Positions 1 through 64,000 of a stretch of DNA of 64,000 nucleotides are shown piece by piece. The position numbers and the translations under genes were made by a program. Numbering within the stretch: the stretch's first letter is position 1; each line of letters opens with the position of its first letter. The stretch is from Acidimicrobiia bacterium (GTDB lineage Bacteria; Actinomycetota; Acidimicrobiia; Acidimicrobiales; JANYDT01). The DNA lies in contig JAYSSR010000040.1 of the NCBI GenBank assembly GCA_043720395.1, positions 45,639-109,638 of the forward strand. Direction: 5' to 3'. The notes below the pieces were generated by a model. It did not search any database. It had not been told where the DNA came from and worked only from the letters and a program-made list of their open reading frames with translations.

Positions 1-668
1 TTGCAGGGCGAACCCTTCACCGAGCCCGCGTACACCCCGATCACCGCGCGTCCGGACTGCGTTCCTGTCGTCACGATCGAGACCGCCCGTATCGCCGAAC
101 TACCAGTGCGAACGTCGAGACGTACGGTCTCGCCTGGCTTGTGGCTGGAGATCACCGTCCGCAGATCGCCGAGGAGGCAGAGGGACTGTCCGTCGGCGCG
201 CACCACCACGTCGTCTTTTTTCAAGATCCCGAACGCAGGAGCTTTTGGCTCAACGTGCGTAACGAGGACGCCGCCGCCCGCCGACTCGTATCCGAGTTTG
301 CGCGCCGCGACCACCCGTGCGACCTGCTTCGAGTCGTCCATCTCCTCGACGCTCTGACGTCGGTTCTCCTCGGGCGACGAGTCGCCGAGGATCTGGCGTT
401 CCGGCTCGATGTCGACGTCGTCTCGAAGCCACCCGTCGATCATGTCGAGCAGTCGCGGTTCCGGTACCAGTGCGACCGTGGCCCAGAGCACCTTGCCCGA
501 CGCCGGATACTCCTCGACGCCACTTACGGCGAGTCGCGAGCCGACCGAGTCGGCGGAACCCGGTCGGATGACGACATTCGGAAAGGTGTAGAAGGCGGCG
601 AAAGCGGAGACAGCCACCACGGTGAGTGCGATTGCCAGCCCGATCCAACGCGACACAAAACCCCACAC
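1..668 (-). CDS. PDZ domain-containing membrane protease, YlbL/Lon-C-like family (N-terminal part; gene runs off the window start)
   Basis: Absent from the ORF track because it is open at the window edge. Manual minus-strand translation from GTG at 666-668 gives VWGFVSRWIGLAIALTVVAVSAFAAFYTFPNVVIRPGSADSV (TM anchor), then a PDZ-like stretch VLVTHVEPKAPAFGILKKDDVVVRADGQSL...GETVRLDVR. No stop occurs down to position 1. Confidence 0.55.
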   Translation of the reverse strand, partial: MWGFVSRWIGLAIALTVVAVSAFAAFYTFPNVVIRPGSADSVGSRLAVSGVEEYPASGKVLWATVALVPEPRLLDMIDGWLRDDVDIEPERQILGDSSPEENRRQSVEEMDDSKQVARVVAARKLGYESAGGGVLVTHVEPKAPAFGILKKDDVVVRADGQSLCLLGDLRTVISSHKPGETVRLDVRTGSSAIRAVSIVTTGTQSGRAVIGVYAGSVKGSPC

Positions 669-760
669 GCGTCGACCTCTCGAAGCAGTGGGTTCGGCGG
701 GCGTCGGCGGAACCTGGGGGTTCGCGGGAAGGTTCGTGGATCTGATCAGACGAGCCTGCC

Positions 761-1438
761 ATGCCAACCCCGCCTACCGTGGGACACATGGCGCTCGAAC
801 CTCCGACGAACCCGAAAGACGAACGCCTGAACGTGATCCGGGCCGGCCACTTCGGTGACGTCGACACGGCCAGGCGGGGCTGCTCGTCCGACGACGCATC
901 GGTTCGAGAAGCTGCGTATGCGGCCCTTGCCCGCCTCGGCCAGCTCGACGATGAAACCCTTGTTGCGGCGCTTCGTGACCCATCGGTTCGTGTCTGTCGA
1001 CGAGCGACCGAACTAGCCGCGAACGCTCAGCCCGCCACTGCGGTGGACCAGGCGCTCCTGGCGATGGTCGGCGGCGTCGATCACACCCTCGCCGAATCAG
1101 CGGCTTGGGCGCTCGGTGAACGACACCAAACGTCAGAAGGCCAGAACGACGGACGCGACTCCGATCCGGCCATCTTCAGCGCGCTCGCCGAGGCCGCCAC
1201 CAAGCACGCCGATGCGCTCGTTCGCGAAGCCGCCACCGCTTCGCTCGGCTGTATCGGAGAGCCCTCGACCTTGTGGGCTGTGGTCGCCGCTTGCAAGGAC
1301 AAGGCGACCGTGCGGCGTCGGGCGGTGATTGCGCTCGCGGCGTTCGAGGGGCCCGAGGTCGATGCCGCATTGCGCCTCGCGCGGGAAGATCGCGACTGGC
1401 AGGTCCGCCAGGCCGCCGAGGATCTTCTTGCGCCGTGA
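761..1438 (+). CDS. HEAT-repeat (PBS-lyase-like) protein
   Basis: 225-aa ORF with repeated units of the form D..VR.AA..ALG (DASVREAAYAALARLG, DPSVRVCRRATELAA, DALVREAATASLGCIG, ATVRRRAVIALAA, DWQVRQAAEDLL). The start could instead be the ATG at 788. Confidence 0.6.
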   Translation: MPTPPTVGHMALEPPTNPKDERLNVIRAGHFGDVDTARRGCSSDDASVREAAYAALARLGQLDDETLVAALRDPSVRVCRRATELAANAQPATAVDQALLAMVGGVDHTLAESAAWALGERHQTSEGQNDGRDSDPAIFSALAEAATKHADALVREAATASLGCIGEPSTLWAVVAACKDKATVRRRAVIALAAFEGPEVDAALRLAREDRDWQVRQAAEDLLAP

Positions 1439-1493
1439 GCGGCTCGTCTCGTCGGCGTACCGCCGAGCGTGGATTCTCCGTACAGTTGGCACC

Positions 1494-3161
1494 ATGAAGA
1501 GCACGATGCAGCACCATCCACTGCTGATCTCGATGATCCTGCGCCGCGGGTCGACCGTCCACGGTGGGTCCAAGGTCACGACCGTCGATGCGTACGACGC
1601 TGCGACCGGCGAGACCACCACTCGAACCGTCACGTTCGCGGAGATCGGCGAGAACGCGGCACGCCTCGCGAACGTGCTGCGCCGCCTCGGCATCGATGCC
1701 GACCAGCGTGTTGGCACGTTTTGCTGGAATCACCAGGAACACCTTGAGTGCTACCTCGGGATTCCCTCGATGGGAGCGGTGCTCCATACGCTCAATATCC
1801 GGCTCTTCCCTGAGCAGCTCACGTATGTCGCGAACCATGCCGACGACCGCGTGATTGTCATCGACGACTCGCTCATCCCGCTGATCTGCAGGGTCGCGGG
1901 GACGCTCCCCAACGTCACGCACTTTCTCGTGATCGGTGCCAACGAACACGCGACGCTCGCCTCGGCATTCCCCGACGCGACGGTGCTCGACTACCGAGCC
2001 GAACTCGCGAAGGAATCCGCCGAGTTCGCCTGGCCCGAAGACCTCGACGAGACCTGCGCCGCGGCCATGTGCTACACGTCGGGAACCACCGGGAACCCAA
2101 AGGGTGTGGCCTACTCGCATCGGTCCACATGGCTCCACTCGCTGGCTTCGCTCGGCGGTCCGATGCTCGGCCTCGATGAGCCCGACCGCCTCCTCGTGAT
2201 CGTGCCGATGTTTCACGCGAATGCCTGGGGTGCGCCCTACAGCGCGTTCTTCTGCGGGGCCGATTTCGTGTTTCCGAAGCAGTTCCTTCAGGCCGCTCCG
2301 CTGGCTGCGATGATGGCCGAGTTCCGGCCGACCGTCACGATGGCCGTGCCAACGATCTGGAACGACCTCTGGAACTACGGCGAGTCTCATTCGCTTGACC
2401 TCTCCTCGCTGCGCAGCGTCACGGCCGGCGGTTCAGCGGTCCCTCGGGTCCTCATGCAGCGGTTCAATGACAAGTACGGGCTCCAGATCATGCAGGGCTG
2501 GGGAATGACCGAGACCTCACCGCTCGGTTCGCTGGCACGTCCACCGAAGGACGCTCCGGCCGAACAGGCAATGGACTACCACGACCTCGCTGGACGCGTG
2601 CTCCCGGGCGTCGAAATGCGGATCGTATCGAATGAATTCACCGGTGAGGTGGCACCGCGCGACGCGAGGACAATAGGGGAAATCGAGGTCCGCGGCCCGT
2701 GGGTGACCGGATCGTATTACCTCGACCCGACTCCCGAAAAGTTCCGAGACGGCTGGCTCCGCACGGGCGACATGGGAACGATGGACGGGCAGGGGTTCCT
2801 CCGCATCACCGACCGCACGAAGGACGTCATCAAATCAGGCGGTGAGTGGGTGTCGAGCATCGATCTGGAGAACGTGATCATGGCCCACCCGGCGGTGTTG
2901 GAAGCGGCCGTGATCGGCATTCCCGACGCGAAGTGGGACGAGCGTCCAATGGCGTGCATTGTCGTGCGAGAGGGCGTTGCGGCCGACGAGTCCACGGTGG
3001 TGAGCGTCAAGGAGTTCCTCGGCGAGCGGGTCGCGAAGTGGTGGATTCCGGAGCGCTGGACCTTCGTGGCAGCGGTCCCGAAGACCAGCGTCGGCAAGTT
3101 CGACAAGAAGGTGCTCCGGGCACAGCACGCGGACGGCGCACTCGACGTAATTAGCAGATAA
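1494..3161 (+). CDS. AMP-dependent acyl-CoA synthetase (fatty-acid--CoA ligase family)
   Basis: AMP-binding motif YTSGTTGNPKG, then GWGMTET and GDMGTMDGQGFLRITDRTKDVIKSGGEW. The start is placed at the internal ATG (MKSTMQHHP) of the 610-aa ORF. Confidence 0.85.
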   Translation: MKSTMQHHPLLISMILRRGSTVHGGSKVTTVDAYDAATGETTTRTVTFAEIGENAARLANVLRRLGIDADQRVGTFCWNHQEHLECYLGIPSMGAVLHTLNIRLFPEQLTYVANHADDRVIVIDDSLIPLICRVAGTLPNVTHFLVIGANEHATLASAFPDATVLDYRAELAKESAEFAWPEDLDETCAAAMCYTSGTTGNPKGVAYSHRSTWLHSLASLGGPMLGLDEPDRLLVIVPMFHANAWGAPYSAFFCGADFVFPKQFLQAAPLAAMMAEFRPTVTMAVPTIWNDLWNYGESHSLDLSSLRSVTAGGSAVPRVLMQRFNDKYGLQIMQGWGMTETSPLGSLARPPKDAPAEQAMDYHDLAGRVLPGVEMRIVSNEFTGEVAPRDARTIGEIEVRGPWVTGSYYLDPTPEKFRDGWLRTGDMGTMDGQGFLRITDRTKDVIKSGGEWVSSIDLENVIMAHPAVLEAAVIGIPDAKWDERPMACIVVREGVAADESTVVSVKEFLGERVAKWWIPERWTFVAAVPKTSVGKFDKKVLRAQHADGALDVISR

Positions 3162-4317
3162 CGGCTGGTTCGTTTCCTGCTGTTTTACCGAGATACCCGG
3201 CCCGTTTCGCCAGGGCCGCGCCGCTTACCACGAGAGCACTCATGACGACGCCACACGTCACGTAGGCAAACGTCCTCGACGTCGCGCCGTAGATCGACCC
3301 AGCGCCAAGCGCGGCAAGGCCGCCCATGAGTGTTTGACAGCCACCGAGCAAACCTTGCGCGGCCGCCTGACGATGCGGCGGAGCGACCATGCCGATCGCA
3401 ATGCCTGTGCCGGTCACGGTGAGACCGTCGCTCACACCGTGCGTCACACCGACCGCCAACATCGAGATCGGAGTCGGAAGGAGGCCGTAGGAGGTCATGT
3501 AGGCGGCACCGAGCAAAAGCCCGACGCCGCTCGTGCGGAACGGTCCGAGACGCTGCGCGAGACGCCCACCGATCGGTCCGAGGAAGATGAGCGGGAGGGC
3601 GAAAATGCTGATTCCTGCCTTGGCGATCCACGTCTGCGCGTTCATGTCCTTCATGACGAGCGTCCAGAGGGCGTCGAAGGTGCCGATCATCACGAACACG
3701 GCCAGTCCCATCAGGACGGCTGCGGCGACTCCGGGATTGCGGAGCAGGTCGAGCGCGAATCGTTCGTGCGCATCGGTCGAAGATCCTTCGTCGACTTTCA
3801 TACGGAGGAGGTCGGGCAGGCACGCGGCAAGCGCGACCGACATGATGAGGTAGGGCGCTGCGAGACCGAAGCTTCCAACTGTAAGTGCGCTTATGACGGG
3901 TCCGAGGGCGAAACCGCCGACGTCGATGGAGAGGAGCTTGCCGAGACTGTCCCCGAGCGAGTCCGGGTCGCGCAGAATGAGTATGCGCCGCACCGCCGGA
4001 ACGGCCATGCCGACGCCGAGGCCCATCACGATGCGTGAGGCGAGCAGAACGGCGATGTTCGTGCCGTACGCCATGCCGAGCGTTCCGCAGATCTCGACCA
4101 GTGCACCGACCACCACGAGTCGCTTCGCATGGCCACGGTCCGCGAGCGGTGCGAGACCGATCTGCGCAATGAAGCTCGTGAAGAAGCCCGCGGCCACGAT
4201 CGCGCCGATACCACTTTCCGATATGGCGTAGCGGTCGCGGTACTCGGCCAGCACGGTGAACATCACGCCGTAACCCGCCGCCATCAGCCCCGTGGTGGCG
4301 AAAAGGATGTACGTCAT
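3151..4317 (-). CDS. MFS transporter
   Basis: About 12 hydrophobic segments and an MFS-like loop LADRGHAKRLVVVG. The start is placed at MTYILFATTG inside the 420-aa ORF. Confidence 0.75.
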   Translation of the reverse strand: MTYILFATTGLMAAGYGVMFTVLAEYRDRYAISESGIGAIVAAGFFTSFIAQIGLAPLADRGHAKRLVVVGALVEICGTLGMAYGTNIAVLLASRIVMGLGVGMAVPAVRRILILRDPDSLGDSLGKLLSIDVGGFALGPVISALTVGSFGLAAPYLIMSVALAACLPDLLRMKVDEGSSTDAHERFALDLLRNPGVAAAVLMGLAVFVMIGTFDALWTLVMKDMNAQTWIAKAGISIFALPLIFLGPIGGRLAQRLGPFRTSGVGLLLGAAYMTSYGLLPTPISMLAVGVTHGVSDGLTVTGTGIAIGMVAPPHRQAAAQGLLGGCQTLMGGLAALGAGSIYGATSRTFAYVTCGVVMSALVVSGAALAKRAGYLGKTAGNEPAVIC

Positions 4318-4345
4318 TCGCCGATTCGACATAAATCGGTGCGTG

Positions 4346-5158
4346 CTAGAGGGTTGGCAAGCCGAAGCGGGCCGGGTTCTGCTGGCCCCAGCGCAGCAGG
4401 TCGACGTGCTCATTGCGCGGTGTCGGCACCCAGGGTCGGAGTTCCTGATCGAGGTCGGGATTCACGAAGTATGCGACGCTGAGCCGCGTCGGAACATCGG
4501 CGAGTGCCCGCACACGATGAGGCGTTGGCCGCACGAGGTCGCCCGTGAGAAGTGCGCCGCACTCGCCCGCGAACACGATTGGATGTTCCGGCGAGGGCGT
4601 CACCGCGGTCCATCCGTCGCCGGTCCGATGTACGTCGAGGCCAGGCGCGTCGGCCATGAGGAACGTTACGAGATGGCCGTCCTCGTGGGCGTCCTGAATG
4701 AACTCGCGCGTGGCGGTCGAGGGTCGCGAGAAGTTGAGCTGGAGCCACGATTCCTGCGACGTGCGGATCGCGGCTACGAGGCCGCCGACGCCCGCTTGTT
4801 CGGCGAGCGTCTCCAGAACTGCCGCCGCGGCGTCGTCGAGGCCCCGTTGCACGGCACGTGCCGCTTCGAGCAGCGGGTGTTCGGCGAGCGTGCCGTCGTC
4901 GTCGTGACGCCTGTAGCAGAACGTCTCGTTGAGGTCGGGCCGGTCGGGCGACTGGCTGTACTCGATACCGACCCGGCGCCAGCCCGTCAGTTTTGGTCCG
5001 GCTGCATACCGCTCGCTGTATTCGGCTGGGCCTTCAAAGAACCGGTGGGCCTCAGCGAACAATGCATGAATGGCCGCGGCGGTTGCCGCGTCGGTCTCGA
5101 CGGTGCAGGTGCCGGCCTCGGGCATGGTCGCCGCAGGCACGGTCAGGGCAGAAGTCAC
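4346..5158 (-). CDS. 2-oxoglutarate/Fe(II)-dependent oxygenase (isopenicillin N synthase-like family)
   Basis: H-x-D facial triad AHEDGHLVTFL, distal His in RPTPHRV, and RLSVAYF. The start is uncertain: GTG 5158, ATG 5125 or ATG 5230. Confidence 0.65.
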   Translation of the reverse strand: MTSALTVPAATMPEAGTCTVETDAATAAAIHALFAEAHRFFEGPAEYSERYAAGPKLTGWRRVGIEYSQSPDRPDLNETFCYRRHDDDGTLAEHPLLEAARAVQRGLDDAAAAVLETLAEQAGVGGLVAAIRTSQESWLQLNFSRPSTATREFIQDAHEDGHLVTFLMADAPGLDVHRTGDGWTAVTPSPEHPIVFAGECGALLTGDLVRPTPHRVRALADVPTRLSVAYFVNPDLDQELRPWVPTPRNEHVDLLRWGQQNPARFGLPTL

Positions 5159-5204
5159 GACGCAGTCTCCCACCGACCACGTGAGAGGCCGGTGATGAGC
5201 TTCG

Positions 5205-5582
5205 CTACTTGATGTCCACCAGATCGACAACGAAGATCAGCGTCTCATTGGGTTTGATGACGCCACCTGCCCCGTTCGCTCCGTAGCCAAGGTGCGGCGG
5301 GATCGTGATCTTGCGGCGTCCGCCGACCTTCATGCCTTGAACGCCCTGGTCCCAACCGGCGATCACATGCCCGGCACCGAGTGGGAATTGAAACAATTCG
5401 GCGCGGTTCCAGGAGGCGTCGAACTCGCGGCCGGTCGACCACGACACGCCGACGTAATGCACATCGACGAACTTGCCCTTGGTGGCTTCGTGGCCGTCGC
5501 CCACGGTCAGGTCCTCGATCACCAACTCTGTTGGCGGCGTCCCGCCTGGGGACGTGACGGCTGGCTTGCTCAATTCGCTCAT
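5205..5582 (-). CDS. FKBP-type peptidyl-prolyl cis-trans isomerase
   Basis: C-terminal 125 aa of the 334-aa ORF: VHYVGVSWSTGREFDASW...FPLGAGHVIAGWDQGVQGMKVGGRRKITIPPHLGYG. ATG at 5580-5582. Confidence 0.9.
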   Translation of the reverse strand: MSELSKPAVTSPGGTPPTELVIEDLTVGDGHEATKGKFVDVHYVGVSWSTGREFDASWNRAELFQFPLGAGHVIAGWDQGVQGMKVGGRRKITIPPHLGYGANGAGGVIKPNETLIFVVDLVDIK

Positions 5583-5639
5583 GTGGGACAACGGTAGCCG
5601 CCGTCGAAACTGCCATACCCTCGTCGTAGGGTCTTCGCT

Positions 5640-8600
5640 GTGGCTGCGACGAAGCGTGTTGACGTTCCCGAGGATCCGCTCGCACCGTTTTCGGCGGTTA
5701 CCCGCGCTTGGTTCGAGCGCACCTTCGATGCCCCGACGCCGGCGCAATCGCTCGGCTGGGCCGCGATCTCGCGCGGCGAGAGCACGCTCGTGCTCGCGCC
5801 GACGGGTTCCGGCAAGACGCTCGCCGCATTCCTGTGGGCGCTTGACCGGCTCCACACGCACCATCGTCCCGCGGGGGCGAAACCCGGCGTTCGGGTGCTC
5901 TACGTGTCGCCGCTGAAGGCGCTGATCTACGACGTTGAGCGGAACCTCCGCGCACCGCTCATCGGCATCGCCCGGGAGGCTGCTCGGCAAGGTGTCGCGG
6001 TGCCTGACGTGTCCGTGGCCACCCGTACCGGTGACACCACGGCGGCAGAGCGAAACGCTATTGCGAAGCGTCCGCCCGACATCCTCGTGACGACGCCCGA
6101 GTCGCTCTACCTGCTGCTCACCTCGCAGGCGCGCTCGATCCTGACCGGTGTCGAAGCGGTGATCATCGATGAGATCCACGCACTCGCCGGTACCAAGCGA
6201 GGGGCGCACATGGCGCTCTCGTTGGAACGCCTCGAGATGCTGCTCGCGAAGGCGGGAAACCCGCCCCCGCAGCGCGTTGGCCTTTCCGCGACCCAGCGTC
6301 CGTTGGAGGAGGTCGCACGATTCCTCGGCGGGCAGGTCCTCGACGCCTCGGTCGACCCGGCGAAGTGGCGCGCCCGACCCGTGGCGATCGTCGACACGGG
6401 CATTCGCAAGACGCTCGATCTTGAGATCATCGTGCCCGTCGAGGACATGGCCGAGCTGGGCAAGCCGGTGCTCGGTGCCGACGGTGAGCCCGTCATGAAC
6501 GGCGCGGCGAGCGGTGACCCGGAGGACCGCAAGTCGATCTGGCCGTCAATCTACCCACGCCTTTTGGAATTGATACGCGCGCATACTTCCACGCTGGTGT
6601 TCGTGAACTCGCGGCGTCTTGCGGAACGTCTCGCCGCGAAGCTCAACGAGCTGGCAGGCGAAGAGCTCGTGCGTGCGCACCACGGTTCGATTGCTCGTGA
6701 GCAGCGGGTCGACATCGAGGAGGCATTGAAGGCGGGACGCCTGCCTGCACTTGTCGCCACCAGCAGCCTTGAGCTCGGCATCGACATGGGCGCGATCGAT
6801 CTGGTCGTACAGGTGGAAGCGCCGTCGAGCGTCGCCAGTGGGCTGCAACGCGTCGGACGCGCTGGCCACCAGGTGGGTGAGGCGTCGAAGGGTCGGATCT
6901 TCCCCAAGTTTCGGGGCGACCTGGTGAACGCGGCTGTGGTGGCCCGGCGGATGGAGGAGGGTCTCGTGGAGGAGACCCGCGTGCCACGCAACCCGATCGA
7001 CGTGCTGTGCCAGCAGATCGTTGCGCTCGTCGCGGCCGACGACGGCATCGCGACCGTCGACGACGTGACACTCATGGCACGCGGTGCGTACCCGTTCGTG
7101 GACATCACCGAAGACGTGATCACCGGCCTGCTCGATCTCCTCAGCGGCCGGTATCCGAGCGACGAGTTCGCCGAGCTGCGTCCTCGGGTCACGTGGGACC
7201 GGCTCACCGGGACGCTGCGCGCCAGGCCCGGTTCGCGCATGCTGGCGGTCACGAGCGGCGGAACCATTCCCGACCGCGGGCTGTACACGGTTGTAACTCC
7301 CGAGGGCACGAAGGTCGGCGAGCTGGACGAGGAGATGGTCTTCGAGAGTCGGGTTGGCGAGACCTTCCTGCTCGGCGCGTCGACCTGGCGGATCGAGGAC
7401 ATCACGCCCGACCGTGTGGTGGTCACGCCCGCGCCGGGCATTCCCGGGAAGATGCCGTTCTGGCACGGTGACAAGCTCGGCCGGCCGTTCGAGTTGGGCC
7501 GCGCGATCGGCGAGTTCGTCCGGTTGGCCGAGACCTTCGATGACGCCACGATGAAGGATCGCTACTTCCTCGACGCGCTGGCTGCAAAAAATCTTCGCGC
7601 TTACATTGACGAGGAGCGCGAAGCCACGGGCAACGTGTTGCCGACGGATCGTCAGCTCGTGGTGCAGCGCTTCCGCGACGAGCTCGGCGACTGGCAGCTG
7701 TGCCTGCTCTCGCCCTTCGGCGCGCAGGTCCACGCGCCGTGGGCGATGGCAATAGAAGCGCGCATTCGAGATCGTCTCGGCATGGAGGCCCGCGCCATCT
7801 GGAGCGACGACGGGATCATCGTGCGGCTTCCCGAGGCCGACGACGCGCCATCGATGGACTACGTGCTCCTCGACCCCGACGAACTCGATGATCTCCTCAT
7901 GGCGGAGCTGCCGAACTCCGCGCTCTTCGCTAGCCGGTTCCGCGAGAACGCGGCACGGGCACTGCTACTGCCGAAGCGCAAACCCGGCTCGCGCACTCCC
8001 CTGTGGCGACAGCGTCAGCGAAGTGCCGACCTGCTGAAGGTGGCGAGTCGCTACGGCAGCTTCCCGATTCTGCTGGAGACGTACCGCGAGTGCCTACGCG
8101 ACTCCTTCGACGTGCCCGCGCTCACGTCGCTGCTGCAGGACATCAGGGCGCGCAAGATTCGCGTCGTGAGCCTCGACATGGCGAGCCCGTCACCGTTCGC
8201 GTCGACGCTCGCATTCGGGTACATCGCCAATTTCATGTACGACGGCGACGCGCCCCTCGCCGAGCGTCGTGCGGCGGCGCTTGCGCTCGATCGGGACCTG
8301 CTGGCGTCGTTGCTCGGCACGGAGGAACTACGCGAACTTATCGATCCGCGCGCGCTCGCCGCCGTCGAGTCTGAGCTGCAGTGTCTCGATCCTCGCCGAC
8401 ACGCGCGCACGACCGATCACGTGCATGACCTGCTGCGTCGGATCGGTGATCTCTCGGCGGACGAACTCGCACTGCGATGCGAGGGTGGTGCTTCGTTCAT
8501 GGACGCTGCCTGCGCAGCCTTGATCCGCGAGCGTCGTGTCGCTGTGGTGCGGGTGGCTGGACAGGACCGCTACATCGCGGCAGAGGATGCTGGTCGCTAC

Positions 8601-10241
8601 GGCGAGGCAATCGGCGCGCATGTGCCGCCGGGACTTCCAGCCGCATTCCTGAGCTGGACCGGTGGCGACCCTGCCGATCCGGCCGACGTCGAAGGCGCGC
8701 TCGGATCGCTGATCGGACGCTATGCACGCACGCACGGGCCGTTCACAACGTCCGATATTGCCGAGCGTTTTGCGGTAGCGATCGCCGTCGCCGAGCAGTG
8801 CCTCGTTCGGCGCGGCGACGGCGGCACGTTGCTGAGCGGCGAGTTCCGCCCCGACGGAGCGTCGCAGGAGTGGTGCGACGCCGATGTGCTGCGTCAGCTC
8901 AGGCAGCGCTCGTTGGCCGTGCTGCGCAAGGAGATCGAGCCGACCACGGTCGACGCGCTCGCCCGGTTCCTGCCTGACTGGCACGGCGTCGGAGCGGCTG
9001 CTGTTGGCAGCGGTGTCGATCGTCTGTACGAGGTCATCGGCCAGCTGCAGGGTGTTGCGCTACCGGCGAGCACACTGGAGCGCGACATCTTCCCGGCGCG
9101 TCTTCCGCGGTACTCGCCGCGTCTGCTCGACGAGTTGATGATGGCGGGCGAGGTCGTGTGGGTCGGCGTGAGTCCGCTCGGCAACGACGATGGACGGCTC
9201 GCGTTCTACCTCCGGGATCGGGCCCACCTCCTCGTGAATCCACCTGCCGGTTCGCAGCCCGACGGGGTCGAGCATTCGCGTCTTCGCGAGGTTCTCGGTG
9301 CCCGTGGTGCGTGCTTCTTCCGCGAGCTCCAAGGCACCGATGACTTCGCGACGGTGGAGAGTCTGTGGGATCTGGTCTGGTCGGGTGAGGTCACGAACGA
9401 CTCGTTCAACGCCGTTCGGGCGATGCTCGGGGGTCGCAAGGGCGCACGGGCCGGGGTGGCCGCAACCTCGGCGACGCGGCGAGCGGGGCGTCCGCGACTC
9501 GCCAGCCTCATGGCGCTCGGCCCACCGAAGGCACAGGGACGCTGGTCGTTGGTCGCTCGGGAGATCGGTGCTACTGCGGTGTTGGCCGACGACGGTGCGC
9601 CCGAGTCAAAACGGGCGCGCCTCGCATCCGAGCGCGCGATTTCGACGGAGCGGACGCACGCCCGCGCGGTCAGCCTGCTGGAGCGTCACGGTGTCCTGAC
9701 TCGCGAGGCGATCCGCGGCGAGGGGATCAGCGGCGGGTTCGCGGCGATGTACCCGGTACTGAAGACGTTGGAGGAGAGCGGGCGTGTGCGGCGCGGCTAT
9801 TTCGTTGCGGGACTCGGCGGCGCGCAATTCGCCGTGCCAGGTGCAGTCGACCGGTTGCGTGCTTTTCGGGAGCTTCCGAATGAACCGCAGGTGATTGCTC
9901 TGGCGGCGGTCGATCCGGCGAATGCGTATGGGTGGTCGCTGCCTTGGCCGGTGAAGGGTCCGCAGAGGGCGGCCGGTGCCTACGTGCTGCTGGTCGACGG
10001 CTTGCCTTCGTTGTACCTGGAGAAGGGCGGCCGCGGCGCCGTCGCGCTCCGAGCGTTCGACGGCAGCTGGGAGCGCGCAACGATACGCGCGCTTACGGAC
10101 ATGATCGGCACGGAGGAATCGGCGGGACGCCCGGTTCGGTTCCGGCGACTCGTGCTGGAGAGCGTCCCCGACGAGTTGGTGCCGCTGCTGAAGGAGCACG
10201 GCTTCGTGCCGACGCCGAAGGGCCTCGCCAAATACGCGTGA
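5640..10241 (+). CDS. lhr: Lhr-family ATP-dependent DNA helicase (large helicase-related)
   Basis: 1533 aa. Walker A LAPTGSGKTL, DEIH box (IIDEIHAL), HHGSIAREQR, and the long Lhr-type C-terminal extension. Confidence 0.9.
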   Translation: MAATKRVDVPEDPLAPFSAVTRAWFERTFDAPTPAQSLGWAAISRGESTLVLAPTGSGKTLAAFLWALDRLHTHHRPAGAKPGVRVLYVSPLKALIYDVERNLRAPLIGIAREAARQGVAVPDVSVATRTGDTTAAERNAIAKRPPDILVTTPESLYLLLTSQARSILTGVEAVIIDEIHALAGTKRGAHMALSLERLEMLLAKAGNPPPQRVGLSATQRPLEEVARFLGGQVLDASVDPAKWRARPVAIVDTGIRKTLDLEIIVPVEDMAELGKPVLGADGEPVMNGAASGDPEDRKSIWPSIYPRLLELIRAHTSTLVFVNSRRLAERLAAKLNELAGEELVRAHHGSIAREQRVDIEEALKAGRLPALVATSSLELGIDMGAIDLVVQVEAPSSVASGLQRVGRAGHQVGEASKGRIFPKFRGDLVNAAVVARRMEEGLVEETRVPRNPIDVLCQQIVALVAADDGIATVDDVTLMARGAYPFVDITEDVITGLLDLLSGRYPSDEFAELRPRVTWDRLTGTLRARPGSRMLAVTSGGTIPDRGLYTVVTPEGTKVGELDEEMVFESRVGETFLLGASTWRIEDITPDRVVVTPAPGIPGKMPFWHGDKLGRPFELGRAIGEFVRLAETFDDATMKDRYFLDALAAKNLRAYIDEEREATGNVLPTDRQLVVQRFRDELGDWQLCLLSPFGAQVHAPWAMAIEARIRDRLGMEARAIWSDDGIIVRLPEADDAPSMDYVLLDPDELDDLLMAELPNSALFASRFRENAARALLLPKRKPGSRTPLWRQRQRSADLLKVASRYGSFPILLETYRECLRDSFDVPALTSLLQDIRARKIRVVSLDMASPSPFASTLAFGYIANFMYDGDAPLAERRAAALALDRDLLASLLGTEELRELIDPRALAAVESELQCLDPRRHARTTDHVHDLLRRIGDLSADELALRCEGGASFMDAACAALIRERRVAVVRVAGQDRYIAAEDAGRYGEAIGAHVPPGLPAAFLSWTGGDPADPADVEGALGSLIGRYARTHGPFTTSDIAERFAVAIAVAEQCLVRRGDGGTLLSGEFRPDGASQEWCDADVLRQLRQRSLAVLRKEIEPTTVDALARFLPDWHGVGAAAVGSGVDRLYEVIGQLQGVALPASTLERDIFPARLPRYSPRLLDELMMAGEVVWVGVSPLGNDDGRLAFYLRDRAHLLVNPPAGSQPDGVEHSRLREVLGARGACFFRELQGTDDFATVESLWDLVWSGEVTNDSFNAVRAMLGGRKGARAGVAATSATRRAGRPRLASLMALGPPKAQGRWSLVAREIGATAVLADDGAPESKRARLASERAISTERTHARAVSLLERHGVLTREAIRGEGISGGFAAMYPVLKTLEESGRVRRGYFVAGLGGAQFAVPGAVDRLRAFRELPNEPQVIALAAVDPANAYGWSLPWPVKGPQRAAGAYVLLVDGLPSLYLEKGGRGAVALRAFDGSWERATIRALTDMIGTEESAGRPVRFRRLVLESVPDELVPLLKEHGFVPTPKGLAKYA

Positions 10242-10305
10242 GGCGTCCGGGCTCGTAGTGCGTTGAGCGCAACACAGCGCACAGTGAAACCGTGCGTGTC
10301 GGTCC

Positions 10306-11145
10306 TCAGCCTGCGGGAGTGAGCGTCTCGATGGCCGCTCGCACGCCGGCGTCGTCGTAGCCCACGGCGGGGTCGTGGCGGAACCTGGTCAGCCAGGAGA
10401 GCGCGACGTACCCGGCCTCGACGGAGCCACCGTCCTCCTCGGGTGGCAGCTCGACCCGTTCTCCGTACTCCATCCGTACGAAGAAGGACCCGTCGTGTCC
10501 GGGCCTGGGCTCAAGCGCCGCAGAACGCATGGACCGCGGCACGGTCATGCCGACCTCGGCGTAACGCCACCCCTTCAGCTCGGCGACCGGCAGGTTCGGC
10601 ACGTTGACGTTCAGGCACACGGCCTTTTCCGGCAGGGCGGCGGCGAACGCACCGACGATCCGTTCCGCGACGGATCCGGCCGACTCCCACAGCTGGCCCG
10701 CAAGGACGTCGTCCCAGCCCTGACCTTCGATCCCATAGCCGGTGACCTCCTGGCTGAACGCGATGCCGGAGATGTTGCCGTTGCGGGCAGTCAGCGCGGC
10801 ACCGACCGTGCCCGAGTGGTACACCGCCCGTCCGACGTTTGCCCCTGGATTGATGCCAGCCACCACCAGGTCCGGGAGCGTTCCGAACACGCCCATCCGA
10901 GCGAACATCACACACAGCGCCGGAGGTCCGCTGACTGTGTACGCCTCGGACGCGCCGTCCATCGTTGTGCGCCGAACTTCGGGCTTGATGAGGTGCAGCG
11001 CGCCGACCGACGCTCCCGCTCCGGAGTATTCGCTGTCGGGAGCGACCACGATCACCTCACCGTGGGCGCTTACCGCCTGGGTGAGCACCTGCAATCCTCG
11101 GGAGTCGATGCCGTCGTCGTTGGTCACCAGAATGCGCATGGTCAC
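10306..11145 (-). CDS. surE: 5'/3'-nucleotidase SurE
   Basis: N-terminus MRILVTNDDGIDSRGL and GINPGANVG. The true start is probably the ATG at 11139. Confidence 0.9.
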   Translation of the reverse strand: MTMRILVTNDDGIDSRGLQVLTQAVSAHGEVIVVAPDSEYSGAGASVGALHLIKPEVRRTTMDGASEAYTVSGPPALCVMFARMGVFGTLPDLVVAGINPGANVGRAVYHSGTVGAALTARNGNISGIAFSQEVTGYGIEGQGWDDVLAGQLWESAGSVAERIVGAFAAALPEKAVCLNVNVPNLPVAELKGWRYAEVGMTVPRSMRSAALEPRPGHDGSFFVRMEYGERVELPPEEDGGSVEAGYVALSWLTRFRHDPAVGYDDAGVRAAIETLTPAG

Positions 11146-11174
11146 GACCGTACCGCCGACTCACCGTGGACAGA

Positions 11175-11236
11175 AACCACCCGATCGAACCACCCGAAAG
11201 GCGAATCGGGCGATTGGGTGGTTCGATCGGGTGGTT
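11175..11236. repeat. Perfect 21-bp inverted repeat (stem-loop) between the HAD hydrolase stop and the surE start
   Basis: AACCACCCGATCGAACCACCC (11175-11195) is the exact reverse complement of GGGTGGTTCGATCGGGTGGTT (11216-11236), with a 20-nt loop. Each arm contains two copies of the octamer AACCACCC around a CGATCG core. Confidence 0.8.
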
Positions 11237-11238
11237 CT

Positions 11239-12036
11239 TCAGTGCGTGGCGATTGCGAGGTCGAGCGCTTCCGCGACGCCGTCCTCCTCGACGCCCGCGA
11301 CCTGGATCCGCGACACGGCGATCGCGTCGGGGTGGGCGTTGCCCATAGCCACAGGCAGTCCGACCACCGAGAGGGCGGACACATCGTTCTGGCCGTCGCC
11401 GACCATCATCACCTCGTCGGCCGTGAGGCCGAGAAGCGCAGTCAATGCCAGTATCGACGAGGCCTTCGAAACCGTGTCAGCGGTGATCGAAACAAAGTGG
11501 AGTCCGGGCATGAGCGGCGACGTCGCGGCGGACGCTGTGCATCCCAGTGGTGCTGCGGCCACGGCTGCCCCGACGTCGCTAACGCCGACGATGAACTGTG
11601 TCCGCACCGCCTCGCCGCGCAGCGTCGATAGGGCACGCCGCTCGAACGCAACACCGAGCAACACAGCGTGATCGACCGCCGCCGGGGTTGCGTCGTCGAC
11701 GGCGTAATCGAAGTCGGAGTAAACCTCCATGGTCCACCCCCGCTCGGCGGCGGAAGTGGCACATGCGGCGATAGCGCCGTCGGGCAGCGTCGTAGAACGG
11801 GTCCGCCGGTCGGCCGTATGCACGATCGACGCGCCGGTCTGGAACAGGTGCCAGCCTTCGTGGTCGAGCCGGGTCGCCCACGACCACGCCCCACCGATCG
11901 CAATGCGAGCCGTACACAACGCGAGGTGGATGCCAGCTGCCCGAGCCCGGTCGGCCGCCGCCCAGACGCCCTCGGTCGGCTGACCCGATGCTCCGATTAG
12001 CGTCCCGTCGACGTCGAGGCACACAAGGCGGATCAT
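11239..12036 (-). CDS. HAD-superfamily hydrolase (Cof-like phosphatase)
   Basis: Motif I LDVDGTL and motif IV GDGQNDVSAL. The start is placed at MIRLVCLDVDGTL, giving a 4-nt overlap with the upstream gene. Confidence 0.7.
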   Translation of the reverse strand: MIRLVCLDVDGTLIGASGQPTEGVWAAADRARAAGIHLALCTARIAIGGAWSWATRLDHEGWHLFQTGASIVHTADRRTRSTTLPDGAIAACATSAAERGWTMEVYSDFDYAVDDATPAAVDHAVLLGVAFERRALSTLRGEAVRTQFIVGVSDVGAAVAAAPLGCTASAATSPLMPGLHFVSITADTVSKASSILALTALLGLTADEVMMVGDGQNDVSALSVVGLPVAMGNAHPDAIAVSRIQVAGVEEDGVAEALDLAIATH

Positions 12037-12908
12037 CCGACGGACCCGTCGAGGCTCATCAGCGGCCGGTAGAGGTCCGGGCGTCGATCGCGGAATAGCC
12101 CCCATGACGCGCGTTGTTGTCGGAGCAGCGTCCGGTCGAAGGTTGCGGTGATGATCGCCTCATCGGCTCGCTCGGCGTCGGCGACGATCGCTCCCGTGGA
12201 GTCGGCAATGAACGACGTGCCGTAGAACCGAATCGACGTTGACGAGCCGACCTCCCGACCAGTGCGGTTGGCCGCGATGACCGGGGCAAGGTTGGCCCCC
12301 GCGTGGCCGCACATCACCCGACGCCAATGCCCGCTCGAGTCCCAGGTGGGGTCCGGCGGCTCGGAACCGATCGCTGTGGGGTACAGCAGCATTTCCGCGC
12401 CCAGCAGCGACATCGCCCGTGCGCACTCAGGGAACCACTGGTCCCAGCAGATGCCCACACCGATCGTGCCGAACCGAGTGGCCCAGACGCGGAACCCCGT
12501 GTCGCCCGGTGAGAAGTAGTACTTCTCGGTGTAGCCAGGTCCGTCGGGTATGTGGCTCTTGCGGTATCGGCCGAGGACGCTTCCGTCGGCGTCGGCTACG
12601 ACAACGGTGTTGAACCTCGCCTGTCCCGCTAACTCGTACACCGAGATCGGCAGCACGACGCCGAGTTCGCCCGCGAGGGCGGCGAACCGGGCGACCGTTG
12701 GACTCGTGTCAATCGGTTCGGCGAACAGGAGCTGCTCGGGGAGCTGGTCCTTGCAGAAGTACGGACGCTCGAACAGCTCAGGCAGGAGCACAATGTGTGC
12801 GCCCTGTGACGCAGCGGCGCGCACCAGGCGCTCCGCCGTATCGACGTTCGCTCCCACCTCGCGCCCCATCCGCATCTGCACCGCGGCGACCGTCACGAGC
12901 TCAGACAT
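12033..12908 (-). CDS. aguB: N-carbamoylputrescine amidase-like carbon-nitrogen hydrolase
   Basis: Nitrilase-superfamily E-K-C triad context (LPELF..., YRKSHIP, ICWDQWFPE). The ICWDQWFPE signature is typical of N-carbamoylputrescine amidases. Start at MSELVTVAAVQ. Confidence 0.75.
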   Translation of the reverse strand: MSELVTVAAVQMRMGREVGANVDTAERLVRAAASQGAHIVLLPELFERPYFCKDQLPEQLLFAEPIDTSPTVARFAALAGELGVVLPISVYELAGQARFNTVVVADADGSVLGRYRKSHIPDGPGYTEKYYFSPGDTGFRVWATRFGTIGVGICWDQWFPECARAMSLLGAEMLLYPTAIGSEPPDPTWDSSGHWRRVMCGHAGANLAPVIAANRTGREVGSSTSIRFYGTSFIADSTGAIVADAERADEAIITATFDRTLLRQQRASWGLFRDRRPDLYRPLMSLDGSVG

Positions 12909-12986
12909 GGGCAAGCAGCGTACGCGGCCACGCGCCTTCGTGGGCCGGTCCTGGCCGTCACGTGTTGTCGGGATCGAGGCTGGACC

Positions 12987-13064
12987 CTTCGCGGTACGTT
13001 CGGTCGGTCGCGGTACGTTCTGCGTACTCGCAACGTACCGCGAGCGCGTCAACGTACCGCGAAG
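12987..13064. repeat. Nested direct/inverted repeat element (four copies of a 12-mer) in a divergent promoter region
   Basis: TCGCGGTACGTT occurs at 12989-13000 and 13008-13019. Its complement AACGTACCGCGA occurs at 13032-13043 and 13051-13062. The outer arms extend to 14 bp (12987-13000 pairing with 13051-13064). Confidence 0.8.
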
Positions 13065-13128
13065 CACCTGACGCGCCCGGCGTCAAGCGTGCAGTTGCGG
13101 CGGCGCACGCAGGGCAGACTCGTCGGCG

Positions 13129-13935
13129 ATGCCAGAGGGCGACACCATTCATCGCAGCGCCGCGAACTTGTCGGCATGGCTGGCAGGACGCGTCGTGACT
13201 GAGGCCTACTCGACGTTTCCCGGCATCGATCTGTCGCGGGTCGTTGGACGCCGACTCATCACCATTGTGGCTCAGGGCAAGCATCTCGTGATGACCTTTG
13301 CCGACGACACATCGGTCAAGCCAGCGCTCGCCCTCCACACCCACATGCGGATGACGGGTTCCTGGCACGTGTACGAGCGTGATGCCCGTTGGCACAAGTC
13401 GAAGCGCCAGGCCCGTTTCGTCATCACGGCTGGCGACCGGGTGGCCGTGTGCTTCAACGTCCCCATTGCGACGCTGGACACCGAGCGCGCGGTCCTCGGC
13501 GATCGTTCCCTCACCGAGCTGGGCCCCGACGTGCTCGCGGAGACACTGGACCTGAGCGACGTCCCCCGTCGCATCGCCGCACGCCAACCCACCACCGTTG
13601 GCGAACTGCTGCTCGACCAGCGAGTCGTTGCTGGGATCGGCAACGTGTACCGATGCGAAGGACTGTTCCTCGCAGGACTGGACCCCTGGGCATCGCCGTC
13701 GTCGCTGTCCGATTCACTGCTCGTCGCGTTGGTCCGACGCTGCGCCGAGTTGATGCGCACGAACATGGCGCGGCCCTTCGCCCGCGACACGGGAGGTGGG
13801 GCGAGTCGCCCCTGGGTGTACGGGCGCACCGGACGTCCGTGTCGGCGATGCAGCACCACGGTGAAGAGTGCGCTCTTGGGTTCTCCAGTTCGACGGGTCT
13901 ACTGGTGTCCGAACTGCCAACCAGCGCAGTCCTGA
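13129..13935 (+). CDS. nei: Fpg/Nei-family DNA glycosylase (endonuclease VIII-like)
   Basis: N-terminal MPEGDT (catalytic Pro2/Glu3), H2TH-like GIGNVYRCEGLF, and a C-terminal zinc finger CRRC...CPNC. Confidence 0.8.
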   Translation: MPEGDTIHRSAANLSAWLAGRVVTEAYSTFPGIDLSRVVGRRLITIVAQGKHLVMTFADDTSVKPALALHTHMRMTGSWHVYERDARWHKSKRQARFVITAGDRVAVCFNVPIATLDTERAVLGDRSLTELGPDVLAETLDLSDVPRRIAARQPTTVGELLLDQRVVAGIGNVYRCEGLFLAGLDPWASPSSLSDSLLVALVRRCAELMRTNMARPFARDTGGGASRPWVYGRTGRPCRRCSTTVKSALLGSPVRRVYWCPNCQPAQS

Positions 13936-13939
13936 CCGA

Positions 13940-14275
13940 GTGGCCAGCGACTCGCCAGTAACGTCGTCGCCCGTGGATGACCAGTTCGACTTGACCGACG
14001 ATGCAGGCAGGCCGCCGCCCGACCCGACGTTCACGATGCTCACCCTTGAGACGTTCGAGCGGGAGATCGCCGGTGTTGCACGAGCGATCGAGATGCTCGA
14101 CAACGGCACCTACGGGTCCTGTGACCATTGCGGGACAACGATCAACGCGGAACGTCTTCGTGCCGATCCCCTCCTCGTCCGCTGCGACGCCCACCCCGTG
14201 TTGGAGCGTCCGGAACTTTTTGTCGCCCCGCCCGTCCTTCACGATGTGCTCTCAGCGCAACAGATCGCACAGTGA
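13940..14275 (+). CDS. TraR/DksA-family C4-type zinc-finger protein
   Basis: MLDNGTYGSCDHCGTTINAERLRADPLLVRCDAH. The start is placed at GTG 13940, just after the nei stop; the ORF is open from 13868. Confidence 0.55.
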   Translation: MASDSPVTSSPVDDQFDLTDDAGRPPPDPTFTMLTLETFEREIAGVARAIEMLDNGTYGSCDHCGTTINAERLRADPLLVRCDAHPVLERPELFVAPPVLHDVLSAQQIAQ

Positions 14276-14376
14276 ATTGGTTCGACAGGACTGTTTTGCC
14301 GTGGCGCGTCTCATGTCGAGCCTTCGAGCGGCTTGAGCGGCTGCGGATGCCTCGGCAGGGCGGTACGGTCGGGGTG

Positions 14377-14613
14377 ATGGCCACTCTTCTCTTGTTCGCC
14401 CAAGCACGCGAGGTGGCGGGTACCAAGCGCGCGACAGTCGAGGGCTCGACCGTCGGTGAGGTTCTCGCGGCAGCCGTCGCCACGTTCGGCACCGAGTTCG
14501 GCCGACTTCTCCCGCACTGCCGGGTGTGGCGCAACGGCGAACCAGCTGTCGACGCTGACCCGGTGACGGGCAACGACGAAGTAGCGGTGCTGCCTCCCGT
14601 TTCCGGCGGGTAG
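14377..14613 (+). CDS. MoaD/ThiS-family small sulfur-carrier-like protein
   Basis: 78 aa beginning MATLLLFAQAREVAGTKRATVEG and ending with a C-terminal diglycine (...VAVLPPVSGG-stop). Confidence 0.6.
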   Translation: MATLLLFAQAREVAGTKRATVEGSTVGEVLAAAVATFGTEFGRLLPHCRVWRNGEPAVDADPVTGNDEVAVLPPVSGG

Positions 14614-14625
14614 CCCGGTCAGGCC

Positions 14626-15159
14626 TCAGTCCGGGGCGTCTTCGTCGTCGCTTGCGCCCTCCCCGATCCCCTTCGCCATCAGGTACCCGCGGGCACGTTC
14701 GGTGCGGGGGTAGCGGTTGACCATCGTCCAGAACGCCCGTCCGTGGTCGGCATGGCGGAGGTGGCTCATCTCATGGACGAGCACGTAGTCGAGCACCCAG
14801 GTAGGCATGTCGGCGAGACGGTCCGAGATACGGATCGAACCGTCGGCGGGTGTGCACGAACCCCACCTCGACTGTTGGTTCGTCACCCAGCGGACCGTGT
14901 TCGGCTTCGGCAGGTCGAACCGTCTGGCGAGGTCGGAGGATCGGGCCACGAGATCGGTCTGGTCGGACGCCGCCTTGCGGGCGAAGCGTCCCTGCATCTC
15001 GGTGACCCATTTGGCCTCGTCGGCCTTGCCCATCCACGACGGGATGCGCAGTTCCATGACGCCCTTGACCATCCGTGCCGACACGCCCCGTTTGCGCTTC
15101 GTGCTGCGGATGACCCGCACGGCCGTATGCCCGGTGGGCTCGTCGGACGGCGCTGTCAC
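14626..15159 (-). CDS. YgjP/DUF45-type (M48-like) zinc metallopeptidase
   Basis: RWGSCTPADGSIRISDRL followed by the HExxH motif (LVHEMSHLRHADHG). Confidence 0.8.
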   Translation of the reverse strand: MTAPSDEPTGHTAVRVIRSTKRKRGVSARMVKGVMELRIPSWMGKADEAKWVTEMQGRFARKAASDQTDLVARSSDLARRFDLPKPNTVRWVTNQQSRWGSCTPADGSIRISDRLADMPTWVLDYVLVHEMSHLRHADHGRAFWTMVNRYPRTERARGYLMAKGIGEGASDDEDAPD

Positions 15160-15812
15160 AGCGCCGTCCCGAGTTGCAACGTCGCAATGTTCGACCCGTC
15201 AAGGAGGTCGAGCTCACCCGCATGCTCGGTGGATCTTCCGTCCCAACGGAACCAGGTAGCCCCGAGGTTCGGCACCGGACGCGGGTCGACGTGATGGTTC
15301 CGGGTCAGCGTCCGCATCACACCCCCGTGGGTGACGGCAACGATGACGGTGTCTTCGTTCGCTGCCTCGATGCAGAGACGCCCCAAGGCACGGCCGATCC
15401 GGACGTTCAGGTCCGCCTCACTCTCGCCCCCGGGGATCATCGGCAGATCACCACGACGCCACGCGTCGAGCTGTCCCGGCCACGCCGCCTCGATCTCGGG
15501 CGTCGTCTTCCCCGACCAGTTTCCGACGTTGCGCTCGCGCAGATCGGTGAGGACCTCGCTCACTGTCGTGCCGAATACAGCGGCGAACACCTCGGCGGTA
15601 TGACTCGCCCTCAGTAGGTCCGAGGTGACGATCCGCGGTGTTCCGTCGAGGTCGCTGGCCAAACGATGCGCCGCAGCCTGGGCCTGCGCGACGCCGAGAT
15701 CGTCAAGATCGACGTCGGCCCACCCCTGCCAGCGATGCGCCGCGTTCCACAATGTCTGCCCATGTCGCACCACGAGCACCCCCGCCCCATGTCGTTCGAT
15801 CTCAGGTTCCAC
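15156..15812 (-). CDS. Histidine phosphatase family protein (phosphoglycerate mutase-like)
   Basis: RHG motif (VVRHGQTLWN), SDLLRASHTAE and VTHGGVMR. Only the C-terminal 218 codons of the 431-aa ORF look coding. GTG at 15810-15812. Confidence 0.8.
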   Translation of the reverse strand: MEPEIERHGAGVLVVRHGQTLWNAAHRWQGWADVDLDDLGVAQAQAAAHRLASDLDGTPRIVTSDLLRASHTAEVFAAVFGTTVSEVLTDLRERNVGNWSGKTTPEIEAAWPGQLDAWRRGDLPMIPGGESEADLNVRIGRALGRLCIEAANEDTVIVAVTHGGVMRTLTRNHHVDPRPVPNLGATWFRWDGRSTEHAGELDLLDGSNIATLQLGTAL

Positions 15813-15881
15813 GCCCGACAGTGAACCAGAACCGCTCGCCCGCCGAAACCAGAGCCGGGACCCTCGTCTAACCTCACAGAC

Positions 15882-16421
15882 ATGGCCAACCGCAACCTCG
15901 ACCGCGTTCTTGCACCGGCGTTCCTCGACGGCATCGACACGTGGCCGATCGAGGCCATCCGCGACCGGCGGACCGACTGCCAGCGTCTTGAAGACGCTGC
16001 GTCCTACCTTCGCCGTCTGCTGCAGACCCGTATCGACATCCTCGGCCTCGAAACCCGGGCCCGCGCCAAGGGCGAGAACTCCGATGTCGTGTCGCTCGTC
16101 GAACGCCTCGCCGACGTGCTGGTCGATGAGCGTTACGAACACTCCCCCAACGGACGCCTTCTCACCAGCGACCCCGGCGACGATCAGGAGGAGTGGGCGC
16201 AACGGCGCATCATGGACGCGTCCGGCGGCATCGACATCGAGGGCTCCCCCGATCTCGCCGATGGCGAGCTTGCCGAGCTGGCCGAGCGCTTCATCGAGCT
16301 TGAGCGGGTCGTATCCCGCGAGCGTCGAGCTCTCCACGATGTGTACGACCGCCTCCAGGCCGAACTGATCGAGCGGTACCGCTCCGGCCGTGCCACGGTC
16401 GACGGCCTGCTGCGCAACTAA
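15882..16421 (+). CDS. RsiG-like coiled-coil protein (candidate c-di-GMP-binding anti-sigma factor)
   Basis: 179 aa with two copies of the E-x3-S-x2-R-x3-(Q/H)-x3-D pattern: EDAASYLRRLLQTRID (res 37-52) and ERVVSRERRALHDVYD (res 141-156). Confidence 0.6.
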   Translation: MANRNLDRVLAPAFLDGIDTWPIEAIRDRRTDCQRLEDAASYLRRLLQTRIDILGLETRARAKGENSDVVSLVERLADVLVDERYEHSPNGRLLTSDPGDDQEEWAQRRIMDASGGIDIEGSPDLADGELAELAERFIELERVVSRERRALHDVYDRLQAELIERYRSGRATVDGLLRN

Positions 16422-16456
16422 TCCTGATTCAGCAACAGACCCAAGATCCACGCCTA

Positions 16457-16861
16457 GTGAAGCGACGCCACGACCCTGACGCTCCCGACGACGGCTTCGC
16501 GGATCGCGCCCAGCAGCTCGGCGATTTCATCCGCGACCAGCGTCGGGTGGCCCGTCTGTCGCTGCGCAAGCTGAGCGACATGGCGCAGATCTCGAACCCG
16601 TACCTCAGCCAGATTGAACGCGGCCTCCGCAAGCCGTCCGCCGAGATTCTCCAACAGCTCGCCAAGGCGCTGCGCATCTCCGCCGAGACGCTCTACGTCC
16701 AGGCCGGCATCCTCGATGAACGCTCCGACGCCATCGACCTTGCTACAGCCATCCGGTCCGACGCCACCCTCAACGACTCGCAGAAGCGTGCACTCGTGCA
16801 GGTGCTCCGTTCTTTCCAGGCCGAGAACCGTGTTCCGGTCGTCGCGGAACAAAGCGCCTAG
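16457..16861 (+). CDS. XRE-family helix-turn-helix transcriptional regulator
   Basis: LRKLSDMAQISNPYLSQIERGLRKPSAEILQQLAKAL. Confidence 0.8.
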   Translation: MKRRHDPDAPDDGFADRAQQLGDFIRDQRRVARLSLRKLSDMAQISNPYLSQIERGLRKPSAEILQQLAKALRISAETLYVQAGILDERSDAIDLATAIRSDATLNDSQKRALVQVLRSFQAENRVPVVAEQSA

Positions 16862-16884
16862 GCGCGCGGTTGGATGCCTTGCTC

Positions 16885-18105
16885 ATGACGATCTCCGTTG
16901 CGGTCCTGTCCATGCATACCTCCCCGCTTACCCAGCCGGGCACGGGCGATGGCGGGGGCATGAACGTCTACGTGCGTGAGCTGTCCACTGCGCTCGCTCG
17001 TGCGGGCGTGGCGTGTGAGGTGTTCACCCGTGCAGACGGCACGGACACGCGGCCCAGCGTCAGCGTCGAACCCGGATTCCGTGTGCACCATGTGCCTGCC
17101 GGTCCGATTGGGGAAATCCCGAAGGAACATCTCCCGGATCTCACCGACGCGTTTGCCGACGCGGTCGGTCATCGCCTCGACCTGCTCGGTCTTCGGCCCG
17201 ACGTGATCCATGCCAACTACTGGCTCTCCGCCGTCGCCGGTCACCGCCTCAAGCACCAGCTGGACCTCCCGCTCGTCACCACGTTCCACACGCTCGCGAT
17301 GGTGAAGATCGAGGCGGGCGATATCGAACCGGAATCTCGGGTTCGAGCGGAAACGTCGGTGATCGGCTGCAGCGACATCGTCCTCGCCAATACGCGCATC
17401 GAATCGGAGCAATTGCAACGCCTTTACGGTGCCGATCCCCACAGGATCGAAGAGGTCCCACTCGGCGTCGATCACGCGTTCTTCTCGCCCGGCAACCGCA
17501 GCGGGGCCAAGGCGGCGCTCGGTCTTGCGAACCTGCCGACCGTGCTCTACGTCGGCCGCATCCAGCCCCTGAAGGGGACCGAGCTTGCCATCCGCGCTTT
17601 CGCCGCGATGAAGCGTCAAGACGGACAACTCGTCGTTGTCGGCGGACCGAGCGGGTCCGACGGCGCAGCAGAGGTGGCCCGCATCCACACGCTTGCCCGC
17701 GACCTCGGCGTCGCCGATCGCATTCGGTGGGTCGTTCCCCAGCCCCACCACCTGCTCTCGACCTACTACCGCGCCGCCGAGGTGTGCATCGTGCCGAGCC
17801 GGTCGGAATCGTTCGGTCTCGTCGCCCTCGAAGCAGGCTCGTGCGGCACGCCGGTCATCGCCGCCAACGTCGGGGGCTTGCAGACCATCGTCGACCCGGG
17901 CTCGACCGGATTCCTCATCGACGGCCGTGATCCTGCTGTTTGGGCAGCGTCGCTCGACTCGATGTTGAACGACCCCCAGATGGCAGCGGCTATGGGCTTC
18001 AATGCTGCCGGACGCTCCCTCCGCTACGCATGGAGCTACAGCGCCGCTCGCCTGCGTCGCCTCTACGGAGACCTCCGAGTCGGTGCCCTCGTCAGCTGCG
18101 CCTGA
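16885..18105 (+). CDS. mshA: D-inositol-3-phosphate glycosyltransferase MshA (mycothiol biosynthesis)
   Basis: LSMHTSPLTQPGTGDGGGMNVYVRELS, and a GT4 C-terminal domain with PSRSESFGLVALEAGSCGTPVIA. The ORF is open from TTG 16870. Confidence 0.9.
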   Translation: MTISVAVLSMHTSPLTQPGTGDGGGMNVYVRELSTALARAGVACEVFTRADGTDTRPSVSVEPGFRVHHVPAGPIGEIPKEHLPDLTDAFADAVGHRLDLLGLRPDVIHANYWLSAVAGHRLKHQLDLPLVTTFHTLAMVKIEAGDIEPESRVRAETSVIGCSDIVLANTRIESEQLQRLYGADPHRIEEVPLGVDHAFFSPGNRSGAKAALGLANLPTVLYVGRIQPLKGTELAIRAFAAMKRQDGQLVVVGGPSGSDGAAEVARIHTLARDLGVADRIRWVVPQPHHLLSTYYRAAEVCIVPSRSESFGLVALEAGSCGTPVIAANVGGLQTIVDPGSTGFLIDGRDPAVWAASLDSMLNDPQMAAAMGFNAAGRSLRYAWSYSAARLRRLYGDLRVGALVSCA

Positions 18106-18108
18106 GCG

Positions 18109-18594
18109 ATGACGCTGCGCTACGAGGACCGCGGTCGCTTCGTGACCCTCGTGGAGGCCTGGGTCACGCAGCTCGTCGCCGAGAATCCGATCGTGAGCAG
18201 CGTCGAACGTGACGCCGAGGTGGACCGCTGGTATGTGCGCGTCCGGGGCGATGAGAAGGCAGTGACCACCGTATGGTTCACCGTGGGCGAACAGGTCGTA
18301 CACGCCGAGTCGTACTTCATGCCCTGGCCCGAGGACAACCGAGCGGAGACGTTCGAGTACCTGCTCCGGTCCAGCCAGCGCTTTTACGGTCTGAGGTTCT
18401 GTATCGGCCCTGAGGACGCGGTGTACTTGCGCGGCGAACTGCCCCTTGCCGCTTTGTTGGCGGGCGATCCGAACGATGAACTGGATCGGCTGCTCGGCGC
18501 AACGTACGCGTACACCGAGGATTGCTTTCGCACCGCGATGACCCTGACCTTCGGCGACCGGTTCCGACCGAAAGGCAGCACAGCGCCAGTTTGA
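18109..18594 (+). CDS. YbjN-domain protein (the conserved partner found downstream of mshA in actinobacteria)
   Basis: 161 aa starting 4 nt after the mshA stop. The sequence (DRWYVRVRGDEKAVTTVWFTVGEQVVHAESYFMPWPEDN) has the shape of the YbjN-like family. Confidence 0.65.
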   Translation: MTLRYEDRGRFVTLVEAWVTQLVAENPIVSSVERDAEVDRWYVRVRGDEKAVTTVWFTVGEQVVHAESYFMPWPEDNRAETFEYLLRSSQRFYGLRFCIGPEDAVYLRGELPLAALLAGDPNDELDRLLGATYAYTEDCFRTAMTLTFGDRFRPKGSTAPV

Positions 18595-18916
18595 CCGCAC
18601 AGAGTCACGCTGGGGCTTCAACGTGGCGCTGTGGCCGCAATCGTCGGGTGGCTTCGGTGAGCGCTTCGACCTGAGCCCTAGCGCATTTCTCGACGCGACG
18701 CGCGGATCTCCTCTTGCGCAGTTAGCTGAGCGCCGGTAACGTTCCCATCACCAAGGAGCCCGGTGGCGTCTGCTGGTCGATTCGTTCGGGGAAGTGCGAA
18801 TCGGCTGGTGCAGCCTCCGGGCTTCTGGACGTTCAGACCCGAGTCGAACCTGCGGCAGTAGCGTGCCGCCCGTGAGTGACAACGAATTCCCCTCCCGCCC
18901 ACCCGGTGAAATCCGG

Positions 18917-19708
18917 GTGCGACTCGCGCTGATCGGCGGAGGAAAGATGGGCGAGGCGCTTCTCGGCGGACTGCTCCGGCGTGGGTGGTGCAGCGTCGGC
19001 GAGGTCGTGGTGGTCGAACCCGACGAGAGCCGCCGGGTCGTCCTCGGCCAGCAGTTCGCCGGAATCGCCATCTGCCCCGACGCCACCGGTGTAAGCGCCG
19101 ACGGCGTACTGATCGCCGTCAAGCCACAGTATGTCGCCGAGGTGTGTGCGGCGTTGAAGGGCAATGCCGCACGCGTGCTGTCGATCGCCGCCGGCGTCAC
19201 GACGGCCAACATCGAGAAATGGCTCGACGACCCAGAAATCGCCGTCGTCCGTTCGATGCCGAACACGCCCGCGCTCGTTGGCTTCGGCGCGTCGGCCATC
19301 GCTGCGGGCGCGTCCGCCGGCCCAAACGATCTCGACTGGGCCGAGGAGGTCCTCTCATCGGTCGGCGTCGTCGAGCGTGTGACGGAGTCTCAGCTCGACG
19401 CGGTCACCGGCCTCTCGGGTTCGGGCCCCGCGTACCTCTTCCTCGTGGCGGAGGCGATGATCGAAGCCGGCGTCCTCTCGGGGCTCAGCCGAGCGACGGC
19501 AACGACGCTCGCGGTCCAGACCATCCGGGGCGCTGGCGAGATGCTTGCCGAGTCAGGCAAAGACGCGGCGACGCTGCGCGGCGACGTCACGTCGCCAGGC
19601 GGGACAACCGCTGCGGGCTTGCGGGCGCTGGAGAGCCGCGCGGTCCGGGCCGCCTTCAACGATGCCGTGGTCGCAGCGACCGAGCGCAGCCGCGAGCTCG
19701 GACGCTGA
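18917..19708 (+). CDS. proC: Pyrroline-5-carboxylate reductase
   Basis: LALIGGGKMGEALLGGLL Rossmann motif, RSMPNTPALVG and SPGGTTAAGL. The start is uncertain: GTG at 18917, 18872 or 18794. Confidence 0.85.
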   Translation: MRLALIGGGKMGEALLGGLLRRGWCSVGEVVVVEPDESRRVVLGQQFAGIAICPDATGVSADGVLIAVKPQYVAEVCAALKGNAARVLSIAAGVTTANIEKWLDDPEIAVVRSMPNTPALVGFGASAIAAGASAGPNDLDWAEEVLSSVGVVERVTESQLDAVTGLSGSGPAYLFLVAEAMIEAGVLSGLSRATATTLAVQTIRGAGEMLAESGKDAATLRGDVTSPGGTTAAGLRALESRAVRAAFNDAVVAATERSRELGR

Positions 19709-19714
19709 ACGACG

Positions 19715-20506
19715 GTGGACAACATCTCCTTTCTCAGCGACTACGGCCTCGCCGACGAGTTCGTGGGCGTCTGCAAGGGGGTCATCCGGCAGCTCGCTCC
19801 GCATGCGCACGTGCTCGACGTGACCCACGACATCGCTGTATTCGACATTCGTGGCGGGTCGCTCGCTCTCGTGCGGGCGATCCAGTACCTGCCGGACGGT
19901 GTCGTCATGGCCATCGTCGACCCGGGCGTCGGCACCTCACGCAAGGCAGTGGCGGTCGAGGCGGGCGACAGCGTCTTGGTCGGGCCCGACAACGGATTGC
20001 TTGCGCCTGCTGTTGCCATGCTCGGCGGTGCAAAGCGGGCGGTCGTGCTCACCAACGACGAGTACCACCTCTCAGCTGCCGGCCCGACCTTTGCGGGGCG
20101 CGACATCTTTGCCCCGGTCGCGGCCCGACTCTGTTGCGACGTTCCCCTTGAGGCGTTCGGCGACGAAATCGATCCCGTCACGCTGCTCCCCGGAATCCTC
20201 CCGCTGACCCGGGCGGAGGAGGACGGCCTACACAGTGAGGCGCTGTGGGTCGACCGGTTCGGCAACGTCCAGCTCAACGTCGACCCCTCCGAAATCGATC
20301 AGCTCGGTGACACGGTTGCCCTCTCGTGGGGCGGACGCACCCGCACGGCGCATCGCGCAGAGACCTACAGGCGGATCAAGTCGGGTGAGATCGGTCTCGT
20401 GGTCGACTCCTACGGGCTTGTGTCGGTGTGCCTCGACCAGCGCAACGCATCGGTCGAGTTGGGGCTCGGCAGCGGCTCCGCCGTCCGCATCCACCCCGCT
20501 GAGTAA
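19715..20506 (+). CDS. SAM hydrolase / SAM-dependent halogenase family protein (DUF62, SAM hydroxide adenosyltransferase-like)
   Basis: ISFLSDYGLADEFVGVCKGVI, VDPGVGTSRKAVAV, VGPDNGLL, FAGRDIFAPVAA. Confidence 0.8.
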   Translation: MDNISFLSDYGLADEFVGVCKGVIRQLAPHAHVLDVTHDIAVFDIRGGSLALVRAIQYLPDGVVMAIVDPGVGTSRKAVAVEAGDSVLVGPDNGLLAPAVAMLGGAKRAVVLTNDEYHLSAAGPTFAGRDIFAPVAARLCCDVPLEAFGDEIDPVTLLPGILPLTRAEEDGLHSEALWVDRFGNVQLNVDPSEIDQLGDTVALSWGGRTRTAHRAETYRRIKSGEIGLVVDSYGLVSVCLDQRNASVELGLGSGSAVRIHPAE

Positions 20507-20549
20507 CGCTCATTGATTCCGGCCGCGAGTGACTCGCCCGACAAGGCTT

Positions 20550-20633
20550 GGGGTTGGGGGTTGGGGGTTGCGCGCAGCCGTTGGGGGCTCAGGACATGCT
20601 GCGCGCAACCCCCAATGCTGCGCGCAACCCCCA
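20550..20633. repeat. G-run tract plus alternative-hairpin element (one left arm, tandemly duplicated right arm)
   Basis: G-runs at 20550-53, 20556-60, 20563-67 and 20583-87, with the first three in a TTGGGG-like tract. GGGGGTTGCGCGCAGC (20563-20578) is the reverse complement of GCTGCGCGCAACCCCC, which occurs twice inside a perfect 19-bp tandem repeat ATGCTGCGCGCAACCCCCA (20596-20614 and 20615-20633). Confidence 0.8.
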
Positions 20634-20706
20634 AGGATGCGTACGCCATGGAAACCGGCCGATCGACACGTCCCGAGCAGGCGCGAGAAGCGGCGAGAAT
20701 GGGCAG

Positions 20707-20850
20707 ATGCGTCCAGCCACGACGATCGTGCTCGCCCTCCTTCTCGTCGCCCTCTTCAGCGCGGCGATCTATCAGCTGTTCTTCCTGAAGACGTCGCCCG
20801 TGACCGGCGGGTCGACGACGGGAGTCGTTCGGACGCTGCTCGTTCACTGA
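20707..20850 (+). CDS. Possible small single-pass membrane protein (47 aa)
   Basis: MRPATTIVLALLLVALFSAAIYQLFFLKTSPV... is a hydrophobic helix inside a 375-nt gap that is otherwise unassigned. The ribosome-binding site is weak and no family was recognised. Confidence 0.25.
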   Translation: MRPATTIVLALLLVALFSAAIYQLFFLKTSPVTGGSTTGVVRTLLVH

Positions 20851-20881
20851 GCTGACAAGCCATGGACTGAACAGACCAGCC

Positions 20882-22438
20882 GTGGGACAGGCCATGGCGT
20901 ACCGTGCACAGGCCATGTCTGCAACCGCACCGCAACTTGTGAACCGCAATCTCGCTTCAATCATCGACACTCACCCCGACGCCGCACCCGCGGTCATCAG
21001 CGCCGGTGAGATCACGACCTACGGCGCACTCCGCCAACAGGTCGCGGCGGTCCGAGGTGGGCTGATCGAGTTGGGCGTGCGACCGGGTGACCGCGTCGCG
21101 ATCGTGATGGCGTCGAACTGGTATTTCGCGCTCACGTACCTTGCCGCGCTTGGCGCGGGTGGCGTGGTCGTTCCGATGAACCCGCAAAGCCCCACGGCCG
21201 AACTGCAGCGTGAACTGCGAGTCGTGCGTCCGAAGGTGGTTGTGGTCGGGCCCACGGCGCAGAACGCGTTCGCCGACATCGACCGGGCCGACGCTGGTAT
21301 CGAGTACGTACTCGTGCCCGAGGGCGTCGACCTTTCCGACACACGGCCGATCGAAGACCTTCTCGTCGCCGACGCCTCCCCGCTGGTCGAGCGCGAAGAC
21401 GATGATCTCGCCGTGCTGATGTTCACCAGCGGAACTGCTGGTTCCCCGAAAGCCGCAAAGCTCACCCACGGGAACCTGCTCGCCAATCTCGAACAGGTAG
21501 CGGCCAACACCGACACTGCGATGACGTCGGACGACGTTGTGCTCGGGGTCCTGCCGTTGTTCCACATCTACGGGCTCAACGGCGCGCTCGGCCAGGCGTT
21601 GTTCTCCGGCGCGTCGATCGTGCTGATTCAACGCTTCGACCCGTTGTCGTCGCTGCAGACAATTCGGGAACGCAACCTCACCATCGTCGTCGGCGTCCCG
21701 CCCATGTACGAGTCCTGGGCTTCACTGCCCACGGCCGAGGCCACGCGACGTGACTTCGAGAGCGTCCGACGCGCTGTTTCTGGCGCGTCCAAGCTTGACC
21801 CCACGGTTGCCGCACATTTCGAAGACCGCTTCGGCGTGGCAATCGGTGAGGGTTACGGACTTACCGAGGCGTCGCCGGTTGTCACCGCCGCGTCGCTGGA
21901 CGCGCGGCGCGGCACGATTGGCCTACCCGTCAGCGGTGTTGAACTGCGACTTGTCGACCACGACGGACACGATGCGCTCGTCGGCGACCCCGGCGAGATC
22001 TGGGTCAAGGGACCCAACGTGTTCCACGGCTACCTCGACGATCAGGAGGCGACGGCGCGGGCGCTCACGAGCGACGGGTGGCTACGCACCGGCGACATCG
22101 CCGTTGCCGACCACGATGGCTACCTCACGATCGTCGACCGCGAAAAAGACCTCATCATCGTGTCGGGTTTCAACGTGTTCCCGAACGAGGTCGAGGAAGT
22201 CCTTGCCGACCATCCCGGAGTAGCCGACGTTGCCGTGATCGGAGCGCCACACCCCCACACCGGCGAGACGGTCAAGGCATATGTGGTTGCCAGATCGGAC
22301 CGGATGCTCGAGGAGGACGACCTCATTGCCTTTTGCGGCAAGGAACTTGCCCGTTACAAGTGCCCAACGAAGATCACCTTCGTGCCCGAGATTCCCCGCG
22401 GCCTCAGCGGGAAGACGCTGCGCCGAGAACTGTCGTAG
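20882..22438 (+). CDS. AMP-dependent acyl-CoA synthetase (FadD-like)
   Basis: FTSGTAGSPKA, GYGLTEASP, TGDIAVADHDGYLTIVDREKDLIIVSGFNVFP, SGKTLRREL. Confidence 0.85.
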   Translation: MGQAMAYRAQAMSATAPQLVNRNLASIIDTHPDAAPAVISAGEITTYGALRQQVAAVRGGLIELGVRPGDRVAIVMASNWYFALTYLAALGAGGVVVPMNPQSPTAELQRELRVVRPKVVVVGPTAQNAFADIDRADAGIEYVLVPEGVDLSDTRPIEDLLVADASPLVEREDDDLAVLMFTSGTAGSPKAAKLTHGNLLANLEQVAANTDTAMTSDDVVLGVLPLFHIYGLNGALGQALFSGASIVLIQRFDPLSSLQTIRERNLTIVVGVPPMYESWASLPTAEATRRDFESVRRAVSGASKLDPTVAAHFEDRFGVAIGEGYGLTEASPVVTAASLDARRGTIGLPVSGVELRLVDHDGHDALVGDPGEIWVKGPNVFHGYLDDQEATARALTSDGWLRTGDIAVADHDGYLTIVDREKDLIIVSGFNVFPNEVEEVLADHPGVADVAVIGAPHPHTGETVKAYVVARSDRMLEEDDLIAFCGKELARYKCPTKITFVPEIPRGLSGKTLRRELS

Positions 22439-23117
22439 TGCTGCCACCGGCGGTCGACAGAACGAACCCCGCGAACAGGATTACGACGCCGACCATCAGC
22501 GTGACCGAGAAGGCCGCCATCGCGTTGAGCACACTATTGAACAAGCCACTCATCCCCAGCACGACGGTGCCGAGCGCGAGGAACACGAGTCCGGCCATTT
22601 GCTGACGGGCTGCGGGCGCTCGGTCGGCTCGGGCAATGCGAACGATGCCAAGAACGGTGCCGACGATCAGGACCGTCGCACCCACGCCGGACCCGACCGC
22701 CGCGAACACGCGTGGCCAAACGTGGAACACCTCATCGCCCTGCGGGAGACGGTCCGTCGGTACCGAATTGGTGAGCGGGTCCGCCATGACCACCCCGACA
22801 GCGAACGCAGTCAGCAAGCCGAGGACTCGGGCAATACGGTCAGCAGCACGCCGATCCACGAGCAGGTACAGCTGTCCGAGGGCCAACACCGGGACGTTGG
22901 CCACGGCACCGGCGGCGTAAAAGACGCGGAAGGCAAGTGGCGACCACCCGACCGCCGATCCCCAAGCCAGCGCCCCGGCCCCGACGACGAACACCGTCAA
23001 AGCGATCGTCCATATGAGGTGCTGCGGCGAACGTCGCAGCAGCCAACGCTCGTACGTGGAAAAGGCGAACGCCAATGCGACCAGGGCAGACGCAACGGCG
23101 AGCGCAGTGGTCATCAT
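22404..23117 (-). CDS. Integral membrane protein, function unknown
   Basis: About 7 hydrophobic segments. The start is placed at MMTTALAVAS. The 3' end overlaps the convergent acyl-CoA synthetase by about 35 nt. Confidence 0.5.
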   Translation of the reverse strand: MMTTALAVASALVALAFAFSTYERWLLRRSPQHLIWTIALTVFVVGAGALAWGSAVGWSPLAFRVFYAAGAVANVPVLALGQLYLLVDRRAADRIARVLGLLTAFAVGVVMADPLTNSVPTDRLPQGDEVFHVWPRVFAAVGSGVGATVLIVGTVLGIVRIARADRAPAARQQMAGLVFLALGTVVLGMSGLFNSVLNAMAAFSVTLMVGVVILFAGFVLSTAGGSTTTVLGAASSR

Positions 23118-23160
23118 CGCCGTCCAGTCTGGCGCGGCCTCGTCCCGACGAGTCGAAACC

Positions 23161-23178
23161 TTGTGAACGCGTGCACAA
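23161..23178. promoter_or_regulatory. Rex operator (ROP-like) upstream of rex
   Basis: TTGTGAACGCGTGCACAA compared with the published Rex operator TTGTGAA-N4-TTCACAA: 13 of 14 specified positions match. The site ends 18 nt before the rex GTG. Confidence 0.75.
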
Positions 23179-23196
23179 GCGGCGTAGGGTGGCCCC

Positions 23197-23868
23197 GTGT
23201 CCCGCTCCCCCCGGCGCATCCCGGACGCGACTGTCGCCCGCCTCCCGATCTACCACCGCGGCCTCCAAGCGCTGCTTCGTGCCCGACACCACACCGTGTC
23301 GTCCGAGGAGTTGGCCGACCTCGTCGGCGTCAACGCTGCGAAAGTCCGCAAGGACCTCAGCTACCTCGGTTCTTATGGAACTAGGGGCGTCGGGTACGAC
23401 GTGAAGAATCTTGTGGTCGAGATCGGTCGTGAACTCGGCCTGAGCGAGAACTGGGCGGTGGTCATCGTTGGGATCGGAAACCTCGGGCGCGCGCTCGCCT
23501 CCTACAGCGGCTTTTCCGACCGCGGGTTTCGGATCGTCGCGCTGCTCGATGCCGATCCTGCGAAAGCAGGCTCGATGGTCGGGCCGCTCCCAATTCGCGC
23601 CACGAGTGAACTCCGAGAAATTGTGGCCCGCGAAGACGTTGCGATCGGCATCATCGCCACACCGGGTTCAGCCGCCCAGGCGGTTGCCGACCAGATGGTC
23701 GGGGCGGGCATACGATCGATTCTCAACTTCTCACCGGGGACCCTGACCGTGGCCGACGATGTTGCGGTGCGCGGTGTGGACCTGGCTGTGGAGCTCCAGG
23801 TGCTCAGCTACTACCAGCATCACCGAGACGATTCCGAGCCCGGCGTGCACAACACGGCAAGGACGTGA
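23197..23868 (+). CDS. rex: Redox-sensing transcriptional repressor Rex
   Basis: IPDATVARLPIYHRGLQAL, KDLSYLGSYGTRGVGYDV, and the Rossmann motif IVGIGNLGRALA. The rex-hemACD gene order is the one known from Streptomyces. Confidence 0.9.
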   Translation: MSRSPRRIPDATVARLPIYHRGLQALLRARHHTVSSEELADLVGVNAAKVRKDLSYLGSYGTRGVGYDVKNLVVEIGRELGLSENWAVVIVGIGNLGRALASYSGFSDRGFRIVALLDADPAKAGSMVGPLPIRATSELREIVAREDVAIGIIATPGSAAQAVADQMVGAGIRSILNFSPGTLTVADDVAVRGVDLAVELQVLSYYQHHRDDSEPGVHNTART

Positions 23869-23971
23869 CGAGGGTCATGGTCCGAAATTGCGATCGCTGT
23901 TTGGCTAGGTCTCCCGCAGCGGCAAGAATAGGACCGATGTCCGCCTGCGCGCTGATCGCTCCGAGGACCTG

Positions 23972-25312
23972 ATGTCGGTCGTCGTCGTCGGGCTCAACCA
24001 CCGCAGTGCTCCTCTCGACGTCCTTGAGCGGATGACGGTGGCACCAACCGCACTGCAGAAGGCGCTCGATCACCTCCGGCGCGGGGATCACCTCGCCGAG
24101 GTCGTCGTCCTATCGACCTGCAATCGCACCGAGGTGTATGCGGTTTGCGAGACGTTCCATGGTGCCCTCAGCGAAATCCACGATTTCCTCTGCGGTGTGT
24201 CGGGGCTGCCTCGGGACCGTTTCGCCGAGCACCTCTTCACCAACTACGACGAGGCGGCCGTCAAACACCTCTTCGGCGTCGCGTCGGGTCTCGACAGCGC
24301 CGTCGTCGGCGAGACGGAAATACTGGGACAGGTCCGACGTGCCTGGGAGTCCGCACGCCTCGGCGAGTCCAGCGGTCCGAACTTGGGTGGATTGTTCCGC
24401 CATGCTTTGGAGGTCGGCAAGCGGGCGCGTACCGAGACCGCAATCGCCCGAGGCACAGCGAGCATTTCACACGCCGCAGTGCAGCTCGCCGCAGCACGAC
24501 TCGGCGGCAGTCTCGTCGGACGTTCGGTACTCGTCCTCGGCGCTGGTGAGATCGGCGTCAGCATGGTCACGGCGCTCCAGCACGCCGGTGTGAGCGATGT
24601 TGTTGTCGCGAACCGTACGCGCCAACGAGCGGTCGAACTAGCCAGTCGCCTCGGTGCCGTGGCGGTTCCGCTGCACGAACTGCCTTCCGCGCTTGAACGC
24701 GTCGACCTGCTTCTCACGGCGACGAGCTCGGACGTGACCGTGCTGGAGCGCGACGACGTTGCCCAGGTCATGTCCGCTCGCAATGGCATGCCGCTGCTCA
24801 TCGTTGATGCCGCGCTACCCCGCGATGTCGACCCGTCCGCAGCCGCAATTCCAGGAGTGACGCTTCTCGATCTCGACTCGATCCGCGCATTCGTGGAGGT
24901 GGGTATCGACGAGCGCCGACGAGAGATCGACCGCGTCCGAGAAATCGTCGATGAAGAGGCAGAGCGTTATGCAGCGAGCGCTGCCGCCCGCCAGATTGCG
25001 CCGGTCATCCGAGCGCTGCGCGACCACGCCGAGGCGATCCGACGAGCAGAGATTGAGCGCATCGGCTCGCGGCTCACCGAGCAGGAGCGTGAACTGCTGG
25101 ACCAGGCGAGTCGGCAGATGTTCGCCAAGCTGCTGCACGAGCCCACTATGGCCCTGCGCTCCGGTGCAGGCACGACGAAAGGCCAGCGGATGGTCGATGC
25201 CACCCGCTCCATGTTCGGCCTTGAGGGTCACGATTTCGGGTTCGATCTCCCGGGCTTGGATCACGTGGACGACGGGCCCGCTGCCGGGTCTCTCGGCCAC
25301 GGCCACCCGTGA
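23972..25312 (+). CDS. hemA: Glutamyl-tRNA reductase
   Basis: VGLNHRSAPLDVLE, LSTCNRTEVY, GETEILGQV, LGAGEIG. Confidence 0.9.
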   Translation: MSVVVVGLNHRSAPLDVLERMTVAPTALQKALDHLRRGDHLAEVVVLSTCNRTEVYAVCETFHGALSEIHDFLCGVSGLPRDRFAEHLFTNYDEAAVKHLFGVASGLDSAVVGETEILGQVRRAWESARLGESSGPNLGGLFRHALEVGKRARTETAIARGTASISHAAVQLAAARLGGSLVGRSVLVLGAGEIGVSMVTALQHAGVSDVVVANRTRQRAVELASRLGAVAVPLHELPSALERVDLLLTATSSDVTVLERDDVAQVMSARNGMPLLIVDAALPRDVDPSAAAIPGVTLLDLDSIRAFVEVGIDERRREIDRVREIVDEEAERYAASAAARQIAPVIRALRDHAEAIRRAEIERIGSRLTEQERELLDQASRQMFAKLLHEPTMALRSGAGTTKGQRMVDATRSMFGLEGHDFGFDLPGLDHVDDGPAAGSLGHGHP

Positions 25313-26292
25313 CCCACACATCCCCCCTTCGCGCTGCCACCCGATCGAGTCCGCTTGCTCGTTGGCAGACCGCAACCGTCACAGCGTTGCTCGGAGCGGC
25401 GCACACTGGGCTGAAGGTCGATCCGATCTTCGTCGATACCCTAGGCGATCGAACGCAGGCGATCGGAACGCCGCTGCACGAACTCGGCGGGCAGGGTGTG
25501 TTCGTGAAGGAGGTACAGGCAGCCGTGCTTCGCGGTGACGCGGACATTGCTGTCCACAGCGCGAAGGACCTGCCCTCGACACCGACGCCGGGACTCGTGA
25601 TCGCTGCGATTCCCCTCCGCGGCGATGTCCGGGACCTACTCGTCGGGGCCACACTCGAAACCCTTCGAATCGGGGCGCGCGTCGGCACCTCGTCGGTTCG
25701 TCGGATTGCGCAACTCCGGGCGCAGCGTCCAGATCTTGAGTTCGTGCAGATTCGAGGAAATGTCGGAACGCGGGTAGCCCGTGTCGGCGAGCTCACCGGG
25801 CGGGTGGGTGGGGAGCTCACCGGGCGGGTGGGTGGGGAGCTCGATGCGGTGATCGTTGCCGCAGCCGGTGCGGAGCGTCTCGGGCTGATCGCGGAGCTCG
25901 CCGAGCGTCACGTCCTGGAGTGGCTCCCGGTCGAGAGCATGCTGCCGATGGTCGCGCAAGGTGCGCTTGCGGTGGAGTGTCGCTCTGACGACGGGCGCAC
26001 GCGCTTGCTCGTGGAGGCGATTTCCGATCCTGTTGCCGCCGTGTGCGTACTCGCCGAACGAGCGTTTCTGGCGCGGCTCGGCGGGGGTTGCGACCTGCCG
26101 GTCGGGGCGTTGGCCGTCTTGAGCGGGCAAGGTGACACGATCGAGATCGACGCCCTTGTTGCTGAGCTCGCTAGCGGTCGGGTCGTTCGCACCCAGATGA
26201 CCGGGCCTAGCAACGACCCGGAGGGGCTCGGCCGCGCGATTGCCGAGACGCTCCTGTCCACCGGCGGACAGGATCTTCTCGATGCCCGCTGA
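25309..26292 (+). CDS. hemC: Hydroxymethylbilane synthase (porphobilinogen deaminase)
   Basis: RSSPLARWQT, HSAKDLPS, IRGNVGTR, GGCDLPVGA. Contains an in-frame tandem 24-bp duplication. Confidence 0.9.
   Translation: MTHTSPLRAATRSSPLARWQTATVTALLGAAHTGLKVDPIFVDTLGDRTQAIGTPLHELGGQGVFVKEVQAAVLRGDADIAVHSAKDLPSTPTPGLVIAAIPLRGDVRDLLVGATLETLRIGARVGTSSVRRIAQLRAQRPDLEFVQIRGNVGTRVARVGELTGRVGGELTGRVGGELDAVIVAAAGAERLGLIAELAERHVLEWLPVESMLPMVAQGALAVECRSDDGRTRLLVEAISDPVAAVCVLAERAFLARLGGGCDLPVGALAVLSGQGDTIEIDALVAELASGRVVRTQMTGPSNDPEGLGRAIAETLLSTGGQDLLDAR
25789..25842 (+). repeat. In-frame 24-bp tandem repeat inside hemC (2.25 copies)
   Basis: GAGCTCACCGGGCGGGTGGGTGGG at 25789-25812 and again at 25813-25836, followed by GAGCTC. 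It encodes ELTGRVGG-ELTGRVGG-EL. Confidence 0.9.
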
Positions 26293-27088
26293 CTCGATCC
26301 GTTTCGACGTGGCGTCGATCGATCCGCTCCCGCTCCAAGGCGCAACGGTGGCGGTGACCCGAGCCGCTGAGCAGGCCGGGCCATTGGTCGACCGGCTCGT
26401 TGCCCTTGGTGCCGACGTGGTCGAGATACCAATCATCGCCATCGTGGACCCGGCCGATGGCGGGGCGGCTCTGTCAACGGCGATCACCCATCTCGCCACC
26501 TATGACTGGGTTGTATTGACCTCACCGAACGCAGCGCGGCGTTTCGTTGAAGCCGTGGACGCCGCCGGCGTGCGGGCTTACGTTTCGAAGGTTGCGGCCG
26601 TCGGGCCCGGTACCGCGTCCGTCCTTGCTGCGGCGGGTCACAGCGTCGAGCTCGTGCCCCGTCGAGCCATCGGCGAAGGGCTTGTGGAAGCCTTCGCCAA
26701 CGGTCCGGGACGCGTGCTGCTCCCGCGTGCGGCCGTGGCGCGCGACGTCGTGCCGGATGGCCTTCGTGCCAAAGGCTGGGAGGTTGAAGTCCTGGAGGCG
26801 TACCGGACCGTGCCGGTCGCGCCTGACGACGCCGATCTCTCACGGCTCGGCGCAGCCGACCTTGTCTGCTTCACCTCGTCCTCGACGGTCGATGCCTTGG
26901 TGAAGGCCGCGGGCCTCGTACGTCTCCCCGGGATCGTCGTGAGCATGGGCGTCGCAACAACGGCCACCGCGATGTCGCACGGAGTCGCGGTCAACGCCAC
27001 TGCGGAGCCGAGCACGCTCGACGGCCTCCTCGACGCGATCATTCGCGCCTGGAGAACCGCTGGCACCAATTACCCTCTTCGGCCGTGA
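26282..27088 (+). CDS. hemD: Uroporphyrinogen-III synthase
   Basis: [56 protein letters not shown]. Overlaps the hemC stop by 11 nt. Confidence 0.8.
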
Positions 27089-28215
27089 CGACCGAAATCG
27101 CAAGCGCAGCGGAGTTCAAACAGCACATCGACACCGTTCAGGCCCGGGACGGCTACGCCAACGCGTTCGCGTTCGGCGTCGGCACCGCAGTCATGGCACC
27201 GAGCGGCAAGATCCTCGACACGAGCTACCCGGTCGTGAACCGTGAGGAGAACTACGGGTCAGCGGCCGTACTTGCGGATGTCGTCGGGCACCTTTCCGGT
27301 ACTGCCACCTATGTTCTCGACGCCGCGGGCCTTGACGGGGCAATCGCGTGCTTCGGCTGGACCGAGGGCGACGGAAAAGCGCACCACAACGTCGAGGCCT
27401 TGAAGACTGCACGCGCCGCGCTCGACGCGCCCGCTCCACTCGGTGGCGTCCGTCGAATCGTGGTCTCGTTCATCGGTTCACCCGACGATGCCCCGGTGAA
27501 CGCGTACGACGTGTACCTCCGACTCCACCTGCTCTCCCACAGGTCCACGAAGCCACACGAGGTGTCACTGGATGGTGCGTTCGGCTTGCTGAACAACGTC
27601 GTGTGGACGAGCGTCGGCCCGTTCGACCCAGATGGGTTCGATCTCGTCCGTGCCCGCCTGAGTGCCTCGGGCCACAACGTCTTGGTGCACGGCGTCGACA
27701 AGTTTCCGAAGATGGTCGACTACGTGATTCCCGGTGGCGTCCGGATTGCCGACGCAAGCCGCGTCCGACTCGGCGCGCACCTCGCCGACGGAACAACGGT
27801 CATGCACGAGGGCTTCTGCAACTTCAACGCCGGCACGCTCGGTGCATCAATGGTGGAGGGACGCATCAGCGCTGGCGTCGTCGTTGGCCACGGGTCCGAC
27901 ATTGGCGGCGGGGCATCGGTCATGGGCACGCTGTCCGGAGGCGGGAAGCAGGTCGTGAGCATCGGCGAAGGCTGTCTGCTCGGTGCGAACGCGGGCATCG
28001 GCATTTCCCTTGGCGACAACTGCATCGTCGAGGCTGGCCTCTACGTGACTGCGGGAACTCGTGTGAAGCTGCCAGACGGCACGATCGTGAAGGCCCGCGA
28101 ACTGTCCAAGGAGAGCAACCTTCTGTTCCGCCGCAACAGCCAGTCCGGGGCTGTCGAAGTGGTCGCCAACGGTGCCGTGTGGACGGGACTAAACGCGGAG
28201 CTTCATAAGAACTGA
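27085..28215 (+). CDS. dapD: 2,3,4,5-tetrahydropyridine-2,6-dicarboxylate N-succinyltransferase (actinobacterial type)
   Basis: Long collinear similarity, by recall, to mycobacterial DapD: [94 protein letters not shown]. Confidence 0.85.
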
Positions 28216-28287
28216 GCCAAGCGGTCCGCCTCCGCTCCGATGAATCGAGGCGTCGGACTCAAGCGTGACGTGATCGGAGGAACAACG

Positions 28288-29409
28288 ATGGACGACGTGT
28301 CAACGACCAGCCGCTGTGATGTCGCCGTCATCGGTGGAGGCGCAATCGGTCTGGCGACCGCGCACGTGCTCCTCGAACGTCGACCGGACCTTTCGGTGAC
28401 GCTCGTGGAACGTCGCAGCGAAATCCGAGTCAACGGCGGACGCGGCGACCGCGAGCTTGCTGGCGACACCCTGACGTCGATTGCGCCGACTTCCGGAACC
28501 GGTCGACGGGAGTTGCAGGACTTCCTTCGTAGTTTCGACGTTGCCCTCACTCCGACGGCTCATCTGATCGTGGCGACCGGACCCGACCAGCGCGCACGTC
28601 TCCGCGAGCTCTTCGACCGAGCCGCTACCGAGCTCTCGCCGGAGTGGCTTGACGGCGAGGAGTTGTCGACCCTCGAACCTGCGCTGGTTGGGTCTGCCGC
28701 TGTTCGTATTCCGGGCACGTTGCTTGCCGACGCGCGTACCGTCTCGCTCGCCCTGAGCGCTTCAGTGCTTCCGCGCGTCGATGTGCGCCTCGGGACCGAA
28801 GTGGACGGCATTGCATTCCGCCGCTCGGAAGCCGAGGTTGCAACCTCGAGCGGAACGATCGTCGCCGGTCGGGTAATCAACTGCGCGGGTCGCAACGCGC
28901 ATGCCGTGCTCAAAGCGACCGCGGGCTGCCCGCAGCTCAACGTCGCTTCGTTCCAGGAAGACATCGTCGAGCGTCGGTCCCTCGGACCGGTCGGGTCGCT
29001 GCCGTTCCACATCGTATCCACGATGCCGATCTCGCAGACGGACCGGACTGGCGGCTTCATGATGGCCCGACCTGACGGTCTGCTCTCGGTGAGGTCACAG
29101 CAAGTCCGCGTTCGCGCCGCTGGGCTGGCCCGATATGGCCGCACGGACCGTCGTACTGACGGTGACCTGCTGCTGCGGCCGGTGTTTCGTGACCTCGCCC
29201 GCATCGATCTGCGAGAGGTCAACCGCGAACGGCGAATTCGCACCGTGCTGCACAGCGTCGGGGACGCAGGCCCCTCGACCCTTCGCCACCGCTGCTCGAC
29301 GCACATCCTCGATCTCGGGGAGCGCAGCCTGTCCGCAGCGTTCCGTGCGGCCGTCGAGGCGGTCGAGGCGCTCGACGGCGACACCGTCGGCCAGCGCCTC
29401 GTCGGCTGA
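28288..29409 (+). CDS. FAD-dependent oxidoreductase (DAO-like)
   Basis: N-terminal dinucleotide fold [16 protein letters not shown]...LVER, with GGAGGA 6 nt upstream of the ATG. The rest of the protein is divergent and the substrate is unknown. Confidence 0.55.
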
Positions 29410-29464
29410 CTTACGGGTCGATTTGTCGTACCCTCGATGCGTGTCGATTTTTTCCCGCAAGCCA

Positions 29465-30091
29465 ATGGACCTGCCGAATGTGGACTCGGCACTGCCCGGC
29501 CGCGCCGACCCGATGCCGGTCGCGTCCCTCCATCATGTGCTTGGCACGTCGATCCTCCCGCCGTTCCCCGACGGTGCCCATCAACTGATCGTCGGAATGG
29601 GCTGCTTCTGGGGTGCCGAGCGGAAGTTTTGGGAAGCGCCGGGCGTGATCACGACCGCCGTCGGCTACGCAGGTGGGATCACACCGAACCCCACCTACGA
29701 GGAAGTTTGTAGCGGCCGCACGGGGCACAACGAAGTTGTCCTGGCCGTGTTCGACCCGGCCGTCACGTCGTTCGACGCGCTGATCCGAGTCTTCTGGGAA
29801 AGCCACAACCCAACGCAGGGTATGCGTCAGGGCAACGATGTCGGCACTCAATACCGCAGCGGCATCTACGTGTCCGACGCCGCGCAAAGCACATCGGCGC
29901 ACGCCTCGCGCGAGTTGTTCCAGAAGGAACTCAGCGCCGCTGGATACGGTGGAATCACGACGGAGATCGTCGATTCTCCGGTCTTTTACTACGCCGAGAC
30001 CTATCACCAGCAGTACCTCTCCAAGAACCCGAACGGGTACTGCGGCCTCGGAGGCACCGGGATCAGCTGCCCCGTCGGCCTCGCCCGCTGA
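29465..30091 (+). CDS. msrA: Peptide-methionine (S)-S-oxide reductase
   Basis: [49 protein letters not shown]. An alternative GTG start lies at 29441. Confidence 0.9.
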
Positions 30092-30156
30092 AGATCGGGT
30101 TCGGCGACCGGCGTCACGCTGACGCCTTCCGGCGAGTTCCCTGGCACGATGGGGGG

Positions 30157-31128
30157 ATGATCCACCGTCCCCGTCGTCTGCGCGTCAACGCCGCGATGCG
30201 CCGCCTTGTGGCCGAGAGCCGATTGGGCGTCGATGACGTCATCGCGCCGCTCTTCGTGCGCGAAGGCATCCACGAACCGAACCCAATTTCGTCCCTGCCG
30301 GGAGTGATGCAACACACACGCCAGTCGTTGCGCCAGGAGGTCCGCGAGCTGGCCGATCTTGGGGTGCCGGGCGTCATCGTTTTCGGCGTGCCGATGCACA
30401 AGGACGCTGAGGGCAGCGAATCGTGGAACCCGTACGGTATCGTGCAGCTCGCGTTGCAGGACCTACGCGACGACTTGGGCGACGACCTCGTGCTGATGGC
30501 CGACCTCTGTATCGATGAGTACACGAGCCACGGCCACTGCGGGGTCCTCGACGCGAAAGGTGGCGTCGACAACGACAAGACGCTTGATATCTATGCGCGC
30601 ATAGCAGTTGCACAAGCGCGCGCGGGCGCGCAGGTTGTTGCGCCGAGCGGCATGATGGACGGTCAGGTCGGAACTATCCGAGCGGCACTCGACGCGAGCG
30701 GGTTCTTCGACGTTGCAATCCTCGCGTACTCCGCGAAATACGCGACGGCGCTTTACGGCCCGTTCCGCGAAGCCGTCGATGTTCGCATTGCCGACGGGGG
30801 AGATCGCAAGGGATACCAGCAGGACTGGCACAACGCCCGTGAAGCCCTGACAGAGGTTCGCCTCGACATCGAACAGGGTGCCGACATGGTGATGGTCAAA
30901 CCCGCGATGACCTACCTGGACATCATTGCCAAGGTACGGGCCGCCGTCGAGGTGCCCCTCGCCGCCTATCACGTGAGTGGGGAGTACGCGATGATCAAGG
31001 CCGCCGCCGAACGAGGATGGGTTGACGGTCCCGCCATCGCCGTGGAACAGCTCACGGCCATAAAACGCGCTGGGGCCGACTTCATCCTCACCTATTTCGC
31101 CCGCGATTTCGCCGAGGCATCCCAATGA
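30157..31128 (+). CDS. hemB: Porphobilinogen synthase (delta-aminolevulinate dehydratase)
   Basis: MIHRPRRLR, DLCIDEYTSHGHCG, APSGMMDGQV, VKPAMTYLDI, YHVSGEYAM. Confidence 0.9.
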   Translation: MIHRPRRLRVNAAMRRLVAESRLGVDDVIAPLFVREGIHEPNPISSLPGVMQHTRQSLRQEVRELADLGVPGVIVFGVPMHKDAEGSESWNPYGIVQLALQDLRDDLGDDLVLMADLCIDEYTSHGHCGVLDAKGGVDNDKTLDIYARIAVAQARAGAQVVAPSGMMDGQVGTIRAALDASGFFDVAILAYSAKYATALYGPFREAVDVRIADGGDRKGYQQDWHNAREALTEVRLDIEQGADMVMVKPAMTYLDIIAKVRAAVEVPLAAYHVSGEYAMIKAAAERGWVDGPAIAVEQLTAIKRAGADFILTYFARDFAEASQ

Positions 31129-32420
31129 GCCACATCGCAATGCGCAAGGGTGAGATGACGAACGCGGCCCTGTTCGAGCGGGCGCAAAAGGTGCTCGTCG
31201 GCGGCGTGAACTCGCCGGTCCGTGCCTTCCGAAGCGTCGGCGGCACCCCCTACTTCGTCGAGCGAGGCGAAGGGGCGTATGTGTGGGACGTCGAGGGCAC
31301 GAAGTACATCGACCTCGTACAGTCCTACGGAGCCTCACTGGTAGGACATGCCCACCCGAAGGTCGTGGAGGCGTTGCAGGCCGCGGCCGCCCAGGGCACC
31401 ACATTCGGTGCCCCTACGCTGCGCGAGATTCGGCTCGCCGAAACGATGTGCGCTCGCGTGCCGGGCCTGGAGATGGTGCGGATGACGTCGAGCGGCACGG
31501 AAGCCACGATGAGCGCCGTTCGCCTCGCCCGCGGAATCACGGGCCGCTCGAAAGTCATCAAGTTTGCTGGCTGCTACCACGGGGCGACCGATTCGCTCCT
31601 TGCTGAGGGCGGGAGCGGTGTTGCCAATCAGGGCCTGCCGGGCTGCGATGGCGTGCCGCTCAGCGCCGTGGCAGACACGATCGTTGCGCCGTTCAACGTC
31701 GTCCCCGAGATCGGTTCCGACGTTGCGCTCGTCGCCGTCGAACCTGTCGCCGCCAACATGGGCCTCGTCGCCCCCGACGAGGGGTTTCTCCGGGGCCTTC
31801 GCGACGCCTGTGACCGTTCGGGTGCGCTTCTTCTCTTCGACGAAGTCATCACCGGCTTCCGTCTGGGCAACGGGGGAGCGACCGCATGGAGCGGCGTCCG
31901 GCCCGACCTCTGGTGCTTCGGCAAGGTCATCGGTGGCGGCGCACCAGTCGGTGCCTTCGGTGGGACCCGTGCGGCGATGCTCACTCTCGCCCCGATCGGG
32001 CCCGTGTACCAGGGGGGGACGTTATCCGGAAATCCACTCGCCACCGCTGCGGGTCTTGCCGTCCTTGACCTCGCCACCGACGATGCCTTTGCCGAGCTCA
32101 CTCGGCGCGTCGCTGACTTCGGCCGAGCGCTCGAAGGTGCCATCCGGTCCGGTGGACTTCCGGCCCAGGTCCCGGTGGTGGGAACGCTTGTAGGAGTCCA
32201 TCTCGGCCCCGGCCCGGTGCGCAACTACGACGACGCCAAACGGACCAACTCCGCCGGGCTCTACGGACCGTTCTTCCACGAGATGCTTAACCGTGGCATC
32301 GCAATGGCCCCTGGTGCCTATGAGGCACTCTTCCCGAGCTTCGCCCACTCCGACGTTGACCTTGCACGGGTTGTCGAAGCGGCGGCCGAATCGGCCGCCG
32401 CTGTCGCACGTACGCTGTGA
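31125..32420 (+). CDS. hemL: Glutamate-1-semialdehyde 2,1-aminomutase
   Basis: GGVNSPVRAF, MTSSGTEATM, LLFDEVITGFR, and the PLP-lysine context FGKVIGGG. Confidence 0.9.
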   Translation: MSHIAMRKGEMTNAALFERAQKVLVGGVNSPVRAFRSVGGTPYFVERGEGAYVWDVEGTKYIDLVQSYGASLVGHAHPKVVEALQAAAAQGTTFGAPTLREIRLAETMCARVPGLEMVRMTSSGTEATMSAVRLARGITGRSKVIKFAGCYHGATDSLLAEGGSGVANQGLPGCDGVPLSAVADTIVAPFNVVPEIGSDVALVAVEPVAANMGLVAPDEGFLRGLRDACDRSGALLLFDEVITGFRLGNGGATAWSGVRPDLWCFGKVIGGGAPVGAFGGTRAAMLTLAPIGPVYQGGTLSGNPLATAAGLAVLDLATDDAFAELTRRVADFGRALEGAIRSGGLPAQVPVVGTLVGVHLGPGPVRNYDDAKRTNSAGLYGPFFHEMLNRGIAMAPGAYEALFPSFAHSDVDLARVVEAAAESAAAVARTL

Positions 32421-32426
32421 GCCAGA

Positions 32427-33104
32427 TTATCGGGTGAGACCCCGTAGATGGGTGCCGATGAGGTGATCGGTGAGCTTGTGGTTCGCCGGCCAATCGACGT
32501 GGGGCTTGGCGATTTGGAGCGACACTAGGCCGTGTACGACGGACCAAACGCCATAGGCCATCAGCTTCGGATCCTCGCTCGTCACGACACCGGCCTTGAT
32601 GCATCGGCGACAGCGGTCGACGAGCGGATCGAGTCCGTTCACCCCATGGCGTCGGAGTTCGTCGAGCTGATCGGGTGTGAGGATCGACTTGCCCATGAAC
32701 AGAATCCGGTAGTGCTCGGGATGATCAAGACCGAAACGGACGTATGCCCGCATCCCTGCCTCAAGGCGTCCGAGCGGGTCGGAGTCTGGGACCGCCGCCA
32801 CCGCAAGATCGACGGCTTGGTTGAGTTGGCGAAACCGGCGCGCGCACACGTCGAACAGCAGTTCTTGCTTGTCGAAGAAGTGGAGGTAGATGGCAGGCGG
32901 GGTGCAGCCCACCCGCTCCGCAACCGCTCTGATCGAGACGGCGTCGGGGGTGGCGTTCGCCATGAGTATCGCGTCGACAGCGTCGAGGATCTCGTCGCGA
33001 AGGCGGTCCCCTTCTCCTCGTTTGGACCGCTGTCGTCGTAAAGGCGCGTCGGACGGGTCAAGAACGTCGAGCGTCGCAGGCGACGGACGGAGCATTGTGG
33101 ACAT
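32427..33104 (-). CDS. TetR-family transcriptional regulator
   Basis: N-terminal HTH SIRAVAERVGCTPPAIYLHFFDKQELL. Confidence 0.85.
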   Translation of the reverse strand: MSTMLRPSPATLDVLDPSDAPLRRQRSKRGEGDRLRDEILDAVDAILMANATPDAVSIRAVAERVGCTPPAIYLHFFDKQELLFDVCARRFRQLNQAVDLAVAAVPDSDPLGRLEAGMRAYVRFGLDHPEHYRILFMGKSILTPDQLDELRRHGVNGLDPLVDRCRRCIKAGVVTSEDPKLMAYGVWSVVHGLVSLQIAKPHVDWPANHKLTDHLIGTHLRGLTR

Positions 33105-33123
33105 GGCGGAACCTCCTGGGCCG

Positions 33124-33144
33124 AAATCGATCTGGTTTCGATTT
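33124..33144. promoter_or_regulatory. 7-bp inverted repeat just upstream of the tetR start (candidate operator)
   Basis: AAATCGA-N7-TCGATTT (33124-33130 and 33138-33144), 20 nt upstream of the TetR start codon on the minus strand. Confidence 0.35.
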
Positions 33145-33253
33145 GGTTACCAGGAGTCAACGCACGCCCCATGAGGGATTGATGACCCTGCGGTGAGCGC
33201 CCCGCAATTCGGTGCCTTCGTCACCGCAGCCGCAGCCGGGACGCAAGACGCAG

Positions 33254-34024
33254 CTATGGGCAGACTTGGAGTGTTTCGGGAATCTGGAACGTAGCGGCGT
33301 CGAAGGGTTCCTCCGCCGCGATGGTCGGATCCTCCCCAACCTTTGCAAGGACGTTCACGGGGAAATCTTTCGGCGTCGACTGCAAACGATTCCGCTCATA
33401 GTTGACGAGGTAGATCAGTTGTGCGTCGCTCAGTGTGGGGAAGCCCGGCATGCCGGTTTTCGCCGCGTGTTGCCCGCCCTCGCGGTTGGGGTCGCCATAA
33501 GGCTGTCCCGCACCGCAACTGCCGTGCTTCACGAATGCTGCCTGCTCGATGGGGTCGGGGAAGGTCTTCTCGGCTTCGCCGTTGTACAGCGGACGTCCGA
33601 CAAGTCCTTTGTCCGAACCCGCTCCATCGCCGCCATGACAGCTGGCACAGTTGGCGTTGTACAGGCTCTGGCCGATCGACTGTGGGGTGTCGGCACGCGC
33701 CTGCGGGGTTGACCATGTGTTGAACATGAATATCGCCCAGACCGGGAGCCCGGCCAGGAGAAAGACGGACGAGATTTTTGCGAATGCAGCACCCCGAACC
33801 TTCTCCACCCTGGGTGCTGCGGTTCGGCCGCCTGCTTTCGGCACCTTGGGGGCAGCGGCACCGGCGGCGTCCGCGGCGCTTGGATCGACCGGTGCGGCCG
33901 GCACAGATGCAACCGGGGAGGTGGTGTCGGTCGGAGTCGGGCTCGGGGCCTCGACGCCTTCACCCGATAGGGCGGCGCGACGCGCTTTGGCCCGATCAAG
34001 CAGGTGCGGGGGTACTTCAGCCAC
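33254..34024 (-). CDS. Membrane-anchored monohaem c-type cytochrome
   Basis: Single CASCH haem motif with a distal TGMPGF Met. About 80 aa of cytoplasmic Ala/Pro-rich N-terminus, then the TM helix ISSVFLLAGLPVWAIFMF. Confidence 0.75.
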   Translation of the reverse strand: MAEVPPHLLDRAKARRAALSGEGVEAPSPTPTDTTSPVASVPAAPVDPSAADAAGAAAPKVPKAGGRTAAPRVEKVRGAAFAKISSVFLLAGLPVWAIFMFNTWSTPQARADTPQSIGQSLYNANCASCHGGDGAGSDKGLVGRPLYNGEAEKTFPDPIEQAAFVKHGSCGAGQPYGDPNREGGQHAAKTGMPGFPTLSDAQLIYLVNYERNRLQSTPKDFPVNVLAKVGEDPTIAAEEPFDAATFQIPETLQVCP

Positions 34025-34237
34025 GTGGTCCTCCGGAGACAGCGCCCGACTTCCGGGCGCGCTATTCAGCGTTGATGTAACCCGCGCACGGGCTCATGCC
34101 CTGTTGAATCTAGGCGCGTTTGGAGGTCACGCCCAATCATCGATCGAAGTGCGATTCGGCGACCCCGGGTTCGGTCGTGGTAGAACGGCTCCCGAGAAAC
34201 GGCGTTCGTACGCACGACGAGCGGCGACCGAAGTACA

Positions 34238-34255
34238 ATGTGATTTGATTCACAA
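34238..34255. promoter_or_regulatory. Perfect TGTGA-N6-TCACA palindrome (Rex- and/or CRP-type operator) overlapping a TACAAT -10-like hexamer
   Basis: ATGTGATTTGATTCACAA. The right half TTCACAA is a perfect Rex half-site and the left half matches 5 of 7. TACAAT lies at 34234-34239, and the site is 65 nt upstream of the first gene of the + strand respiratory array. Confidence 0.65.
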
Positions 34256-34319
34256 GGTGGCTGTCGCCGCCGAGCGCGAGAGTGTCAAGCAGGAAAGACC
34301 CGAGAAGGAAGAGACTTGA

Positions 34320-34829
34320 GTGGTTGCGTTCTTCGCCTCGTTGCTGGCACTCATCGTGTTCATTGCTCTCCCCGCCGCGTACGGCAAGCGTCGCCCTGTC
34401 GGCACGCCCGTCACGTGGGGCGAGGCCATGGCAGGCAGCCTCTATTTGTTCTTTGTGATGTTCTGGGCATACGGAGTGGTACCTCACCAGTTCCTCTCGT
34501 GGGCCGACGGTCCGCTGAAGTGGCGTGCCGATGCCTACGGCATCCCGGCGGGCAAACTTCGCGAGCTGATCGGCGAGAAGGAAAACCACTTCTACAGCTA
34601 CAAGAGCAACGCGTTCTGGCCGAGTGGGGTCACCTTTGGCGGGCGCGGTCGAGTCTTGGTCAGCAAGGAACACGTGCGGGACTTCGTCGCCGCAAACATT
34701 TACATCGTCTTTCTCGGTGTTCACATCGCGCTCTGGGGTGCCTGGCAGAAGCGTGGCAAGAAGGCCTCTGCGAAGGCCGCCCTGGCACCGACATCGACCT
34801 ATGGGCGTCCGCTCGTGAAGAAGGCCTGA
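34320..34829 (+). CDS. Membrane protein of unknown function, first gene of the bc-type cluster
   Basis: 169 aa with 3-4 hydrophobic segments (FFASLLALIVFIALPAA, SLYLFFVMFWAYGVV, ANIYIVFLGVHIALWGAW). It ends 7 nt before the ferredoxin gene. Confidence 0.5.
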   Translation: MVAFFASLLALIVFIALPAAYGKRRPVGTPVTWGEAMAGSLYLFFVMFWAYGVVPHQFLSWADGPLKWRADAYGIPAGKLRELIGEKENHFYSYKSNAFWPSGVTFGGRGRVLVSKEHVRDFVAANIYIVFLGVHIALWGAWQKRGKKASAKAALAPTSTYGRPLVKKA

Positions 34830-34836
34830 GGTCGCA

Positions 34837-35250
34837 ATGGCCAAGACCGATGCCAACCCACCGATGCCCTATTTCCCGGGCGGCTATACGCTCGCGGAAA
34901 TCACCGTGGATGACCTCAACAAGAGCGTCAAGCCCAAGCAGTTCCTGCATATCGATCAGTCCGAATGCATTATGTGCGAGGGCTGCGTGGACATCTGCCC
35001 GTGGAAGTGCATCCATATGCTCTCCGCTGGCACCGTCGAGGACTCGGTCAACGTCGTTGCGCCGGGAACTGATCCCGACGATCACGTCGTCTTCGTCGTG
35101 GACGAGGACGTCTGCACGCGTTGCGGTCTCTGTGTGGACCGGTGTCCGACCGGCGTCATCATCATGGGCAAGGCGGGCGTGGCCCCTCGCGATGGCGACC
35201 AGCACATGCGCGACAACAAGCACGGCTATTCCTACGGGATGCGGTTCTAG
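34837..35250 (+). CDS. 2x[4Fe-4S] ferredoxin-domain protein
   Basis: CIMCEGCVDICP and CTRCGLCVDRCP cluster motifs; 137 aa. Confidence 0.8.
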   Translation: MAKTDANPPMPYFPGGYTLAEITVDDLNKSVKPKQFLHIDQSECIMCEGCVDICPWKCIHMLSAGTVEDSVNVVAPGTDPDDHVVFVVDEDVCTRCGLCVDRCPTGVIIMGKAGVAPRDGDQHMRDNKHGYSYGMRF

Positions 35251-35416
35251 TGCGTTCCCAGCCTTCCGCTACCGGTCGCGATATCCAACCCTGTAGGGAG
35301 GAGGGCGAAGCACGACGTACGCCGTCCAACCGGCGGCGGAGCTGCTTCGGTTCGACGGAACTGTCTCAGCGCGCCCGAAGGGCGCACAATCCGGTGATGA
35401 CTCCGAAGGAGCGCGA

Positions 35417-36190
35417 ATGGCAACACCGATGAAGCCAGGCATCGGCGACAAGGTCGCTGAACGGGTGGACAAGGTCCAGGGCAGTCAAGCCTGGAACTCG
35501 ATCTTCCGACCAGGATCGATCTTTCGCAAGGGTTACAGCGACTCGCCGCGTAACCGCAGCTACGTCATCATGAACTCGCTGCTCTATCACCTTCACCCCG
35601 TGAAAGTGAAGCGCCACGCGGTCAAGGTCAGCTATACACTGTGCCTTGGCGGGCTCTCGTTCTTCCTGTTCATCGTGCTGACCGTCACGGGCATCTTCTT
35701 AATGTTCTTCTACCGGCCCACCGAGGCGGCAGCGTGGACCGATATCAAAACGCTGCACACCGCCGTGACATTCGGGCTCCTCGTGCGAAACATGCATCGG
35801 TGGGGTGCGCACCTCATGGTGCTCTCCGTTTTCTTGCACATGGCCCGCGTCTTCTACCACGGTGCCTACAAGGCACCGCGCGAGTTCAACTGGGTTATTG
35901 GCGTCATCCTCCTCATGCTGACGCTGCTGCTTTCGTTCACCGGCTACCTCCTCCCCTGGGATCAGTTGGCACTCTGGGCGGTAACGGTCGGAACGAACAT
36001 GATCGGCTACACCCCCGTGTTCGGCCCGCAGTCGCGATTCGTCTTGCTGTCAGGTGTTGAGATCGGCACGGACACGCTCTTGCGATGGTATGTGTTGCAT
36101 GTGTTGCTGTTTCCCTTCGTCATTGTCATCTTCATGGCGATTCACTTCTGGCGTGTCCGCAAGGACGGCGGTATCTCCGGTCCTCTGTGA
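35417..36190 (+). CDS. Cytochrome b, N-terminal (b6-type) subunit of a split cytochrome b
   Basis: Four haem-ligand His (NMHRWGAHLMVLSVFLHMARVF and LRWYVLHVLLFPFVIVIFMAIHF), a CLGG motif at res 76-79, and AAGGAG 8 nt upstream of the ATG. Confidence 0.85.
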   Translation: MATPMKPGIGDKVAERVDKVQGSQAWNSIFRPGSIFRKGYSDSPRNRSYVIMNSLLYHLHPVKVKRHAVKVSYTLCLGGLSFFLFIVLTVTGIFLMFFYRPTEAAAWTDIKTLHTAVTFGLLVRNMHRWGAHLMVLSVFLHMARVFYHGAYKAPREFNWVIGVILLMLTLLLSFTGYLLPWDQLALWAVTVGTNMIGYTPVFGPQSRFVLLSGVEIGTDTLLRWYVLHVLLFPFVIVIFMAIHFWRVRKDGGISGPL

Positions 36191-36225
36191 CCTGAGAGCC
36201 GCCTCGAATCGAACAAGGAGTCCAC

Positions 36226-37065
36226 GTGGCAGACGTCCCAGAGCACCTGTTGAAACGGGCCGAAGAGGCCAAGGCTCGCGCCGCTGCGAAGAAGGCGGCT
36301 GCGGCTGGAGAGGCCGTGCCCATGCCAGTTGTCGCGGCGCCCGACTCCGGTGATGCGGCTAGCTATGCGGAGGCGGAACAAACCGGCAAGATTCCTGCGC
36401 ACCTGCTCGCCCGGAGCGCGGCTGCGAAGGCGGCCAAGGCCTCGGGCGGGGGCGAGGCCCCATCGGCGGGTGGTGGCGGGGTCGCGGTACTCGACAAACC
36501 GACGGGTGGGGCAACCGCCGCTGCCGCAGCGATGGCGACCCCAGCGTCGGCTGGTCTTGTGGGGCCGGCTGGCCACAACCAGCGGCTGCTTACCGTCGTC
36601 AAAGCCGGTTCGATTCAGGACGTGAAGGCAACGCCCACCGACAAGGTGAGCACGTGGCCCCACCTCCTCGTCGGTGAGTTCGTCGCTTCGCTCGCCTGCT
36701 TGACCGTCTTGATGATCATGTCGGTGTTCATCAACGCCCCATTGCTCAAATTGGCGAACTACAACCAGACGCCGAACCCTTCGAAAGCGCCGTGGTACTT
36801 CCTGGGTCTCCAGGAATTGCTCACGATGTTTCACCCCATGGTGGCCGGTGTCACCATTCCCGGCATGGGTCTGTTCATCCTGATTCTCGCGCCTTACGTC
36901 GACAAGAATCCGTCCAACAAGCCAGAAGACCGCAAGGTGGCGATCTCGCTGTTCTCGATCTTCATGATGTTTTGGGCGGTCCTCGTCATCATCGGATCAT
37001 TCTTCCGAGGACCTGGCTTTATTTTCATCTTTCCCTGGCAAAAGGGCATCTTCTTCGAGCTCTGA
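36226..37065 (+). CDS. Cytochrome b C-terminal (subunit IV-like) protein with a long Ala-rich N-terminal extension
   Basis: TM core with a Qo-loop-like NPSKAPWYFLGLQELL, preceded by about 140 aa of low-complexity Ala/Gly/Pro sequence. Confidence 0.8.
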   Translation: MADVPEHLLKRAEEAKARAAAKKAAAAGEAVPMPVVAAPDSGDAASYAEAEQTGKIPAHLLARSAAAKAAKASGGGEAPSAGGGGVAVLDKPTGGATAAAAAMATPASAGLVGPAGHNQRLLTVVKAGSIQDVKATPTDKVSTWPHLLVGEFVASLACLTVLMIMSVFINAPLLKLANYNQTPNPSKAPWYFLGLQELLTMFHPMVAGVTIPGMGLFILILAPYVDKNPSNKPEDRKVAISLFSIFMMFWAVLVIIGSFFRGPGFIFIFPWQKGIFFEL

Positions 37066-37115
37066 GCTCCAAGAAGACACCTCCGCACCGAGATCCCAAG
37101 CGCACCGAAATAGAT

Positions 37116-37988
37116 ATGAGCACTGGCACCACACTCCTCATCGCCATCATCGTTGTCGTCGTCCTGGCAGTGCTGTTCTTGGCCGTCACGGCTCGGAGCA
37201 GCGACCGTAACGCCGCGACCGGACTCCTTGCGCGGGAGACAGAACGGCGCGACCGTCAGCGCCGTCATCGCGCCGCGGTCGGCGACAACGAGGCACCTGC
37301 GGCATCAGGTCGCACGCTGGAGCGTTCCGTGGCGTTGGCGCAACGTGGTGGGAGTGCGGTCGCTGTCGTCGAAGCGGCGAGCGTGCCCGACATTCTCCGT
37401 CCACCAATGGATGCCGACCAACTAGGCGTTGTCAGGCGTCAGTTCATGAACCGCAGCATTATCGTCCTGTTCTTGGTGAGCCTCGGCGGCTTCGGTGCGT
37501 CTCTCTTGGCGTTTCTCTGGCCAAGCCAGACGGGTGGTTTCGGCGCGACCGTCAAAGTCGGCAAGCTCGATGACATCCTCGCCGACATCAAGACGAAGGA
37601 GGAGCCGTTCTACGTCGCAGAGGCCCGCACCTACCTCGTCCCGTATCCGAAGGAAGCGCTCGCGAAGGGCAAAGCCAGCTACGGCGAGACGGTGTACAAG
37701 GGCATGGAGCAGGGCGTGGTTGCCCTCTACCAGAAGTGTGTGCACCTGGGTTGCAAGGTGCCGTGGTGCAAGAGTTCGCAATGGTTCGAGTGCCCGTGTC
37801 ACGGTTCGCAGTACAACCGCGTCGGTGAGAAGAAGGCCGGCCCGGCACCGCGCGGACTTGATCGATTTGCCGTCAGCGTGGATGGCGGAATCGTGAGCGT
37901 CAACTCGGGTGCCCGTACCAACGGTCCCGCAATTGGCGTCAACACCACCGGGCAAGAGGCCGAAGGCCCCCACTGCGTCTCCGAATGA
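37116..37988 (+). CDS. Rieske [2Fe-2S] iron-sulfur subunit
   Basis: CVHLGC...CPCHGSQY Rieske boxes and two TM helices. The start is placed at MSTGTTLLIAIIVVVV inside the 398-aa ORF. Confidence 0.85.
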   Translation: MSTGTTLLIAIIVVVVLAVLFLAVTARSSDRNAATGLLARETERRDRQRRHRAAVGDNEAPAASGRTLERSVALAQRGGSAVAVVEAASVPDILRPPMDADQLGVVRRQFMNRSIIVLFLVSLGGFGASLLAFLWPSQTGGFGATVKVGKLDDILADIKTKEEPFYVAEARTYLVPYPKEALAKGKASYGETVYKGMEQGVVALYQKCVHLGCKVPWCKSSQWFECPCHGSQYNRVGEKKAGPAPRGLDRFAVSVDGGIVSVNSGARTNGPAIGVNTTGQEAEGPHCVSE

Positions 37989-39310
37989 TGGCTGCTGAGG
38001 AGAACATGAACGTCATTGACACTGTGAACGTGCTCGCGGCGACGCCGCAGAAGGCCGTCGGACTGACCATCCTGGTGGTCGCTCTGCTGGCCTGGGTGCT
38101 GTACCTCATTACCGAGAATCGGCGTACGCCGAAGTCGAACATCGAGAGCTTTCTCGGAGCGCCCAACCGGAAAGTGCCGCCGGAAGACGACGAGTTCGAA
38201 GGGCCCCGCCTCGATCGATTCCTCGGCTGGGCCCTCATCGGCATCGCAATCATGGCCGTGTCACTGCCCGCCTATTTCTTGGCTGAACCGGGGCGTGAAG
38301 TGGGCGCGATTCGGGGCTTCGACAAGCGAAGCGTCCATCGCGGCGAGGAGTCGTTCGGCGCCGAGCACAACGGATTCAACTGTGCGAAGTGTCACGGCGC
38401 AGACGGCGGCGGCGGCGTCACGTCCTGGTCCGTTGCGCAGTACAACGCCGATGGAACTCCCAAGATCGACCCTTCAACGAAGAAGCAGGAACTGAAGCAG
38501 GTCACTTGGTTAGCACCGAGAGTCAACGACGTTGCCCTTCGCTATCGGAGGGAACAGATCCGCAACGTCCTGATCTATGGGCGCGGCACCAACAAGCCAA
38601 TGCCCGCGTGGGGGATCAAGGGAGGCGGACCGGCCAACGAACAGCAGATCGATGACCTCGTGAATTACCTCCGCTTTGCTGCATTGGAACAGGACGAAGA
38701 AGCGGTAAAGGTGTACAACGCTGAATGGAACAGCAACGGTCATAGCGCGGACAAGGCGTTCGACAAGGCGTTCGAGGCAGCCGCCGAGAGAGCCCAGAAG
38801 GAATCAACCGACGCTCTCGCGAAGATCAAGACGGACTCCGCAAAAGCGGTGCAGGCAGCGTCCAACCCAACGGGACCGCTCCTGACCGCCACGAAGGGTC
38901 TCGCCGATGCCAAGACTGCGAACGATCCAGGTTTGATCGCAGCCGCCGAAGCCAAACTTGCTGAGGCAACCCGAAACCTCGACAACGCGAAAAAGGTGCT
39001 CGCCGCGTCGGATGGTGAGCTCCTGTTCAACTCGAACTGCGCTCGCTGTCACACGAATGGCTACAGCTACGGAGAGCCCAACGGATCCGGCGGCGGCTTC
39101 TACGGTCCGCGGCTCTCCGAGTCCAGCCTGACCCAGCAGTTCCCCGAGAAAGTCACTCAGATCGAATACATCAAGAACGGTGTGGAGGACTCGAAAGCCT
39201 ACGGTACCGGTGGCGTCAACCATTGGTCCGGCGGCGGAATGCCCTACTTCGGGACCATCCTCACGGATGAACAGATCGAAAAGATCGTCGACTACGAGCG
39301 GAGGCTGTGA
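37985..39310 (+). CDS. Dihaem c-type cytochrome, N-terminally anchored
   Basis: CAKCH and CARCH motifs, and an N-terminal TM helix LTILVVALLAWVLYLI. Its start overlaps the Rieske stop. Confidence 0.8.
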   Translation: MMAAEENMNVIDTVNVLAATPQKAVGLTILVVALLAWVLYLITENRRTPKSNIESFLGAPNRKVPPEDDEFEGPRLDRFLGWALIGIAIMAVSLPAYFLAEPGREVGAIRGFDKRSVHRGEESFGAEHNGFNCAKCHGADGGGGVTSWSVAQYNADGTPKIDPSTKKQELKQVTWLAPRVNDVALRYRREQIRNVLIYGRGTNKPMPAWGIKGGGPANEQQIDDLVNYLRFAALEQDEEAVKVYNAEWNSNGHSADKAFDKAFEAAAERAQKESTDALAKIKTDSAKAVQAASNPTGPLLTATKGLADAKTANDPGLIAAAEAKLAEATRNLDNAKKVLAASDGELLFNSNCARCHTNGYSYGEPNGSGGGFYGPRLSESSLTQQFPEKVTQIEYIKNGVEDSKAYGTGGVNHWSGGGMPYFGTILTDEQIEKIVDYERRL

Positions 39311-40182
39311 TGTCGGCCGTGCTGTCCACGCTCGTCAACGACGGTGGGGTCGTGGCGAACCTCCGATGGAATCCGACGTTTCGAGGCATTCTCTTTCCCA
39401 CCATCCAGTTCTTGGTGCTCTGTGGGAGTTGCTACCTCATTCTTGCTACGAATATTGGCAACCGTCTCGGTTTTCTGGTGGCGTCGGCCGCGTTTTGGGG
39501 ATGGATGGTCCTGATGACCCTGGTCTGGATGATTTACGGCATCGGACTGCTCGGCTTCGCTCCGAAATGGGTTGTGCAGGAGGCAATCACCGACAGCAAG
39601 ACTGCGCAGGTCGAGGTTGTCACGCGAATACCGAACGAGGCGACCACCATTGTGCCGAAGGGCTGGAAGGCCGTCGCCGACGGTGCGCCCGCGCGTGGCG
39701 AGGCTCAATCAGCGATCGATGCACGGCTCGTACCCGAGGGTCAGACGGCCACCTACGTGCCGATTTCCGGGTACGAGATCGGTGGCGAGCAGCGTCTGAA
39801 GGTGTGGCCGAAGATCGAGCCTGGTGGCAAGTGGTACAACCCGGCGGACTATGCGTTCCGCGGCCTCCTGCACTCGAAGCACTACTACGTCGGTCAGGTC
39901 CAACCAATGTTGTTGGAAGACGTCACCGTGAATGGTGTCGTGCAGTACGACGACAAAGGCAAAGCCAAGCAGACGGCGGTCAAGAAAGACGGGAAGGAAG
40001 TGCCCGATACTGCAAAACCCGTCACGACCGTTGTCTTGATTCGCGATCTCGGCTCGCGTCGTCAGCCGCCTTTCGTTATCTTTCTCTGTTCGCTCGTCCT
40101 GCTCAGCCTGTCGCTTTTCAACCTTCATCGACGCGACAAGCAAGTCATGGCTGCCATGTCACAGTTCGCGAAAGCAGCCTGA
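39307..40182 (+). CDS. Membrane protein of unknown function, last gene of the bc-type cluster
   Basis: 291 aa: three N-terminal TM helices, a soluble middle domain of about 150 aa, and a C-terminal TM helix (PFVIFLCSLVLLSLSLF). GTGA overlap with the cytochrome c stop, and it ends 6 nt before nuoA. Confidence 0.5.
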   Translation: MMSAVLSTLVNDGGVVANLRWNPTFRGILFPTIQFLVLCGSCYLILATNIGNRLGFLVASAAFWGWMVLMTLVWMIYGIGLLGFAPKWVVQEAITDSKTAQVEVVTRIPNEATTIVPKGWKAVADGAPARGEAQSAIDARLVPEGQTATYVPISGYEIGGEQRLKVWPKIEPGGKWYNPADYAFRGLLHSKHYYVGQVQPMLLEDVTVNGVVQYDDKGKAKQTAVKKDGKEVPDTAKPVTTVVLIRDLGSRRQPPFVIFLCSLVLLSLSLFNLHRRDKQVMAAMSQFAKAA

Positions 40183-40188
40183 CGGCTC

Positions 40189-40668
40189 ATGGCCGATTAC
40201 CTCCCGATCGTTCTGCTACTGATCGTTTCGACGCTCTTCGTTTTCGGTTCTTTCGTCGCAAGCGCCGTGCTTGGGCCGACGCGTCAGGAAACGGCAGCCA
40301 AGATCGGGCCGTACGAATGCGGGATCGTTCCAGACAAAGAGACGGCGGAGCGGTTCCCCGTCCGCTTCTATCTCGTCGCGATGATCTTCATCATCTTCGA
40401 TATCGAGATCATTTTCCTGTACCCGTGGGCTGTCCTGTTCGGGAGGCTCGGCACGTTCGGTCTGGTTGAGATGGTCATCTTCTCGATTGCCGTTCTGGTG
40501 TCGTTCGTGTATCTCATTTCCAACGGCGCGCTCGACTGGGGCCCGATTGCGCGACTTCGTGAACTCGAAGGGTCCGTAGCACTCCGGGTCCCCGATGAAC
40601 TTCGGACGTCGGCATCGTCGATTCGGCGAATCCCGAAGCCTCCACGTGAACCACAGGAAGCGGCCTGA
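40189..40668 (+). CDS. nuoA: NADH-quinone oxidoreductase subunit A (copy 1, with a C-terminal extension)
   Basis: PYECGIVP...[27 protein letters not shown]. Confidence 0.9.
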
Positions 40669-40669
40669 C

Positions 40670-41218
40670 ATGGGCCTCGAGGATCTCAACCACAACTTCG
40701 TCACGGGCACAGTCGAATCGCTTGTGAAGTGGAGTCGCCAAAACAGTGTGTGGCCGGCGTCGTTCGGACTTGCCTGCTGCGCCATCGAGATGATGGCGAC
40801 CGGTGCTTCGCGGTTCGATCTCGCCCGTTTCGGCATGGAAGTCTTCCGCGCCTCTCCGCGCCAAGCCGATCTCATGATCGTTGCCGGACGCGTCTCCCAG
40901 AAGATGGCACCGGTACTTCGTCAGGTCTACGACCAGATGATGGAACCGAAATGGGTGATCTCGATGGGTGTTTGCGCGTCTTCCGGCGGGATGTTCAACA
41001 ACTACGCCATCGTTCAGGGAGTGGACCAGATTGTTCCGGTCGACGTGTACGCGCCAGGTTGCCCACCTGGACCGGAGACGCTGATCTACTCAATCCTCAC
41101 GCTGCACGAGAAGATCAAGACCGGCGAGATCACGAAGAGGCGTCAAGACAGCGGTGCCGGTGCCGGGATCATGCTGGACGCACCTCCGCCCACCATCGCG
41201 ATTGGTCGGCCCAAGTGA
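40670..41218 (+). CDS. nuoB: NADH-quinone oxidoreductase subunit B (copy 1, actinobacterial type)
   Basis: [60 protein letters not shown]. Confidence 0.9.
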
Positions 41219-41255
41219 TATTGCACCAACTCCAAACCGCCGGCTGGTAGCGAAC

Positions 41256-41786
41256 ATGAGCGACCAGACCACTGCCGGAAGCACCGACGAAACGTCTGCG
41301 GCGCCCGATCCCGAGACTCTTCACGGCGCGCCCATCACGTACAGCCGCGGCCAGAAGACAGCGCACGCTTCCACCTCCGGGTACATCAAGCTCGTCACGG
41401 AACTCAAGGAGACCGGGTTCAACATGTGTGTCGATCTCACTGCGGTCGACTACCTGATGACTACCGATCGGGACCTCCCGGCAGGCACGGTCGGTGAACG
41501 ATTCGAGATCGTTGCCAACCTTCTGTCTCACTCGAATCGCCAGCGGATTCGCGTCCGCGCGCAGGTTCCAGAGTCTTCGGCGTCAATTTCATCGCTCTAC
41601 GATCTCTACCCGGGAACCGAGGCAATGGAGCGCGAGGTCTACGACCTGCTCGGTGTGACCTTCGACGGCCATCCAGACCTGACCCGAATTCTTCTGCCCG
41701 ACGAATGGGAGGGTCATCCCCTCCGCAAGGATGACCCGATGGGTCGCATTCCCGTGCAGTTCAAGTCCGCACCCCAGGCGAGATGA
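41256..41786 (+). CDS. nuoC: NADH-quinone oxidoreductase subunit C
   Basis: ERFEIVANLLS, YPGTEAMEREVYDLLGVTFDGHPDLTRILLPDEWEGHPLRKD. Confidence 0.9.
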   Translation: MSDQTTAGSTDETSAAPDPETLHGAPITYSRGQKTAHASTSGYIKLVTELKETGFNMCVDLTAVDYLMTTDRDLPAGTVGERFEIVANLLSHSNRQRIRVRAQVPESSASISSLYDLYPGTEAMEREVYDLLGVTFDGHPDLTRILLPDEWEGHPLRKDDPMGRIPVQFKSAPQAR

Positions 41787-43105
41787 GTCGGTTCGACATG
41801 AACACCAGCCAGGAAATGCAGGACCGGACCGACACGTCAGCCAAGGAAATCGAACGCGAGGAGGGCGCAGTATTGCGCGGTGTGTCGGACTCCGACGCCG
41901 CTGTCTACAGCGCCGAGGATTACAACATCGAACTCGGCGACGACGAGACGATGATCATCAATATGGGCCCTCAGCACCCAAGCACGCACGGCGTCCTGCG
42001 CGTGATGATGGAACTCCGCGGCGAACAGGTACTCCGCACCAAGCCAGTGATCGGCTATCTCCATACCGGCATGGAAAAGACGGCTGAGAATCTCACCTTC
42101 CTGCAGGGTGGCACCAACGTCACCCGAATGGACTATCTGAGTCCGCTGTTCAATGAGTTGGCGTTCTCGATGGCGACCGAGCAATTGCTGGATATCGAGA
42201 TTCCGGACCGTGCAACGTGGATCCGCATGCTCATGTGCGAGCTCAACCGGATGGCAAGTCACCTTCTGTTCATGGCCACCAACGGCATGGACCTCGGCGC
42301 CGTCGGCATGATGATCTACGGATGGCGCGAACGCGAACTCGTGCTCAGCTTCTTCGAGCGCACGACCGGTCTTCGGATGAATCACAACTACATCCGCCCC
42401 GGCGGGGTTGCAGCGGATCTTCCACCCGGCTGGCAGGCGGAAGTGCTCTCGCTCTGCGCAGAGATCGAGCCCCGCCTTGATGAGTACGACACGCTGCTGA
42501 CCGGGCAGCCGATCTTCCTCAATCGAACTCAGGGCGTCGGCGTCATCTCGGCCGATGAAGCGATTGCGCTCGCCGCTACCGGTCCAATCCTTCGTTCGAC
42601 CGGCGTCGAGTGGGATCTCCGGCGGCACATGCCGTACCTCGCCTATGACAAGGTCGACTTCGACGTGATCGTGGGCACACATGGTGACGCGTTCGACCGT
42701 TACGCGATCCGCCTGCATGAGATCCGTGAATCGATCCGCATCGTCCGCCAGGTCGTTGACATGATGCCCATGGGTGACTACCGGACGCAGAACAAGAAGG
42801 TAACCCCGCCGCCGCGCGGCCGCATCGATGAGTCGATGGAAGCGCTCATCCACCATTTCAAACTCTTCACCGACGGCTTCAAGGTTCCCGCTGGGGAGGT
42901 CTACGCGCCCGTAGAGTCGCCCCGCGGCGAACTCGGCTGCTACATGGTCAGCGATGGTGGGACCAAGCCGTACCGGATGCACATGCGTGGTCCGAGCTTC
43001 GTGAACCTGCAATCGATGCCCACCATGATGAAGGGTGCGATGGTCGCCGACGCAATCGCGATCATCTCCTCGATCGACCCCGTCCTCGGTGAGGTCGACC
43101 GGTAG
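41783..43105 (+). CDS. nuoD: NADH-quinone oxidoreductase subunit D
   Basis: NMGPQHPSTHGVLR, GYLHTGMEK, ESPRGELG, and a C-terminal DPVLGEVDR. Confidence 0.9.
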   Translation: MSRFDMNTSQEMQDRTDTSAKEIEREEGAVLRGVSDSDAAVYSAEDYNIELGDDETMIINMGPQHPSTHGVLRVMMELRGEQVLRTKPVIGYLHTGMEKTAENLTFLQGGTNVTRMDYLSPLFNELAFSMATEQLLDIEIPDRATWIRMLMCELNRMASHLLFMATNGMDLGAVGMMIYGWRERELVLSFFERTTGLRMNHNYIRPGGVAADLPPGWQAEVLSLCAEIEPRLDEYDTLLTGQPIFLNRTQGVGVISADEAIALAATGPILRSTGVEWDLRRHMPYLAYDKVDFDVIVGTHGDAFDRYAIRLHEIRESIRIVRQVVDMMPMGDYRTQNKKVTPPPRGRIDESMEALIHHFKLFTDGFKVPAGEVYAPVESPRGELGCYMVSDGGTKPYRMHMRGPSFVNLQSMPTMMKGAMVADAIAIISSIDPVLGEVDR

Positions 43106-43133
43106 GTCGAACAGTAAAGAGATACGTACGCAT

Positions 43134-43697
43134 ATGGCCCGCTTCACTCCCGCAAATCTCGAACGCGCCCGCGAGCTCGTGGGTCATTACCCGCGTCCGA
43201 AAAGCGCCACGATCCCGCTCTGCCATCTCGCGCAGGAGCAGGACGGTTACCTCAGCGATGCCGCAATGGAGCAGATCGCCGAGCTCGCAGGGTGCACGCC
43301 CGCCGAGGTCTACGGCACGGCGAGCTTTTACGAGATGTTCAAGTTTCACGAGGTAGGCAAATACCTGATCGGCGTCTGCACGAACATCTCCTGCATGCTG
43401 CTCGGAGGCGAGGAATTGCTTGATCACGCAGCCGACTCGCTCGGCGTCCGACCTGGCGCAACAACGTCCGACGGGCTGTTCACGCTTGAGGAGATGGAGT
43501 GCCTCGCTGCGTGCACCGAGGCACCCTGCCTGCAGGTCAACTACCGCTACCACCACAAGGTCACCAGCGCAGACTTTGACGGCCTCGTCGCTGACCTGCG
43601 ACTCGGTAAGCGTTCCGAGATCCCGCTGCATGGGACGCTCTCCAAAGTCCGACAGTCCATCCCGGCCGACCGCCGCGCCAGCCACGACAGCATCTGA
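43134..43697 (+). CDS. nuoE: NADH-quinone oxidoreductase subunit E
   Basis: [2Fe-2S] Cys pattern CTNISCML...ECLAACTEAP. Confidence 0.9.
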   Translation: MARFTPANLERARELVGHYPRPKSATIPLCHLAQEQDGYLSDAAMEQIAELAGCTPAEVYGTASFYEMFKFHEVGKYLIGVCTNISCMLLGGEELLDHAADSLGVRPGATTSDGLFTLEEMECLAACTEAPCLQVNYRYHHKVTSADFDGLVADLRLGKRSEIPLHGTLSKVRQSIPADRRASHDSI

Positions 43698-43708
43698 GGA
43701 ACTAGCTC

Positions 43709-45016
43709 ATGCCGGCACCTCTCAAGATGATCACGACCCGCTGGGATCAACCCGATGGTCACACTCTCGACGGCTACCTCCGTACCGGCGGCTACGACGC
43801 TCTCCGCAAAGCGCTTGCGACCGATCCGGGGGCAGTGATCGAGGAGGTCAAGACGGCCAACCTTGCCGGTCGCGGCGGCGCGGGCTTCCCGTGCGGCACG
43901 AAATGGTCCTTTCTCCCGAAAGACGTGTTCCCCCGCTATCTCGTCGTCAACGGCGATGAGTCCGAGCCCGGCACCTATAAGGACCGCATCCTGCTGGAAC
44001 GCGATCCGCATCAGTTGATCGAGGGCGTCCTCATCACGAGCTGGGCAATTCAGGCGAAGCAGGCGTTCATCTACATCCGAGGCGAAATGCCGCACGCGCA
44101 CGAGCGCATGGCGCAGGCGCTGAACGACGCGTACGCCGCTGGCTTCATCGGCAAGAACATCTGCGGCACCGACTTCTCGATCGACGTCATGCTGCACTGG
44201 GGTGCCGGGGCGTACATCGTCGGCGAGGAAACTGCGCTCATCGAGTCACTCGAAGGCAATCGCGGTATGCCGCGATTGAAGCCGCCGTTCTTCCCGGCTT
44301 CCAAGGGCCTGTATATGCAGCCCACGGTGGTCAACAACGTTGAAACTCTTTCGAATTTGCCATGGATCATCAACAACGGGGCCAAGGCATTCACGGCGAT
44401 CGGCAACGAGAAGAACTCTGGCACCCGATTGTTCGCAGTTTCGGGCCACGTGAAGAAACCCGGTGTGTTCGAAGTCGAGTTCGGCACCACGACGTTCCGG
44501 GAACTGTTCTACGACCCACAATTCTGCGGCGGGATCCGTGCTGACCGCACGGTGAAGGCATTCATCCCCGGCGGCGGGTCGGCACCGTGGTTCTTCGCTG
44601 AAGACCTTGATACGCCCCTCGACGCAGGCATCGTAGCCAGCAAGGGATCGATGCTCGGGTCCGGTGCGATTATCGTGATGGACGACACGACCGACATGGT
44701 GAAAGCCGCGTGGCGACTCGTGAAGTTCTTCGCGAAAGAGAGCTGTGGGAAATGCTCGCCGTGCCGGGAGGGCACGAACTGGCTTGAGAAGATTTACCGT
44801 CGGATACTTGAGGGCCACGGCCGTCCCGAGGATATCGACCTCCTCCTCGACGTTGCCGACAACATCAGCCCCGGGCTCACCTGGCCCCCGAAGCAGACGA
44901 CCATCTGTCCACTCGGCCCGTCTGCGGCGGGTGGTGCCCTCGTGAGTTCCATCCGTCATTTCCGTAGCGAATACGACGCCTACGTCTCCCATACCTCGGT
45001 TGCGGCCGCGCACTGA
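43709..45016 (+). CDS. nuoF: NADH-quinone oxidoreductase subunit F
   Basis: GRGGAGFPCGTKWSF, NGDESEPGT, ESCGKCSPCREG. Confidence 0.9.
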   Translation: MPAPLKMITTRWDQPDGHTLDGYLRTGGYDALRKALATDPGAVIEEVKTANLAGRGGAGFPCGTKWSFLPKDVFPRYLVVNGDESEPGTYKDRILLERDPHQLIEGVLITSWAIQAKQAFIYIRGEMPHAHERMAQALNDAYAAGFIGKNICGTDFSIDVMLHWGAGAYIVGEETALIESLEGNRGMPRLKPPFFPASKGLYMQPTVVNNVETLSNLPWIINNGAKAFTAIGNEKNSGTRLFAVSGHVKKPGVFEVEFGTTTFRELFYDPQFCGGIRADRTVKAFIPGGGSAPWFFAEDLDTPLDAGIVASKGSMLGSGAIIVMDDTTDMVKAAWRLVKFFAKESCGKCSPCREGTNWLEKIYRRILEGHGRPEDIDLLLDVADNISPGLTWPPKQTTICPLGPSAAGGALVSSIRHFRSEYDAYVSHTSVAAAH

Positions 45017-45042
45017 TCCCGCCTGACTTCTCCGGAACCACC

Positions 45043-47667
45043 ATGAGCGACACGACCAAAACCACATCCGAGGCACCTACACCCGAGGCGCCGAAGAAGA
45101 CCACGCTGACCGTCACGATCGACGGCACGGCGATGGAGGCAAACCCCGGCGAGCTGCTCATCGCGGCCGCGGAGCGCACGGGCACCTACATCCCCCGCTT
45201 CTGCTGGCACCCTCGCATGCGCGAGGTCGGCATGTGCCGGATGTGCCTCGTCGAGGTCAGCGGCCCGCGCGGCATGTCATTGCAGCCCGCCTGCATGCAG
45301 CCGTGTGGCGAGGGAATGGTCGTCGACACGAAGTCGGACACAGTGAAAAAAGCGCAGGACGGCGTCCTGGAATTTCTTCTCATCAACCACCCGCTCGATT
45401 GCCCAGTCTGCGACAAGGGTGGCGAGTGTCCGCTCCAAGATCAGACGCTCACCTTCGGACCGGGCGAGTCGCGCTTCGTTGAAGAGAAGCGTCACTACGA
45501 GAAGCCTATTGCCATCAGCGATCTCGTGCTGCTCGACCGCGAGCGCTGCATTCTCTGTGACCGTTGTACTCGCTTTTCGAAGGAAGTGGCCGGCGACCCG
45601 CTCATCCATTTCGTCAACCGTGGCAACATGACTGAGGTCAACACGTTCCCCGACGACCCGTTTGCCAGCTACTTCAGCGGAAACGTCGTCCAGATCTGCC
45701 CCGTGGGAGCGCTTACCGCGAAGCCATATCGCTTTGCCGCCCGGCCGTGGGATCTGGACCAGGTCGAGTCCACGTGCACAACCTGCTCTGTCGGTTGCAA
45801 GACCGTGATCCAGTCGAGCGGCGATCGCATCACCCGGTATCAGGGTGTGGACTCCGACCCGGTGAACTGGGGATGGCTTTGCGACAAGGGACGTTTCGGC
45901 TTTGAGGCGGTCTCGTCGCCTGAACGCTTCACGAACCCGCTGATGCGCTCCTCGGCGGTCGCCGCGCTCGAACGGACCACCTGGGCCGAGGCGCTCGGTG
46001 TTTCGGCGGATCGTCTGCGCGCGTATCAACCGTCGGAGATCGGCGTCATCGGCGGCGCACGGCTTACGAACGAGGATCAGTACGCGTGGGCGAAGCTGGC
46101 CAAATCGGTTCTGCGTACGGACAACGTCGACGCTCAGCTCGGCGATGGACTTCCCGCCGAAGCGGTCCTTGGCCTGCCGGGTGCCACGATTGACGATGCG
46201 ATGAAGGCAACGGCCGTCGTGCTGCTGAGCGCCGATGTGAAAGAAGAACTGCCGGTCCTGTTCCTCCGGCTGCGCGATGCGGCCGCGAACCGTCACGTGC
46301 CGATGGTCGAACTGTCGCCGATTGCCACGGGGATCACCAAATATGCGGGGGTCTCGGTACGTTACCGACCGGGCGAAGTGGTCGGCGCAACCCACGCGTT
46401 GCTCGCTGCGTTCGGGGGCTCACCGGCAGAGCGTCAGATCGCTGGCGTTGAAGGCGAATCGCTGAATGCTGCGGCCGCGTTGCTGAGCAAGGCGATCGAG
46501 TCGGGCAAAGGAAACGGCAAAGTCGTCGTCGTGCTCGGGCCGACGGCCGATTCTGCGAGCGCCGTACTTGAGGCAGCCGCTGCCCTTCACGCGGCCGTGC
46601 CGAACGTTTCGTTCCTACCAACGCTTCGCCGCTCGAACGTGCGCGGCGCGCTCGACCTCGGCCTCACACCGGGGATGCTGCCCGGCCGAGTCACCCTGAC
46701 GGATGGCGCAGCCTGGTTCGCGTCGCATTGGTCGGCCATTCCGAGCGGTCGAGGGCTTGAGACGGTGGCAATGCTGGAGGCCGCAGCCGCCGGGACGCTG
46801 AAGGCGCTCGTTTTGCTCGGTGCCGATCTCGCCGACTGTCCGGATCATGGACTCGTGGAGCGAGCCCTCGCCAACGTGGAGTTCCTCCTCTGCGTCGACA
46901 CGCTTCCGAACACCACGAACCGACGCGCCGACGTTGTGCTCCCGGCCGCCGGTTATGCCGAAAAGGACGGCACGACCACGAACCTCGAAGGACGCGTCAC
47001 GCGGGTCGCGTCGAAGGTAAGTGCGCCAGGTGTGGCCCGCGCTGACTGGACGATCGCGGCCCTGCTTGCCATGGAGCTCGGTGCGGACCTTGGATTCGAG
47101 AGTGTCGCCGACGTGACCGCAGAGGTCGCCCGAGTCGCGCCCTCGCATGTCGGGCTCGTGGCAGCAGTACTCGATGCTCGGGCCAACACCGACGGCGTGT
47201 TGCTGCCGCTGGCGAGCGTTGCTCCGTCGGTGCCTGAGACCTCGGACTCCGAGGGGCCGGCTGGACCGGCCCTGCCCGCGCTGGTCACGTTCCGCGCCGC
47301 GTCGACGACTGCCGTAGTTCCGACGCCGGACTCCTATTCGATGCGCCTCGTCACGGTGCGTTCGCTGTACGACCAGGGCACGCTTGTTCAGGCGTGTGAG
47401 TCGCTTTCGCACCTCGCTCCAACGCCTGGCGTGCACCTGAACCCCGGTGAAATCGAGCGCCATGGGCTCCGAGCAGGGGGCTCGGTGAAAGTTCTTTCGC
47501 AGTCGGCAGATCTGACCGCAACCGTCATCTCCGACGATCGCGTCCCGCGCGGTGTCGCCGTACTGCCGCTCAACCTTGGTGGCGGGGCGGCAGGCGCGCT
47601 CGTCGATCTCTCGACGACTGCCAAAGAGGGCATCACCAAAGTTCGCCTGGAAACGGCGGGGAGCTGA
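45043..47667 (+). CDS. nuoG: NADH-quinone oxidoreductase subunit G (long form)
   Basis: CWHPRMREVGMCRMCLVEV, HPLDCPVCDKGGECPLQ, CILCDRCTRF; 874 aa. Confidence 0.9.
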   Translation: MSDTTKTTSEAPTPEAPKKTTLTVTIDGTAMEANPGELLIAAAERTGTYIPRFCWHPRMREVGMCRMCLVEVSGPRGMSLQPACMQPCGEGMVVDTKSDTVKKAQDGVLEFLLINHPLDCPVCDKGGECPLQDQTLTFGPGESRFVEEKRHYEKPIAISDLVLLDRERCILCDRCTRFSKEVAGDPLIHFVNRGNMTEVNTFPDDPFASYFSGNVVQICPVGALTAKPYRFAARPWDLDQVESTCTTCSVGCKTVIQSSGDRITRYQGVDSDPVNWGWLCDKGRFGFEAVSSPERFTNPLMRSSAVAALERTTWAEALGVSADRLRAYQPSEIGVIGGARLTNEDQYAWAKLAKSVLRTDNVDAQLGDGLPAEAVLGLPGATIDDAMKATAVVLLSADVKEELPVLFLRLRDAAANRHVPMVELSPIATGITKYAGVSVRYRPGEVVGATHALLAAFGGSPAERQIAGVEGESLNAAAALLSKAIESGKGNGKVVVVLGPTADSASAVLEAAAALHAAVPNVSFLPTLRRSNVRGALDLGLTPGMLPGRVTLTDGAAWFASHWSAIPSGRGLETVAMLEAAAAGTLKALVLLGADLADCPDHGLVERALANVEFLLCVDTLPNTTNRRADVVLPAAGYAEKDGTTTNLEGRVTRVASKVSAPGVARADWTIAALLAMELGADLGFESVADVTAEVARVAPSHVGLVAAVLDARANTDGVLLPLASVAPSVPETSDSEGPAGPALPALVTFRAASTTAVVPTPDSYSMRLVTVRSLYDQGTLVQACESLSHLAPTPGVHLNPGEIERHGLRAGGSVKVLSQSADLTATVISDDRVPRGVAVLPLNLGGGAAGALVDLSTTAKEGITKVRLETAGS

Positions 47668-48914
47668 TGGGTATGAACGCGCTGCTTTCGGTCGTTCGCC
47701 TTCAGGAGCAGGGAGACCCGCTTCTCACACCGGGAAACAGGCTGTGGATCGCGCCCTTTCTCATCGTGCTCGTCAAAGTGCTCGTTGCTTTCGTGATCTT
47801 GCTCGTCGGCGTGATGCTGATGGTCTGGTTCGAACGCAAGAAGATCTCGGACATGCAGAACCGAATCGGTCCGAACCGGGCAGGACCGTGGGGACTCCTG
47901 CAGACGCTTGCCGACGGAACGAAGCTCTTCTTCAAGGAAGACCTCTTTCCTGACCGGGCCGACAAGGTTGTGTTCCGGATCGCCCCCTATCTGAGCGCGG
48001 TTCCGGCCTTCCTCACGTTCTGTGTCATCCCGCTGGGTGGTCTTATCCACCCGTTCGGAGAGGCCAAATGGGCCACGTATCTCCAGGTCGCCAGCCCGCC
48101 AATGGGTGTGCTCTTCAGCCTTGCGATTTCGTCGATTGCCGTGTACGGAGTGATGCTCGCCGGTTGGTCTAGTGGTTCTAAATATCCGCTGCTCGGTTCC
48201 ATCCGAGCAAGCGCCCAGATGGTCTCGTACGAGGCCGCGATGGGACTCTCGCTGGCCGCAGTAGTGCTCGCCACGGGGACACTTTCCACCCAGGGGATTG
48301 TGAATGCGCAAGCCGGGTTCAGGTGGAACATCTTCTCGACCGGACTCATCCCTTTTGTGGTCTTCGCGATCGCTGGCACCGCTGAATTGAACCGTCCACC
48401 GTTTGACCTTGTCGAGGCGGAATCCGAACTGGTCGGTGGGTTCCATACCGAGTACTCCTCGGCGCGATTCGCATTCTTCTTCCTCGCCGAATTCATGAAC
48501 ACGATCACGATGTCGGCCTTGATCGTCACGCTCTTCCTCGGTGGCCCACGCATCCCGTGGGACATTCCGTTCTTCTCCGCCGTGTCGCCCGTGTGGTTCG
48601 CCATCAAGCTCTACCTCCTTCTCTACGGCTACGTGCTCCTTCGGGCGACGTTGCCGCGATATCGCTACGACCAGCTCATGGACCTCGGCTGGAAACGTCT
48701 CATACCCGTTTCCCTGCTCTGGCTGCTCGTCATTGCGGCTTTCCGTGCTGGCGAGGGCGCAGAGCGCGTGCGCAACGGTGCGCTCACGCTCGCCGGGGCC
48801 GGGTTGGCGGCGGGTCTACTGTTTGCGGCCATGCGCGTCGGCCGTCAAAGTTCGGAGATCGAACGGGCCAACGCACCCAAACCGACCGGACGCGGCGCGG
48901 AAGGTCGGTTCTAA
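47667..48914 (+). CDS. nuoH: NADH-quinone oxidoreductase subunit H
   Basis: ERKKISDMQNRIGPNRAGPWGLLQTLADG, NRPPFDLVEAESELVGGFHTEYS. Confidence 0.9.
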   Translation: MGMNALLSVVRLQEQGDPLLTPGNRLWIAPFLIVLVKVLVAFVILLVGVMLMVWFERKKISDMQNRIGPNRAGPWGLLQTLADGTKLFFKEDLFPDRADKVVFRIAPYLSAVPAFLTFCVIPLGGLIHPFGEAKWATYLQVASPPMGVLFSLAISSIAVYGVMLAGWSSGSKYPLLGSIRASAQMVSYEAAMGLSLAAVVLATGTLSTQGIVNAQAGFRWNIFSTGLIPFVVFAIAGTAELNRPPFDLVEAESELVGGFHTEYSSARFAFFFLAEFMNTITMSALIVTLFLGGPRIPWDIPFFSAVSPVWFAIKLYLLLYGYVLLRATLPRYRYDQLMDLGWKRLIPVSLLWLLVIAAFRAGEGAERVRNGALTLAGAGLAAGLLFAAMRVGRQSSEIERANAPKPTGRGAEGRF

Positions 48915-48968
48915 GATGATCATTTCGAGTCGAGTGCAGCGAGTCCGTTGCCCCCAGCGGGAGCTGTG

Positions 48969-49655
48969 ATGGGGTATCTCGACGGCTTCCGAATCCCGCT
49001 GCAGGAGGCGTTCCGCAAGGACGTCCGGACCGAGGCATACCCCGACACGATCCGCCCGAAGCCGGAGCGCTTCCACGGACGTCACGTGCTGAATCGCTAC
49101 GAAGACGGCATGGAGAAATGCATCGGCTGCGAGCTCTGCGCGGGGGTCTGTCCAGCGAAGTGCATCTACGTTCGCGGTGCGGACAACGATCCGGAAAACC
49201 CGACGTCACCGGGCGAGCGATTCGGTTTCGTGTACGAGATCAACTATCTCCGCTGTATCCACTGCGACCTCTGTGTCGAGGCGTGCCCGACCGAGGCAAT
49301 CACCGAGTCGAAGATCTTCGAGTTCGCGTTCACCAACCGTCGTGACGCGATCTATACGAAGGCCGAGCTTGTCGTCGGTGATGACGGCCTCCCACAGGTG
49401 CAGCCGTGGGAAGACGACCGCGGTGCGACGATGGGATTGAGCGGTTGGATGCGCGCAACCGCACCCGGCGGCGACGCCGACTTCCGTGGTGAAGAGCTGT
49501 GGTCGGGTGATCTGGTCGCCGGTGTCCGTGCCGCTGAAGCAGGCCCACAGGTCGAGGCCGACGAGCGCGCCGCCCGCCTTCACGTAGCCGAGTCAACCGA
49601 CGCTTCTGGGCACGATGGCCAGAGCAATGGTCACGGTCACGGAGGTCATCACTGA
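48969..49655 (+). CDS. nuoI: NADH-quinone oxidoreductase subunit I (with a His/Gly-rich C-terminal tail)
   Basis: CIGCELCAGVCP and CIHCDLCVEACP. The tail ends ...GHDGQSNGHGHGGHH. Confidence 0.9.
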   Translation: MGYLDGFRIPLQEAFRKDVRTEAYPDTIRPKPERFHGRHVLNRYEDGMEKCIGCELCAGVCPAKCIYVRGADNDPENPTSPGERFGFVYEINYLRCIHCDLCVEACPTEAITESKIFEFAFTNRRDAIYTKAELVVGDDGLPQVQPWEDDRGATMGLSGWMRATAPGGDADFRGEELWSGDLVAGVRAAEAGPQVEADERAARLHVAESTDASGHDGQSNGHGHGGHH

Positions 49656-50209
49656 TGGTCGTCGACACCATCGTCTTCGCCGCGGGCGCGGTGCTCGCAA
49701 TTGCCGGGGCGCTCGGGGTCATTGCCGTTCGCAATCCGGTCCATTCCGCGCTCCTGCTCGTGCTCACCCTCTTCGGCGTCGCAATCCTGTTCGTCGCCCA
49801 GCAGGCCCACTTCCTCGCGGCCGTGCAGGTCATCGTGTACGCAGGCGCGATCGTCGTGCTGTTCCTCTTCGTCATCATGCTCCTGGGCGTCGACCGAACA
49901 ACCGATGATGCTCGCAAGGAGACGTTGCGCGGGCAGCGTCCCGCAGCATTCGCCTTGGGCGCGATTGCGCTGGCCGAGCTCATCCTGCTGACCCGGGTGC
50001 ACACGATCGTTGGCCGACCCTCGCTCTCCGGTGCCGCGAACGGACCCGGCACCAACGTCGAAAAGGTCGGCAAGGCCTTGTTTACTCAGTACCTATTTGC
50101 CTTCGAGATCACGTCGGTTTTGTTGGTGATCGCCGTGGTCGGCGCAGTGCTGCTGTCCAGGAAGCCGGAACCGCTCCCCGTTGAATCGGCAACGGGAGGT
50201 CGGCAGTGA
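49655..50209 (+). CDS. nuoJ: NADH-quinone oxidoreductase subunit J
   Basis: Position in the operon, and a hydrophobic 184-aa product with [22 protein letters not shown]. Confidence 0.85.
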
Positions 50210-50535
50210 TTACCGCGGTTGCGGAACCGGGAGTAGCAGGCGGTGCCTATCTCGCAGTGGCTGCAGTGCTCTTCACGATTGGTGCTGTGGGGCTGTTGAT
50301 CCGCCGCAACGTCCTTGTCATGTTCATGTGTGTGGAGCTGATGCTCAACGCGGTGAACCTCACGTTCGTCACGTTCAGCCGCATGCTGAACGACATCGGC
50401 GGCCAGGTAGCCGTGTTCTTCTCGATGGTGGTCGCAGCGGCCGAAGTAGTCGTCGGCCTCGGCATCATCGTGTCCATCTTCCGGCGCAAGAAGGTCGGCG
50501 CCACCGCCGACAGCGCGAACCTCCTGCGCGGGTGA
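50206..50535 (+). CDS. nuoK: NADH-quinone oxidoreductase subunit K
   Basis: 109 aa with [14 protein letters not shown] and [13 protein letters not shown]. Confidence 0.85.
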
Positions 50536-50540
50536 CCTGA

Positions 50541-52502
50541 ATGCTTCAGTACGTCTGGCTCATCCCCGCGCTTCCGCTCGCTGGATTCGTTCTCCTCTTG
50601 TTCGGCGGCAAGCGGATCGGCGAACCGTACGCCGGGTACATCGCCGCCTCCGCGGTCGGCGCGTCCTTCCTCGTGGCGCTCGGCGTGTTCCTCGACCTGG
50701 TCTCGAAGAGTGAGTCCGAGCGGGCATACACAAAGGTGCTGTGGTCGTGGATGCCGTCGCTCGGCGTCAATGCCGCGCTGCTCGTGAATCCACTTTCGAT
50801 CACGATGGTTCTCTTCGTCACGGGCATCGCAACGCTGATTCATGTGTTTGCGATCGGCTACATGCACGGCGACCCCCTGTTTCCGCGGTTCTTCACCTAC
50901 CTGAACCTCTTTGTGTTCTCGATGCTGATGCTCGTGCTGGGCGACAACTTCGTGGTGATGTTTCTCGGCTGGGAGGGCGTTGGCGCTTGCTCGTACCTGC
51001 TCATCTCGTTCTGGTTCGAGCAGGATTCGGCGGCGTCGGCCGGCAAGAAGGCATTTGTCACGAACCGCATCGGCGACTTCGGTCTCATGGGTGCGATGTT
51101 CCTGATCTTCCAGCACACAGGCTCGCTGGAGTATCACGCCGTGTTCCGTCATATCGAGGAGCAAGGCATCTCGCAGGGCACGGCTACCTGGATCTGCCTT
51201 GCGTTGTTCCTCGGGGCTTGTGGCAAGTCGGCCCAGTTGCCGCTGTATGTGTGGCTTCCCGACGCCATGGAAGGTCCGACCCCTGTGTCGGCCCTGATCC
51301 ACGCGGCGACCATGGTGACTGCGGGCGTGTACCTGATGGTGCGCGTCCATCCGTTCCTCGAAGCGGCCGACCCGAACGTCTCGACGCTGATCGCGTGGGT
51401 CGGTGTGCTGACTGCGTTGTTCGCGGCGACGATTGCCACCGCGCAGGACGACATCAAACGTGTGCTCGCCTATTCCACGATCAGCCAGCTCGGCTATATG
51501 TTCCTAGCTGTCGGTGTCGGCGCGAACGTTGCCGCGATCTTTCACATGGTCACGCACGCGTTCTTCAAGGCGCTGATGTTCCTTGGTGCAGGCTCGGTCA
51601 TCCACGGCATGCATCACGAGCAGGACATGAAGCGGATGGGCAACCTTCGCAAATGGATGCCGGTCACCGCGGGGACGTTCCTGATCGGCTGGCTCGCCAT
51701 TGCCGGCGTGCCCCCGTTCGCTGGTTTCTGGTCGAAGGATGACATCCTTCTCGGTGCCTACAACGAGAACAAGGTGCTCTGGTTCCTGGGGCTCGTGACC
51801 GCACTCCTCACGGCGTACTACATGACCAGGCAGATCCGGCTCGTGTTCTTCGGGAACGAGCGGTTCGTTCACTCCACCAACGCGGGATTCGCACCGGCTC
51901 ATGATGAGCACGACGACCACGCGCACGGTCCAATTACCCCACGCGAGTCGCCGGTGTTCATGGTGCTGCCACTCGTGGTGCTGGCCGCACTCTCACTCGG
52001 TGGCGGGCTCATCAACCTGCCGTTCTCCAAGTCCACCGAGTTCCTGGCGAAATGGCTCGAATCCGCTCACATTCCGGGCACCGAAGTCGCTGCCTTTGTC
52101 GGCCACCAGACCCACGTTTCGGGTGGCACGAAGCTCATCCTCGCGGCCATTGCCGTTGCCTGTGGTCTCGTAGGAATCGCGTTCGGCTGGACGAAGTGGG
52201 GGAACGCCGACCCCGCCCGGAGCGCGTCTCTGGAACTACCAGTGCTCAAGCGTGCCTACGGGGTCGACGCGATCTACTCGAAGTTGATCGTGGCGCCAGG
52301 TCAGGCGCTGTCGAACCTTCTCGCCTTCACGGTCGACAGGAAAGGCATCGACGGCGTGGTGAACGGCGTTGGAACCGGCGTTCGCGGCATCGGCGGTCAA
52401 CTTCGGAAGCTTCAAACGGGCTACGTGCGCAACTACGCGCTCGGGTTGCTTGGTGGCCTTGTCGCTTTGCTTGCGTGGGCCTTCTACCGGGGCGGGATGT
52501 GA
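50541..52502 (+). CDS. nuoL: NADH-quinone oxidoreductase subunit L
   Basis: 653 aa, antiporter-like: GWEGVGACSYLLISFW, GKSAQLPLYVWLPDAMEGPTPVSALIHAATMVTAGVY. Confidence 0.9.
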   Translation: MLQYVWLIPALPLAGFVLLLFGGKRIGEPYAGYIAASAVGASFLVALGVFLDLVSKSESERAYTKVLWSWMPSLGVNAALLVNPLSITMVLFVTGIATLIHVFAIGYMHGDPLFPRFFTYLNLFVFSMLMLVLGDNFVVMFLGWEGVGACSYLLISFWFEQDSAASAGKKAFVTNRIGDFGLMGAMFLIFQHTGSLEYHAVFRHIEEQGISQGTATWICLALFLGACGKSAQLPLYVWLPDAMEGPTPVSALIHAATMVTAGVYLMVRVHPFLEAADPNVSTLIAWVGVLTALFAATIATAQDDIKRVLAYSTISQLGYMFLAVGVGANVAAIFHMVTHAFFKALMFLGAGSVIHGMHHEQDMKRMGNLRKWMPVTAGTFLIGWLAIAGVPPFAGFWSKDDILLGAYNENKVLWFLGLVTALLTAYYMTRQIRLVFFGNERFVHSTNAGFAPAHDEHDDHAHGPITPRESPVFMVLPLVVLAALSLGGGLINLPFSKSTEFLAKWLESAHIPGTEVAAFVGHQTHVSGGTKLILAAIAVACGLVGIAFGWTKWGNADPARSASLELPVLKRAYGVDAIYSKLIVAPGQALSNLLAFTVDRKGIDGVVNGVGTGVRGIGGQLRKLQTGYVRNYALGLLGGLVALLAWAFYRGGM

Positions 52503-54145
52503 CCGTGCAGTCGTTGTTGTTCGCCGCGGAAACTCATTCCGCGCACGTGTCGTTCCCATTGCTAAGCGCGCTGATCATTGTGCCGCTCGTCGGCGCGCTG
52601 CTCACCTCGCTCATCCCGAAGACGCGGAGCGAACTCGTTCCGATCGTCGCCATCGGATCTTCGGCGATCACGCTCGCCCTCTCGGTCTGGCTGATGACCA
52701 ACTTCGACAAGTCCGACGCTGGCTACCAGTTCGCGTCGAAGCACGAATGGATCCGCCAGTTCGGCATGTCGTGGAACCTCGGTGTGGACGGCATCTCGCT
52801 TTGGCTCGTTGTGCTTACGGGTTTGCTGTTCCCTATCGCCATGATCGGACCTGACGAGCGAAAGAACGTCAAGTCATACATGGCCTGGCTATTGCTCCTC
52901 GAAGCCGGGGTCATGGGCGTATTTCTCAGCCTCGACTTGCTGCTGTTCTTTGTGTTCTTCGAGGTTGTGCTCGTGCCGATGTACCTCTTGATCGGCGGCT
53001 GGGGCCACGGCAACAAGACCTACGCAGCCACGAAGTTCTTCATCTACACGATGTTCGGTTCCGCGTTGCTGCTCGTCGCCACGATCACGTTGGCCTTCCT
53101 CGCGAAGGGCAAACTCGGTGTTCTGACCTTCGACGTACGTGAACTCGCCAACGCTGGGCTCGGTATCAACACCTCACGCTGGTTGTTCCTTGCGTTCGCC
53201 CTCGCGTTCGCGATCAAGGTACCGCTGTTCCCGCTTCATACCTGGCTGCCCGACGCGCACACCGAGGCGCCGACCGCTGGCTCCGTCATCCTTGCGGGCG
53301 TCATGTTGAAGATGGGCACCTACGGGCTCATCAGGTTCGGGCTGTTCCTGTTCCCGGAGGCGAGCGATTGGTTCGGTCCTGTGATGCTCACACTCGGCGT
53401 GATCGGGATCATCTACGGTGCCCTCACAGCCGTTGTGCAGAAGGACCTCAAACGTCTCGTCGCGTATTCGTCGGTAGCGCACCTTGGCTTCATCGTGATC
53501 GGTACGTACTCGCTGACCAATCAGGGCATCAGCGGCAGCGTCCTCCAGATGATCAACCACGGCCTTTCGACCGGAGCGTTGTTCCTACTCGTCGGCTGGA
53601 TCTACGAGCGGTGCCACACCCGGGAGATCTCTCAGCTGAAGGGTCTCCAGAAGCTCGCTCCGGTGCTCGCCGGCGCGTTCACGATCGTCATGCTCTCCTC
53701 GATCGGTGTGCCGGGGCTCAACGGTTTCGTGGGTGAGTTCATGATCCTGGTCGGCACGTTCCTCACGGCACGCTGGTGGGCGGTCGTTGCAGCTACGGGG
53801 GTCATCCTCGCCGCGTTGTACCTACTGTGGGCGTATCAACGGACGTTTCATGGCGAGCCGGATGAGGAGAACCGGGCGCATATGCACGATCTCAACCTCC
53901 GCGAACGCCTCGCGATTGCACCGCTCCTCGTGTTGATCGTGTTCATTGGCGTGTATCCGAAACCATTCCTCGATCGTATTGATCCGTCGGTGAAGGCTCT
54001 GATCGCTCACATCGAGGAGAAAACCGGTAAACGCGAGCCTGGTGTTGCGAAGAATCAGGGTGCCGTTGCGGCGTCAAATGAGTCACCAAGTGAGCCAGCA
54101 GACGAGTCATCCGATGATTCATCTCATGGGGAGGAGGCGAAGTGA
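52499..54145 (+). CDS. nuoM: NADH-quinone oxidoreductase subunit M
   Basis: KVPLFPLHTWLPDAHTEAPTAGSVILAGVMLKMGTYG. The GTG start overlaps the nuoL stop. Acidic Ser-rich C-terminal tail. Confidence 0.9.
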   Translation: MTVQSLLFAAETHSAHVSFPLLSALIIVPLVGALLTSLIPKTRSELVPIVAIGSSAITLALSVWLMTNFDKSDAGYQFASKHEWIRQFGMSWNLGVDGISLWLVVLTGLLFPIAMIGPDERKNVKSYMAWLLLLEAGVMGVFLSLDLLLFFVFFEVVLVPMYLLIGGWGHGNKTYAATKFFIYTMFGSALLLVATITLAFLAKGKLGVLTFDVRELANAGLGINTSRWLFLAFALAFAIKVPLFPLHTWLPDAHTEAPTAGSVILAGVMLKMGTYGLIRFGLFLFPEASDWFGPVMLTLGVIGIIYGALTAVVQKDLKRLVAYSSVAHLGFIVIGTYSLTNQGISGSVLQMINHGLSTGALFLLVGWIYERCHTREISQLKGLQKLAPVLAGAFTIVMLSSIGVPGLNGFVGEFMILVGTFLTARWWAVVAATGVILAALYLLWAYQRTFHGEPDEENRAHMHDLNLRERLAIAPLLVLIVFIGVYPKPFLDRIDPSVKALIAHIEEKTGKREPGVAKNQGAVAASNESPSEPADESSDDSSHGEEAK

Positions 54146-55710
54146 GTCTGCTGGCCCGAGTTCTTGGGCAGACCACCGATACGGTCGCCGACGTCGCCGC
54201 CGATGCGGCCGACGGCATCGGCACGATCGTCATGCCGGCCATCCAATGGCGTGCGCTCGCCCCGATCAACGTGATGATCGGCGGCGCGCTTGTGTTGCTC
54301 GTCCTGGCGTCACTCGCACGTCACACGAAGTGGATCGGCCATGTGTATGTGTGGGCCACGTGTGCGATCGCCGGGGCGGCTGGCATCTTCGCTCTCGACT
54401 ACGGATCAACGGCCCGCGACGTCACGAAGCCTGCAAGCGCGGTCTCCGATGCCCTGCGAATCGATGGTTTCGCAACCTTTGTCACCGTTCTCATCTGCGT
54501 GTCCGTCATCCTTGCCACGCTGATCGCGGATGGGTTTCTGAAGCGGGAGGGTCTTCATGGCCCGGAAGTCTTCGTACTGACGCTGCTTTCCGCGTCGGGT
54601 GGCATCGTGATGGCGTCGGCCAACGACCTCATCGTGATGTTCCTGGGGCTCGAAATTCTTTCAATCGCCCTGTATGTACTGGCAGGATCGCACCTCCGGC
54701 GTCAGGAATCACAGGAAGCGGCGCTGAAATACTTCGTGCTGGGTGGCTTCTCCTCGGCGGTCTTCCTGTACGGAAGCGCCCTCATCTACGGAGCGACCGG
54801 GTCCACGAACTTCACCGCTATTGCCACCTACCTCGGCGAGAACGTCTTCTTCCAAAACGGATTGCTGGTTACGGGCATCGTGCTGCTGCTCGTCGGTCTG
54901 GGCTTCAAGATCGCCGCGGTGCCGTTCCACATGTGGACACCCGACGTCTACCAAGGATCGCCGTCGCCGGTCACCGGCTTCATGGCGGCGGCGGCCAAGG
55001 CAGCTGGCTTCGCCGGACTGTTGCGAGTGCTGTTCACCGCGCTCGATTCCCGTCGGCTTGATTGGCAGCCGGTCGTCTGGGTACTCGCGATCATCACGAT
55101 GATCGTCGGCGCGATCCTGGCGGCTACCCAGACCGACGTGAAACGGATCATGGCGTACAGCTCGATCAGCCACGCGGGCTTCATCCTCATCGGGCTGCAG
55201 GCGGCCAACGCTGCGGGCCGCTCCGGCGCGCTGTTCTACCTGTTCGCGTACACCTTCATCGTGCTGGGCAGCTTCGCCGTGATCTCGGTCGTTGGCGGCC
55301 GCGGTGACCGGGCACATTCTCTGGACGACTACAAGGGCCTCGGCAAGCGTGCACCCGTGCTCGCGGTGTTGTTCACGCTGTTCCTGCTCGCACAGGCCGG
55401 CATCCCGACCACGAGCGGTTTCATTGCAAAGTTCGGAGTGATCCGTGCTGCGGCTGATGCGCATTCGTACGCGATTGCGATCATCGCGATGTTCGTCTCG
55501 GTCATCGGCGCGTTCGCGTACCTGCGGGTGGTCGTGGCGATGTTCATGTCGGACTCGGATACCGACTCGGACACGGCCTCTGATGCCGGTGCACTTACGG
55601 TCCCGATCGGCACAAAGGTCGCGCTTGCCGTCGCCGTTGCCGCGACGCTGTTCTTCGGCATCGCTCCGCAGCTCCTCGTGAACTTCGCCGACAAGGCCCT
55701 CCTCCGGTAG
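54142..55710 (+). CDS. nuoN: NADH-quinone oxidoreductase subunit N
   Basis: GFKIAAVPFHMWTPDVYQGSPSPVTGFMAAAAK. Confidence 0.9.
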   Translation: MSLLARVLGQTTDTVADVAADAADGIGTIVMPAIQWRALAPINVMIGGALVLLVLASLARHTKWIGHVYVWATCAIAGAAGIFALDYGSTARDVTKPASAVSDALRIDGFATFVTVLICVSVILATLIADGFLKREGLHGPEVFVLTLLSASGGIVMASANDLIVMFLGLEILSIALYVLAGSHLRRQESQEAALKYFVLGGFSSAVFLYGSALIYGATGSTNFTAIATYLGENVFFQNGLLVTGIVLLLVGLGFKIAAVPFHMWTPDVYQGSPSPVTGFMAAAAKAAGFAGLLRVLFTALDSRRLDWQPVVWVLAIITMIVGAILAATQTDVKRIMAYSSISHAGFILIGLQAANAAGRSGALFYLFAYTFIVLGSFAVISVVGGRGDRAHSLDDYKGLGKRAPVLAVLFTLFLLAQAGIPTTSGFIAKFGVIRAAADAHSYAIAIIAMFVSVIGAFAYLRVVVAMFMSDSDTDSDTASDAGALTVPIGTKVALAVAVAATLFFGIAPQLLVNFADKALLR

Positions 55711-55712
55711 GT

Positions 55713-56087
55713 TTGATCTCCGTGTCGCAGTTCCTCCGCTCCTATCTGACCATCGCCTTCCTGGCCGGGGCCGCGTTTCTTCTGGTCGGCGGCACGCTCG
55801 CACTCTCGCGACTGGTACGCCCGAAGCGTCCGAGCGCTGAGAAATTGGTGGCGTACGAGTCCGGCGTCGATCCGGTCGGCACCGGGTGGTCGCAGTCTCA
55901 GATTCGCTATTACATCTTTGCCCTCCTGTTCGTGATGTTCGACGTGGAAGCGGTCTTCCTCTTCCCGTGGGCGCTGCGACTCGAGTACTTCGGTGTGTTC
56001 GGTCTCGTGGAGATGGGTGCCTTCGTTGGCATCCTCCTGCTCGGTCTGCTCTACGCGTGGCGCAAGGGCGTGCTGCGCTGGGTCTGA
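55713..56087 (+). CDS. nuoA: NADH-quinone oxidoreductase subunit A, second divergent copy (nuoA2)
   Basis: [10 protein letters not shown]...[25 protein letters not shown]; 124 aa, starting 2 nt after the nuoN stop. Confidence 0.85.
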
Positions 56088-56133
56088 CCCCGACGCATCA
56101 CACGAAATATCGCCGGAATCTGAGGAACCAGTC

Positions 56134-56649
56134 ATGGGCATTGTCGAAAAGGGTTTGCTGGGAAAGAAGGGCGCAAAACCGCTCACCTGGCTGTTGAACT
56201 ACAGCCGCAAGTACTCCCTCTGGTGTTACCAGTGGGGTCTCGCGTGCTGCGCGATCGAAATGGGGGCTGCGTTCGCATCGCCTCGCTACGACGTGATGCG
56301 CCTCGGGGTCATCCCGTTCCCGGCATCGCCGCGCCAAGCCGACCTCATCGTTGTGTCCGGCACCGTGACCGACAAGATGGCACCGGCGATCAAGCGCCTC
56401 TACGAACAGATGCCCGAACCGAAGTACGTGATCTCCATGGGGAGCTGTGCGAACTGTGGCGGTCCCTACTGGGATTCGTATTCGGTCATGAAGGGTGTCG
56501 ACCAGATCGTGCCCGTCGATGTGTACGTGCCGGGCTGTCCTCCGCGTCCGGAAGCCCTTCTCGAAGGGATCGTGCTCCTCCAAGAGCGCATCCAGAATGA
56601 GGACATGGCCACGAAGTGGCGTGGCGATCCCATTGTTGTCGGGGAGTAA
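56134..56649 (+). CDS. nuoB: NADH-quinone oxidoreductase subunit B, second divergent copy (nuoB2)
   Basis: [68 protein letters not shown]. All four N2-cluster Cys positions are retained. Confidence 0.85.
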
Positions 56650-56777
56650 CCCGGAATAGTCCCGAGTAGCCCGGTTCGGGGACCGATGCGGGTAGCCGGT
56701 CGGTAAGGGCGCGTCGCCCTCGCCCGCGATGCGTCCTGAGCGAATGGCGGGATGACTGTTCGGTACGGTCGGCGGCC

Positions 56778-59700
56778 GTGGAGAAGTCGAAAGCGCCGAG
56801 CGATGCCGACGACGGTATCCATGTAGCGGTCGACGTCGGCAGCTTGCGGCGAACGGCGGTAGTTCGTCCGGGTCGCGATGTGACCTGGGCCGACGTACTT
56901 TCCGCGCTTCGACCGGGTGCGGTGGACGACCTGTCGGTGGACGGCGTCCCCGTCCGTTGCGGCTGGCCGGTGGTCGCGCTGCAGCGTGGCTCGTTGCTCA
57001 CCCTGGGCGTGGCGAAGACACGACTGCTACCCAAGTGCCCGGATTCGGTGCCGCTCGTGGTGCGCGTGCTCACGGGTCCGCTCGCTGGATCGACCATCGG
57101 CCTCCCCGCGGGCACGACCGTATTCGGACGGGAACAGTTGGGCGATCCGACCGTGTCCGTTCGCCACGCCGCATTCCACGTCATCTTCGCACCGGACGGT
57201 GAACCCGTGGTGCACGTCGCCGATCTCGCTTCTACGAATGGCACGACCGTCGAAGGTCTCCCAATCGGACAGGGATGGCATCCGATCGAAGACAACGCCT
57301 CGATGGTGGTCGCATTCGGCCGATGTCTCCTACGTGCGGAAGCCGCGACCGAGGTAACCGCCGCACCACGTCTCCTCGGTCGCGACGGCCGGATACCGGT
57401 GCAGCGATCGCCACGTCTCAACATTGTTGAACGTGCCCAACCGATCGGCGTACCCGCGGCGCAAAAAGCACCCGGGTTGTCGCGCCTGCGCCTCTCGACC
57501 ATGTTCCTCCCGCTGATTCTGGCCGCGGTGATGGTGAAGGTCACTCATCAGCTGACGTTCGCCCTGTTCGCGTTGCTGTCGCCGCTCACCATGTTGGGCA
57601 ACCACCTTGAGGATCGTGGCAAGCGTCGGAGCGTTGGCCGACGCGGTGCGGCGCAGAGCCGTGCAGAGCTGGCGGCCTTCGAGGCCGAAACACGAGACAG
57701 TCGAGCCGTCGAACGGCGTCGCCGCTTCGATCAGTTCCCTGACCTCGCGCGAATCGCCGAGACGTGCGCTATCGCGGACGCTGCATTGTGGGCACGACAA
57801 CCTGACCACTCCGACTCACGAGCCGTCGTGCTCGGCTATGCATCGCAGCGTTGGCAGCCGCCGCTTCGACCGGAACCGACGGGGTCCGAGCCGGATCACA
57901 TCATCGAGGCCATCGAACGGACGAAAGACCTGGGCGAAGTGCCGCTCGTAACCGAGATCGTCGCGGGTCGTTGCATCGGGATCCACGGCGAACGTGAAGC
58001 GGTTCGAGCGATGGCCAGATCGCTCCTGATCCAGGCGGCGGCGCACCGGAGCCCCGCCGATCTCGCCATCTCGGTTGCACCAACCGCGGCGCGAGAGAGG
58101 TGGGCGTGGACGCATTGGCTTCCACACCGCGGAGTTGGCGACGGCGAGCCTGCGGGGGACGACAGAAGCGAGACGACCGATGTACGGGATCAGCTTTTCC
58201 TGCTTGACCTTCTTGACGAACCCAGGCCGGTTCCTCACAGGTTCGATGCCGCCAGATCTCGCTCGGTGATTGCCCTCGCGCTCACGCCCGAACGGCTTCC
58301 GGCGGGTTGTGGGGTAGTCATCCACACCAACGGACAGCTGGCGGAGGTCATCGATCTCACGCATGGGGTGCGGTTCTCCGAGACGGTCGCGTTGGCCGCA
58401 TCGGCTGAGTTCGCCGATGCGGTAGCGAGGTCGCTCGCCCCCTATGCAGATGTCGATCTCGTGGACGACGCCGCGATGATTCCGATTGCGGTGCCGCTCG
58501 TCGGAATGCTCGGTGTTGAAGGCGTTACTCGCGACAACTCGTCGTCCGCTGCAATGCCCGTCCAAGGGCGATGGGAAGCTGCGCGCGGCCAGACCGGACT
58601 CGCTGTCCCCGTCGGTCGTGATGAGAACGGGCTCGTCGTTGTCGATCTGGTCGCCGACGGACCGCACGCCCTCGTGGCCGGAACAACGGGATCCGGGAAG
58701 AGTGAGCTTCTACGCAGCTGGCTGGTCGCTCTGGCCGCAACCTATTCACCGGATGAACTCAACTTCGTGCTGATCGATTACAAGGGAGGAAGTGCGTTCG
58801 CCGCATGCGCAAGCCTTCCCCACACGGCCGGGCTGGTGACGGATCTCGATGGTCACCTCGCGGCGCGGGCGTTGCGGTGTCTCGATGCGGAGATCGTGCG
58901 CCGTGAGCGGATTCTCCGCGATGCCGAAGTGATGGATCTCCCGGCCCTGGTCGTTGCCGGTGGGCACCTCCCCCGGTTGGTCGTCGTGATCGACGAATTC
59001 GCGACGCTTGCCGCCGAGGTCCCGGGATTCGTTGATGCTCTCGTCGGCGTCGCGCAGCGGGGCCGGAGCCTCGGGTTGCACCTCGTGCTGGCGACGCAGC
59101 GTCCATCGGGGGCGGTCAGCGAGAACATTCGCGCGAACACCAACATGCGGATCTCGTTGCGTGTCCAGTCAAGCGCCGATTCGGTGGACGTGATCGGCGA
59201 CCCGGCTGCAGCGCGTCTTCCTCGTCGAGTGCCCGGCCGCGCCCTGATCCGACTCGGGCCGGGAGAGCTGACGACGTTTCAAGCCGCGTACTGCGGCGGT
59301 TCGGCAACCGCAGCGGTGGCGCTTCCGGCGGCGTCCTGGACGGACGAAGATCATCTGTGCACCGATAATCAGCGTGCTGATGATATGCGTGCTGATGATA
59401 TGCGTGCTGATGATATGCGCGCTGAGTTCACCAATGGCGCGACTGCCGCGATGCCGAGAGACGACGACCTCACCAGTCTGGTAAGCGCGATCTGCGCCGC
59501 CGCCATCGACGCGGGGACAACCCCGCCGCATCGACCATGGCCGGACCCGTTGCCTCCCGCGATCGCGCTCCCGCCGACACGGTCCGAGCCTGCGGAGACT
59601 TTGGGCCTTTCGGTCGAGATCGGTGTTGCGGATCTTCCCGACCAGCAGCGATGGGAATCGCTCATCTGGCAACTCGATCGGGGACCGCTTCTCGTGACGG

Positions 59701-61067
59701 GACCTGTCGGCAGTGGCGTCACCTCGACCCTGACGGCGGCGGCGTGTTCAGCAGCGCGAGACCACTCGCCCGATCACCTCCAGCTCCACGTGATCGACTT
59801 CGGTGTCGGAGCGTTGCTGCCCTTACGCGGCCTTCCCCATGCCGGCGACATTCTCGGCCTGGCTGATCGGGAACGACTTCGACGCTGCGCTCGCTGGCTC
59901 GACGGCGAGCTTTCGGTTCGTCGTGCGGCACTGGTCACGGCTGAGCTGTCACGTTGGTCCGACCTTGTCGGGCCGGACACACCGCCGCGAGTCCTGATCG
60001 TGATCGATCAGTATCAAGCACTGCGCTCGGAACTCGACTCACCCGACGGGCATGCGACCTTGGAGACGTTGCACCGCGTCATCGCAGACGGAACCGCGGT
60101 GGGCTTGCACGTCGCCGTGGGCGTTGATCGTCTCCAGGCCGTACCCGCAGCGGTCCTCGGCGCGTTCGTGCAGCGCCTCGTGCTTGGTGCGCGGGAACGC
60201 TTCGAGGTGGCCATGGCCGGCGCGAAGGTCGATGAACTCCCGCCGCCAATTCCGGGACGTGGGATCGACATCCCCGAGGCTCGGGAGGTTCAGATATTCC
60301 AGGTCGAAGGGTTGGTCGAAGTGGTCGCTCACCTGCATGAGACGTGGGGGGCACCGTCCGTCGCTGCCCATCGATCACCCGTGCTTCCCACTGCGGTGGC
60401 CCGTGCCGACCTGGGCATGAGCGGTGTGGCTTTGCCCGTGGGTCTCGGAGATCGCGACGTGGGCACTGTCGGCTTCGATCTCGTGAGTGGCGAAGGTCTG
60501 ATGGTGGTCGGCCCGGGACGTTCCGGCCGCAGTTCGACGCTCGCGCTCCTGGCCAGACAGGTTCGGTCGGCGGACCCAGAACGGGCTCTGATGTTCGTCA
60601 CACCACGGACTTCGACGCCGATGGAGCGGGCGCGAGAAATGCTCGGCGATGCTGTGGCAGTGGTGGCGTCGGATGCAGCCGCCGTTGCAGATGCAGCGCG
60701 TGCGGTTCTCGATCTCGGTCACCGCGTCGCGCTCTTCATCGACGACGCCGAGCACCTGGACGACCCGACGCGGGCTTTGGAGCGACTCCTCCTCGCACGT
60801 CCTCCGGGCCTGTGGGTCTGCGCTGCCGGTCGAGTCGATGCGCTGCGCAGCGCCTACGGACATTGGACCATGCCGATCAGACGGACTCGAACGGGTATTG
60901 CGTTACGCCCGAATCTCGACACGGACGGAGACGTGTTTGCCACCCCGCTCCCACGTCGCGGCGGGCCGTTCCCACCCGGCCGCGGGTGCCTCATCCGCGA
61001 TGGCGACGTCGAGGTTGTGCAGCTCGCACTGTGGAACGAGGTCGCACGAGAGTTAGGGTCGCTCTGA
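56778..61067 (+). CDS. FHA-domain / triple FtsK-SpoIIIE ATPase membrane protein (EssC/EccC-like architecture)
   Basis: 1429 aa. FHA-like GTTVFGRE...VSVRHAAFHV...LASTNGTTVEG, two TM helices around res 245-285, and a canonical P-loop GTTGSGKSE (58680-58703) with VVIDEF and LVLATQRPSG. Two further P-loop-like sites are degenerate: GPVGSGVTS (59700-59726) and GPGRSGRSS (60510-60536). Confidence 0.8.
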   Translation: MEKSKAPSDADDGIHVAVDVGSLRRTAVVRPGRDVTWADVLSALRPGAVDDLSVDGVPVRCGWPVVALQRGSLLTLGVAKTRLLPKCPDSVPLVVRVLTGPLAGSTIGLPAGTTVFGREQLGDPTVSVRHAAFHVIFAPDGEPVVHVADLASTNGTTVEGLPIGQGWHPIEDNASMVVAFGRCLLRAEAATEVTAAPRLLGRDGRIPVQRSPRLNIVERAQPIGVPAAQKAPGLSRLRLSTMFLPLILAAVMVKVTHQLTFALFALLSPLTMLGNHLEDRGKRRSVGRRGAAQSRAELAAFEAETRDSRAVERRRRFDQFPDLARIAETCAIADAALWARQPDHSDSRAVVLGYASQRWQPPLRPEPTGSEPDHIIEAIERTKDLGEVPLVTEIVAGRCIGIHGEREAVRAMARSLLIQAAAHRSPADLAISVAPTAARERWAWTHWLPHRGVGDGEPAGDDRSETTDVRDQLFLLDLLDEPRPVPHRFDAARSRSVIALALTPERLPAGCGVVIHTNGQLAEVIDLTHGVRFSETVALAASAEFADAVARSLAPYADVDLVDDAAMIPIAVPLVGMLGVEGVTRDNSSSAAMPVQGRWEAARGQTGLAVPVGRDENGLVVVDLVADGPHALVAGTTGSGKSELLRSWLVALAATYSPDELNFVLIDYKGGSAFAACASLPHTAGLVTDLDGHLAARALRCLDAEIVRRERILRDAEVMDLPALVVAGGHLPRLVVVIDEFATLAAEVPGFVDALVGVAQRGRSLGLHLVLATQRPSGAVSENIRANTNMRISLRVQSSADSVDVIGDPAAARLPRRVPGRALIRLGPGELTTFQAAYCGGSATAAVALPAASWTDEDHLCTDNQRADDMRADDMRADDMRAEFTNGATAAMPRDDDLTSLVSAICAAAIDAGTTPPHRPWPDPLPPAIALPPTRSEPAETLGLSVEIGVADLPDQQRWESLIWQLDRGPLLVTGPVGSGVTSTLTAAACSAARDHSPDHLQLHVIDFGVGALLPLRGLPHAGDILGLADRERLRRCARWLDGELSVRRAALVTAELSRWSDLVGPDTPPRVLIVIDQYQALRSELDSPDGHATLETLHRVIADGTAVGLHVAVGVDRLQAVPAAVLGAFVQRLVLGARERFEVAMAGAKVDELPPPIPGRGIDIPEAREVQIFQVEGLVEVVAHLHETWGAPSVAAHRSPVLPTAVARADLGMSGVALPVGLGDRDVGTVGFDLVSGEGLMVVGPGRSGRSSTLALLARQVRSADPERALMFVTPRTSTPMERAREMLGDAVAVVASDAAAVADAARAVLDLGHRVALFIDDAEHLDDPTRALERLLLARPPGLWVCAAGRVDALRSAYGHWTMPIRRTRTGIALRPNLDTDGDVFATPLPRRGGPFPPGRGCLIRDGDVEVVQLALWNEVARELGSL
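59373..59426 (+). repeat. In-frame 15-bp tandem repeat (about 3.5 copies) inside the FtsK-like gene
   Basis: CGTGCTGATGATATG x3 (59373-59417), then the degenerate CGCGCTGAG. It encodes RADDM-RADDM-RADDM-RAE. Confidence 0.9.
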
Positions 61068-61084
61068 AACGAGGAAGGGACGAC

Positions 61085-61972
61085 ATGGGCAGGTTGGATG
61101 GACGAGTAGCGATCGTGACCGGCGCGAGCCGAGGGCTGGGCCGAGCGATGGCACTGGGTCTCGCGGCCGAAGGAGCGTCCGTTGCCGTGGTCGCACGGAC
61201 GGAACAGGTGTGGGACGAGCGACTGCCCGGAACGATTGGTCAGACCGTCACCGATATCGAGGCGGCGGGCGGTCGAGCGGTTGCGATTCGCGCCGATCTC
61301 CTCCAGCCGGAAGATCACGTCCGATTGGTCAACGAGGCGCGAGCCGCCCTCGGCCCGATCACGATCCTTGTCAACAACGCGGCGTTCACGGCACCAGGGC
61401 GTCCGCCGAAACCCGGAGCGACTCCAGTAGCGGCGCGCAAAAAGGTCGCCGCCGAAACCGGTCCGGCAACCGCGAAGGCAGAGTGGCCGAACTTCGCCAC
61501 GACGCCGCTCGGAGCGTTTCGTCGCCACTTCGAGATCGGCGTCTTTGCGGTTTACGAGCTGATGCAGCTCGTGGTTCCGGACATGGCAGCGGCGGGTGGT
61601 GGAGCGATCGTGAACGTGACCTCGGGAGCGTCGAGGATGCCAGGCGACGGTCCGTATCCTGACCGGTCCAGCGGGATGCTTCCGGGCTACGGCGGATCGA
61701 AGGCGGCGCTCGAACACCTCACCCAGTGTGCCGCGTTCGACCTCGCGGGGATGAACATTGCCGTGAACTCCCTGTCTCCGTCCAAGGCGATCCTGACGCC
61801 AGGCGTTGCCTTCTACGCACGGGAGTTCGATGATCTCGGTTCGGAGACCGATTTCGCCGAGGCCGCCGTGCGCCTGTGTCTGGTCGACCCGACCACTGTC
61901 ACCGGCCGCACGATCGGGCACCTCGACGTCCTCGACGGAACCTACCGCGCGTACGGTCATAACCCCAGGTGA
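61085..61972 (+). CDS. Short-chain dehydrogenase/reductase (SDR) with a low-complexity insertion
   Basis: TGASRGLG, NNAA and YGGSKAA (YxxxK). An insertion of about 35 aa, GRPPKPGATPVAARKKVAAETGPATAKAEWPNFATT, follows NNAA. The ATG at 61085 is internal to the 542-aa ORF. Confidence 0.8.
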   Translation: MGRLDGRVAIVTGASRGLGRAMALGLAAEGASVAVVARTEQVWDERLPGTIGQTVTDIEAAGGRAVAIRADLLQPEDHVRLVNEARAALGPITILVNNAAFTAPGRPPKPGATPVAARKKVAAETGPATAKAEWPNFATTPLGAFRRHFEIGVFAVYELMQLVVPDMAAAGGGAIVNVTSGASRMPGDGPYPDRSSGMLPGYGGSKAALEHLTQCAAFDLAGMNIAVNSLSPSKAILTPGVAFYAREFDDLGSETDFAEAAVRLCLVDPTTVTGRTIGHLDVLDGTYRAYGHNPR

Positions 61973-61992
61973 GGTACCCGTAGCTTGGTGCG

Positions 61993-63066
61993 ATGGTCGT
62001 GCGCCCCAACACCCCGCTGGTTCAGGCGCTCAAGATGGTCGCCCCCGGTTCGACGCTGCGCGACGGTCTCGACCGCATCCTCCAGGCCAAGATGGGTGCG
62101 CTCATCGTGGTCGGCGATGGACCGGACGTCTTGGCGGTCTGCTCGGGCGGGTTTCTTCTCGACGCCGAATACTCGCCGCAGCGTTTGAGCGAGCTGGCCA
62201 AGATGGACGGCGCGATCATCCTCGCGTCCGACGCAAGCCGAATCGCTCGGGCGAACGTGCACCTGCTGCCCGATCCGGGCGTACCGACCACGGAGACCGG
62301 GACGCGTCATCGCACCGCAGAACGCGTCGCACGTTCGATCGACGTGCCGGTGATCTCGGTGTCGGAAGAGATGTCGATCATCGCCGTTTACCGGCAGGCC
62401 GACAAGGTCCAGCTCCAAGGCATCGGCGAGGCGCTCGATCGTGCCGGTCAGGCGATTCAGACGCTGGAGCGGTATCGGTCGCGACTCGACCAGGTCCTCG
62501 CACTGCTCTCGCTCCACGAGATCGACGGCACCGTGACCGTACGTGACGTCGCCGTTGCTTACCAGCGCTTGGAAATGGTGCACCGGGTGAGCGAGGAACT
62601 CGGCGGCCAGCTGGTGTCACTGGGTGACGAAGGCCGTCACGTCGAACTGCAACTCGACGAATTGCTCGCCGGGCTCGACCGCGAACGGACCCTCCTCTGT
62701 CGCGACTATGCGATCGACCCGGACGTTTCTGCTCGGTCGCTCGCGAAGCTCGACTCCCACGAGTTGCTCGATCTTGGCCAGGTCGGTCGTGTGCTCGGTC
62801 TCGCCGACCCATCCGGCACTGGCTCGGGCGCAGCGGGTTCGAGGTTGGTGCCGAAGGGCTACCGCTTGCTCTCGCGAGTCCCACGCCTCTCCGATCCGGT
62901 GATCGCCCACGTTGCGACGCACTTCGCCGGGATACCCGATCTGCTGATGGCTACCGTCGCGGCGCTGACTCGCGTGGACGGCGTCGGCGAGGTTCGAGCC
63001 AGGGCAATCCGCGACGGTCTCAGCAGGGCGTCGGAAACGATCCTCAGCGAGGCTCGCGGCCGCTAA
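61993..63066 (+). CDS. disA: DNA integrity scanning protein DisA (diadenylate cyclase)
   Basis: DAC-domain GALIVVG, MDGAIIL and TGTRHRTAERV, with a C-terminal HhH-like region (VDGVGEVRARAIRDGL). Confidence 0.9.
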   Translation: MVVRPNTPLVQALKMVAPGSTLRDGLDRILQAKMGALIVVGDGPDVLAVCSGGFLLDAEYSPQRLSELAKMDGAIILASDASRIARANVHLLPDPGVPTTETGTRHRTAERVARSIDVPVISVSEEMSIIAVYRQADKVQLQGIGEALDRAGQAIQTLERYRSRLDQVLALLSLHEIDGTVTVRDVAVAYQRLEMVHRVSEELGGQLVSLGDEGRHVELQLDELLAGLDRERTLLCRDYAIDPDVSARSLAKLDSHELLDLGQVGRVLGLADPSGTGSGAAGSRLVPKGYRLLSRVPRLSDPVIAHVATHFAGIPDLLMATVAALTRVDGVGEVRARAIRDGLSRASETILSEARGR

Positions 63067-63072
63067 AACGTG

Positions 63073-63732
63073 TCAGGTCGAGCGGTTGGCGAGACGCTTG
63101 CGGTCAACGATGCGGTAGGTACGATCGCGCTGCTCAAGCCAGCCGAGGCGGATGAACGCAGCGATCGCCTTGTTGACGCGCTCACGAGAGGCACCGATCA
63201 TCGAGGCCAATTCTTCCTGGGTGATCGGAAGGCTGAACTCGTCGGAGGTGCCCGCGATCTCCAGGAGACGTTTCGCGGTGCGTCCGGTCACGTCGAGGAA
63301 GACCGAGTCGGCGATCGCTTCGTTGGCGGAACGGAGGCGATCCATGAGCAGCGTGATGACGCTCCACAGGGCCTTCGCGTGCGTCTCGAAATGCGCGCGA
63401 ACGGGTTCGAACGGAACCCGGACGACCTCGCTCGACTCCAGCGCGCGGGCTCCAGCGGAGCGTCCCTTGCCGTCAAACATCGCCATCTCGCCGAACAGAT
63501 CGCCCGGGTCCATGAGGTCGAGCACGGACTCGCGGCCGTCGACCGAGCGGTTCCCGATTGCAATGCGCCCGGACACCGTGATGTACAGCGCGTCGGCCGG
63601 ATCCGTCTCGGCGAACACCATGTCGCCACGCTGGTACGACTGACGCGTCGCTCTAGAGGCGACCTCCACGAGCGCTTCGTCGGTAAAGCCGGAGAAGAAT
63701 GGGATGCTTCGAAGGAACTCCGCGGTGACCAC
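63073..63732 (-). CDS. crp: Crp/Fnr-family cyclic-nucleotide-binding transcriptional regulator
   Basis: cNMP domain DLFGEMAMFDGKGRSAGARALE and HTH TQEELASMIGASRERVNKAIAAF. The GTG start at 63732 is inferred. Confidence 0.85.
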   Translation of the reverse strand: MVTAEFLRSIPFFSGFTDEALVEVASRATRQSYQRGDMVFAETDPADALYITVSGRIAIGNRSVDGRESVLDLMDPGDLFGEMAMFDGKGRSAGARALESSEVVRVPFEPVRAHFETHAKALWSVITLLMDRLRSANEAIADSVFLDVTGRTAKRLLEIAGTSDEFSLPITQEELASMIGASRERVNKAIAAFIRLGWLEQRDRTYRIVDRKRLANRST

Positions 63733-63903
63733 GGCGGTGAGCCTATGCGCCTGTGACGTCCGTCGCTCGTCAGGGTCTCGGGCTGCCCTGGAACGGTTGC
63801 AAACAAAAGAAACCCGACGAAAACCGAGCCCGGCCAGGCGTTTGCTACAATCGTAGGTCGCAATTTCCGATTCAGTTTGGGTCGGTCGCTTCTGAGGAGC
63901 CTC

Positions 63904-64000
63904 ATGCCGTTCGACGTCGGTGACAAGGTCGTGTACCCCCATCATGGGGCCGCGATCATCGAGAAGCGTGAGATGAAGAAGTTCAACGACGAGGAGAAGG
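63904..64000 (+). CDS. carD: CarD-family RNA polymerase-binding transcriptional regulator (5' end only; runs off the window)
   Basis: Manual translation MPFDVGDKVVYPHHGAAIIEKREMKKFNDEEK matches the CarD N-terminal signature (VGD.VVYPHHGAA). GAGGAG lies 5 nt upstream and TACAAT lies at 63846-63851. Confidence 0.8.
   Translation, partial: MPFDVGDKVVYPHHGAAIIEKREMKKFNDEEK

Follow-up and report, generated by a model that had tools for sequence, protein, structure and literature searches.

A twin-motif RsiG homologue and its conserved gene neighbourhood in an uncultivated Acidimicrobiia bacterium

The open reading frame at positions 15882–16421 on the plus strand of the window (the whole stretch of 64,000 nucleotides, or 64 kb, analysed here) encodes a real RsiG homologue of the twin-motif form. 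A preliminary description of this DNA had named its product an RsiG-like protein with two c-di-GMP-binding-type helix motifs, an identity that is borne out by its sequence, by profile search, by its predicted fold and by the conservation of both motifs among its relatives. [quoted passage not shown] By analogy with the RsiG of Streptomyces venezuelae, the protein probably acts at high c-di-GMP as a monomeric coiled-coil that clamps a c-di-GMP dimer and sequesters a WhiG2 sigma factor encoded elsewhere, a fall in c-di-GMP then freeing the sigma. The features on which the argument draws are these:

15869..15874, plus strand: -10-like hexamer TAACCT, 7 nt before the ATG and without a Shine-Dalgarno sequence (sequence read directly)
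15882..16421, plus strand: rsiG-like coding sequence with ATG start, 179 aa, twin-motif RsiG family, Pfam PF22802 (open reading frame and translation)
15948..16067, plus strand: predicted long helix, residues 23–62, first arm of an antiparallel coiled-coil (AlphaFold2 (AF2), pLDDT >90 over most of its length)
15990..16037, plus strand: c-di-GMP-binding-type motif 1, EDAASYLRRLLQTRID, with E37/S41/R44/Q48/D52 (residues 37–52, in predicted helix alpha1)
16260..16385, plus strand: predicted long helix, residues 127–168, second arm of the antiparallel coiled-coil (AF2, pLDDT 91–97)
16302..16349, plus strand: c-di-GMP-binding-type motif 2, ERVVSRERRALHDVYD, with E141/S145/R148/H152/D156 (residues 141–156, in the predicted last long helix, the equivalent of alpha5)
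16457..16861, plus strand: gene for an XRE-family HTH regulator, 134 aa (Pfam HTH_3/HTH_31)
16870..18105, plus strand: GT4 glycosyltransferase gene, MshA-like (Pfam, synteny); conserved context outside the switch
18109–18594: YbjN-family gene, following the MshA-like gene (Pfam, synteny); conserved context

Both motifs lie where the preliminary description had placed them. The first does match E-x3-S-x2-R-x3-Q-x3-D exactly (15990–16037, residues 37–52), the second does carry His in place of Gln (16302–16349, residues 141–156), and their separation, given earlier as about 100 residues within a 179-aa protein, is 104 residues. The protein belongs to the Pfam family PF22802 ("RsiG-like"), scoring 65.4 bits against a gathering score of 27 (E = 3.8e-18). 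A search of NCBIfam with the 179-aa protein returned no match, and since that collection is without a model for the RsiG-like protein, the genome annotation may give it as a mere "hypothetical protein". Among PDB sequences, the sole significant phmmer match is to S. venezuelae RsiG/AmfC (6PFJ and 6PFV; E = 8e-11, or 8.1e-11 for 6pfj_T), in an alignment of residues 23–177 of the query with residues 27–175 of 6pfj_T that brings both motifs into register. Motif 2 is thus paired with EQQISRRRHHLQRTAD of 6pfj_T, so that H152 falls on the structural Gln173 of S. venezuelae RsiG. Homology to this protein (AmfC, vnz19430) extends over the full length at ~31–32% identity, with the same predicted fold and with an E(X)3S(X)2R(X)3[Q/H](X)3D motif on either arm of the coiled-coil, both in register. 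The window protein differs from its 24-kDa Streptomyces counterpart in being shorter, at 179 aa and without the variable N-terminal extension, and in having His rather than Gln in the second motif.

Homologues of the window protein form 75 clusters, most of them 175–198 aa in length with a few shorter or longer, and almost all are unnamed metagenome proteins; PF22802 is found in every one of the 74 for which a precomputed Pfam entry exists. Across 43 homologues, E37, S41, R44 and D52 of motif 1 are invariant, and position 48 is Gln in 36, His in five and Phe in two. S145, R148 and D156 of motif 2 are likewise invariant, with E141 kept in 41 of the 43 and with position 152 occupied by His (29 sequences), Gln (10) or Phe (4). 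In published RsiG proteins, helices alpha1 and alpha5 show 33–40% similarity beyond the motif, a trace of intragenic duplication. When the corresponding helices of the window protein are set in register, 10 of 40 residues are identical, but beyond the motif just six out of 35 agree, a level without significance (shuffle p = 0.18), and a BLASTP comparison of its alpha1 with its alpha5 gave no alignment.

An AF2 model built with 43 homologues (mean pLDDT 84.3, pTM 0.76) consists of two long helices, each with a motif at its center, together with shorter accessory helices. The prediction is thus of an RsiG-type antiparallel coiled-coil with accessory helices, made by a monomer. When this model is compared with the PDB by Foldseek, the best four matches are RsiG chains, all with a probability of 1.00 and with TM scores of 0.63–0.74; their E-values run from 3.6e-4 to 1.4e-3, three being ≤0.001, and the fifth match has E >1.

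In S. venezuelae, a single RsiG chain takes up a c-di-GMP dimer, partly intercalated, by way of its two motifs and only thereafter binds and sequesters WhiG. Base reading falls to Arg and Asp, and stacking on the outer guanines to Gln75 and Gln173 (PMC7005675). By comparison with solved structures of RsiG-(c-di-GMP)2-WhiG, and from the conservation of motif and fold, we infer that the window protein binds nucleotide and sigma factor likewise. Its two motifs would together grip a partly intercalated c-di-GMP dimer, with Arg and Asp reading the guanines, Ser and Glu touching phosphate and ribose, and Q48 and H152 stacking on the outer bases of the dimer. So loaded, RsiG would sequester a WhiG2-type sigma factor of the sigma-28 family, the gene for which would lie elsewhere in the genome, in Acidimicrobiales at a xerC-whiG-rpsB locus. 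Because loaded RsiG would hold the sigma, the WhiG regulon would be off as long as c-di-GMP is high, and a fall in c-di-GMP would release it.

The preliminary description had also pointed to the lack of a sigma factor partner in the window. The absence as such is confirmed by tblastn, by Pfam and by the translations. Searched against the 64-kb window, S. venezuelae WhiG (a query sequence recovered from the 6PFJ alignment) and E. coli FliA gave a best E-value of 1.5, with no sigma-28 or group 1–3 sigma among the results, and no Sigma70, GGDEF, EAL, HD-GYP, PilZ, pilus or flagellar domain occurs in the window ORFs, of which 31 were scanned with Pfam and the remaining ~20 identified by eye from their translations. 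The implication that this is an oddity does not stand, however. In S. venezuelae, rsiG (vnz19430) and whiG (vnz26215) are unlinked (PMC7005675), and a window without a sigma gene is therefore normal. Nor did tblastn with WhiG and FliA detect a sigma gene within up to 10 kb on each side of rsiG in 16 related loci; over the window and these 16 loci together, nothing better than E = 0.6 was found.

The genes that the window does contain encode an Lhr helicase, SurE, Nei, YgjP, a histidine phosphatase, the XRE regulator, the MshA-like GT4 glycosyltransferase, YbjN, ProC, a SAM hydrolase, acyl-CoA ligases, Rex, HemACDBL, the product of a dapD-like gene, a TetR regulator, cytochrome c and bc components, the products of a nuo operon, an FHA-FtsK ATPase, an SDR, DisA and a Crp-type regulator. 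A search for sigma-28/WhiG-type promoters across the 64 kb, using the pattern T[AC]AA-N15-17-GCCGA, the full consensus TAAA-N-GCCGATAA and the WhiG1 pattern CTCA-N16-17-GCCGA, produced two matches where 2.4 are expected, which is the level of chance, and no match to the full consensus. One match at 37939–37963, upstream of a cytochrome c gene, was rejected as a candidate promoter, being indistinguishable from chance.

That a suitable sigma factor exists in this lineage is suggested by several lines of evidence. All 134 rsiG-bearing genomes surveyed in the original structural work possess whiG and diguanylate cyclases (PMC7005675; restated for whiG in PMC12871210). According to a 2026 preprint on WhiG1 and WhiG2, the partner of RsiG belongs to the WhiG2 clade and not to the flagellar WhiG1 clade, WhiG2 being marked by K57, G61 and R62 together with a set of sigma-4 residues. 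When homologues of S. venezuelae WhiG were sought, the best 120 clusters were close Streptomycetaceae, nearly all of them Streptomyces. A search of 1.84 billion representative proteins (50%-identity representatives) returned 150 representatives, 59 of which carry K57/G61/R62. One of these (P0214; 258 aa, 56% identical to S. venezuelae WhiG) bears the signature KGR plus TLYEL, and its cluster includes a [quoted passage not shown]. Among the 120 clusters listed in a search with this representative, at 57–100% identity over the best local alignment and with many named Acidimicrobiales, the c-di-GMP contacts K57/G61/R62 are kept in 114, and 107 also keep the RsiG contacts T235/L236/Y239/E240/L242. 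Since the only known role of these residues is to touch c-di-GMP and RsiG, their conservation argues from sequence that the c-di-GMP/RsiG switch may well operate in Acidimicrobiales.

In most of the contigs examined, where the contig extends far enough, the Acidimicrobiales whiG lies between xerC and rpsB-tsf-pyrH-frr-cdsA, amid housekeeping genes rather than flagellar ones. The whiG of Streptomyces coelicolor (SCO5621) presumably adjoins rpsB (SCO5624) in the same way. The eight WhiG contigs and four RsiG contigs examined have no accession in common that would place WhiG2 and RsiG in one MAG assembly; we infer that WhiG2 co-occurs with RsiG in the RsiG-bearing clade and in the source genome.

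The RsiG family is spread across many Acidimicrobiia MAGs, as its 75 protein clusters attest. A protein identical to that of the window was met only once elsewhere, on a 5.8-kb Logan contig (run SRR23617227). Among species-representative genomes, a search for related loci built on the 16 closest sequences found a full-length relative (47–62% identity) at 16 loci, all 16 of them from Acidimicrobiia/Acidimicrobiales MAGs, which agrees with an occurrence of this family of small proteins in Actinobacteria alone; a single match labelled "Planctomycetia" is a 29-aa fragment at the end of a contig. The isolate names of many RsiG-bearing relatives begin with GFS_ or GL, which we take to indicate glacier-fed-stream studies. 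Twin-motif RsiG had already been recorded in this class: a survey of 673 actinobacterial genomes (PNAS 2021; PMC8325347) reports it in Acidimicrobiales, in three of four species, and lists Acidithrix ferrooxidans AXFE_25810, Ferrithrix thermotolerans SAMN02745225_00312 and Ilumatobacter coccineus YM304_37910 in its Table S1. In our search of the literature for RsiG and Acidimicrobiia together, this 2021 paper alone connects the two. The window protein is for that reason an ordinary further member of a described family, of little importance in itself; the RsiGs of I. coccineus, A. ferrooxidans and F. thermotolerans come from the same class and have the same twin-motif form, a likeness matched by published category.

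The host of the window protein is an uncultivated Acidimicrobiia bacterium that is not known to sporulate, as opposed to S. venezuelae, and its output regulon must therefore differ from that of S. venezuelae. A WhiG2 sigma governs sporulation in Streptomyces and type IV pili in Rubrobacter. The RsiG of Rubrobacter radiotolerans (complex in PDB 7LQ4) shares the motif chemistry and the type of partner, a WhiG2 sigma, and controls type IV pili. As its host is unicellular and non-sporulating, it offers a useful model for a non-developmental output. It represents the single-motif, homodimeric, ancestral form, however, whereas the window protein carries both of its motifs in a single chain. Membership of that single-motif class, found in Rubrobacteria and Thermoleophilia and made up of small proteins that bear the alpha1-type motif alone and lack a counterpart of alpha5, was rejected on the ground that both motifs and both long helices are contained in one 179-aa chain. 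An identity as the anti-sigma-28 factor FlgM was likewise rejected. FlgM does the same job, in that it sequesters a sigma of the FliA/sigma-28 family, but it has no kinship in sequence or fold to the window protein: Pfam gives no FlgM match at E≤1, and FlgM is absent from the PDB sequence and fold matches. It binds no nucleotide, and the flagellar apparatus exports it from the cell.

The gene order rsiG, XRE, mshA-like GT4, ybjN is kept in all 15 of the related loci that extend past rsiG. Across these loci the XRE protein is the better conserved of the first two, at 70–81% identity against 47–62% for RsiG, and in many relatives the rsiG stop and the XRE start overlap by 4 nt. The window has a 35-nt gap at this point, and its rsiG and XRE genes are probably co-transcribed. 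A distant RsiG (~35% identity) is followed by a receiver domain and an HD_5/HD protein, with an XRE gene 2 kb on. On the other side, thiS lies directly 5' of rsiG in relatives; in the window, it lies beyond the YgjP and phosphatase genes. Leaderless transcripts of actinobacteria have this layout: a -10 hexamer just before the ATG and no Shine-Dalgarno sequence. The hexamer TAACCT fits the arrangement, and of 20 rsiG loci set side by side, 19 have a TANNNT hexamer 6–10 nt 5' of the ATG. A scan for E. coli-type promoters around rsiG found nothing, TAACCT included. TAACCT is accordingly best described as a candidate promoter, with a putative -10 element of the housekeeping type, for a leaderless rsiG mRNA.

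Against the reading of this protein as a c-di-GMP-dependent anti-sigma factor, one might object at the outset that long spurious open reading frames arise in high-GC genomes, and that a 431-aa ORF on the minus strand (15156–16451) overlaps the region; the motifs could then have arisen by chance in an ORF that is charged and helical, or the true gene could be the antisense one. We consider this vanishingly improbable. The codon-position GC of ORF 15882–16421 (+), at 0.77, 0.43 and 0.83 for the three positions in a window of 64.5% GC, is typical of genes, and the low GC2 and high GC3 thus mark a real coding frame. A six-frame search of the 64 kb for E-x3-S-x2-R-x3-[QH]-x3-D finds two matches, both in the rsiG ORF, where shuffled sequence yields 0.03 on average; the Pfam and PDB matches are significant, and the ORF is kept in the 75 homologues. 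The minus-strand ORF was in turn rejected as a rival gene, being an upstream extension of the histidine-phosphatase gene: its 3' part alone matches a family (Pfam His_Phos_1, E = 2.7e-42), and that match starts near 15775, about residue 19 of a translation begun at 15830. With the antisense extension recognized as an artefact, the histidine-phosphatase gene and the rsiG-like gene diverge from an intergenic region of ~50–80 bp. A subtler objection concerns H152, since published descriptions give His in the first helix only (PMC7005675, PMC8325347) and 29 of the 43 sequences in this clade have it in the second helix. The window protein might on this account be an RsiG homologue whose nucleotide binding is altered or weakened through the His of motif 2, and the preliminary description had indeed suggested that the change from Gln to His may alter nucleotide stoichiometry. 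Yet the motif is published with [Q/H] at this position, the authors of the structure noting that Gln is often replaced by His and that both suit guanine stacking (PMC7005675, PMC8325347). Phe, also a stacking residue, is tolerated in both motifs, the base-reading Arg and Asp are invariant, and a His fixed over the whole clade bespeaks function under selection and not decay. Given so tolerant a stacking site, and a His fixed throughout the clade, altered or weakened binding seems very unlikely, and the suggestion about stoichiometry finds no support in a position that is variously Gln, His or Phe among the 43 homologues.

The more serious competitor accepts the RsiG fold and its role as a c-di-GMP receptor and supposes that in Acidimicrobiia WhiG is not the main partner, or not the only one, the adjacent XRE regulator being one example of another. 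The conserved rsiG-XRE-mshA order in 15 of 15 loci, the stronger conservation of XRE relative to RsiG, the 4-nt overlap in many relatives and the recurrence of an XRE gene 2 kb 3' of the distant RsiG all lend it some appeal. Adjacency of genes alone, however, is no sign of physical interaction; the whole RsiG architecture is retained, including the accessory helices that in Streptomyces touch sigma-2 and sigma-4; and the WhiG2 of the lineage keeps its contacts to RsiG and c-di-GMP, which is hard to explain if RsiG is not its partner. We therefore judge a different main partner unlikely and prefer sequestration of a WhiG2 sigma. Similarly doubtful is a more elaborate proposal, in which rsiG and XRE would form a leaderless, translationally coupled operon 5' of mshA, the XRE protein would be part of the c-di-GMP switch, and the His of motif 2 would represent a lineage-specific tuning of affinity. 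If the XRE protein were part of the switch, it could be a second client of RsiG, regulate its own operon or tie the switch to mycothiol and redox physiology, and the RsiG module would gain an output beyond the sequestration of WhiG. The coupling of rsiG to XRE is the only thread here that might open something new.

As to what a WhiG2 sigma would control in these non-sporulating Acidimicrobiia, the window gives no clue, since it lacks both the sigma factor and any recognisable promoter of the WhiG type. New, though minor, are the conserved rsiG-XRE-mshA arrangement and the probable leaderless promoter. This gene order, the leaderless-type promoter and the xerC-whiG-rpsB position could aid the annotation and study of the module in Acidimicrobiia.

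The gene order rsiG, XRE-family HTH gene, mshA-like GT4 gene, ybjN is invariable, both in the window (15882-18594) and in the related rsiG loci from other contigs (L002-L017, L026-L036 and L058-L059). Across the rsiG loci compared, the XRE-family HTH product encoded downstream of rsiG is 134-158 aa in length and is better conserved than RsiG itself. Because the rsiG stop codon and the XRE start codon overlap by 4 nt in many relatives, the sequences suggest that these two genes are translationally coupled.

Immediately 5' of rsiG, by 6-10 nt from the start codon, a TANNNT hexamer (15869-15874 in the window) is conserved in 19 of 20 rsiG loci, and beside it no Shine-Dalgarno sequence is present before the start codon. 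As read from sequence, this layout is that of a leaderless mRNA transcribed from a housekeeping-type -10 element, as opposed to a WhiG-type promoter. A fit to a relaxed WhiG2 promoter pattern is seen elsewhere in the window, at 37939-37963 (+), where TCAACACCACCGGGCAAGAGGCCGA lies ~20 nt 5' of a dihaem cytochrome c gene (37985-39310). Since such matches occur across the whole window at a count expected by chance, this one is probably fortuitous.

The WhiG2-type sigma genes of the Acidimicrobiales (L019-L025, L037-L064) are positioned in the order xerC-whiG-rpsB-tsf-pyrH-frr-cdsA, often with a 4-nt overlap between whiG and xerC, and with a two-component system and a Germane-domain protein encoded upstream. 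Their neighbours are those of a housekeeping locus, not of a flagellar cluster.

In all of the relatives L002-L017, thiS sits directly upstream of rsiG, whereas in the window the YgjP and histidine-phosphatase genes lie between thiS (14350-14613) and rsiG, a difference that indicates a small local rearrangement near rsiG. The histidine-phosphatase gene (15159-15824, -) is itself missing from the public gene calls of L001, the identical Logan contig, which at the equivalent positions (2124-2789) give instead two small plus-strand ORFs without family; this looks like a gene-caller strand error in high-GC DNA.

Outside the close relatives, a distant homologue of RsiG is found:

L057, 3859-7036 (span of the gene group): distant RsiG homologue, ~35% identity

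Downstream of this homologue come a stand-alone receiver domain and an HD_5/HD protein that is possibly an HD-GYP-type phosphodiesterase, followed by asparaginase II and an XRE gene, and the group may constitute a local c-di-GMP signalling cassette. A 29-aa RsiG fragment, 79% identical to the window protein, is also present at the end of a contig binned as 'Planctomycetia' (L018, 3-89), which is probably a mis-binned Acidimicrobiia contig and not an occurrence of RsiG beyond the Actinobacteria.

Some 45 kb from rsiG, two genes lie tail-to-tail:

61993-63066, +: DisA (c-di-AMP synthase; DAC and DisA-linker domains)
63073-63945, -: Crp/Fnr-type cNMP-binding regulator

DisA belongs to a different cyclic-dinucleotide system, with no evident link to rsiG. 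By eye, from translations only, a second nuoA-like and nuoB-like pair (55713-56087 and 55993-56649) is seen immediately past nuoN (54142-55710), the same nuo operon already opening with nuoA/nuoB (40189-41218). The gene at 56778-61067 (+) encodes a 1429-aa protein whose architecture resembles that of EccC from type VII secretion, an FHA domain at the N-terminus being combined with ATPase domains of the FtsK/SpoIIIE type. GC1 is higher than GC3 in this gene, and a gene caller based simply on GC3 for that reason took it for antisense.

Follow-up and report, generated by a model that had tools for sequence, protein, structure and literature searches.

A conserved palindrome at the head of a bc-nuo respiratory array in Acidimicrobiia is a probable Rex operator overlapping a candidate -10 hexamer

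The analyzed window, by which we mean the whole stretch of 64,000 nucleotides, has a G+C content of ~60–68%, and the closest relatives of its proteins are all found in metagenome-assembled genomes of Acidimicrobiia. It contains a rex gene followed by hemA and further haem-synthesis genes, a minus-strand gene for a membrane-anchored cytochrome c and, divergent from the latter, a long series of plus-strand genes for a bc-type complex and complex I (Table 1). An intergenic region of 295 bp separates the cytochrome c gene from the first plus-strand gene, in agreement with the initial annotation of this DNA, and an Rfam search of this region returned no RNA element at E ≤ 1. The GTG start codon of the first plus-strand gene is backed by the MVAF consensus of its homologues. 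The hem genes and the cytochrome c gene are separated by a minus-strand gene for a TetR-family regulator.

Table 1 Genes and sequence features of the window discussed in the text, with positions counted from the first nucleotide of the window.
Feature	Position	Strand	Basis or remark
Second predicted Rex operator, TTGTGAACGCGTGCACAA	23161–23178		Match to the Rex 18-mer; identity to a footprinted ROP
rex	23197–23868	+	Pfam, NCBIfam
hemA, with further haem-synthesis genes after it	from 23972	+	Pfam/NCBIfam
hemB	from 30157	+	Pfam/NCBIfam
hemL	from 31125	+	Pfam/NCBIfam
TetR-family regulator	32427–33104	-	Pfam/NCBIfam
Membrane-anchored cytochrome c	33254–34024	-	Pfam Cytochrom_C; divergent from the array
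Conserved bipartite element	34153–34186	+	GATT at 34153–34156 and GTGGTAGAAC at 34177–34186; 51 nt upstream of the operator
TACAAT, candidate -10 hexamer	34234–34239	+	Conserved TANNNT at the operator edge, sharing its last two bases with operator positions 1–2
Predicted Rex-type operator, ATGTGATTTGATTCACAA	34238–34255		Consensus match, class-wide conservation, flank pattern
169-aa membrane protein, no Pfam/NCBIfam family	34320–34829	+	Conserved in Acidimicrobiia, 932 homologues
2x[4Fe-4S] ferredoxin	from 34837	+	Pfam/NCBIfam
Cytochrome b6-like protein	from 35417	+	Pfam/NCBIfam
Subunit-IV-like protein (split cytochrome b)	from 36226	+	Pfam/NCBIfam
Rieske protein, long	ends 37988	+	Pfam/NCBIfam
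Dihaem cytochrome c, 441 aa	from 37985	+	Pfam/NCBIfam
291-aa membrane protein, no family	39307–40182	+	ORF; Pfam/NCBIfam searched
nuoA to nuoN	40189–55710	+	Pfam/NCBIfam
Second nuoA/nuoB pair	55713–56649	+	Oxidored_q4/Oxidored_q6
Crp/Fnr-family regulator, rival candidate binder	63073–63732	-	cNMP_binding and HTH_Crp_2

The bc-type cluster (34320–40182) is unusual in its make-up. With 300 bits, its split cytochrome b exceeded the cutoff of the ExtP model (NF040969), and it matched ExtQ weakly. The nuoA gene begins 6 bp past the stop codon of the last gene of this cluster, and the nuoA-like and nuoB-like genes located directly after nuoN are duplicates of the first two complex I genes. Terminator-like matches between positions 33000 and 42000 showed no excess (8 versus 7.0 expected from shuffled sequence). 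Based on this missing excess and on the 6-bp gap ahead of nuoA, we place the palindrome described below at the head of a 22-kb co-directional respiratory array (34320–56649), which is presumed to be an operon; its co-transcription is deduced from gene spacing. No other Rex-like site was found in the intergenic DNA of the array. With such a short gap before nuoA and no second intergenic site of this kind, the earlier proposal that the whole bc-nuo array is under one control is plausible.

The 22-mer TACAATGTGATTTGATTCACAA at positions 34234–34255 contains the palindrome on which the initial annotation had focused, a TGTGA-N6-TCACA sequence overlapping a TACAAT hexamer, and the letters of the window bear out both elements. 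The 16-bp core TGTGATTTGATTCACA (34239–34254) is a perfect TGTGA-N6-TCACA, and the 18-mer that extends it by one base on either side agrees with the Rex consensus TTGTGAA-N4-TTCACAA at 12 of the 14 specified positions, the mismatches lying at position 1 (A) and position 7 (T). The exact 16-bp pattern occurs once in the window versus 0.03 occurrences expected, and one copy was obtained in 3 of 100 shuffled 64-kb windows. Two matches to the Rex 18-mer with at most two mismatches were found (0.11 expected), a number which none of 100 shuffles reached. One of them is the palindrome itself, which precedes the first gene of the array by 64 nt, and the other one lies upstream of rex.

We examined the conservation of the palindrome in 80 Acidimicrobiia loci chosen for a gene product related to the 169-aa protein (41–70% identity to the protein of the window), which together with the window made 81 loci. 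Within the 350 bp preceding the first gene, the best-scoring 18-mer was counted as a site when it agreed with the Rex consensus at 11 or more of the 14 positions. An operator match was present at the orthologous place in 73 of the 81 loci, versus a background of 24 positions reaching the same score in the other 1.2 Mb of these loci, and the sequence between and around the sites was not conserved among the orthologous loci. The gene neighborhood was retained as well, with the ferredoxin in 80 loci, the divergent cytochrome c gene in 53, and nuoB 5.6–7 kb downstream in 44. A chance origin of the palindrome, or a sequence without regulatory function such as a remnant repeat to which no protein binds, would agree with the frequency of the motif by itself, as a lone 16-bp palindrome per 64 kb is just moderately improbable given its recovery from 3 of 100 shuffles. 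However, a site that is kept at the same position in 73 of 81 loci, in the midst of intergenic DNA that is not conserved, effectively refutes this explanation, to which we give almost no credence. The comparison indicates that the bc-nuo array is headed by a genuine operator, the palindrome, whose conservation is class-wide, and thus upholds the initial assignment of the palindrome as an operator in a respiratory promoter region. The TetR-family regulator is unlikely to bind elements that occur class-wide, because TetR homologues were found nearby in just 15 of the 80 loci, in either orientation.

The operator was absent or decayed in eight loci (L047, L048, L066, L071, L072, L074, L079 and L080), and these 8 of 81 loci are a point against assigning the palindrome to Rex. 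Locus L048 has TGGTTGACACCCTCACGA at the place where its relatives carry TGGTGAACACCTTCACGA, and L066, L071 and L074 lack both the operator and the bipartite element treated below. A few Rex-like sites were seen elsewhere in the compared loci. One of them, ATGTGAAAACAATCACAA (L061:4715–4732), is located 20 nt upstream of a NuoF-like (Complex1_51K-type) gene, and another one, TTGTGAAGTGAGTCACAA (L048:3142–3159), between a fatty-acid-desaturase-like gene and a transglycosylase/Rpf-like gene, the latter judged by eye. These two sites may mark additional members of the regulon. A third Rex-like site lies inside nuoE of L072. The extra sites in L072, L048 and L061 are too few for a reconstruction of the regulon.

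The rex gene reported by the initial annotation at position 23197 was confirmed by the NCBIfam equivalog NF003992 (313 bits versus a cutoff of 226 bits). Its product has the Pfam domains Put_DNA-bind_N and CoA_binding, which correspond to a winged helix and a Rossmann fold, contains a GIGNLG motif, and aligned over its full length with Rex chains from the PDB (E = 2e-46). Judged from these sequence features, an intact Rex, a redox-sensing repressor, is encoded in the window. The second predicted Rex operator, read in reverse complement, is identical to the rex operator (ROP) that has been footprinted with DNase in Streptomyces avermitilis, TTGTGCACGCGTTCACAA (PMC5355995). In the rex promoter (23161–23196), the operator is followed by 6 nt, a TAGGGT -10 hexamer, another 6 nt and the GTG start codon. 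Since the operator ends 6 nt before TAGGGT and lies 19 nt upstream of the GTG, rex appears to be leaderless and autoregulated.

This arrangement recurs in other members of the class. Including the window, we examined 12 Acidimicrobiia rex genes, the 11 additional ones (L063, L081, L093 and L101–L108; 56–78% identity) being obtained partly by look-ups of exact proteins, and a Rex-type site was present upstream of rex in 12 of 12. In L063 and L101–L108 this site is located 5–6 nt upstream of a TANNNT hexamer, with the start codon usually within 6–7 nt after it, and in L081 and L093 it lies ~131 nt upstream of the region that matches rex. The next gene is hemA in L101–L108, the loci checked for it. 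At position 13, where the consensus has T, most of the 12 rex operators have G (..GCACAA), and this conserved asymmetry might tune the autoregulation of rex. A metagenome scan for rex loci yielded mostly distant, non-Acidimicrobiia Rex genes without clear sites.

A second protein encoded in the window has to be considered as a binder of the palindrome. The crp gene annotated initially at position 63073 was recovered as a member of the Crp/Fnr family, and it might be this Crp/GlxR-type protein that occupies the site, alone or besides Rex, and places the array under cAMP control. Its longest open reading frame extends to 63945 (290 aa) but is probably over-extended, with the true start at a GTG near 63732. 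The adjoining gene in convergent orientation is disA (DAC and DisA-linker domains, a c-di-AMP synthase; 61993–63945 for the pair). GlxR is reported to exert such control over respiratory operons in Corynebacterium. The perfect TGTGA-N6-TCACA core of the palindrome equals the consensus of mycobacterial Crp (PMC7739888; PMC2724278), and the recognition helix of the window protein, SRERVNK, conserves the Arg-Glu...Lys contacts of CRP_Mt (PMC5758884). Crp is furthermore known to act on cydAB in M. smegmatis (PMC7739888), and CRP_Mt sites have been predicted at ctaE, ctaC, ctaD, ndh and sdh in M. tuberculosis (PMC2724278). On the other hand, the protein scored 94 bits and thus below the 266-bit cutoff of the NCBIfam CRP equivalog, a model that is not actinobacterial.

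Because the cores of the two motif types coincide, the bases outside the shared core and within its spacer are informative. Sites were re-selected on GTGA-N6-TCAC alone as a safeguard against ascertainment bias, which resulted in 65 loci with 42 unique sites. Across these 42 sites, position 1 of the 18-mer was T (23) or A (19) and never G or C, position 2 was T in 38, position 7 was mixed (A 12, G 15, T 13, C 2), position 12 was T in 37, position 17 was A (17) or G (25), and position 18 was A in all 42. Conservation hence spans the Rex 18-mer beyond the 16-bp CRP core, and a variable base, position 17, is the last base of that core. The specificity of a CRP site would be confined to the 16 bp, whereas positions 1, 18 and 12 are conserved here. 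The CRP_Mt motif is the 16-mer (C/T)GTGA-N6-TCAC(G/A), and no conserved flanks have been reported for the related regulator Cmr (PMC5758884). The alternation of A and G at position 17 agrees with the CRP_Mt motif; the near absence of C at position 2 does not, as CRP_Mt tolerates C or T there. Position 12 separates the two families further, since T was found at the equivalent position in one of nine experimentally verified M. tuberculosis CRP sites (PMC2724278) but in all five DNase-footprinted ROPs of S. avermitilis (PMC5355995). The footprinted ROPs also include variants that recur among the Acidimicrobiia sites, ATGTGAA.. at cydA1 as well as ..GTGAT.. and ..TTCACGA at atpI (PMC5355995), so that both deviations of the palindrome from the Rex consensus have a counterpart in a bound site.

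Some features of the site class fit Rex less well. The left half-site deviates from the consensus, with T at position 7 in the window and A in just 12 of the 42 orthologous sites, and position 13 is G in the rex-upstream operators and T in those of the bc-nuo arrays, so that the two classes are similar but not identical. Nevertheless, the motif shape, the autoregulatory twin site and the type of target together point to Rex. The same motif class is found at the rex promoter in 12 of 12 genomes, the copy in the window matching a footprinted Rex site, which counts against a CRP-type binder. Moreover, control by Rex has been proven for nuo, cyd, atp and rex-hem in Streptomyces (PMC5355995). We therefore regard control by Rex, and thus by the NADH/NAD+ ratio, as the most likely and best-supported interpretation of the palindrome from the sequence data, and occupation by the Crp-like protein as quite unlikely.

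The geometry of the site bears on the same question and on the mode of regulation. A scan for canonical sigma-70 promoters between positions 33000 and 42000 called no -35/-10 pair. As actinobacterial promoters often lack a -35 element, we relied on the conservation of the -10 hexamer instead. In 51 of 72 non-redundant orthologous promoters, operator position 0, 1 or 2 is the last base of a TANNNT hexamer, and these 51 are all but 3 of the 54 TANNNT hexamers found between -60 and +58 (from 60 nt before the operator to 40 nt after it). The upstream TA was also considered as part of an extended palindrome, but no mirror-image conservation exists on the downstream side (3 versus 51). Owing to this concentration at the operator edge and the missing mirror image, TACAAT is best seen as a candidate instance of a conserved -10 element that shares its final bases with the beginning of the operator. 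Transcription would then be predicted to start at ~34245–34247, 6–8 nt past TACAAT and in the middle of the operator.

In 29 of the 73 loci, just 13–19 nt, including a GGAGG ribosome-binding site, separate the operator from the start codon. No downstream promoter fits into such a gap, and the class I and class II geometries of CRP activation, which call for a site centred near -41.5 or -61.5, are ruled out in these 29 orthologues. Repression by a CRP-type protein is geometrically possible at the operator, and repressing CRP sites over a start site are known, for example crp2 in M. smegmatis (PMC7739888). The overlap with TANNNT and the proximity to the start codon suggest that the operator has the position of a repressor site. 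The initial annotation had proposed that the operator is placed to occlude the -10, which is in line with the TANNNT conservation and the predicted start site; the ~21 of 72 orthologous promoters that have no overlapping TANNNT count against it. Its further proposal of control by NADH/NAD+ and/or cAMP held up best in its Rex half, whereas the CRP half is disfavored by flanks that fit the Rex 18-mer and by the closeness to the start codon. Taken together, we consider it probable that the palindrome is a Rex operator overlapping the -10 and start region of the bc-nuo array promoter.

Upstream of the operator, the intergenic region holds a second conserved feature. The sequence GTGnTA(G/A)A(A/C)C (GTGnTARAHN) occurs on the plus strand 31–55 nt upstream of the operator in 74 of the 81 loci and is preceded at fixed spacing by a GAT(G/T) block, and the 17-nt stretch between the GATGTG block and the GTG is not conserved. 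The window contains a single intergenic copy of the full motif. This bipartite element does not conform to TANNNT, because its last base is C in most loci, and its two parts are spaced too widely for a sigma-70 -35/-10 pair. We take it to resemble ECF-type promoters (GGAAT-N18-GTT), and it may be a second, non-canonical or alternative-sigma promoter or an activator site. There may thus be two promoters, one overlapped by Rex and the other one with Rex bound downstream of it.

Several other explanations of the element were discarded. With a single intergenic copy, and with recurring minus-strand copies inside the cytochrome b coding sequence, GTGGTAGAAC does not qualify as a general promoter motif. 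A conserved 8-codon mini-ORF (GTG or ATG at -20 to -18 in frame with TAG or TAA) fits the Microthrixaceae-like loci, including an ATG-for-GTG substitution, but fails in the window and in L001–L020. An upstream reading frame leading from GTGGTA into the TGA of the operator was dismissed, as the distances are not in a consistent frame.

The bipartite element offers a different account of how Rex would act. If the real promoter were at 34153–34186, the Rex-bound operator would be a roadblock 25–60 or 45–65 nt downstream of the transcription start, and TACAAT would be secondary or unused. This possibility draws on the presence of the element in 74 of 81 loci at a limited distance from the operator and on its being the sole promoter-like element in the ~21 promoters without overlapping TANNNT, which belong to lineages such as L005–L020. 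In addition, roadblock positions of Rex are on record for S. avermitilis, at +108 to +135 of wblE and at -3 to +25 of cydA1 (PMC5355995). However, neither the last base nor the spacing of the element suits a sigma-70 promoter, the promoter scan called none of this type in the region, and the rex promoters of the same genomes use a canonical TAGGGT-type -10. The TANNNT hexamers at the operator edge, 51 of 54, are also much too enriched to be incidental. The roadblock is thus a tentative alternative that deserves some weight, and a Rex operator lying over the -10 hexamer is the interpretation that we favor. One may also imagine a two-input switch shared across the Acidimicrobiia, in which the bipartite element drives the bc-nuo super-operon through a sigma factor or regulator, and the Rex operator over a sigma-A-type -10 gates both inputs. 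Competition by the Crp-like protein could possibly add to this, so that NADH/NAD+, cAMP and a third signal would converge on the array, but we regard such a scheme as doubtful.

For the favored interpretation, with Rex over the -10, we infer the following circuit. At a low NADH/NAD+ ratio, a dimer of the Rex protein encoded at 23197 would bind the operator at 34238–34255 and block RNA polymerase by steric exclusion. When NADH accumulates, for instance because respiration is limited, NADH-bound Rex would leave the DNA and the whole respiratory array would be derepressed. Rex would also repress its own leaderless rex-hem operon through the operator at 23161–23178. Rex footprints in S. avermitilis comprise 23–29 nt (PMC5355995), and a footprint of this length would here cover both the -10 hexamer and the start site. 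Control of this steric type has been demonstrated for nuoA1, cydA1, atpI and rex in Streptomyces (PMC5355995).

Acidimicrobiia, which are almost entirely uncultured, abound in soil, freshwater, marine and wastewater communities. To our knowledge, nothing is known experimentally about gene regulation in this class, and a search of the accessible literature found no paper on Rex in Acidimicrobiia. Our analysis provides the class with a testable regulatory link, in which one NADH-sensing repressor and one operator would govern a quinol-oxidising complex together with complex I. It also yields an operator model specific to the clade, [TA]TGTGA-N6-TCAC[AG]A with position 12 being T, which can be used to search for the Rex regulon in metagenome-assembled genomes. 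As a regulon prediction the outcome appears solid and useful, and it would be unsurprising to a specialist.

Among the known systems, mycobacterial Crp (Rv3676 and MSMEG_6189) and GlxR of Corynebacterium share with the operator an identical 16-bp core, TGTGA-N6-TCACA (PMC7739888; PMC2724278; PMC5758884), as well as respiratory targets, and a Crp-family gene is present in the window. In contrast to their sites, the operators described here have conserved bases outside the core and a T at position 12 that is not typical of verified CRP_Mt sites. The Crp sites of M. smegmatis cydAB are situated at -58 to -101 (PMC7739888), whereas the geometry in many of the orthologues studied here is incompatible with activation. 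The Rex operators of Firmicutes (TTGTGAAW4TTCACAA in S. aureus, PMC2883068; also B. subtilis and streptococci) are bound by the same protein family and have the same half-sites. Their regulons, however, consist mainly of fermentation and anaerobic genes and their spacers are AT-rich, while the spacer of the Acidimicrobiia operators is mostly GC-rich across the class and the predicted target is aerobic respiration, as in Streptomyces.

The closest parallel is provided by the Rex circuit of Streptomyces, whose operators (ROP) were reportedly described by Brekasis and Paget in 2003. The ROPs of S. coelicolor and S. avermitilis at nuoA-N, cydABCD, atpI and rex-hemACD (PMC5355995) have the same 18-bp TTGTGAA-N4-TTCACAA repeat with the same tolerated variants and lie inside promoters or shortly after them. 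In both systems, complex I and a rex-hem operon are among the known or predicted targets, and the autoregulatory 18-mer, located between -35 and -10 of rex, is identical in reverse complement. The differences lie in the lineage, as Acidimicrobiia are known mostly from metagenome-assembled genomes, and in the organization of the target, as a b6-type Rieske/cytochrome b complex is here fused ahead of nuoA-N behind one upstream region. Furthermore, the ROP covers the -35 at nuoA1, atpI and rex of S. avermitilis, whereas the operator at the bc-nuo array lies over the candidate -10 and the predicted start, and the S. avermitilis sites have been footprinted, whereas the Rex site reported here is a prediction from sequence. 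We conclude that this is a well-known type of switch in a new lineage and not a new mechanism; it extends the Streptomyces paradigm to a deep actinobacterial branch and leaves the view of how Rex works unchanged.

Follow-up and report, generated by a model that had tools for sequence, protein, structure and literature searches.

The DNA analysed here, a window of 64,000 nucleotides, contains an operon flanked by hem genes and nuo genes in which a cytochrome b6-type gene is accompanied by genes for a ferredoxin, a subunit IV homologue, a Rieske protein, a dihaem cytochrome c and two conserved membrane proteins. The remaining annotated open reading frames of the window are unrelated genes. Relatives of the cytochrome b6 were found in at least 586 species genomes, and counts given out of 80 loci refer to the best 80 of these, nearly all of which are Acidimicrobiia. 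The features of the locus are as follows.

33254–34024, minus strand: divergent monohaem cytochrome c, 256 aa, haem motif CASCH; 42 of 80 loci
34320–34829, plus strand: conserved membrane protein with no family match, 169 aa, first gene of the unit; 73 of 80 loci
34837–35250, plus strand: 2x[4Fe-4S] ferredoxin, 137 aa, Pfam Fer4, two CxxCxxCxxxCP motifs, directly upstream of the b6 gene
35417–36190, plus strand: cytochrome b6-type subunit, 257 aa, 29.2 kDa, four transmembrane (TM) helices, C-terminus RKDGGISGPL
35588–35599, plus strand: HxHP motif (H58-L-H60-P) in a clade-specific N-terminal n-side extension of the cytochrome b6
35642–35653, plus strand: CxGG motif (C76-L-G-G), Cys76 being the positional equivalent of b6 Cys35, the thioether residue of haem ci/cn
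36158–36163, plus strand: R248-K249, by alignment equivalent to b6 Arg207-Lys208, adjoining the ci/Qi pocket
36226–37065, plus strand: subunit IV homologue, 279 aa, Pfam PF00032
36655–36681, plus strand: W-P-H-L-L-V-G-E151-F152, candidate haem ci-facing motif by alignment to Firmicute QcrC
36787–36798, plus strand: A-P-W-Y motif of the Qo site, which defines the "APWY clade"; 75 of 75 loci
37116–37988, plus strand: Rieske [2Fe-2S] protein, 290 aa, cluster boxes CVHLGC and CPCHGSQY (S-Y signature)
37985–39310, plus strand: membrane-anchored dihaem cytochrome c, 441 aa, CAKCH and CARCH
39307–40182, plus strand: conserved membrane protein with no family match, 291 aa, last gene before nuoB; 70 of 80 loci

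Cytochrome b is split at this locus, as the b6-type protein ends at GISGPL and is followed by a separate PF00032 gene. The b6 reading frame matches Pfam PF00033 (Cytochrome_B, E = 3.5e-45) and has the haem b ligand pairs of a b6-type protein, H127/H141 in helix B with 13 residues between them and H228/H243 in helix D with 14. The first-pass annotation had pointed to a CLGG motif immediately before the first TM helix, and both observations stand. The motif reads TGC CTT GGC GGG within VSYTLCLGGLSFF, with the cysteine codon TGC at 35642-35644, and since helix A begins at residue 77 in the AlphaFold2 model, which was computed without cofactors, Cys76 would cap this helix.

The same annotation placed the cysteine at the ci-binding position, which the comparison with known b6 proteins confirmed. 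By position, Cys76 is homologous to b6 Cys35, with which it coincides in ungapped phmmer alignments to five solved b6f complexes. Residues 71-257 align to residues 30-215 of the spinach, Chlamydomonas, Nostoc and Mastigocladus proteins (E ~1e-45), gap-free before the motif, while the match to Synechocystis b6 spans 37-222, so the equivalent cysteine there is residue 42. Foldseek searches with the model returned b6 chains as the top matches (target-normalised TM-score 0.78-0.84), and the structure-based alignment gives 37-39% identity to b6.

The cysteine is retained in 80 of 80 related species-level loci (79 LCLGG, 1 LCFGG) and is encoded by TGC in 64 and TGT in 16 of them. Retention together with synonymous variation points to purifying selection on the residue. 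C.GG was found in 119 of 120 clusters at 90% identity. In the wider family, 120 informative representatives at 50% identity have Cys in this column in 50 cases and other residues in 70, and the second Gly is present in 47/50 Cys-bearing but only 23/70 Cys-less representatives (Fisher p = 2e-12, for representatives that are phylogenetically non-independent). Given the retention of the cysteine, the codon variation, the cluster frequency and the co-occurrence with Gly, CxGG is not a chance motif. Cys-bearing relatives also terminate at GISGPL, i.e., their cytochrome b is split. As a marker specific for ci, GISGPL was discarded because RKDGG[IL]S.P is also seen in long, Cys-less relatives. The full CxGG motif and a split cytochrome b are the pattern described in the literature for haem ci (Baymann 2012; Dibrova 2017).

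A conserved cysteine might nevertheless be kept for structure, lipid contact or redox sensing. The protein would then have two haems and no ci, resembling b6 but with a Qi site in the style of bc1. We consider this unlikely. It gains some plausibility from the 70 of 120 representatives that function without the cysteine, and from the residue preceding it, which is Leu75 here. The verified ci carriers have Tyr at this position, conserved as YCLGG or YCFGG in all experimentally verified cases (Kao & Hunte 2014; PMC4122944). However, Tyr is not universal, since Desulfitobacterium has FCFGG according to the same survey, and it is a correlate and no proven requirement. The invariance of Cys over 80 species despite codon changes, and its tight association with the second Gly and the split, also argue against such a reading.

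The operon furthermore contains no CCB-type (system IV) maturation factor, a second point in favour of a cysteine retained for another reason. CCB families gave no Pfam match among nine proteins, comprising the unit and its upstream neighbours, and a CCB-like identity of the two conserved membrane proteins was rejected, as neither had a Pfam match even at E <= 10. This search is a weak test because descriptions of CCB1 and CCB2/4 are limited to oxygenic phototrophs. Firmicutes reportedly bind haem ci without CCB1/2/4.

Subunit IV likewise argues against the reading without ci. The protein consists of an Ala-rich N-terminal extension of about 140 aa followed by a PetD/QcrC-like membrane part, which from the sequence apparently has three TM helices. 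All 74 subunit IV sequences recovered from Acidimicrobiia contain WPHL[LI]xxEF, in which Glu-Phe does not vary. Without gaps, Glu151 falls on the Glu that is invariant in 118 of 118 Bacillaceae QcrC sequences (FWPNFLLKEW; hhalign probability 97.8%, E = 1e-12). The Firmicute Glu is the reported second axial ligand of the low-potential haem cN/ci, and its position is equivalent to the Phe targeted in a Phe-to-Tyr mutant of b6f (PMC12954380). The match to PetD is weak, with an hhalign probability of 32% and coverage of the C-terminal part alone. HMMER and an alignment anchored on the WP dipeptide place PetD Phe40 one residue apart, and the register is settled against Firmicute QcrC only.

The Rieske protein has an N-terminal TM segment and a second one after an RRQF Tat-like motif, and its best NCBIfam Rieske matches are PetC models. 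The dihaem cytochrome c presumably accepts electrons from the Rieske protein. The divergently encoded monohaem cytochrome c and subunit IV have an N-terminal VPxHLLxRA motif in common.

Judged from these sequences and alignments, the b6 subunit likely binds haem ci at Cys76. The explanation we favour, with a probability of roughly 0.68 for the model as a whole, is that this protein serves as the b6-type cytochrome b in the Acidimicrobiia Rieske/cytochrome b complex, a menaquinol:cytochrome c oxidoreductase. Haem ci would be attached to Cys76 through a single thioether on the cytoplasmic (n) side, beside haem bH. On its open face, Glu151 of subunit IV would serve as cover or ligand, as the Glu of Firmicute b6c does, in place of the Phe found in b6f. 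Such a Glu-faced ci would have a low potential suited to menaquinone reduction at Qi in a Q cycle, while the other branch would run from the APWY-type Qo site to the Rieske protein and on to the membrane-anchored dihaem cytochrome c. The upstream ferredoxin would be a probable extra n-side subunit. On b6, haem ci would come third after bL and bH, rather than being a fourth haem per cytochrome b as was first suggested.

The similarity to b6f (PetB of 6RQF, 1Q90, 2ZT9 and 1VF5) extends to the short four-helix cytochrome b, the separate subunit IV, the 13/14 His spacing, Cys35 in CLGG (LCLGG here, YCLGG there), the Arg207-Lys208 equivalents, the GISGPL end, a TM-score of about 0.8, and a Rieske CPCHGSQY box typical of PetC. 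The complex differs from b6f in about 40 extra N-terminal residues with HxHP and in having Leu, not Tyr, before Cys. Subunit IV has APWY instead of the PEWY of PetD, a Glu at the position of PetD Phe40 (with a one-residue uncertainty in register), and the 140-aa extension. In place of cytochrome f (PetA), for which the unit has no gene, there are a dihaem cytochrome c, a ferredoxin and two membrane proteins with no family match, and the open reading frames examined include no small subunit of the PetG/L/M/N set. The host is also non-photosynthetic, and the quinone is presumed to be menaquinone.

With Firmicute b6c (Bacillus/Geobacillus QcrABC and Heliobacterium PetBD), organisms in which haem ci has been shown experimentally, the complex has in common the split into b6 and subunit IV, the CxGG motif (YCFGG in Bacillus), WPxxLLxE[WF] with its conserved Glu in subunit IV, a non-photosynthetic setting and a c-type cytochrome acceptor. 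Subunit IV is far nearer to QcrC than to PetD by the hhalign probabilities given above. Differences lie in the Qo motif (APWY here, PDWY there), in a subunit IV lacking a fused cytochrome c domain, in the additional ferredoxin gene, and in the S-Y Rieske signature as opposed to the low-potential types. The NCBIfam Bacillus-type b6 model gives 204.6 bits against a cutoff of 325.

Compared with the actinobacterial QcrCAB (bcc) of Mycobacterium and Corynebacterium (6ADQ, 7Q21), the phylum, the dihaem c acceptor, a multi-TM Rieske protein and, presumably, menaquinol are common to both. QcrB is there a fused protein of about 540 aa with a PDWY Qo motif, and it scores 80-86 bits in phmmer, while the NCBIfam model NF050120 (bc1_QcrB_actin) reaches 114.3 bits against a cutoff of 500. 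The solved actinobacterial structures are reported to show no haem ci.

The APWY Qo motif, the split cytochrome b and CxGG together place the protein in the APWY clade of Kao & Hunte 2014, with members in Geobacter (ExtO/P/Q), Kuenenia (Kuste4569-4574 and Kustd1480-1485), Planctomycetes, Chloroflexi and Ilumatobacter, the last in either the PEWY-cyt c or the APWY group. The survey lists a split cytochrome b for Ilumatobacter coccineum, assigns actinobacterial split sequences to the PEWY-cyt c or APWY clades, and notes that CxGG occurs within the APWY clade and that no APWY-type complex had been characterised (PMC4122944). This lack of a characterised member leaves some room for a cysteine kept for reasons other than ci. 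The cysteine has also been reported in Geobacter, Kuenenia, Planctomycetes, Ktedonobacter and Solibacter (Baymann 2012; Dibrova 2017), and CxGG beyond cyanobacteria and Firmicutes has been in the literature since 2012-13. The first-pass annotation regarded the motif as unexpected in an actinobacterium. Our results do not bear this out. No record matches the b6 protein exactly, but relatives that are 83-90% identical assign the window to Acidimicrobiia, and in this class, as seen among the best 80 genomes, the cytochrome b6 and its operon are the rule. The protein is the standard, catalogued form of the Acidimicrobiia respiratory bc complex, and its likely extra haem is no surprise.

Within this clade the best family match is ExtP. 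With the clade the protein has APWY and CxGG in common (mostly WCMGG there, LCLGG here), and WCMGG relatives also have HxHP and RKDGGISGPL. Kuenenia in addition has an n-side Fe-S protein, a Glu that ligates haem cN in the models, and a high Rieske potential together with menaquinone. A further reading would assign the gene, as an ExtP-type cytochrome b, to an operon for selenite/tellurite reduction or extracellular electron transfer. The match to NCBIfam NF040969 (cytb_ExtP) is marginal at 300.1 bits against a cutoff of 290, and two homologues (P0017, P0035) are labelled ExtP in their NCBI records. However, no rhodanese, porin or multihaem ExtKL/M/N/S is encoded near the gene, which lies instead among hem and nuo genes and a gene for a dihaem cytochrome c. 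Subunit IV scores 49 bits against the ExtQ cutoff of 150, and Gram-positive-type actinobacteria are the hosts of the complex. With the extHIJKLMNOPQS setting absent, gene context contradicts an Ext function, and we regard this reading as extremely improbable. The complex further departs from the APWY clade in its dihaem acceptor, compared with hexa-, octa- and deca-haem cytochromes, and in the three apparent TM helices of subunit IV, compared with five in the Kuenenia models.

The ferredoxin gene adjoins b6 in 77 of 80 loci. Homologues of the protein are 136-143 aa long with the closest ones 77-91% identical, and it has no signal peptide and no TM segment. The ferredoxin is a candidate, and probable extra, subunit on the n-side (cytoplasmic side). 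In one metagenome contig with the same operon (P0096/L081), a single reading frame joins it to the n-side N-terminus of b6. Four other apparent fusions (P0001, P0020, P0115, P0216) contain Arg/Pro-rich junk and seem to result from frameshifts in the gene calls; only P0096 is clean. A general association of ferredoxin with CxGG cytochromes was rejected, as none is encoded at an FCLGG locus (L082) or a WCMGG locus (L083).

These observations allow a further reading in which ci is present but the low-potential branch is wired to the cytoplasmic ferredoxin and does not, or does not only, reduce menaquinone. The complex would be of b6c type with a built-in Fe-S wire leading from bH and ci to a stoichiometric ferredoxin subunit, perhaps via an inter-monomer haem b ligated by His58. 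Either quinol oxidation would be bifurcated to generate a low-potential reductant, as proposed for anammox complexes, or a low-potential donor would feed the Qi site, similar to the debated route from ferredoxin to ci in b6f. In addition to the near-constant adjacency and length of the ferredoxin and the clean fusion, the Rieske S-Y signature predicts a potential > +260 mV, although a prediction from two residues is rough. Acidimicrobiia presumably use menaquinone. In the anammox paper, a high-potential Rieske protein together with menaquinone was taken to imply very low-potential b haems. The HxHP motif, which is nearly invariant in this superclade and has no alignment to cyanobacterial b6, is a candidate equivalent of the anammox His proposed to ligate the bridging haem b, as judged by the spacing of Kuenenia His43/His62 alone; the extra anammox haem is itself an AlphaFold3 prediction. 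Against a wire, the fusion is one among thousands of sequences and occurs in 0 of 80 genomes, and no ferredoxin gene adjoins b6 in the FCLGG and WCMGG relatives sampled. Neither a catalytic nor an NAD(P)-binding domain is present in the ferredoxin. Where Kuenenia has an NAD(P) oxidoreductase as n-side partner, the candidate here is a bare 137-aa protein. We therefore consider a ferredoxin wire improbable, even more so than a cysteine retained without ci, and prefer a Glu151-faced ci that serves menaquinone reduction.

The complex is class-wide in Acidimicrobiia and is encoded between the operon for haem biosynthesis and the nuo operon, so that we regard it as the probable main complex III; we assume that it is the only one in this organism. 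If ci is bound, Actinobacteria would be added to Cyanobacteria and Firmicutes as phyla whose cytochrome b has three haems, and the complex III of Acidimicrobiia would be unlike the mycobacterial bcc, the textbook and drug-target model of the phylum. Acidimicrobiia are abundant in soil, freshwater, marine and wastewater metagenomes. As ci was anticipated by earlier sequence surveys, the gain would be confirmation and not discovery, and the conserved operon is more interesting than the cysteine itself. More could be gained from the conserved ferredoxin, a probable subunit next to haem ci. If the wire were real, a high-potential Rieske protein and menaquinol would let abundant aerobic actinobacteria bifurcate quinol electrons and make low-potential reductant, or alternatively low-potential electrons would be injected at the Qi site, and the complex would offer a natural, tractable model for the long-debated route from ferredoxin to haem ci. 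Cultured Aquihabitans and Ilumatobacter could provide a direct experimental handle on the purpose of ci and on whether it exchanges electrons with n-side Fe-S proteins.

The proposed haem ci (also cn or cN) site lies in a cytochrome b6-type subunit encoded by a bc operon with the following order:

34320-34829, plus strand: 169-aa membrane protein
34837-35250, plus strand: 2x[4Fe-4S] ferredoxin of 137 aa with two CxxCxxCxxxCP motifs
35417-36190, plus strand: cytochrome b6-type subunit, 257 aa, 29.2 kDa (Pfam Cytochrome_B PF00033, E = 3.5e-45)
35588-35599, plus strand: its H58-L-H60-P motif, in a clade-specific N-terminal extension
35642-35653, plus strand: its CLGG motif with Cys76, within VSYTLCLGGLSFF (codon 76 is TGC, 35642-35644)
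from 36226: subunit IV
36655-36681, plus strand: W144...E151-F152 of subunit IV, the window copy of WPHL[LI]xxEF
37116-37988, plus strand: Rieske protein with two hydrophobic segments and the cluster box CPCHGSQY
from 37985: dihaem cytochrome c
from 39307 (to 40182), plus strand: 291-aa membrane protein
thereafter: nuoB onwards

Translation of the frame at 35417-36190 yields C-L-G-G exactly as the first-pass annotation had read it. Transmembrane helix A starts at residue 77 in the AlphaFold2 model (mean pLDDT 77.9), and Cys76 therefore caps the first helix. When all PDB sequences were searched with phmmer, the five top matches were cytochrome b6 chains of b6f complexes (spinach 6RQF, Chlamydomonas 1Q90, Nostoc 2ZT9, Mastigocladus 1VF5 and Synechocystis 7R0W; E 9e-46 to 5e-44). 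Residues 71-257 align with b6 30-215 (37-222 in Synechocystis), ungapped ahead of the CLGG motif in all five, so that Cys76 equals Cys35, which in the motif YCLGG or YCIGG of b6 is known from the literature to form the single thioether to haem ci. The earlier claim that the cysteine sits at the ci-binding position thus held against all five chains, none of which placed it elsewhere. The His ligands have b6-type spacing (H127/H141 with 13 residues between, H228/H243 with 14), R248-K249 is the equivalent of b6 Arg207-Lys208, and the C-terminus GISGPL is the same as in b6. Additionally, b6 chains are the first Foldseek matches of the model (target-normalised TM-score 0.78-0.84). As judged from sequence, Cys76 is the haem ci-position cysteine of cytochrome b6.

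The cysteine is strongly retained among close relatives. C.GG is found in 119 of the 120 best 90%-identity clusters, and 79 of 80 related species-level genome loci carry LCLGG, the remaining one LCFGG. Codon 76 is TGC in 64 of these loci and TGT in 16, i.e., the Cys is retained while the codon drifts. For the wider family we took the top 150 representatives at 50% identity; the site is covered in 120. Cys occupies it in 50 (LCLGG, FCLGG and WCMGG subclades), and Gly, Arg, Tyr or Trp in the other 70. Of the proteins with Cys, 47/50 also have the second Gly of CxGG, against 23/70 of those without (Fisher p = 2e-12, for representatives that are phylogenetically non-independent). Complete Cys-bearing relatives end at GISGPL and are split cytochromes b, whereas most Cys-less relatives are long fused ones. 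The published rule that Cys, the whole CxGG and the split co-occur is reproduced in this family.

Subunit IV carries a candidate second ligand. The loci yielded 74 Acidimicrobiia subunit IV sequences, every one with WPHL[LI]xxEF and an invariant Glu-Phe; FWPNFLLKEW stands in all 118 Bacillaceae QcrC proteins, a set fetched with a Bacillus subtilis QcrC query that is 98% identical to database entries. Profile-profile alignment of the two families (97.8% probability, E = 1e-12) sets WPHLLVGEF ungapped on WPNFLLKEW, so that Glu151 matches the Firmicute Glu. According to a 2025 anammox study that reviews the literature (PMC12954380), low-potential (about -50 mV) haem cN has a Glu as its second axial ligand, with EPR evidence from heliobacteria; the study puts this Glu where the b6f Phe-to-Tyr mutant alters Phe, and reports Glu ligating cN in its own models too. 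Cyanobacterial PetD resembles subunit IV far less (32% probability, over the C-terminal part alone), and the register against Phe40 is uncertain by one residue. The Leu directly before Cys76 is a point against haem ci; Tyr precedes the Cys in all verified carriers, although Desulfitobacterium has Phe (Kao and Hunte, 2014, PMC4122944). Collectively, the best-supported reading is a haem ci bound covalently and probably ligated by Glu, a reading to which we assign a probability of about 0.7.

The CCB maturation factors bear little on this reading. No operon protein matches the CCB1 or CCB2/4 Pfam families, the 169-aa and 291-aa membrane proteins match no CCB family even at E <= 10, and the genes annotated elsewhere in the 64-kb window are unrelated ones. 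This is weak evidence either way: the search covered 64 kb only, the literature restricts CCB1 and CCB2/4 to oxygenic phototrophs, and CCB3 is one member of YGGT, a broad family. Firmicutes are not known to use CCB1/2/4 in attaching haem ci.

The first-pass annotation had called such a cysteine unexpected in an mshA-bearing actinobacterium. An mshA-like gene is present (16870-18105, plus strand), with TIGR03449 by far its best match, but its 404.6 bits fall short of the curated 462.5, which makes it no certified equivalog. The surprise itself is unjustified, since the feature runs through Acidimicrobiia across the best 80 genomes and is covered by earlier work. [quoted passage not shown] The same authors recorded a split cytochrome b in Ilumatobacter coccineum YM16-304, confined CxGG to Firmicutes, chloroplasts/Cyanobacteria and the APWY clade, and wrote that haem ci in this clade "needs to be experimentally verified". 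The Cys was also listed for Geobacter, Kuenenia, Blastopirellula, Ktedonobacter, Pirellula, Desulfococcus and Solibacter (Baymann et al., 2012), and further CxGG subfamilies were described (Dibrova et al., 2017). In bioinformatic terms the point had thus been made before. We found no experimental work on the Acidimicrobiia complex; the literature searched touches the class only in Kao and Hunte (2014).

The top NCBIfam model is cytb_ExtP, the cytochrome b of the Geobacter ext operon (300.1 bits, cutoff 290); the Bacillus-type b6 and actinobacterial QcrB models give 204.6 (cutoff 325) and 114 bits (cutoff 500). We rejected an ExtP identity, as the cutoff is passed by only 10 bits and no other ext genes were found at the locus. 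The NCBI name "selenite/tellurite reduction operon b-type cytochrome ExtP" on two Acidimicrobiales homologues (P0017, P0035) is likely annotation over-transfer from a marginal score.

At least 586 genomes encode a relative in a scan with one genome per GTDB species, while an exact look-up of the window's own cytochrome b6 gave no record. Among the best 80 of these genomes (83-90% identity), nearly every label is Acidimicrobiales, Acidimicrobiia, Microthrixaceae or Ilumatobacteraceae; the cultured Aquihabitans sp. G128 is one of them. Copies 86-89% identical occur in MAGs labelled Verrucomicrobiota, Acidobacteria and Gammaproteobacteria (loci L006, L041, L053; two contigs short), probably through binning contamination rather than gene transfer. 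Gene order around cytochrome b6 is held in 70-77 of the 80 loci, with exceptions mostly at cut contigs. A divergently transcribed monohaem cytochrome c lies upstream of the operon, and beyond it a TetR gene, then hemL, hemB, hemD, hemC and hemA. The window covers a core bioenergetic region, with genes at 23197-32420, 40595-55710 (plus strand) and 56778-63066 (plus strand). Upstream of the operon it reads Rex-like regulator, hemA, hemC, hemD, three unrelated genes, hemB and hemL; directly downstream are nuo genes (nuoB to nuoI identified) with an antiporter-type subunit, and past these a type VII secretion EccC-like ATPase and disA. As it lies between haem-biosynthesis genes and complex I, the operon most likely encodes the main respiratory complex III of Acidimicrobiia. 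Of the two bracketing membrane proteins, which match no Pfam or NCBIfam family, the 169-aa one keeps its place in 73/80 loci and the 291-aa one in 70/80; they could be further subunits or assist assembly.

The 137-aa ferredoxin, which has neither signal peptide nor TM segment, is encoded directly upstream of cytochrome b6 in 77/80 Acidimicrobiia loci. Its 120 closest homologues are all stand-alone proteins (136-143 aa, 74-91% identity), annotated only as "ferredoxin" or "hypothetical". One metagenome contig encodes a clean in-frame ferredoxin-b6 fusion in unchanged operon context (P0096, 377 aa, locus L081 1600-2733); none of the 80 genomes does, and no ferredoxin gene was found next to the sampled FCLGG and WCMGG relatives. 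Since the b6 N-terminus is on the n-side, the fused ferredoxin would face the cytoplasm close to haem ci, and the 137-aa protein is a candidate n-side subunit.

The Rieske protein has one hydrophobic segment at its N-terminus and another roughly 100 residues further on, behind a Tat-like RRQF motif; C[PQG]CHGS.Y is its cluster box in 70/71 loci. This box is the "S-Y" signature, to which potentials above 260 mV have been assigned (ten Brink; Kao and Hunte, 2014, PMC4122944), and it is unusual for the menaquinol oxidase presumed here. Menaquinone is the quinone of Actinobacteria. For Kuenenia, where measured Rieske potentials exceed +300 mV alongside menaquinone, the authors inferred b haems of very low potential and a passage of electrons from bN/cN to Fe-S clusters on the n-side. 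The route would run through an extra haem b that AlphaFold3 predicts at the dimer interface, its ligand being His43 (Kuste4571) or His62 (Kustd1481), near Arg247 or Arg266-Lys267 (PMC12954380). HxHP, nearly invariant among both Cys-bearing and Cys-less relatives, is plausibly the equivalent of this His. Counted from His to Arg, the spacing is 190 in the window protein, against 204 in the two Kuenenia proteins and in family members with 14 more residues between the HxHP and Arg-Lys motifs. A comparable wire or bifurcation, carrying electrons from the b/c haems to n-side Fe-S clusters, seems unlikely here. Separately, [VI]P[EAP]HLLxR[AS] with an Ala/Lys/Arg-rich stretch occurs twice in the subunit IV N-terminal extension (36235-36261 and 36391-36417, plus strand) and once at the N-terminus of the divergent cytochrome c (33989-34015, minus strand); found in 77/80 related loci at 1-3 copies each, it could be a docking motif.

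The ci-position Cys in Acidimicrobiia is a class-wide, already catalogued feature and not an anomaly, and the interest of the complex is somewhat raised by its conserved ferredoxin partner and cultured hosts.

Follow-up and report, generated by a model that had tools for sequence, protein, structure and literature searches.

Why would a complete operon for complex I be followed immediately by second copies of nuoA and nuoB? We considered this question for a 64,000-nucleotide stretch of DNA from an Acidimicrobiia bacterium (positions 45,639 to 109,638 of contig JAYSSR010000040.1, assembly GCA_043720395.1), which we call the window. The relevant features in the upstream part of the locus are:

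40189 to 55710, plus strand: nuo1, the complete 14-gene operon, which runs from nuoA1 to nuoN1 and contains the NADH-oxidising genes nuoE, nuoF, and nuoG
55708 to 55724, plus strand: junction between the stop codon of nuoN1 (TAG, 55708–55710) and the start of nuoA2, as read from the sequence
55722 to 56087, plus strand: nuoA2, a predicted NuoA/ND3-family membrane subunit of a second, EFG-less complex (PF00507)
56120 to 56133, plus strand: putative ribosome-binding site (GAGGA) before the ATG of nuoB2, read from the sequence and lying inside the 46-nt spacer between nuoA2 and nuoB2
56134 to 56649, plus strand: nuoB2, NuoB/NDUFS7 family, 171 amino acids (TIGR01957, PF01058, and alignment to NDUFS7)

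The first-pass annotation had reported a second NuoA/NuoB pair after a complete nuoA-N operon, and this pair is real and intact. Thirteen of the nuo1 genes (A, B, C, D, E, F, G, H, I, J, K, L, and N) have NCBIfam and Pfam matches, and nuoM was recognised by tblastn. The start of nuoA2 is 2–11 nt past the stop codon of nuoN1, depending on whether translation begins at TTG 55713 (124 amino acids) or at GTG 55722 (121 amino acids); the GTG is the start that is kept among relatives. No promoter-like site was found in a scan of positions 55400–57400. The nuo1 transcript probably extends through the pair. Similarly tight joints between nuoN1 and nuoA2 are present in sister loci (L104, L105, and L106; L-numbers denote contigs or loci from relatives), where the two genes either overlap or are 44 nt apart. 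In other clades, this gap is between about 90 nt and 8 kb.

Both proteins are clear members of their families. NuoA2 matches PF00507 with 121.8 bits (the cutoff is 23.3), across positions 4–99 of the 99 positions in the profile. Its score against the corresponding NCBIfam equivalog model, NF005839, is 130 bits, which is under the cutoff of 163, as might be expected for a divergent subfamily of NuoA. (Among the matches were some NuoA-NuoB fusion proteins. In these, the C-terminus of A2 is out of frame, which looks like the result of indel errors, so we disregarded them.) For nuoB2, we preferred the ATG at 56134, which is preceded by GAGGA; a longer open reading frame of 218 amino acids, from a GTG at 55993, is unlikely to be the gene. 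NuoB2 scores well above the cutoffs of three models: 216.8 bits for TIGR01957 (cutoff 142.7), 224.7 bits for NF005012 (cutoff 116), and 106.8 bits for PF01058 (cutoff 27).

NuoB2 was also said to retain every cysteine of the N2 cluster, and we agree. All four ligands of the N2 [4Fe-4S] cluster are present: C38 and C39 (in LACCAIEM), C104 (in GSCANCGG), and C134 (in PGCPP). These motifs align with CCAVEM, SCANGGG, and PGCPP of the mitochondrial protein NDUFS7, and the four cysteines are invariant in the B2 orthologues that were aligned. By homology, NuoB2 is predicted to assemble with NuoD, NuoC, NuoI, and NuoH into a quinone-reducing module.

The two copies of each gene are quite different: NuoB1 and NuoB2 are 55% identical, and NuoA1 and NuoA2 are 36% identical. 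At these levels of identity, the duplication must be old, and B1/B2 and A1/A2 are, on this evidence, old paralogues. That the copies are not recent duplicates had been suggested from a motif that differs between NuoB1 and NuoB2. The labels that were attached to those motifs held up less well. The NuoB1 motif had been called actinobacterial, but among the solved structures, NuoB1 scores best against those from both M. smegmatis (250 bits) and Thermus (236 bits). The motif is thus not specific to the actinobacteria. The NuoB2 motif had been called proteobacterial. When compared to the solved structures, NuoB2 scores highest against mitochondrial NDUFS7 (190 bits), followed by the proteins from Paracoccus (176 bits), E. 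coli (175 bits), M. smegmatis (166 bits), and Thermus (159 bits), so what survives of that label is that NuoB2 is modestly closer to the mitochondrial/proteobacterial type of NuoB.

If A2 and B2 are not recent copies of A1 and B1, then where do they belong? In a related order, Ca. Actinomarinales, two adjacent nuo clusters have been reported, one of which lacks nuoEFG (Lopez-Perez et al. 2020, PMC7771536); F420 was proposed to be the electron donor for the EFG-less cluster (PMC7771536). In a 4.4-Mb chromosome of Poriferisodalis, the orthologue of nuoB2 is the second gene of an operon with the order A B C D H I J K L M N, in which E, F, and G are missing. We refer to this operon as nuo2. Judging from their sequences, nuoA2 and nuoB2 of the window are the first two genes of nuo2, that is, of the EFG-less 11-gene operon nuoA2B2C2D2H2I2J2K2L2M2N2. 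NuoA2 from the window is 84–87% identical to NuoA2 from loci with the full second operon. A search of protein databases with NuoB2 returned hundreds of clusters at 77–96% identity, and those with names are from Acidimicrobiia (Ilumatobacteraceae, acAcidi, and Ca. Poriferisodalis).

To see how nuo2 is distributed, one genome was scanned for each GTDB species. This returned 80 loci, all from metagenome-assembled genomes of Acidimicrobiia, which we annotated using tblastn with the nuo1 proteins from the window and the nuo2 proteins from Poriferisodalis. All 80 of the species representatives surveyed contain nuo2. Across these representatives and additional metagenome contigs, the orthologues of NuoB2 are 72–96% identical, and their sources include Ilumatobacteraceae, Microthrixaceae, Poriferisodalaceae, and Aldehydirespiratoraceae. 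Wherever at least 1.5 kb of sequence was available downstream, nuoC2 follows nuoB2 (71/71 loci), and wherever at least 9.3 kb was available, the complete set from nuoC2 to nuoN2 is present (57/57 loci). Among the 50 loci with a full upstream flank, 26 have the nuoN1 gene of a 14-gene operon within 10 kb upstream, so the tandem arrangement of nuo1 and nuo2 is common in Acidimicrobiia.

The partners of B2 are very different from the nuo1 proteins. Identity between D1 and D2 is about 40%, and in all 91 of the D2 sequences examined, there is a tryptophan at the position of the quinone-site tyrosine Tyr87 of Thermus Nqo4. We did not see a gene for FpoF or FpoO in the annotations of any of the related loci that we inspected.

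In the window, the operon stops after its second gene. The features downstream of nuoB2 are:

56650 to 56777, no strand: breakpoint region; homology to all relatives ends no more than 2 nt from the stop codon of nuoB2
56778 to 61067, plus strand: FHA-domain protein with three FtsK/SpoIIIE ATPase domains, similar to EssC/EccC (TIGR03928, PF01580, and PF00498); this is context and not a nuo gene

When the window was compared by blastn to three relatives (L001, L002, and L091), the alignments ended at positions 56650–56651. Relative to nuo2 in the relatives, the EssC-like gene stands in the place of nuoC2. Its assignment rests on matches to PF01580 and PF00498 and on a match to TIGR03928 with E = 8e-134, which is below that model's curated cutoff. 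Past this gene lie an SDR gene, disA, crp (a regulator of the Crp family, on the minus strand), and the first part of carD. The next DisA homologue is 64% identical, and none of the homologues is on a contig with nuo2. We used the C2, D2, and H2–N2 proteins from three relatives (L003, L005, and L008) as tblastn queries against the 64-kb window, and they matched only the nuo1 genes. Comparing the sequence past nuoN2 in relatives to the window, using tblastx, gave only noise.

The window is the sole case of a nuo2 that ends at nuoB2. Of the 80 species representatives surveyed, 71 have enough sequence downstream, and such an ending is seen in none of these; the separation of nuoB2 from nuoC2 is without documented precedent in a complete genome. 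The junction itself has few distinguishing marks. We found no repeats or tRNAs there and no consensus for a terminator, and the z-score for folding is just -1.86. G+C content climbs across the junction, from 0.62 to 0.65–0.67. A Logan contig, L010, supports positions 59390–64000 of the window, a segment that is present at 100% identity in SRR23617227, and no independent contig spans 56650–59390.

The nearest relatives of the window help to place the break in time. The closest are L001 and L002, which are JGI contigs from two separate samples and assemblies. Both are 90.5% identical to positions 55401–56651 of the window at the DNA level (9.5% divergence), and the A2 and B2 proteins are identical. 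Past nuoB2, both have a gene for an ATPase (AAA_21/AAA_15) and neither the EssC-like gene nor nuoC2. The contig for L001 stops 1.45 kb beyond nuoB2, so nuoC2 may still be nearby. In a neighbour-joining tree of A2 and B2 together, the window lies inside the nuo2 clade, far from A1B1. It pairs with L001, and the sister clade of this pair consists of L009, L104, L105, and L106. (L008 and L009 have the same B2.) The window's proteins are 84–87% identical (A2) and 89–91% identical (B2) to those of the sister clade.

In the sister clade, the joint between nuoB2 and nuoC2 is also disturbed. L008, L104, L105, and L106 each have two genes between nuoB2 and nuoC2, one for a small protein with a weak match to WXG100 and one for a CHAP-domain protein, and then nuoC2–nuoN2 continue as usual. 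In L107 and L108, nuoB2 and nuoC2 are separated by the WXG100-like gene alone; B2 from these two loci is 92% identical to that of the window. (These two loci do not include nuoA2, so they were left out of the tree and were placed by the identity of B2.) These interruptions imply that the joint had already been loosened before the rearrangement in the window. We found no remnant of nuoC2 or of the WXG or CHAP genes past nuoB2 in the window. As an aside, the genes inserted in the sister clade are cargo of the type VII secretion type, and the neighbour of nuoB2 in the window is an ATPase of the type VII type; we consider this to be a thematic link only.

We also looked for nuoC2 genes that could belong to the lineage of the window. 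L107 and L109 were picked from a tree of C2 for this reason. L109, which is a 2-kb JGI contig, has a divergently oriented gene for a membrane protein, a spacer of 128 nt, and then nuoC2-nuoD2, with no nuoA2B2 upstream. A nuo2 locus that begins with nuoC2 and lacks A and B thus exists in a related lineage. The D2 protein of L109 is 79–82% identical to those of the sister clades. The G+C content of L109 is 0.69, as compared to 0.645 for the window, so it probably comes from another organism. In another relative, L005, nuo2 breaks after nuoD2. Scanning metagenomes with the C2 of L008 gave only relatives at 53% identity or less; L008 itself was not returned, as the relevant samples are absent from that collection.

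Do nuoA2 and nuoB2 show any sign of having lost their function? We counted the substitutions between the window and L001 with the method of Nei and Gojobori. For nuoB2, there are 39 synonymous and 0 non-synonymous differences, with dS = 0.44. For nuoA2, there are 25 synonymous differences and about 1 non-synonymous difference, which is at the start codon; the aligned proteins are 100% identical. For comparison, dN/dS is 0.09 for the tail of nuoN, and it is 0.04–0.06 for nuoB2 as compared to more distant relatives. L001 might have an intact operon, in which case part of this constraint would come from that lineage. We also compared the identities to outgroups. For B2, these are 86.5% for the window and 87.6–88.9% for its sisters; for A2, they are 70.3% for the window and 67–72% for its sisters. 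Thus, neither protein from the window has evolved faster than in the sisters that keep the whole operon. Both genes are intact and under strong purifying selection, with no sign that this selection has been relaxed or redirected. The first-pass annotation had raised the possibility that the pair is decaying, with an elevated dN/dS, and the counts for nuoB2 show the opposite.

We think it somewhat likely, on balance, that the operon has been split: nuoA2 and nuoB2 would be the detached head of nuo2, and the nine partner genes, from nuoC2 to nuoN2, would lie elsewhere in the same genome. The evidence that leads us to favour this explanation is indirect. First, nuo2 is found in every representative surveyed, and second, the constraint on A2B2 is very strong. 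Third, the sister loci combine the coupling of nuoN1 to nuoA2 with a complete nuo2, and fourth, split nuo2 loci occur among the relatives (L109 and L005). The first-pass annotation had set one outcome against its own proposals, namely a trivially split operon with another nuo locus that simply lacks A and B. From our analysis, a locus elsewhere with C2–N2 and without A/B appears to be the most likely explanation.

The first-pass annotation had also proposed that the pair is a remnant of a second, horizontally acquired nuo operon. The second operon is borne out, as A2B2 are orthologous to the head of nuo2. The pair is not a decaying remnant, as described above. Nor does a recent transfer of a proteobacterial-type operon fit, even though the motif of NuoB2 and its best scores against solved structures lean towards the mitochondrial, Paracoccus, and E. 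coli proteins rather than those of M. smegmatis and Thermus. The orthologues at 72–96% identity are from Acidimicrobiia throughout and are always in the same operon, which is usually in tandem with nuo1; A2B2 from the window nest inside the Acidimicrobiia tree; and in G+C and GC3, A2B2 match nuo1. Phylogeny and composition together contradict a recent acquisition from proteobacteria, to which we would give almost no credence, and nuo2 is an old resident of the class.

A more surprising possibility is that C2–N2 have been lost and that NuoA2 and NuoB2 now stand in for A1 and B1 within the complex encoded by nuo1, which would yield an isoform with a different environment around N2 and the quinone site. 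With nuoA2B2 lying 2–11 nt from nuoN1, they would be made together with nuo1, the strong purifying selection implies that they are used for something, and C2–N2 are absent from the 64 kb. But the tight joint between nuoN1 and nuoA2 is also found in sisters with a whole nuo2, so it is no mark of a new role, and as compared to those sisters, A2 and B2 from the window show neither a burst of substitutions nor a clear shift towards B1-like residues. Furthermore, given that D2 is only about 40% identical to D1 and has tryptophan at the Tyr87 position in 91 of 91 sequences, subunits are not expected to exchange freely between the complexes, and the obligatory co-expression of A2B2 with A1B1 offers no way to switch between isoforms. 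Overall, the use of A2B2 in a hybrid canonical complex I, which is the only truly surprising reading of the locus, is without positive support, and we consider it unlikely.

Alternatively, C2–N2 might have been deleted so recently that A2B2 are still undamaged, and are functionless passengers on the nuo1 transcript. The window does stand alone in lacking nuoC2 after nuoB2, as compared to the 71 relatives with enough downstream sequence, and the region past nuoB2 differs even from that of L001, at 90.5% identity, which implies recent turnover at this site. What makes this scenario quite unlikely is the absence of any non-synonymous change in the 171 codons of nuoB2, and essentially of any in nuoA2, over a dS of 0.3–0.4. 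If these genes were evolving neutrally, then roughly 60 changes would be expected on one branch, so the loss would need to postdate the divergence of the strains by a wide margin. The presence of nuo2 in every surveyed representative also suggests that it is not readily dispensable.

Finally, the join between the stop codon of nuoB2 and the EssC-like gene could be chimeric, with the real nuo2 continuing onwards, perhaps with a gene inserted first, as is seen in the sister clade. The sequence from 56650 to 59390 is not spanned by any independent contig (L010 supports only 59390–64000), L001 and L002 diverge from the window exactly at the junction, which is a typical site for a misjoin in a metagenome assembly, and G+C rises there from 0.62 to 0.65–0.67. 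On the other hand, the junction contains no repeat that could cause a misjoin, and the step in G+C is within what is expected between genes for membrane proteins and genes for soluble proteins. L001 and L002, which come from separate samples and assemblies, also lack nuoC2 directly after nuoB2, which indicates that the structural change is real in this lineage. An assembly error therefore seems very improbable to us.

If the operon is indeed split, then we propose the following. In the lineage of the window, nuo2 would have been cut exactly after nuoB2, which left A2B2 attached to the end of nuo1. NuoA2 and NuoB2 would be translated from the nuo1 transcript and would then be assembled with C2–N2 made at another locus. 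NuoB2 would be the N2 iron-sulfur subunit that passes electrons to a quinone site formed with D2 and H2, and NuoA2 would be the small membrane subunit at the interface of the quinone site. These roles rest on the established structure of complex I, together with how B2 and D2 align to complexes that have been solved. Since the complex would have no NADH-oxidising module, it would depend on a different electron donor, for which ferredoxin and F420H2 have been put forward in the literature.

How does this locus compare to known systems? It is most similar to the EFG-less cluster of Ca. Actinomarinales (PMC7771536): that cluster begins with the orthologues of A2 and B2 from the window (84–87% and 89–92% identity, respectively, to the nearest full operons). 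As in that cluster, A2B2 are directly downstream of the nuoN of a 14-gene operon, but the locus in the window has only A and B, with C, D, and H–N replaced by the gene for the EssC-like ATPase. More broadly, 11-subunit enzymes (nuoABCDHIJKLMN) are described for Firmicutes and others, such as Desulfitobacterium hafniense, in a passage of PMC11238625 that cites Moparthi and Hagerhall 2011; that passage leaves the electron donor open and mentions ferredoxin or another partner as proposals. The nuo2 of Acidimicrobiia has the same gene set and order as these enzymes of Firmicutes and likewise lacks the N-module (PMC11238625), but it occurs alongside a full 14-subunit operon, to which it is chained.

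The F420H2 dehydrogenase (Fpo) of Methanosarcina is another homologue of complex I without NuoEFG, and it was suggested to be a functional analogue of the second cluster of actinobacteria (PMC7771536). In contrast to Methanosarcina, FpoF and FpoO were not seen at any of the loci inspected. The NCBIfam models that match NuoB2 are those for NuoB or NADH dehydrogenase subunit B, with no Fpo model among them; the matches to two small subunits of F420-related hydrogenases, FrhG and VhuG, are weak and are far below the cutoffs. Pairs of complex I isozymes, as described by Spero et al., are similar to our case in that two divergent sets of core subunits are present in one organism and mixed assemblies are possible. 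Those pairs are encoded by whole or nearly whole operons, whereas only the A/B pair is visible in the window.

What is new here is an unusual arrangement of genes. An EFG-less nuo2 in tandem with nuo1 was already known (PMC7771536), so the significance of the locus is modest. It does correct an annotation trap: what appears to be an extra A/B pair is better read as the detached head of a known second operon for a complex I-like enzyme. The tryptophan that takes the place of the Tyr87 equivalent in all 91 of the D2 proteins examined deserves the attention of specialists. The locus can also be viewed as a natural experiment, in which two constrained core subunits have been set apart from their nine partners and chained to the operon of another complex. 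If C2–N2 are encoded elsewhere in the genome, then the A/B genes of this enzyme can be expressed from the transcript of another operon. If C2–N2 are truly absent, then the locus would be evidence that subunits can be exchanged between paralogous complex I enzymes, which would be relevant to how these complexes are assembled and to the workings of their quinone site.

Different genes follow nuoB2 in different relatives of the window. In the nearest clade (loci L008 and L104-L107), the interval between nuoB2 and nuoC2 holds a gene for a small WXG100-like protein, usually together with one for a CHAP-domain protein. The Pfam matches of the WXG100-like protein are weak (E = 5e-5 and 3e-3, under the threshold). 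The genes at this joint are:

Window 56778-61067: EssC/EccC-like protein with an FHA domain and a triple FtsK ATPase, the next gene 3' of nuoB2
L008:795-2233, L104:1562-2991, L105:6742-7900, L106:1604-2837, and L107:543-956: WXG100-like gene, usually with the CHAP gene, between nuoB2 and nuoC2
L001:1660-2685 and L002:1668-2414: AAA_21/AAA_15 ATPase (AbiEii/OLD-like family), the next gene 3' of nuoB2

Because the nearest clade has WXG100-like and CHAP proteins at this joint and the window has an EssC/EccC-like ATPase, genes of the type VII secretion type are recurrent there. The AAA_21/AAA_15 ATPase is from a strain (contigs L001 and L002) whose A2 and B2 proteins are identical to those of the window, and we found homologs of this ATPase in neither the window nor the other related loci. 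The position 3' of nuoB2 is a turnover hotspot for genes.

The second operon, nuo2, is also broken in locus L005 (8111-16867), which has A2, B2, C2, and D2 without H2 through N2; D2 is followed by a PIN/antitoxin pair and by Cas genes (Cas_GSU0053 and Cas_GSU0054). At another locus (L091:604-1604), identity to the window's proteins is 96% for B2 but just 68% for A2; more distant relatives have an A2 that is closer to the window's (84-87% identity). Recombination may have made this A2-B2 pair a mosaic. We also considered four apparent NuoA-NuoB fusions among the protein matches to the window's B2 (P0018, P0019, P0023, and P0081; 288-297 amino acids, with both Pfam domains). In these, the last helix of A2 is out of frame before B2, so they look like the result of indel errors and not like genuine fusions.

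Four contigs from metagenome-assembled genomes that are labelled as Bifidobacterium (B. breve or Bifidobacterium sp.; L036, L046, L051, and L058) carry an Acidimicrobiia-type nuo2 operon, and three of the four have nuo1 genes upstream of it. The taxonomy of these records looks wrong.

The first operon of the window, nuo1, is directly adjoined on its upstream side, at nuoA1, by a group of three genes (window 36792-40182):

Window 36792-37988: Rieske-domain protein
Window 37985-39310: cytochrome c with two c-type domain matches
Within window 36792-40182: unannotated protein of 291 amino acids

Since the Rieske and cytochrome c genes are directly upstream of nuoA1, genes for a bc-type complex are clustered with nuo. 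NuoA1 itself (window 40189-40668) has 159 amino acids, and the match to the NuoA profile stops at residue 117; the roughly 40 residues that follow form a hydrophilic tail, and nuoA1 extends as far as the start of nuoB1.

In locus L104, a Methyltransf_28 gene (PF02636) lies immediately 3' of nuoN2 (L104:13155-13816). NDUFAF7/MidA, an assembly factor of mitochondrial complex I that methylates the homolog of NuoD, belongs to this family.

In Nqo4 of Thermus, the residue Tyr87 binds the head group of the quinone. In our alignment of the D subunits of nuo2 (from the D2 genes of all related loci, among them L104:3813-5030), the aligned position is tryptophan in 91 of 91 proteins, within the motif RIDWLG. 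The window's D1 (41783-43105) retains tyrosine (RMDYL). The equivalent of His38 is present in D2 and in the window's D1 alike. Given the tryptophan in D2, the quinone or acceptor site of the second complex may be altered.
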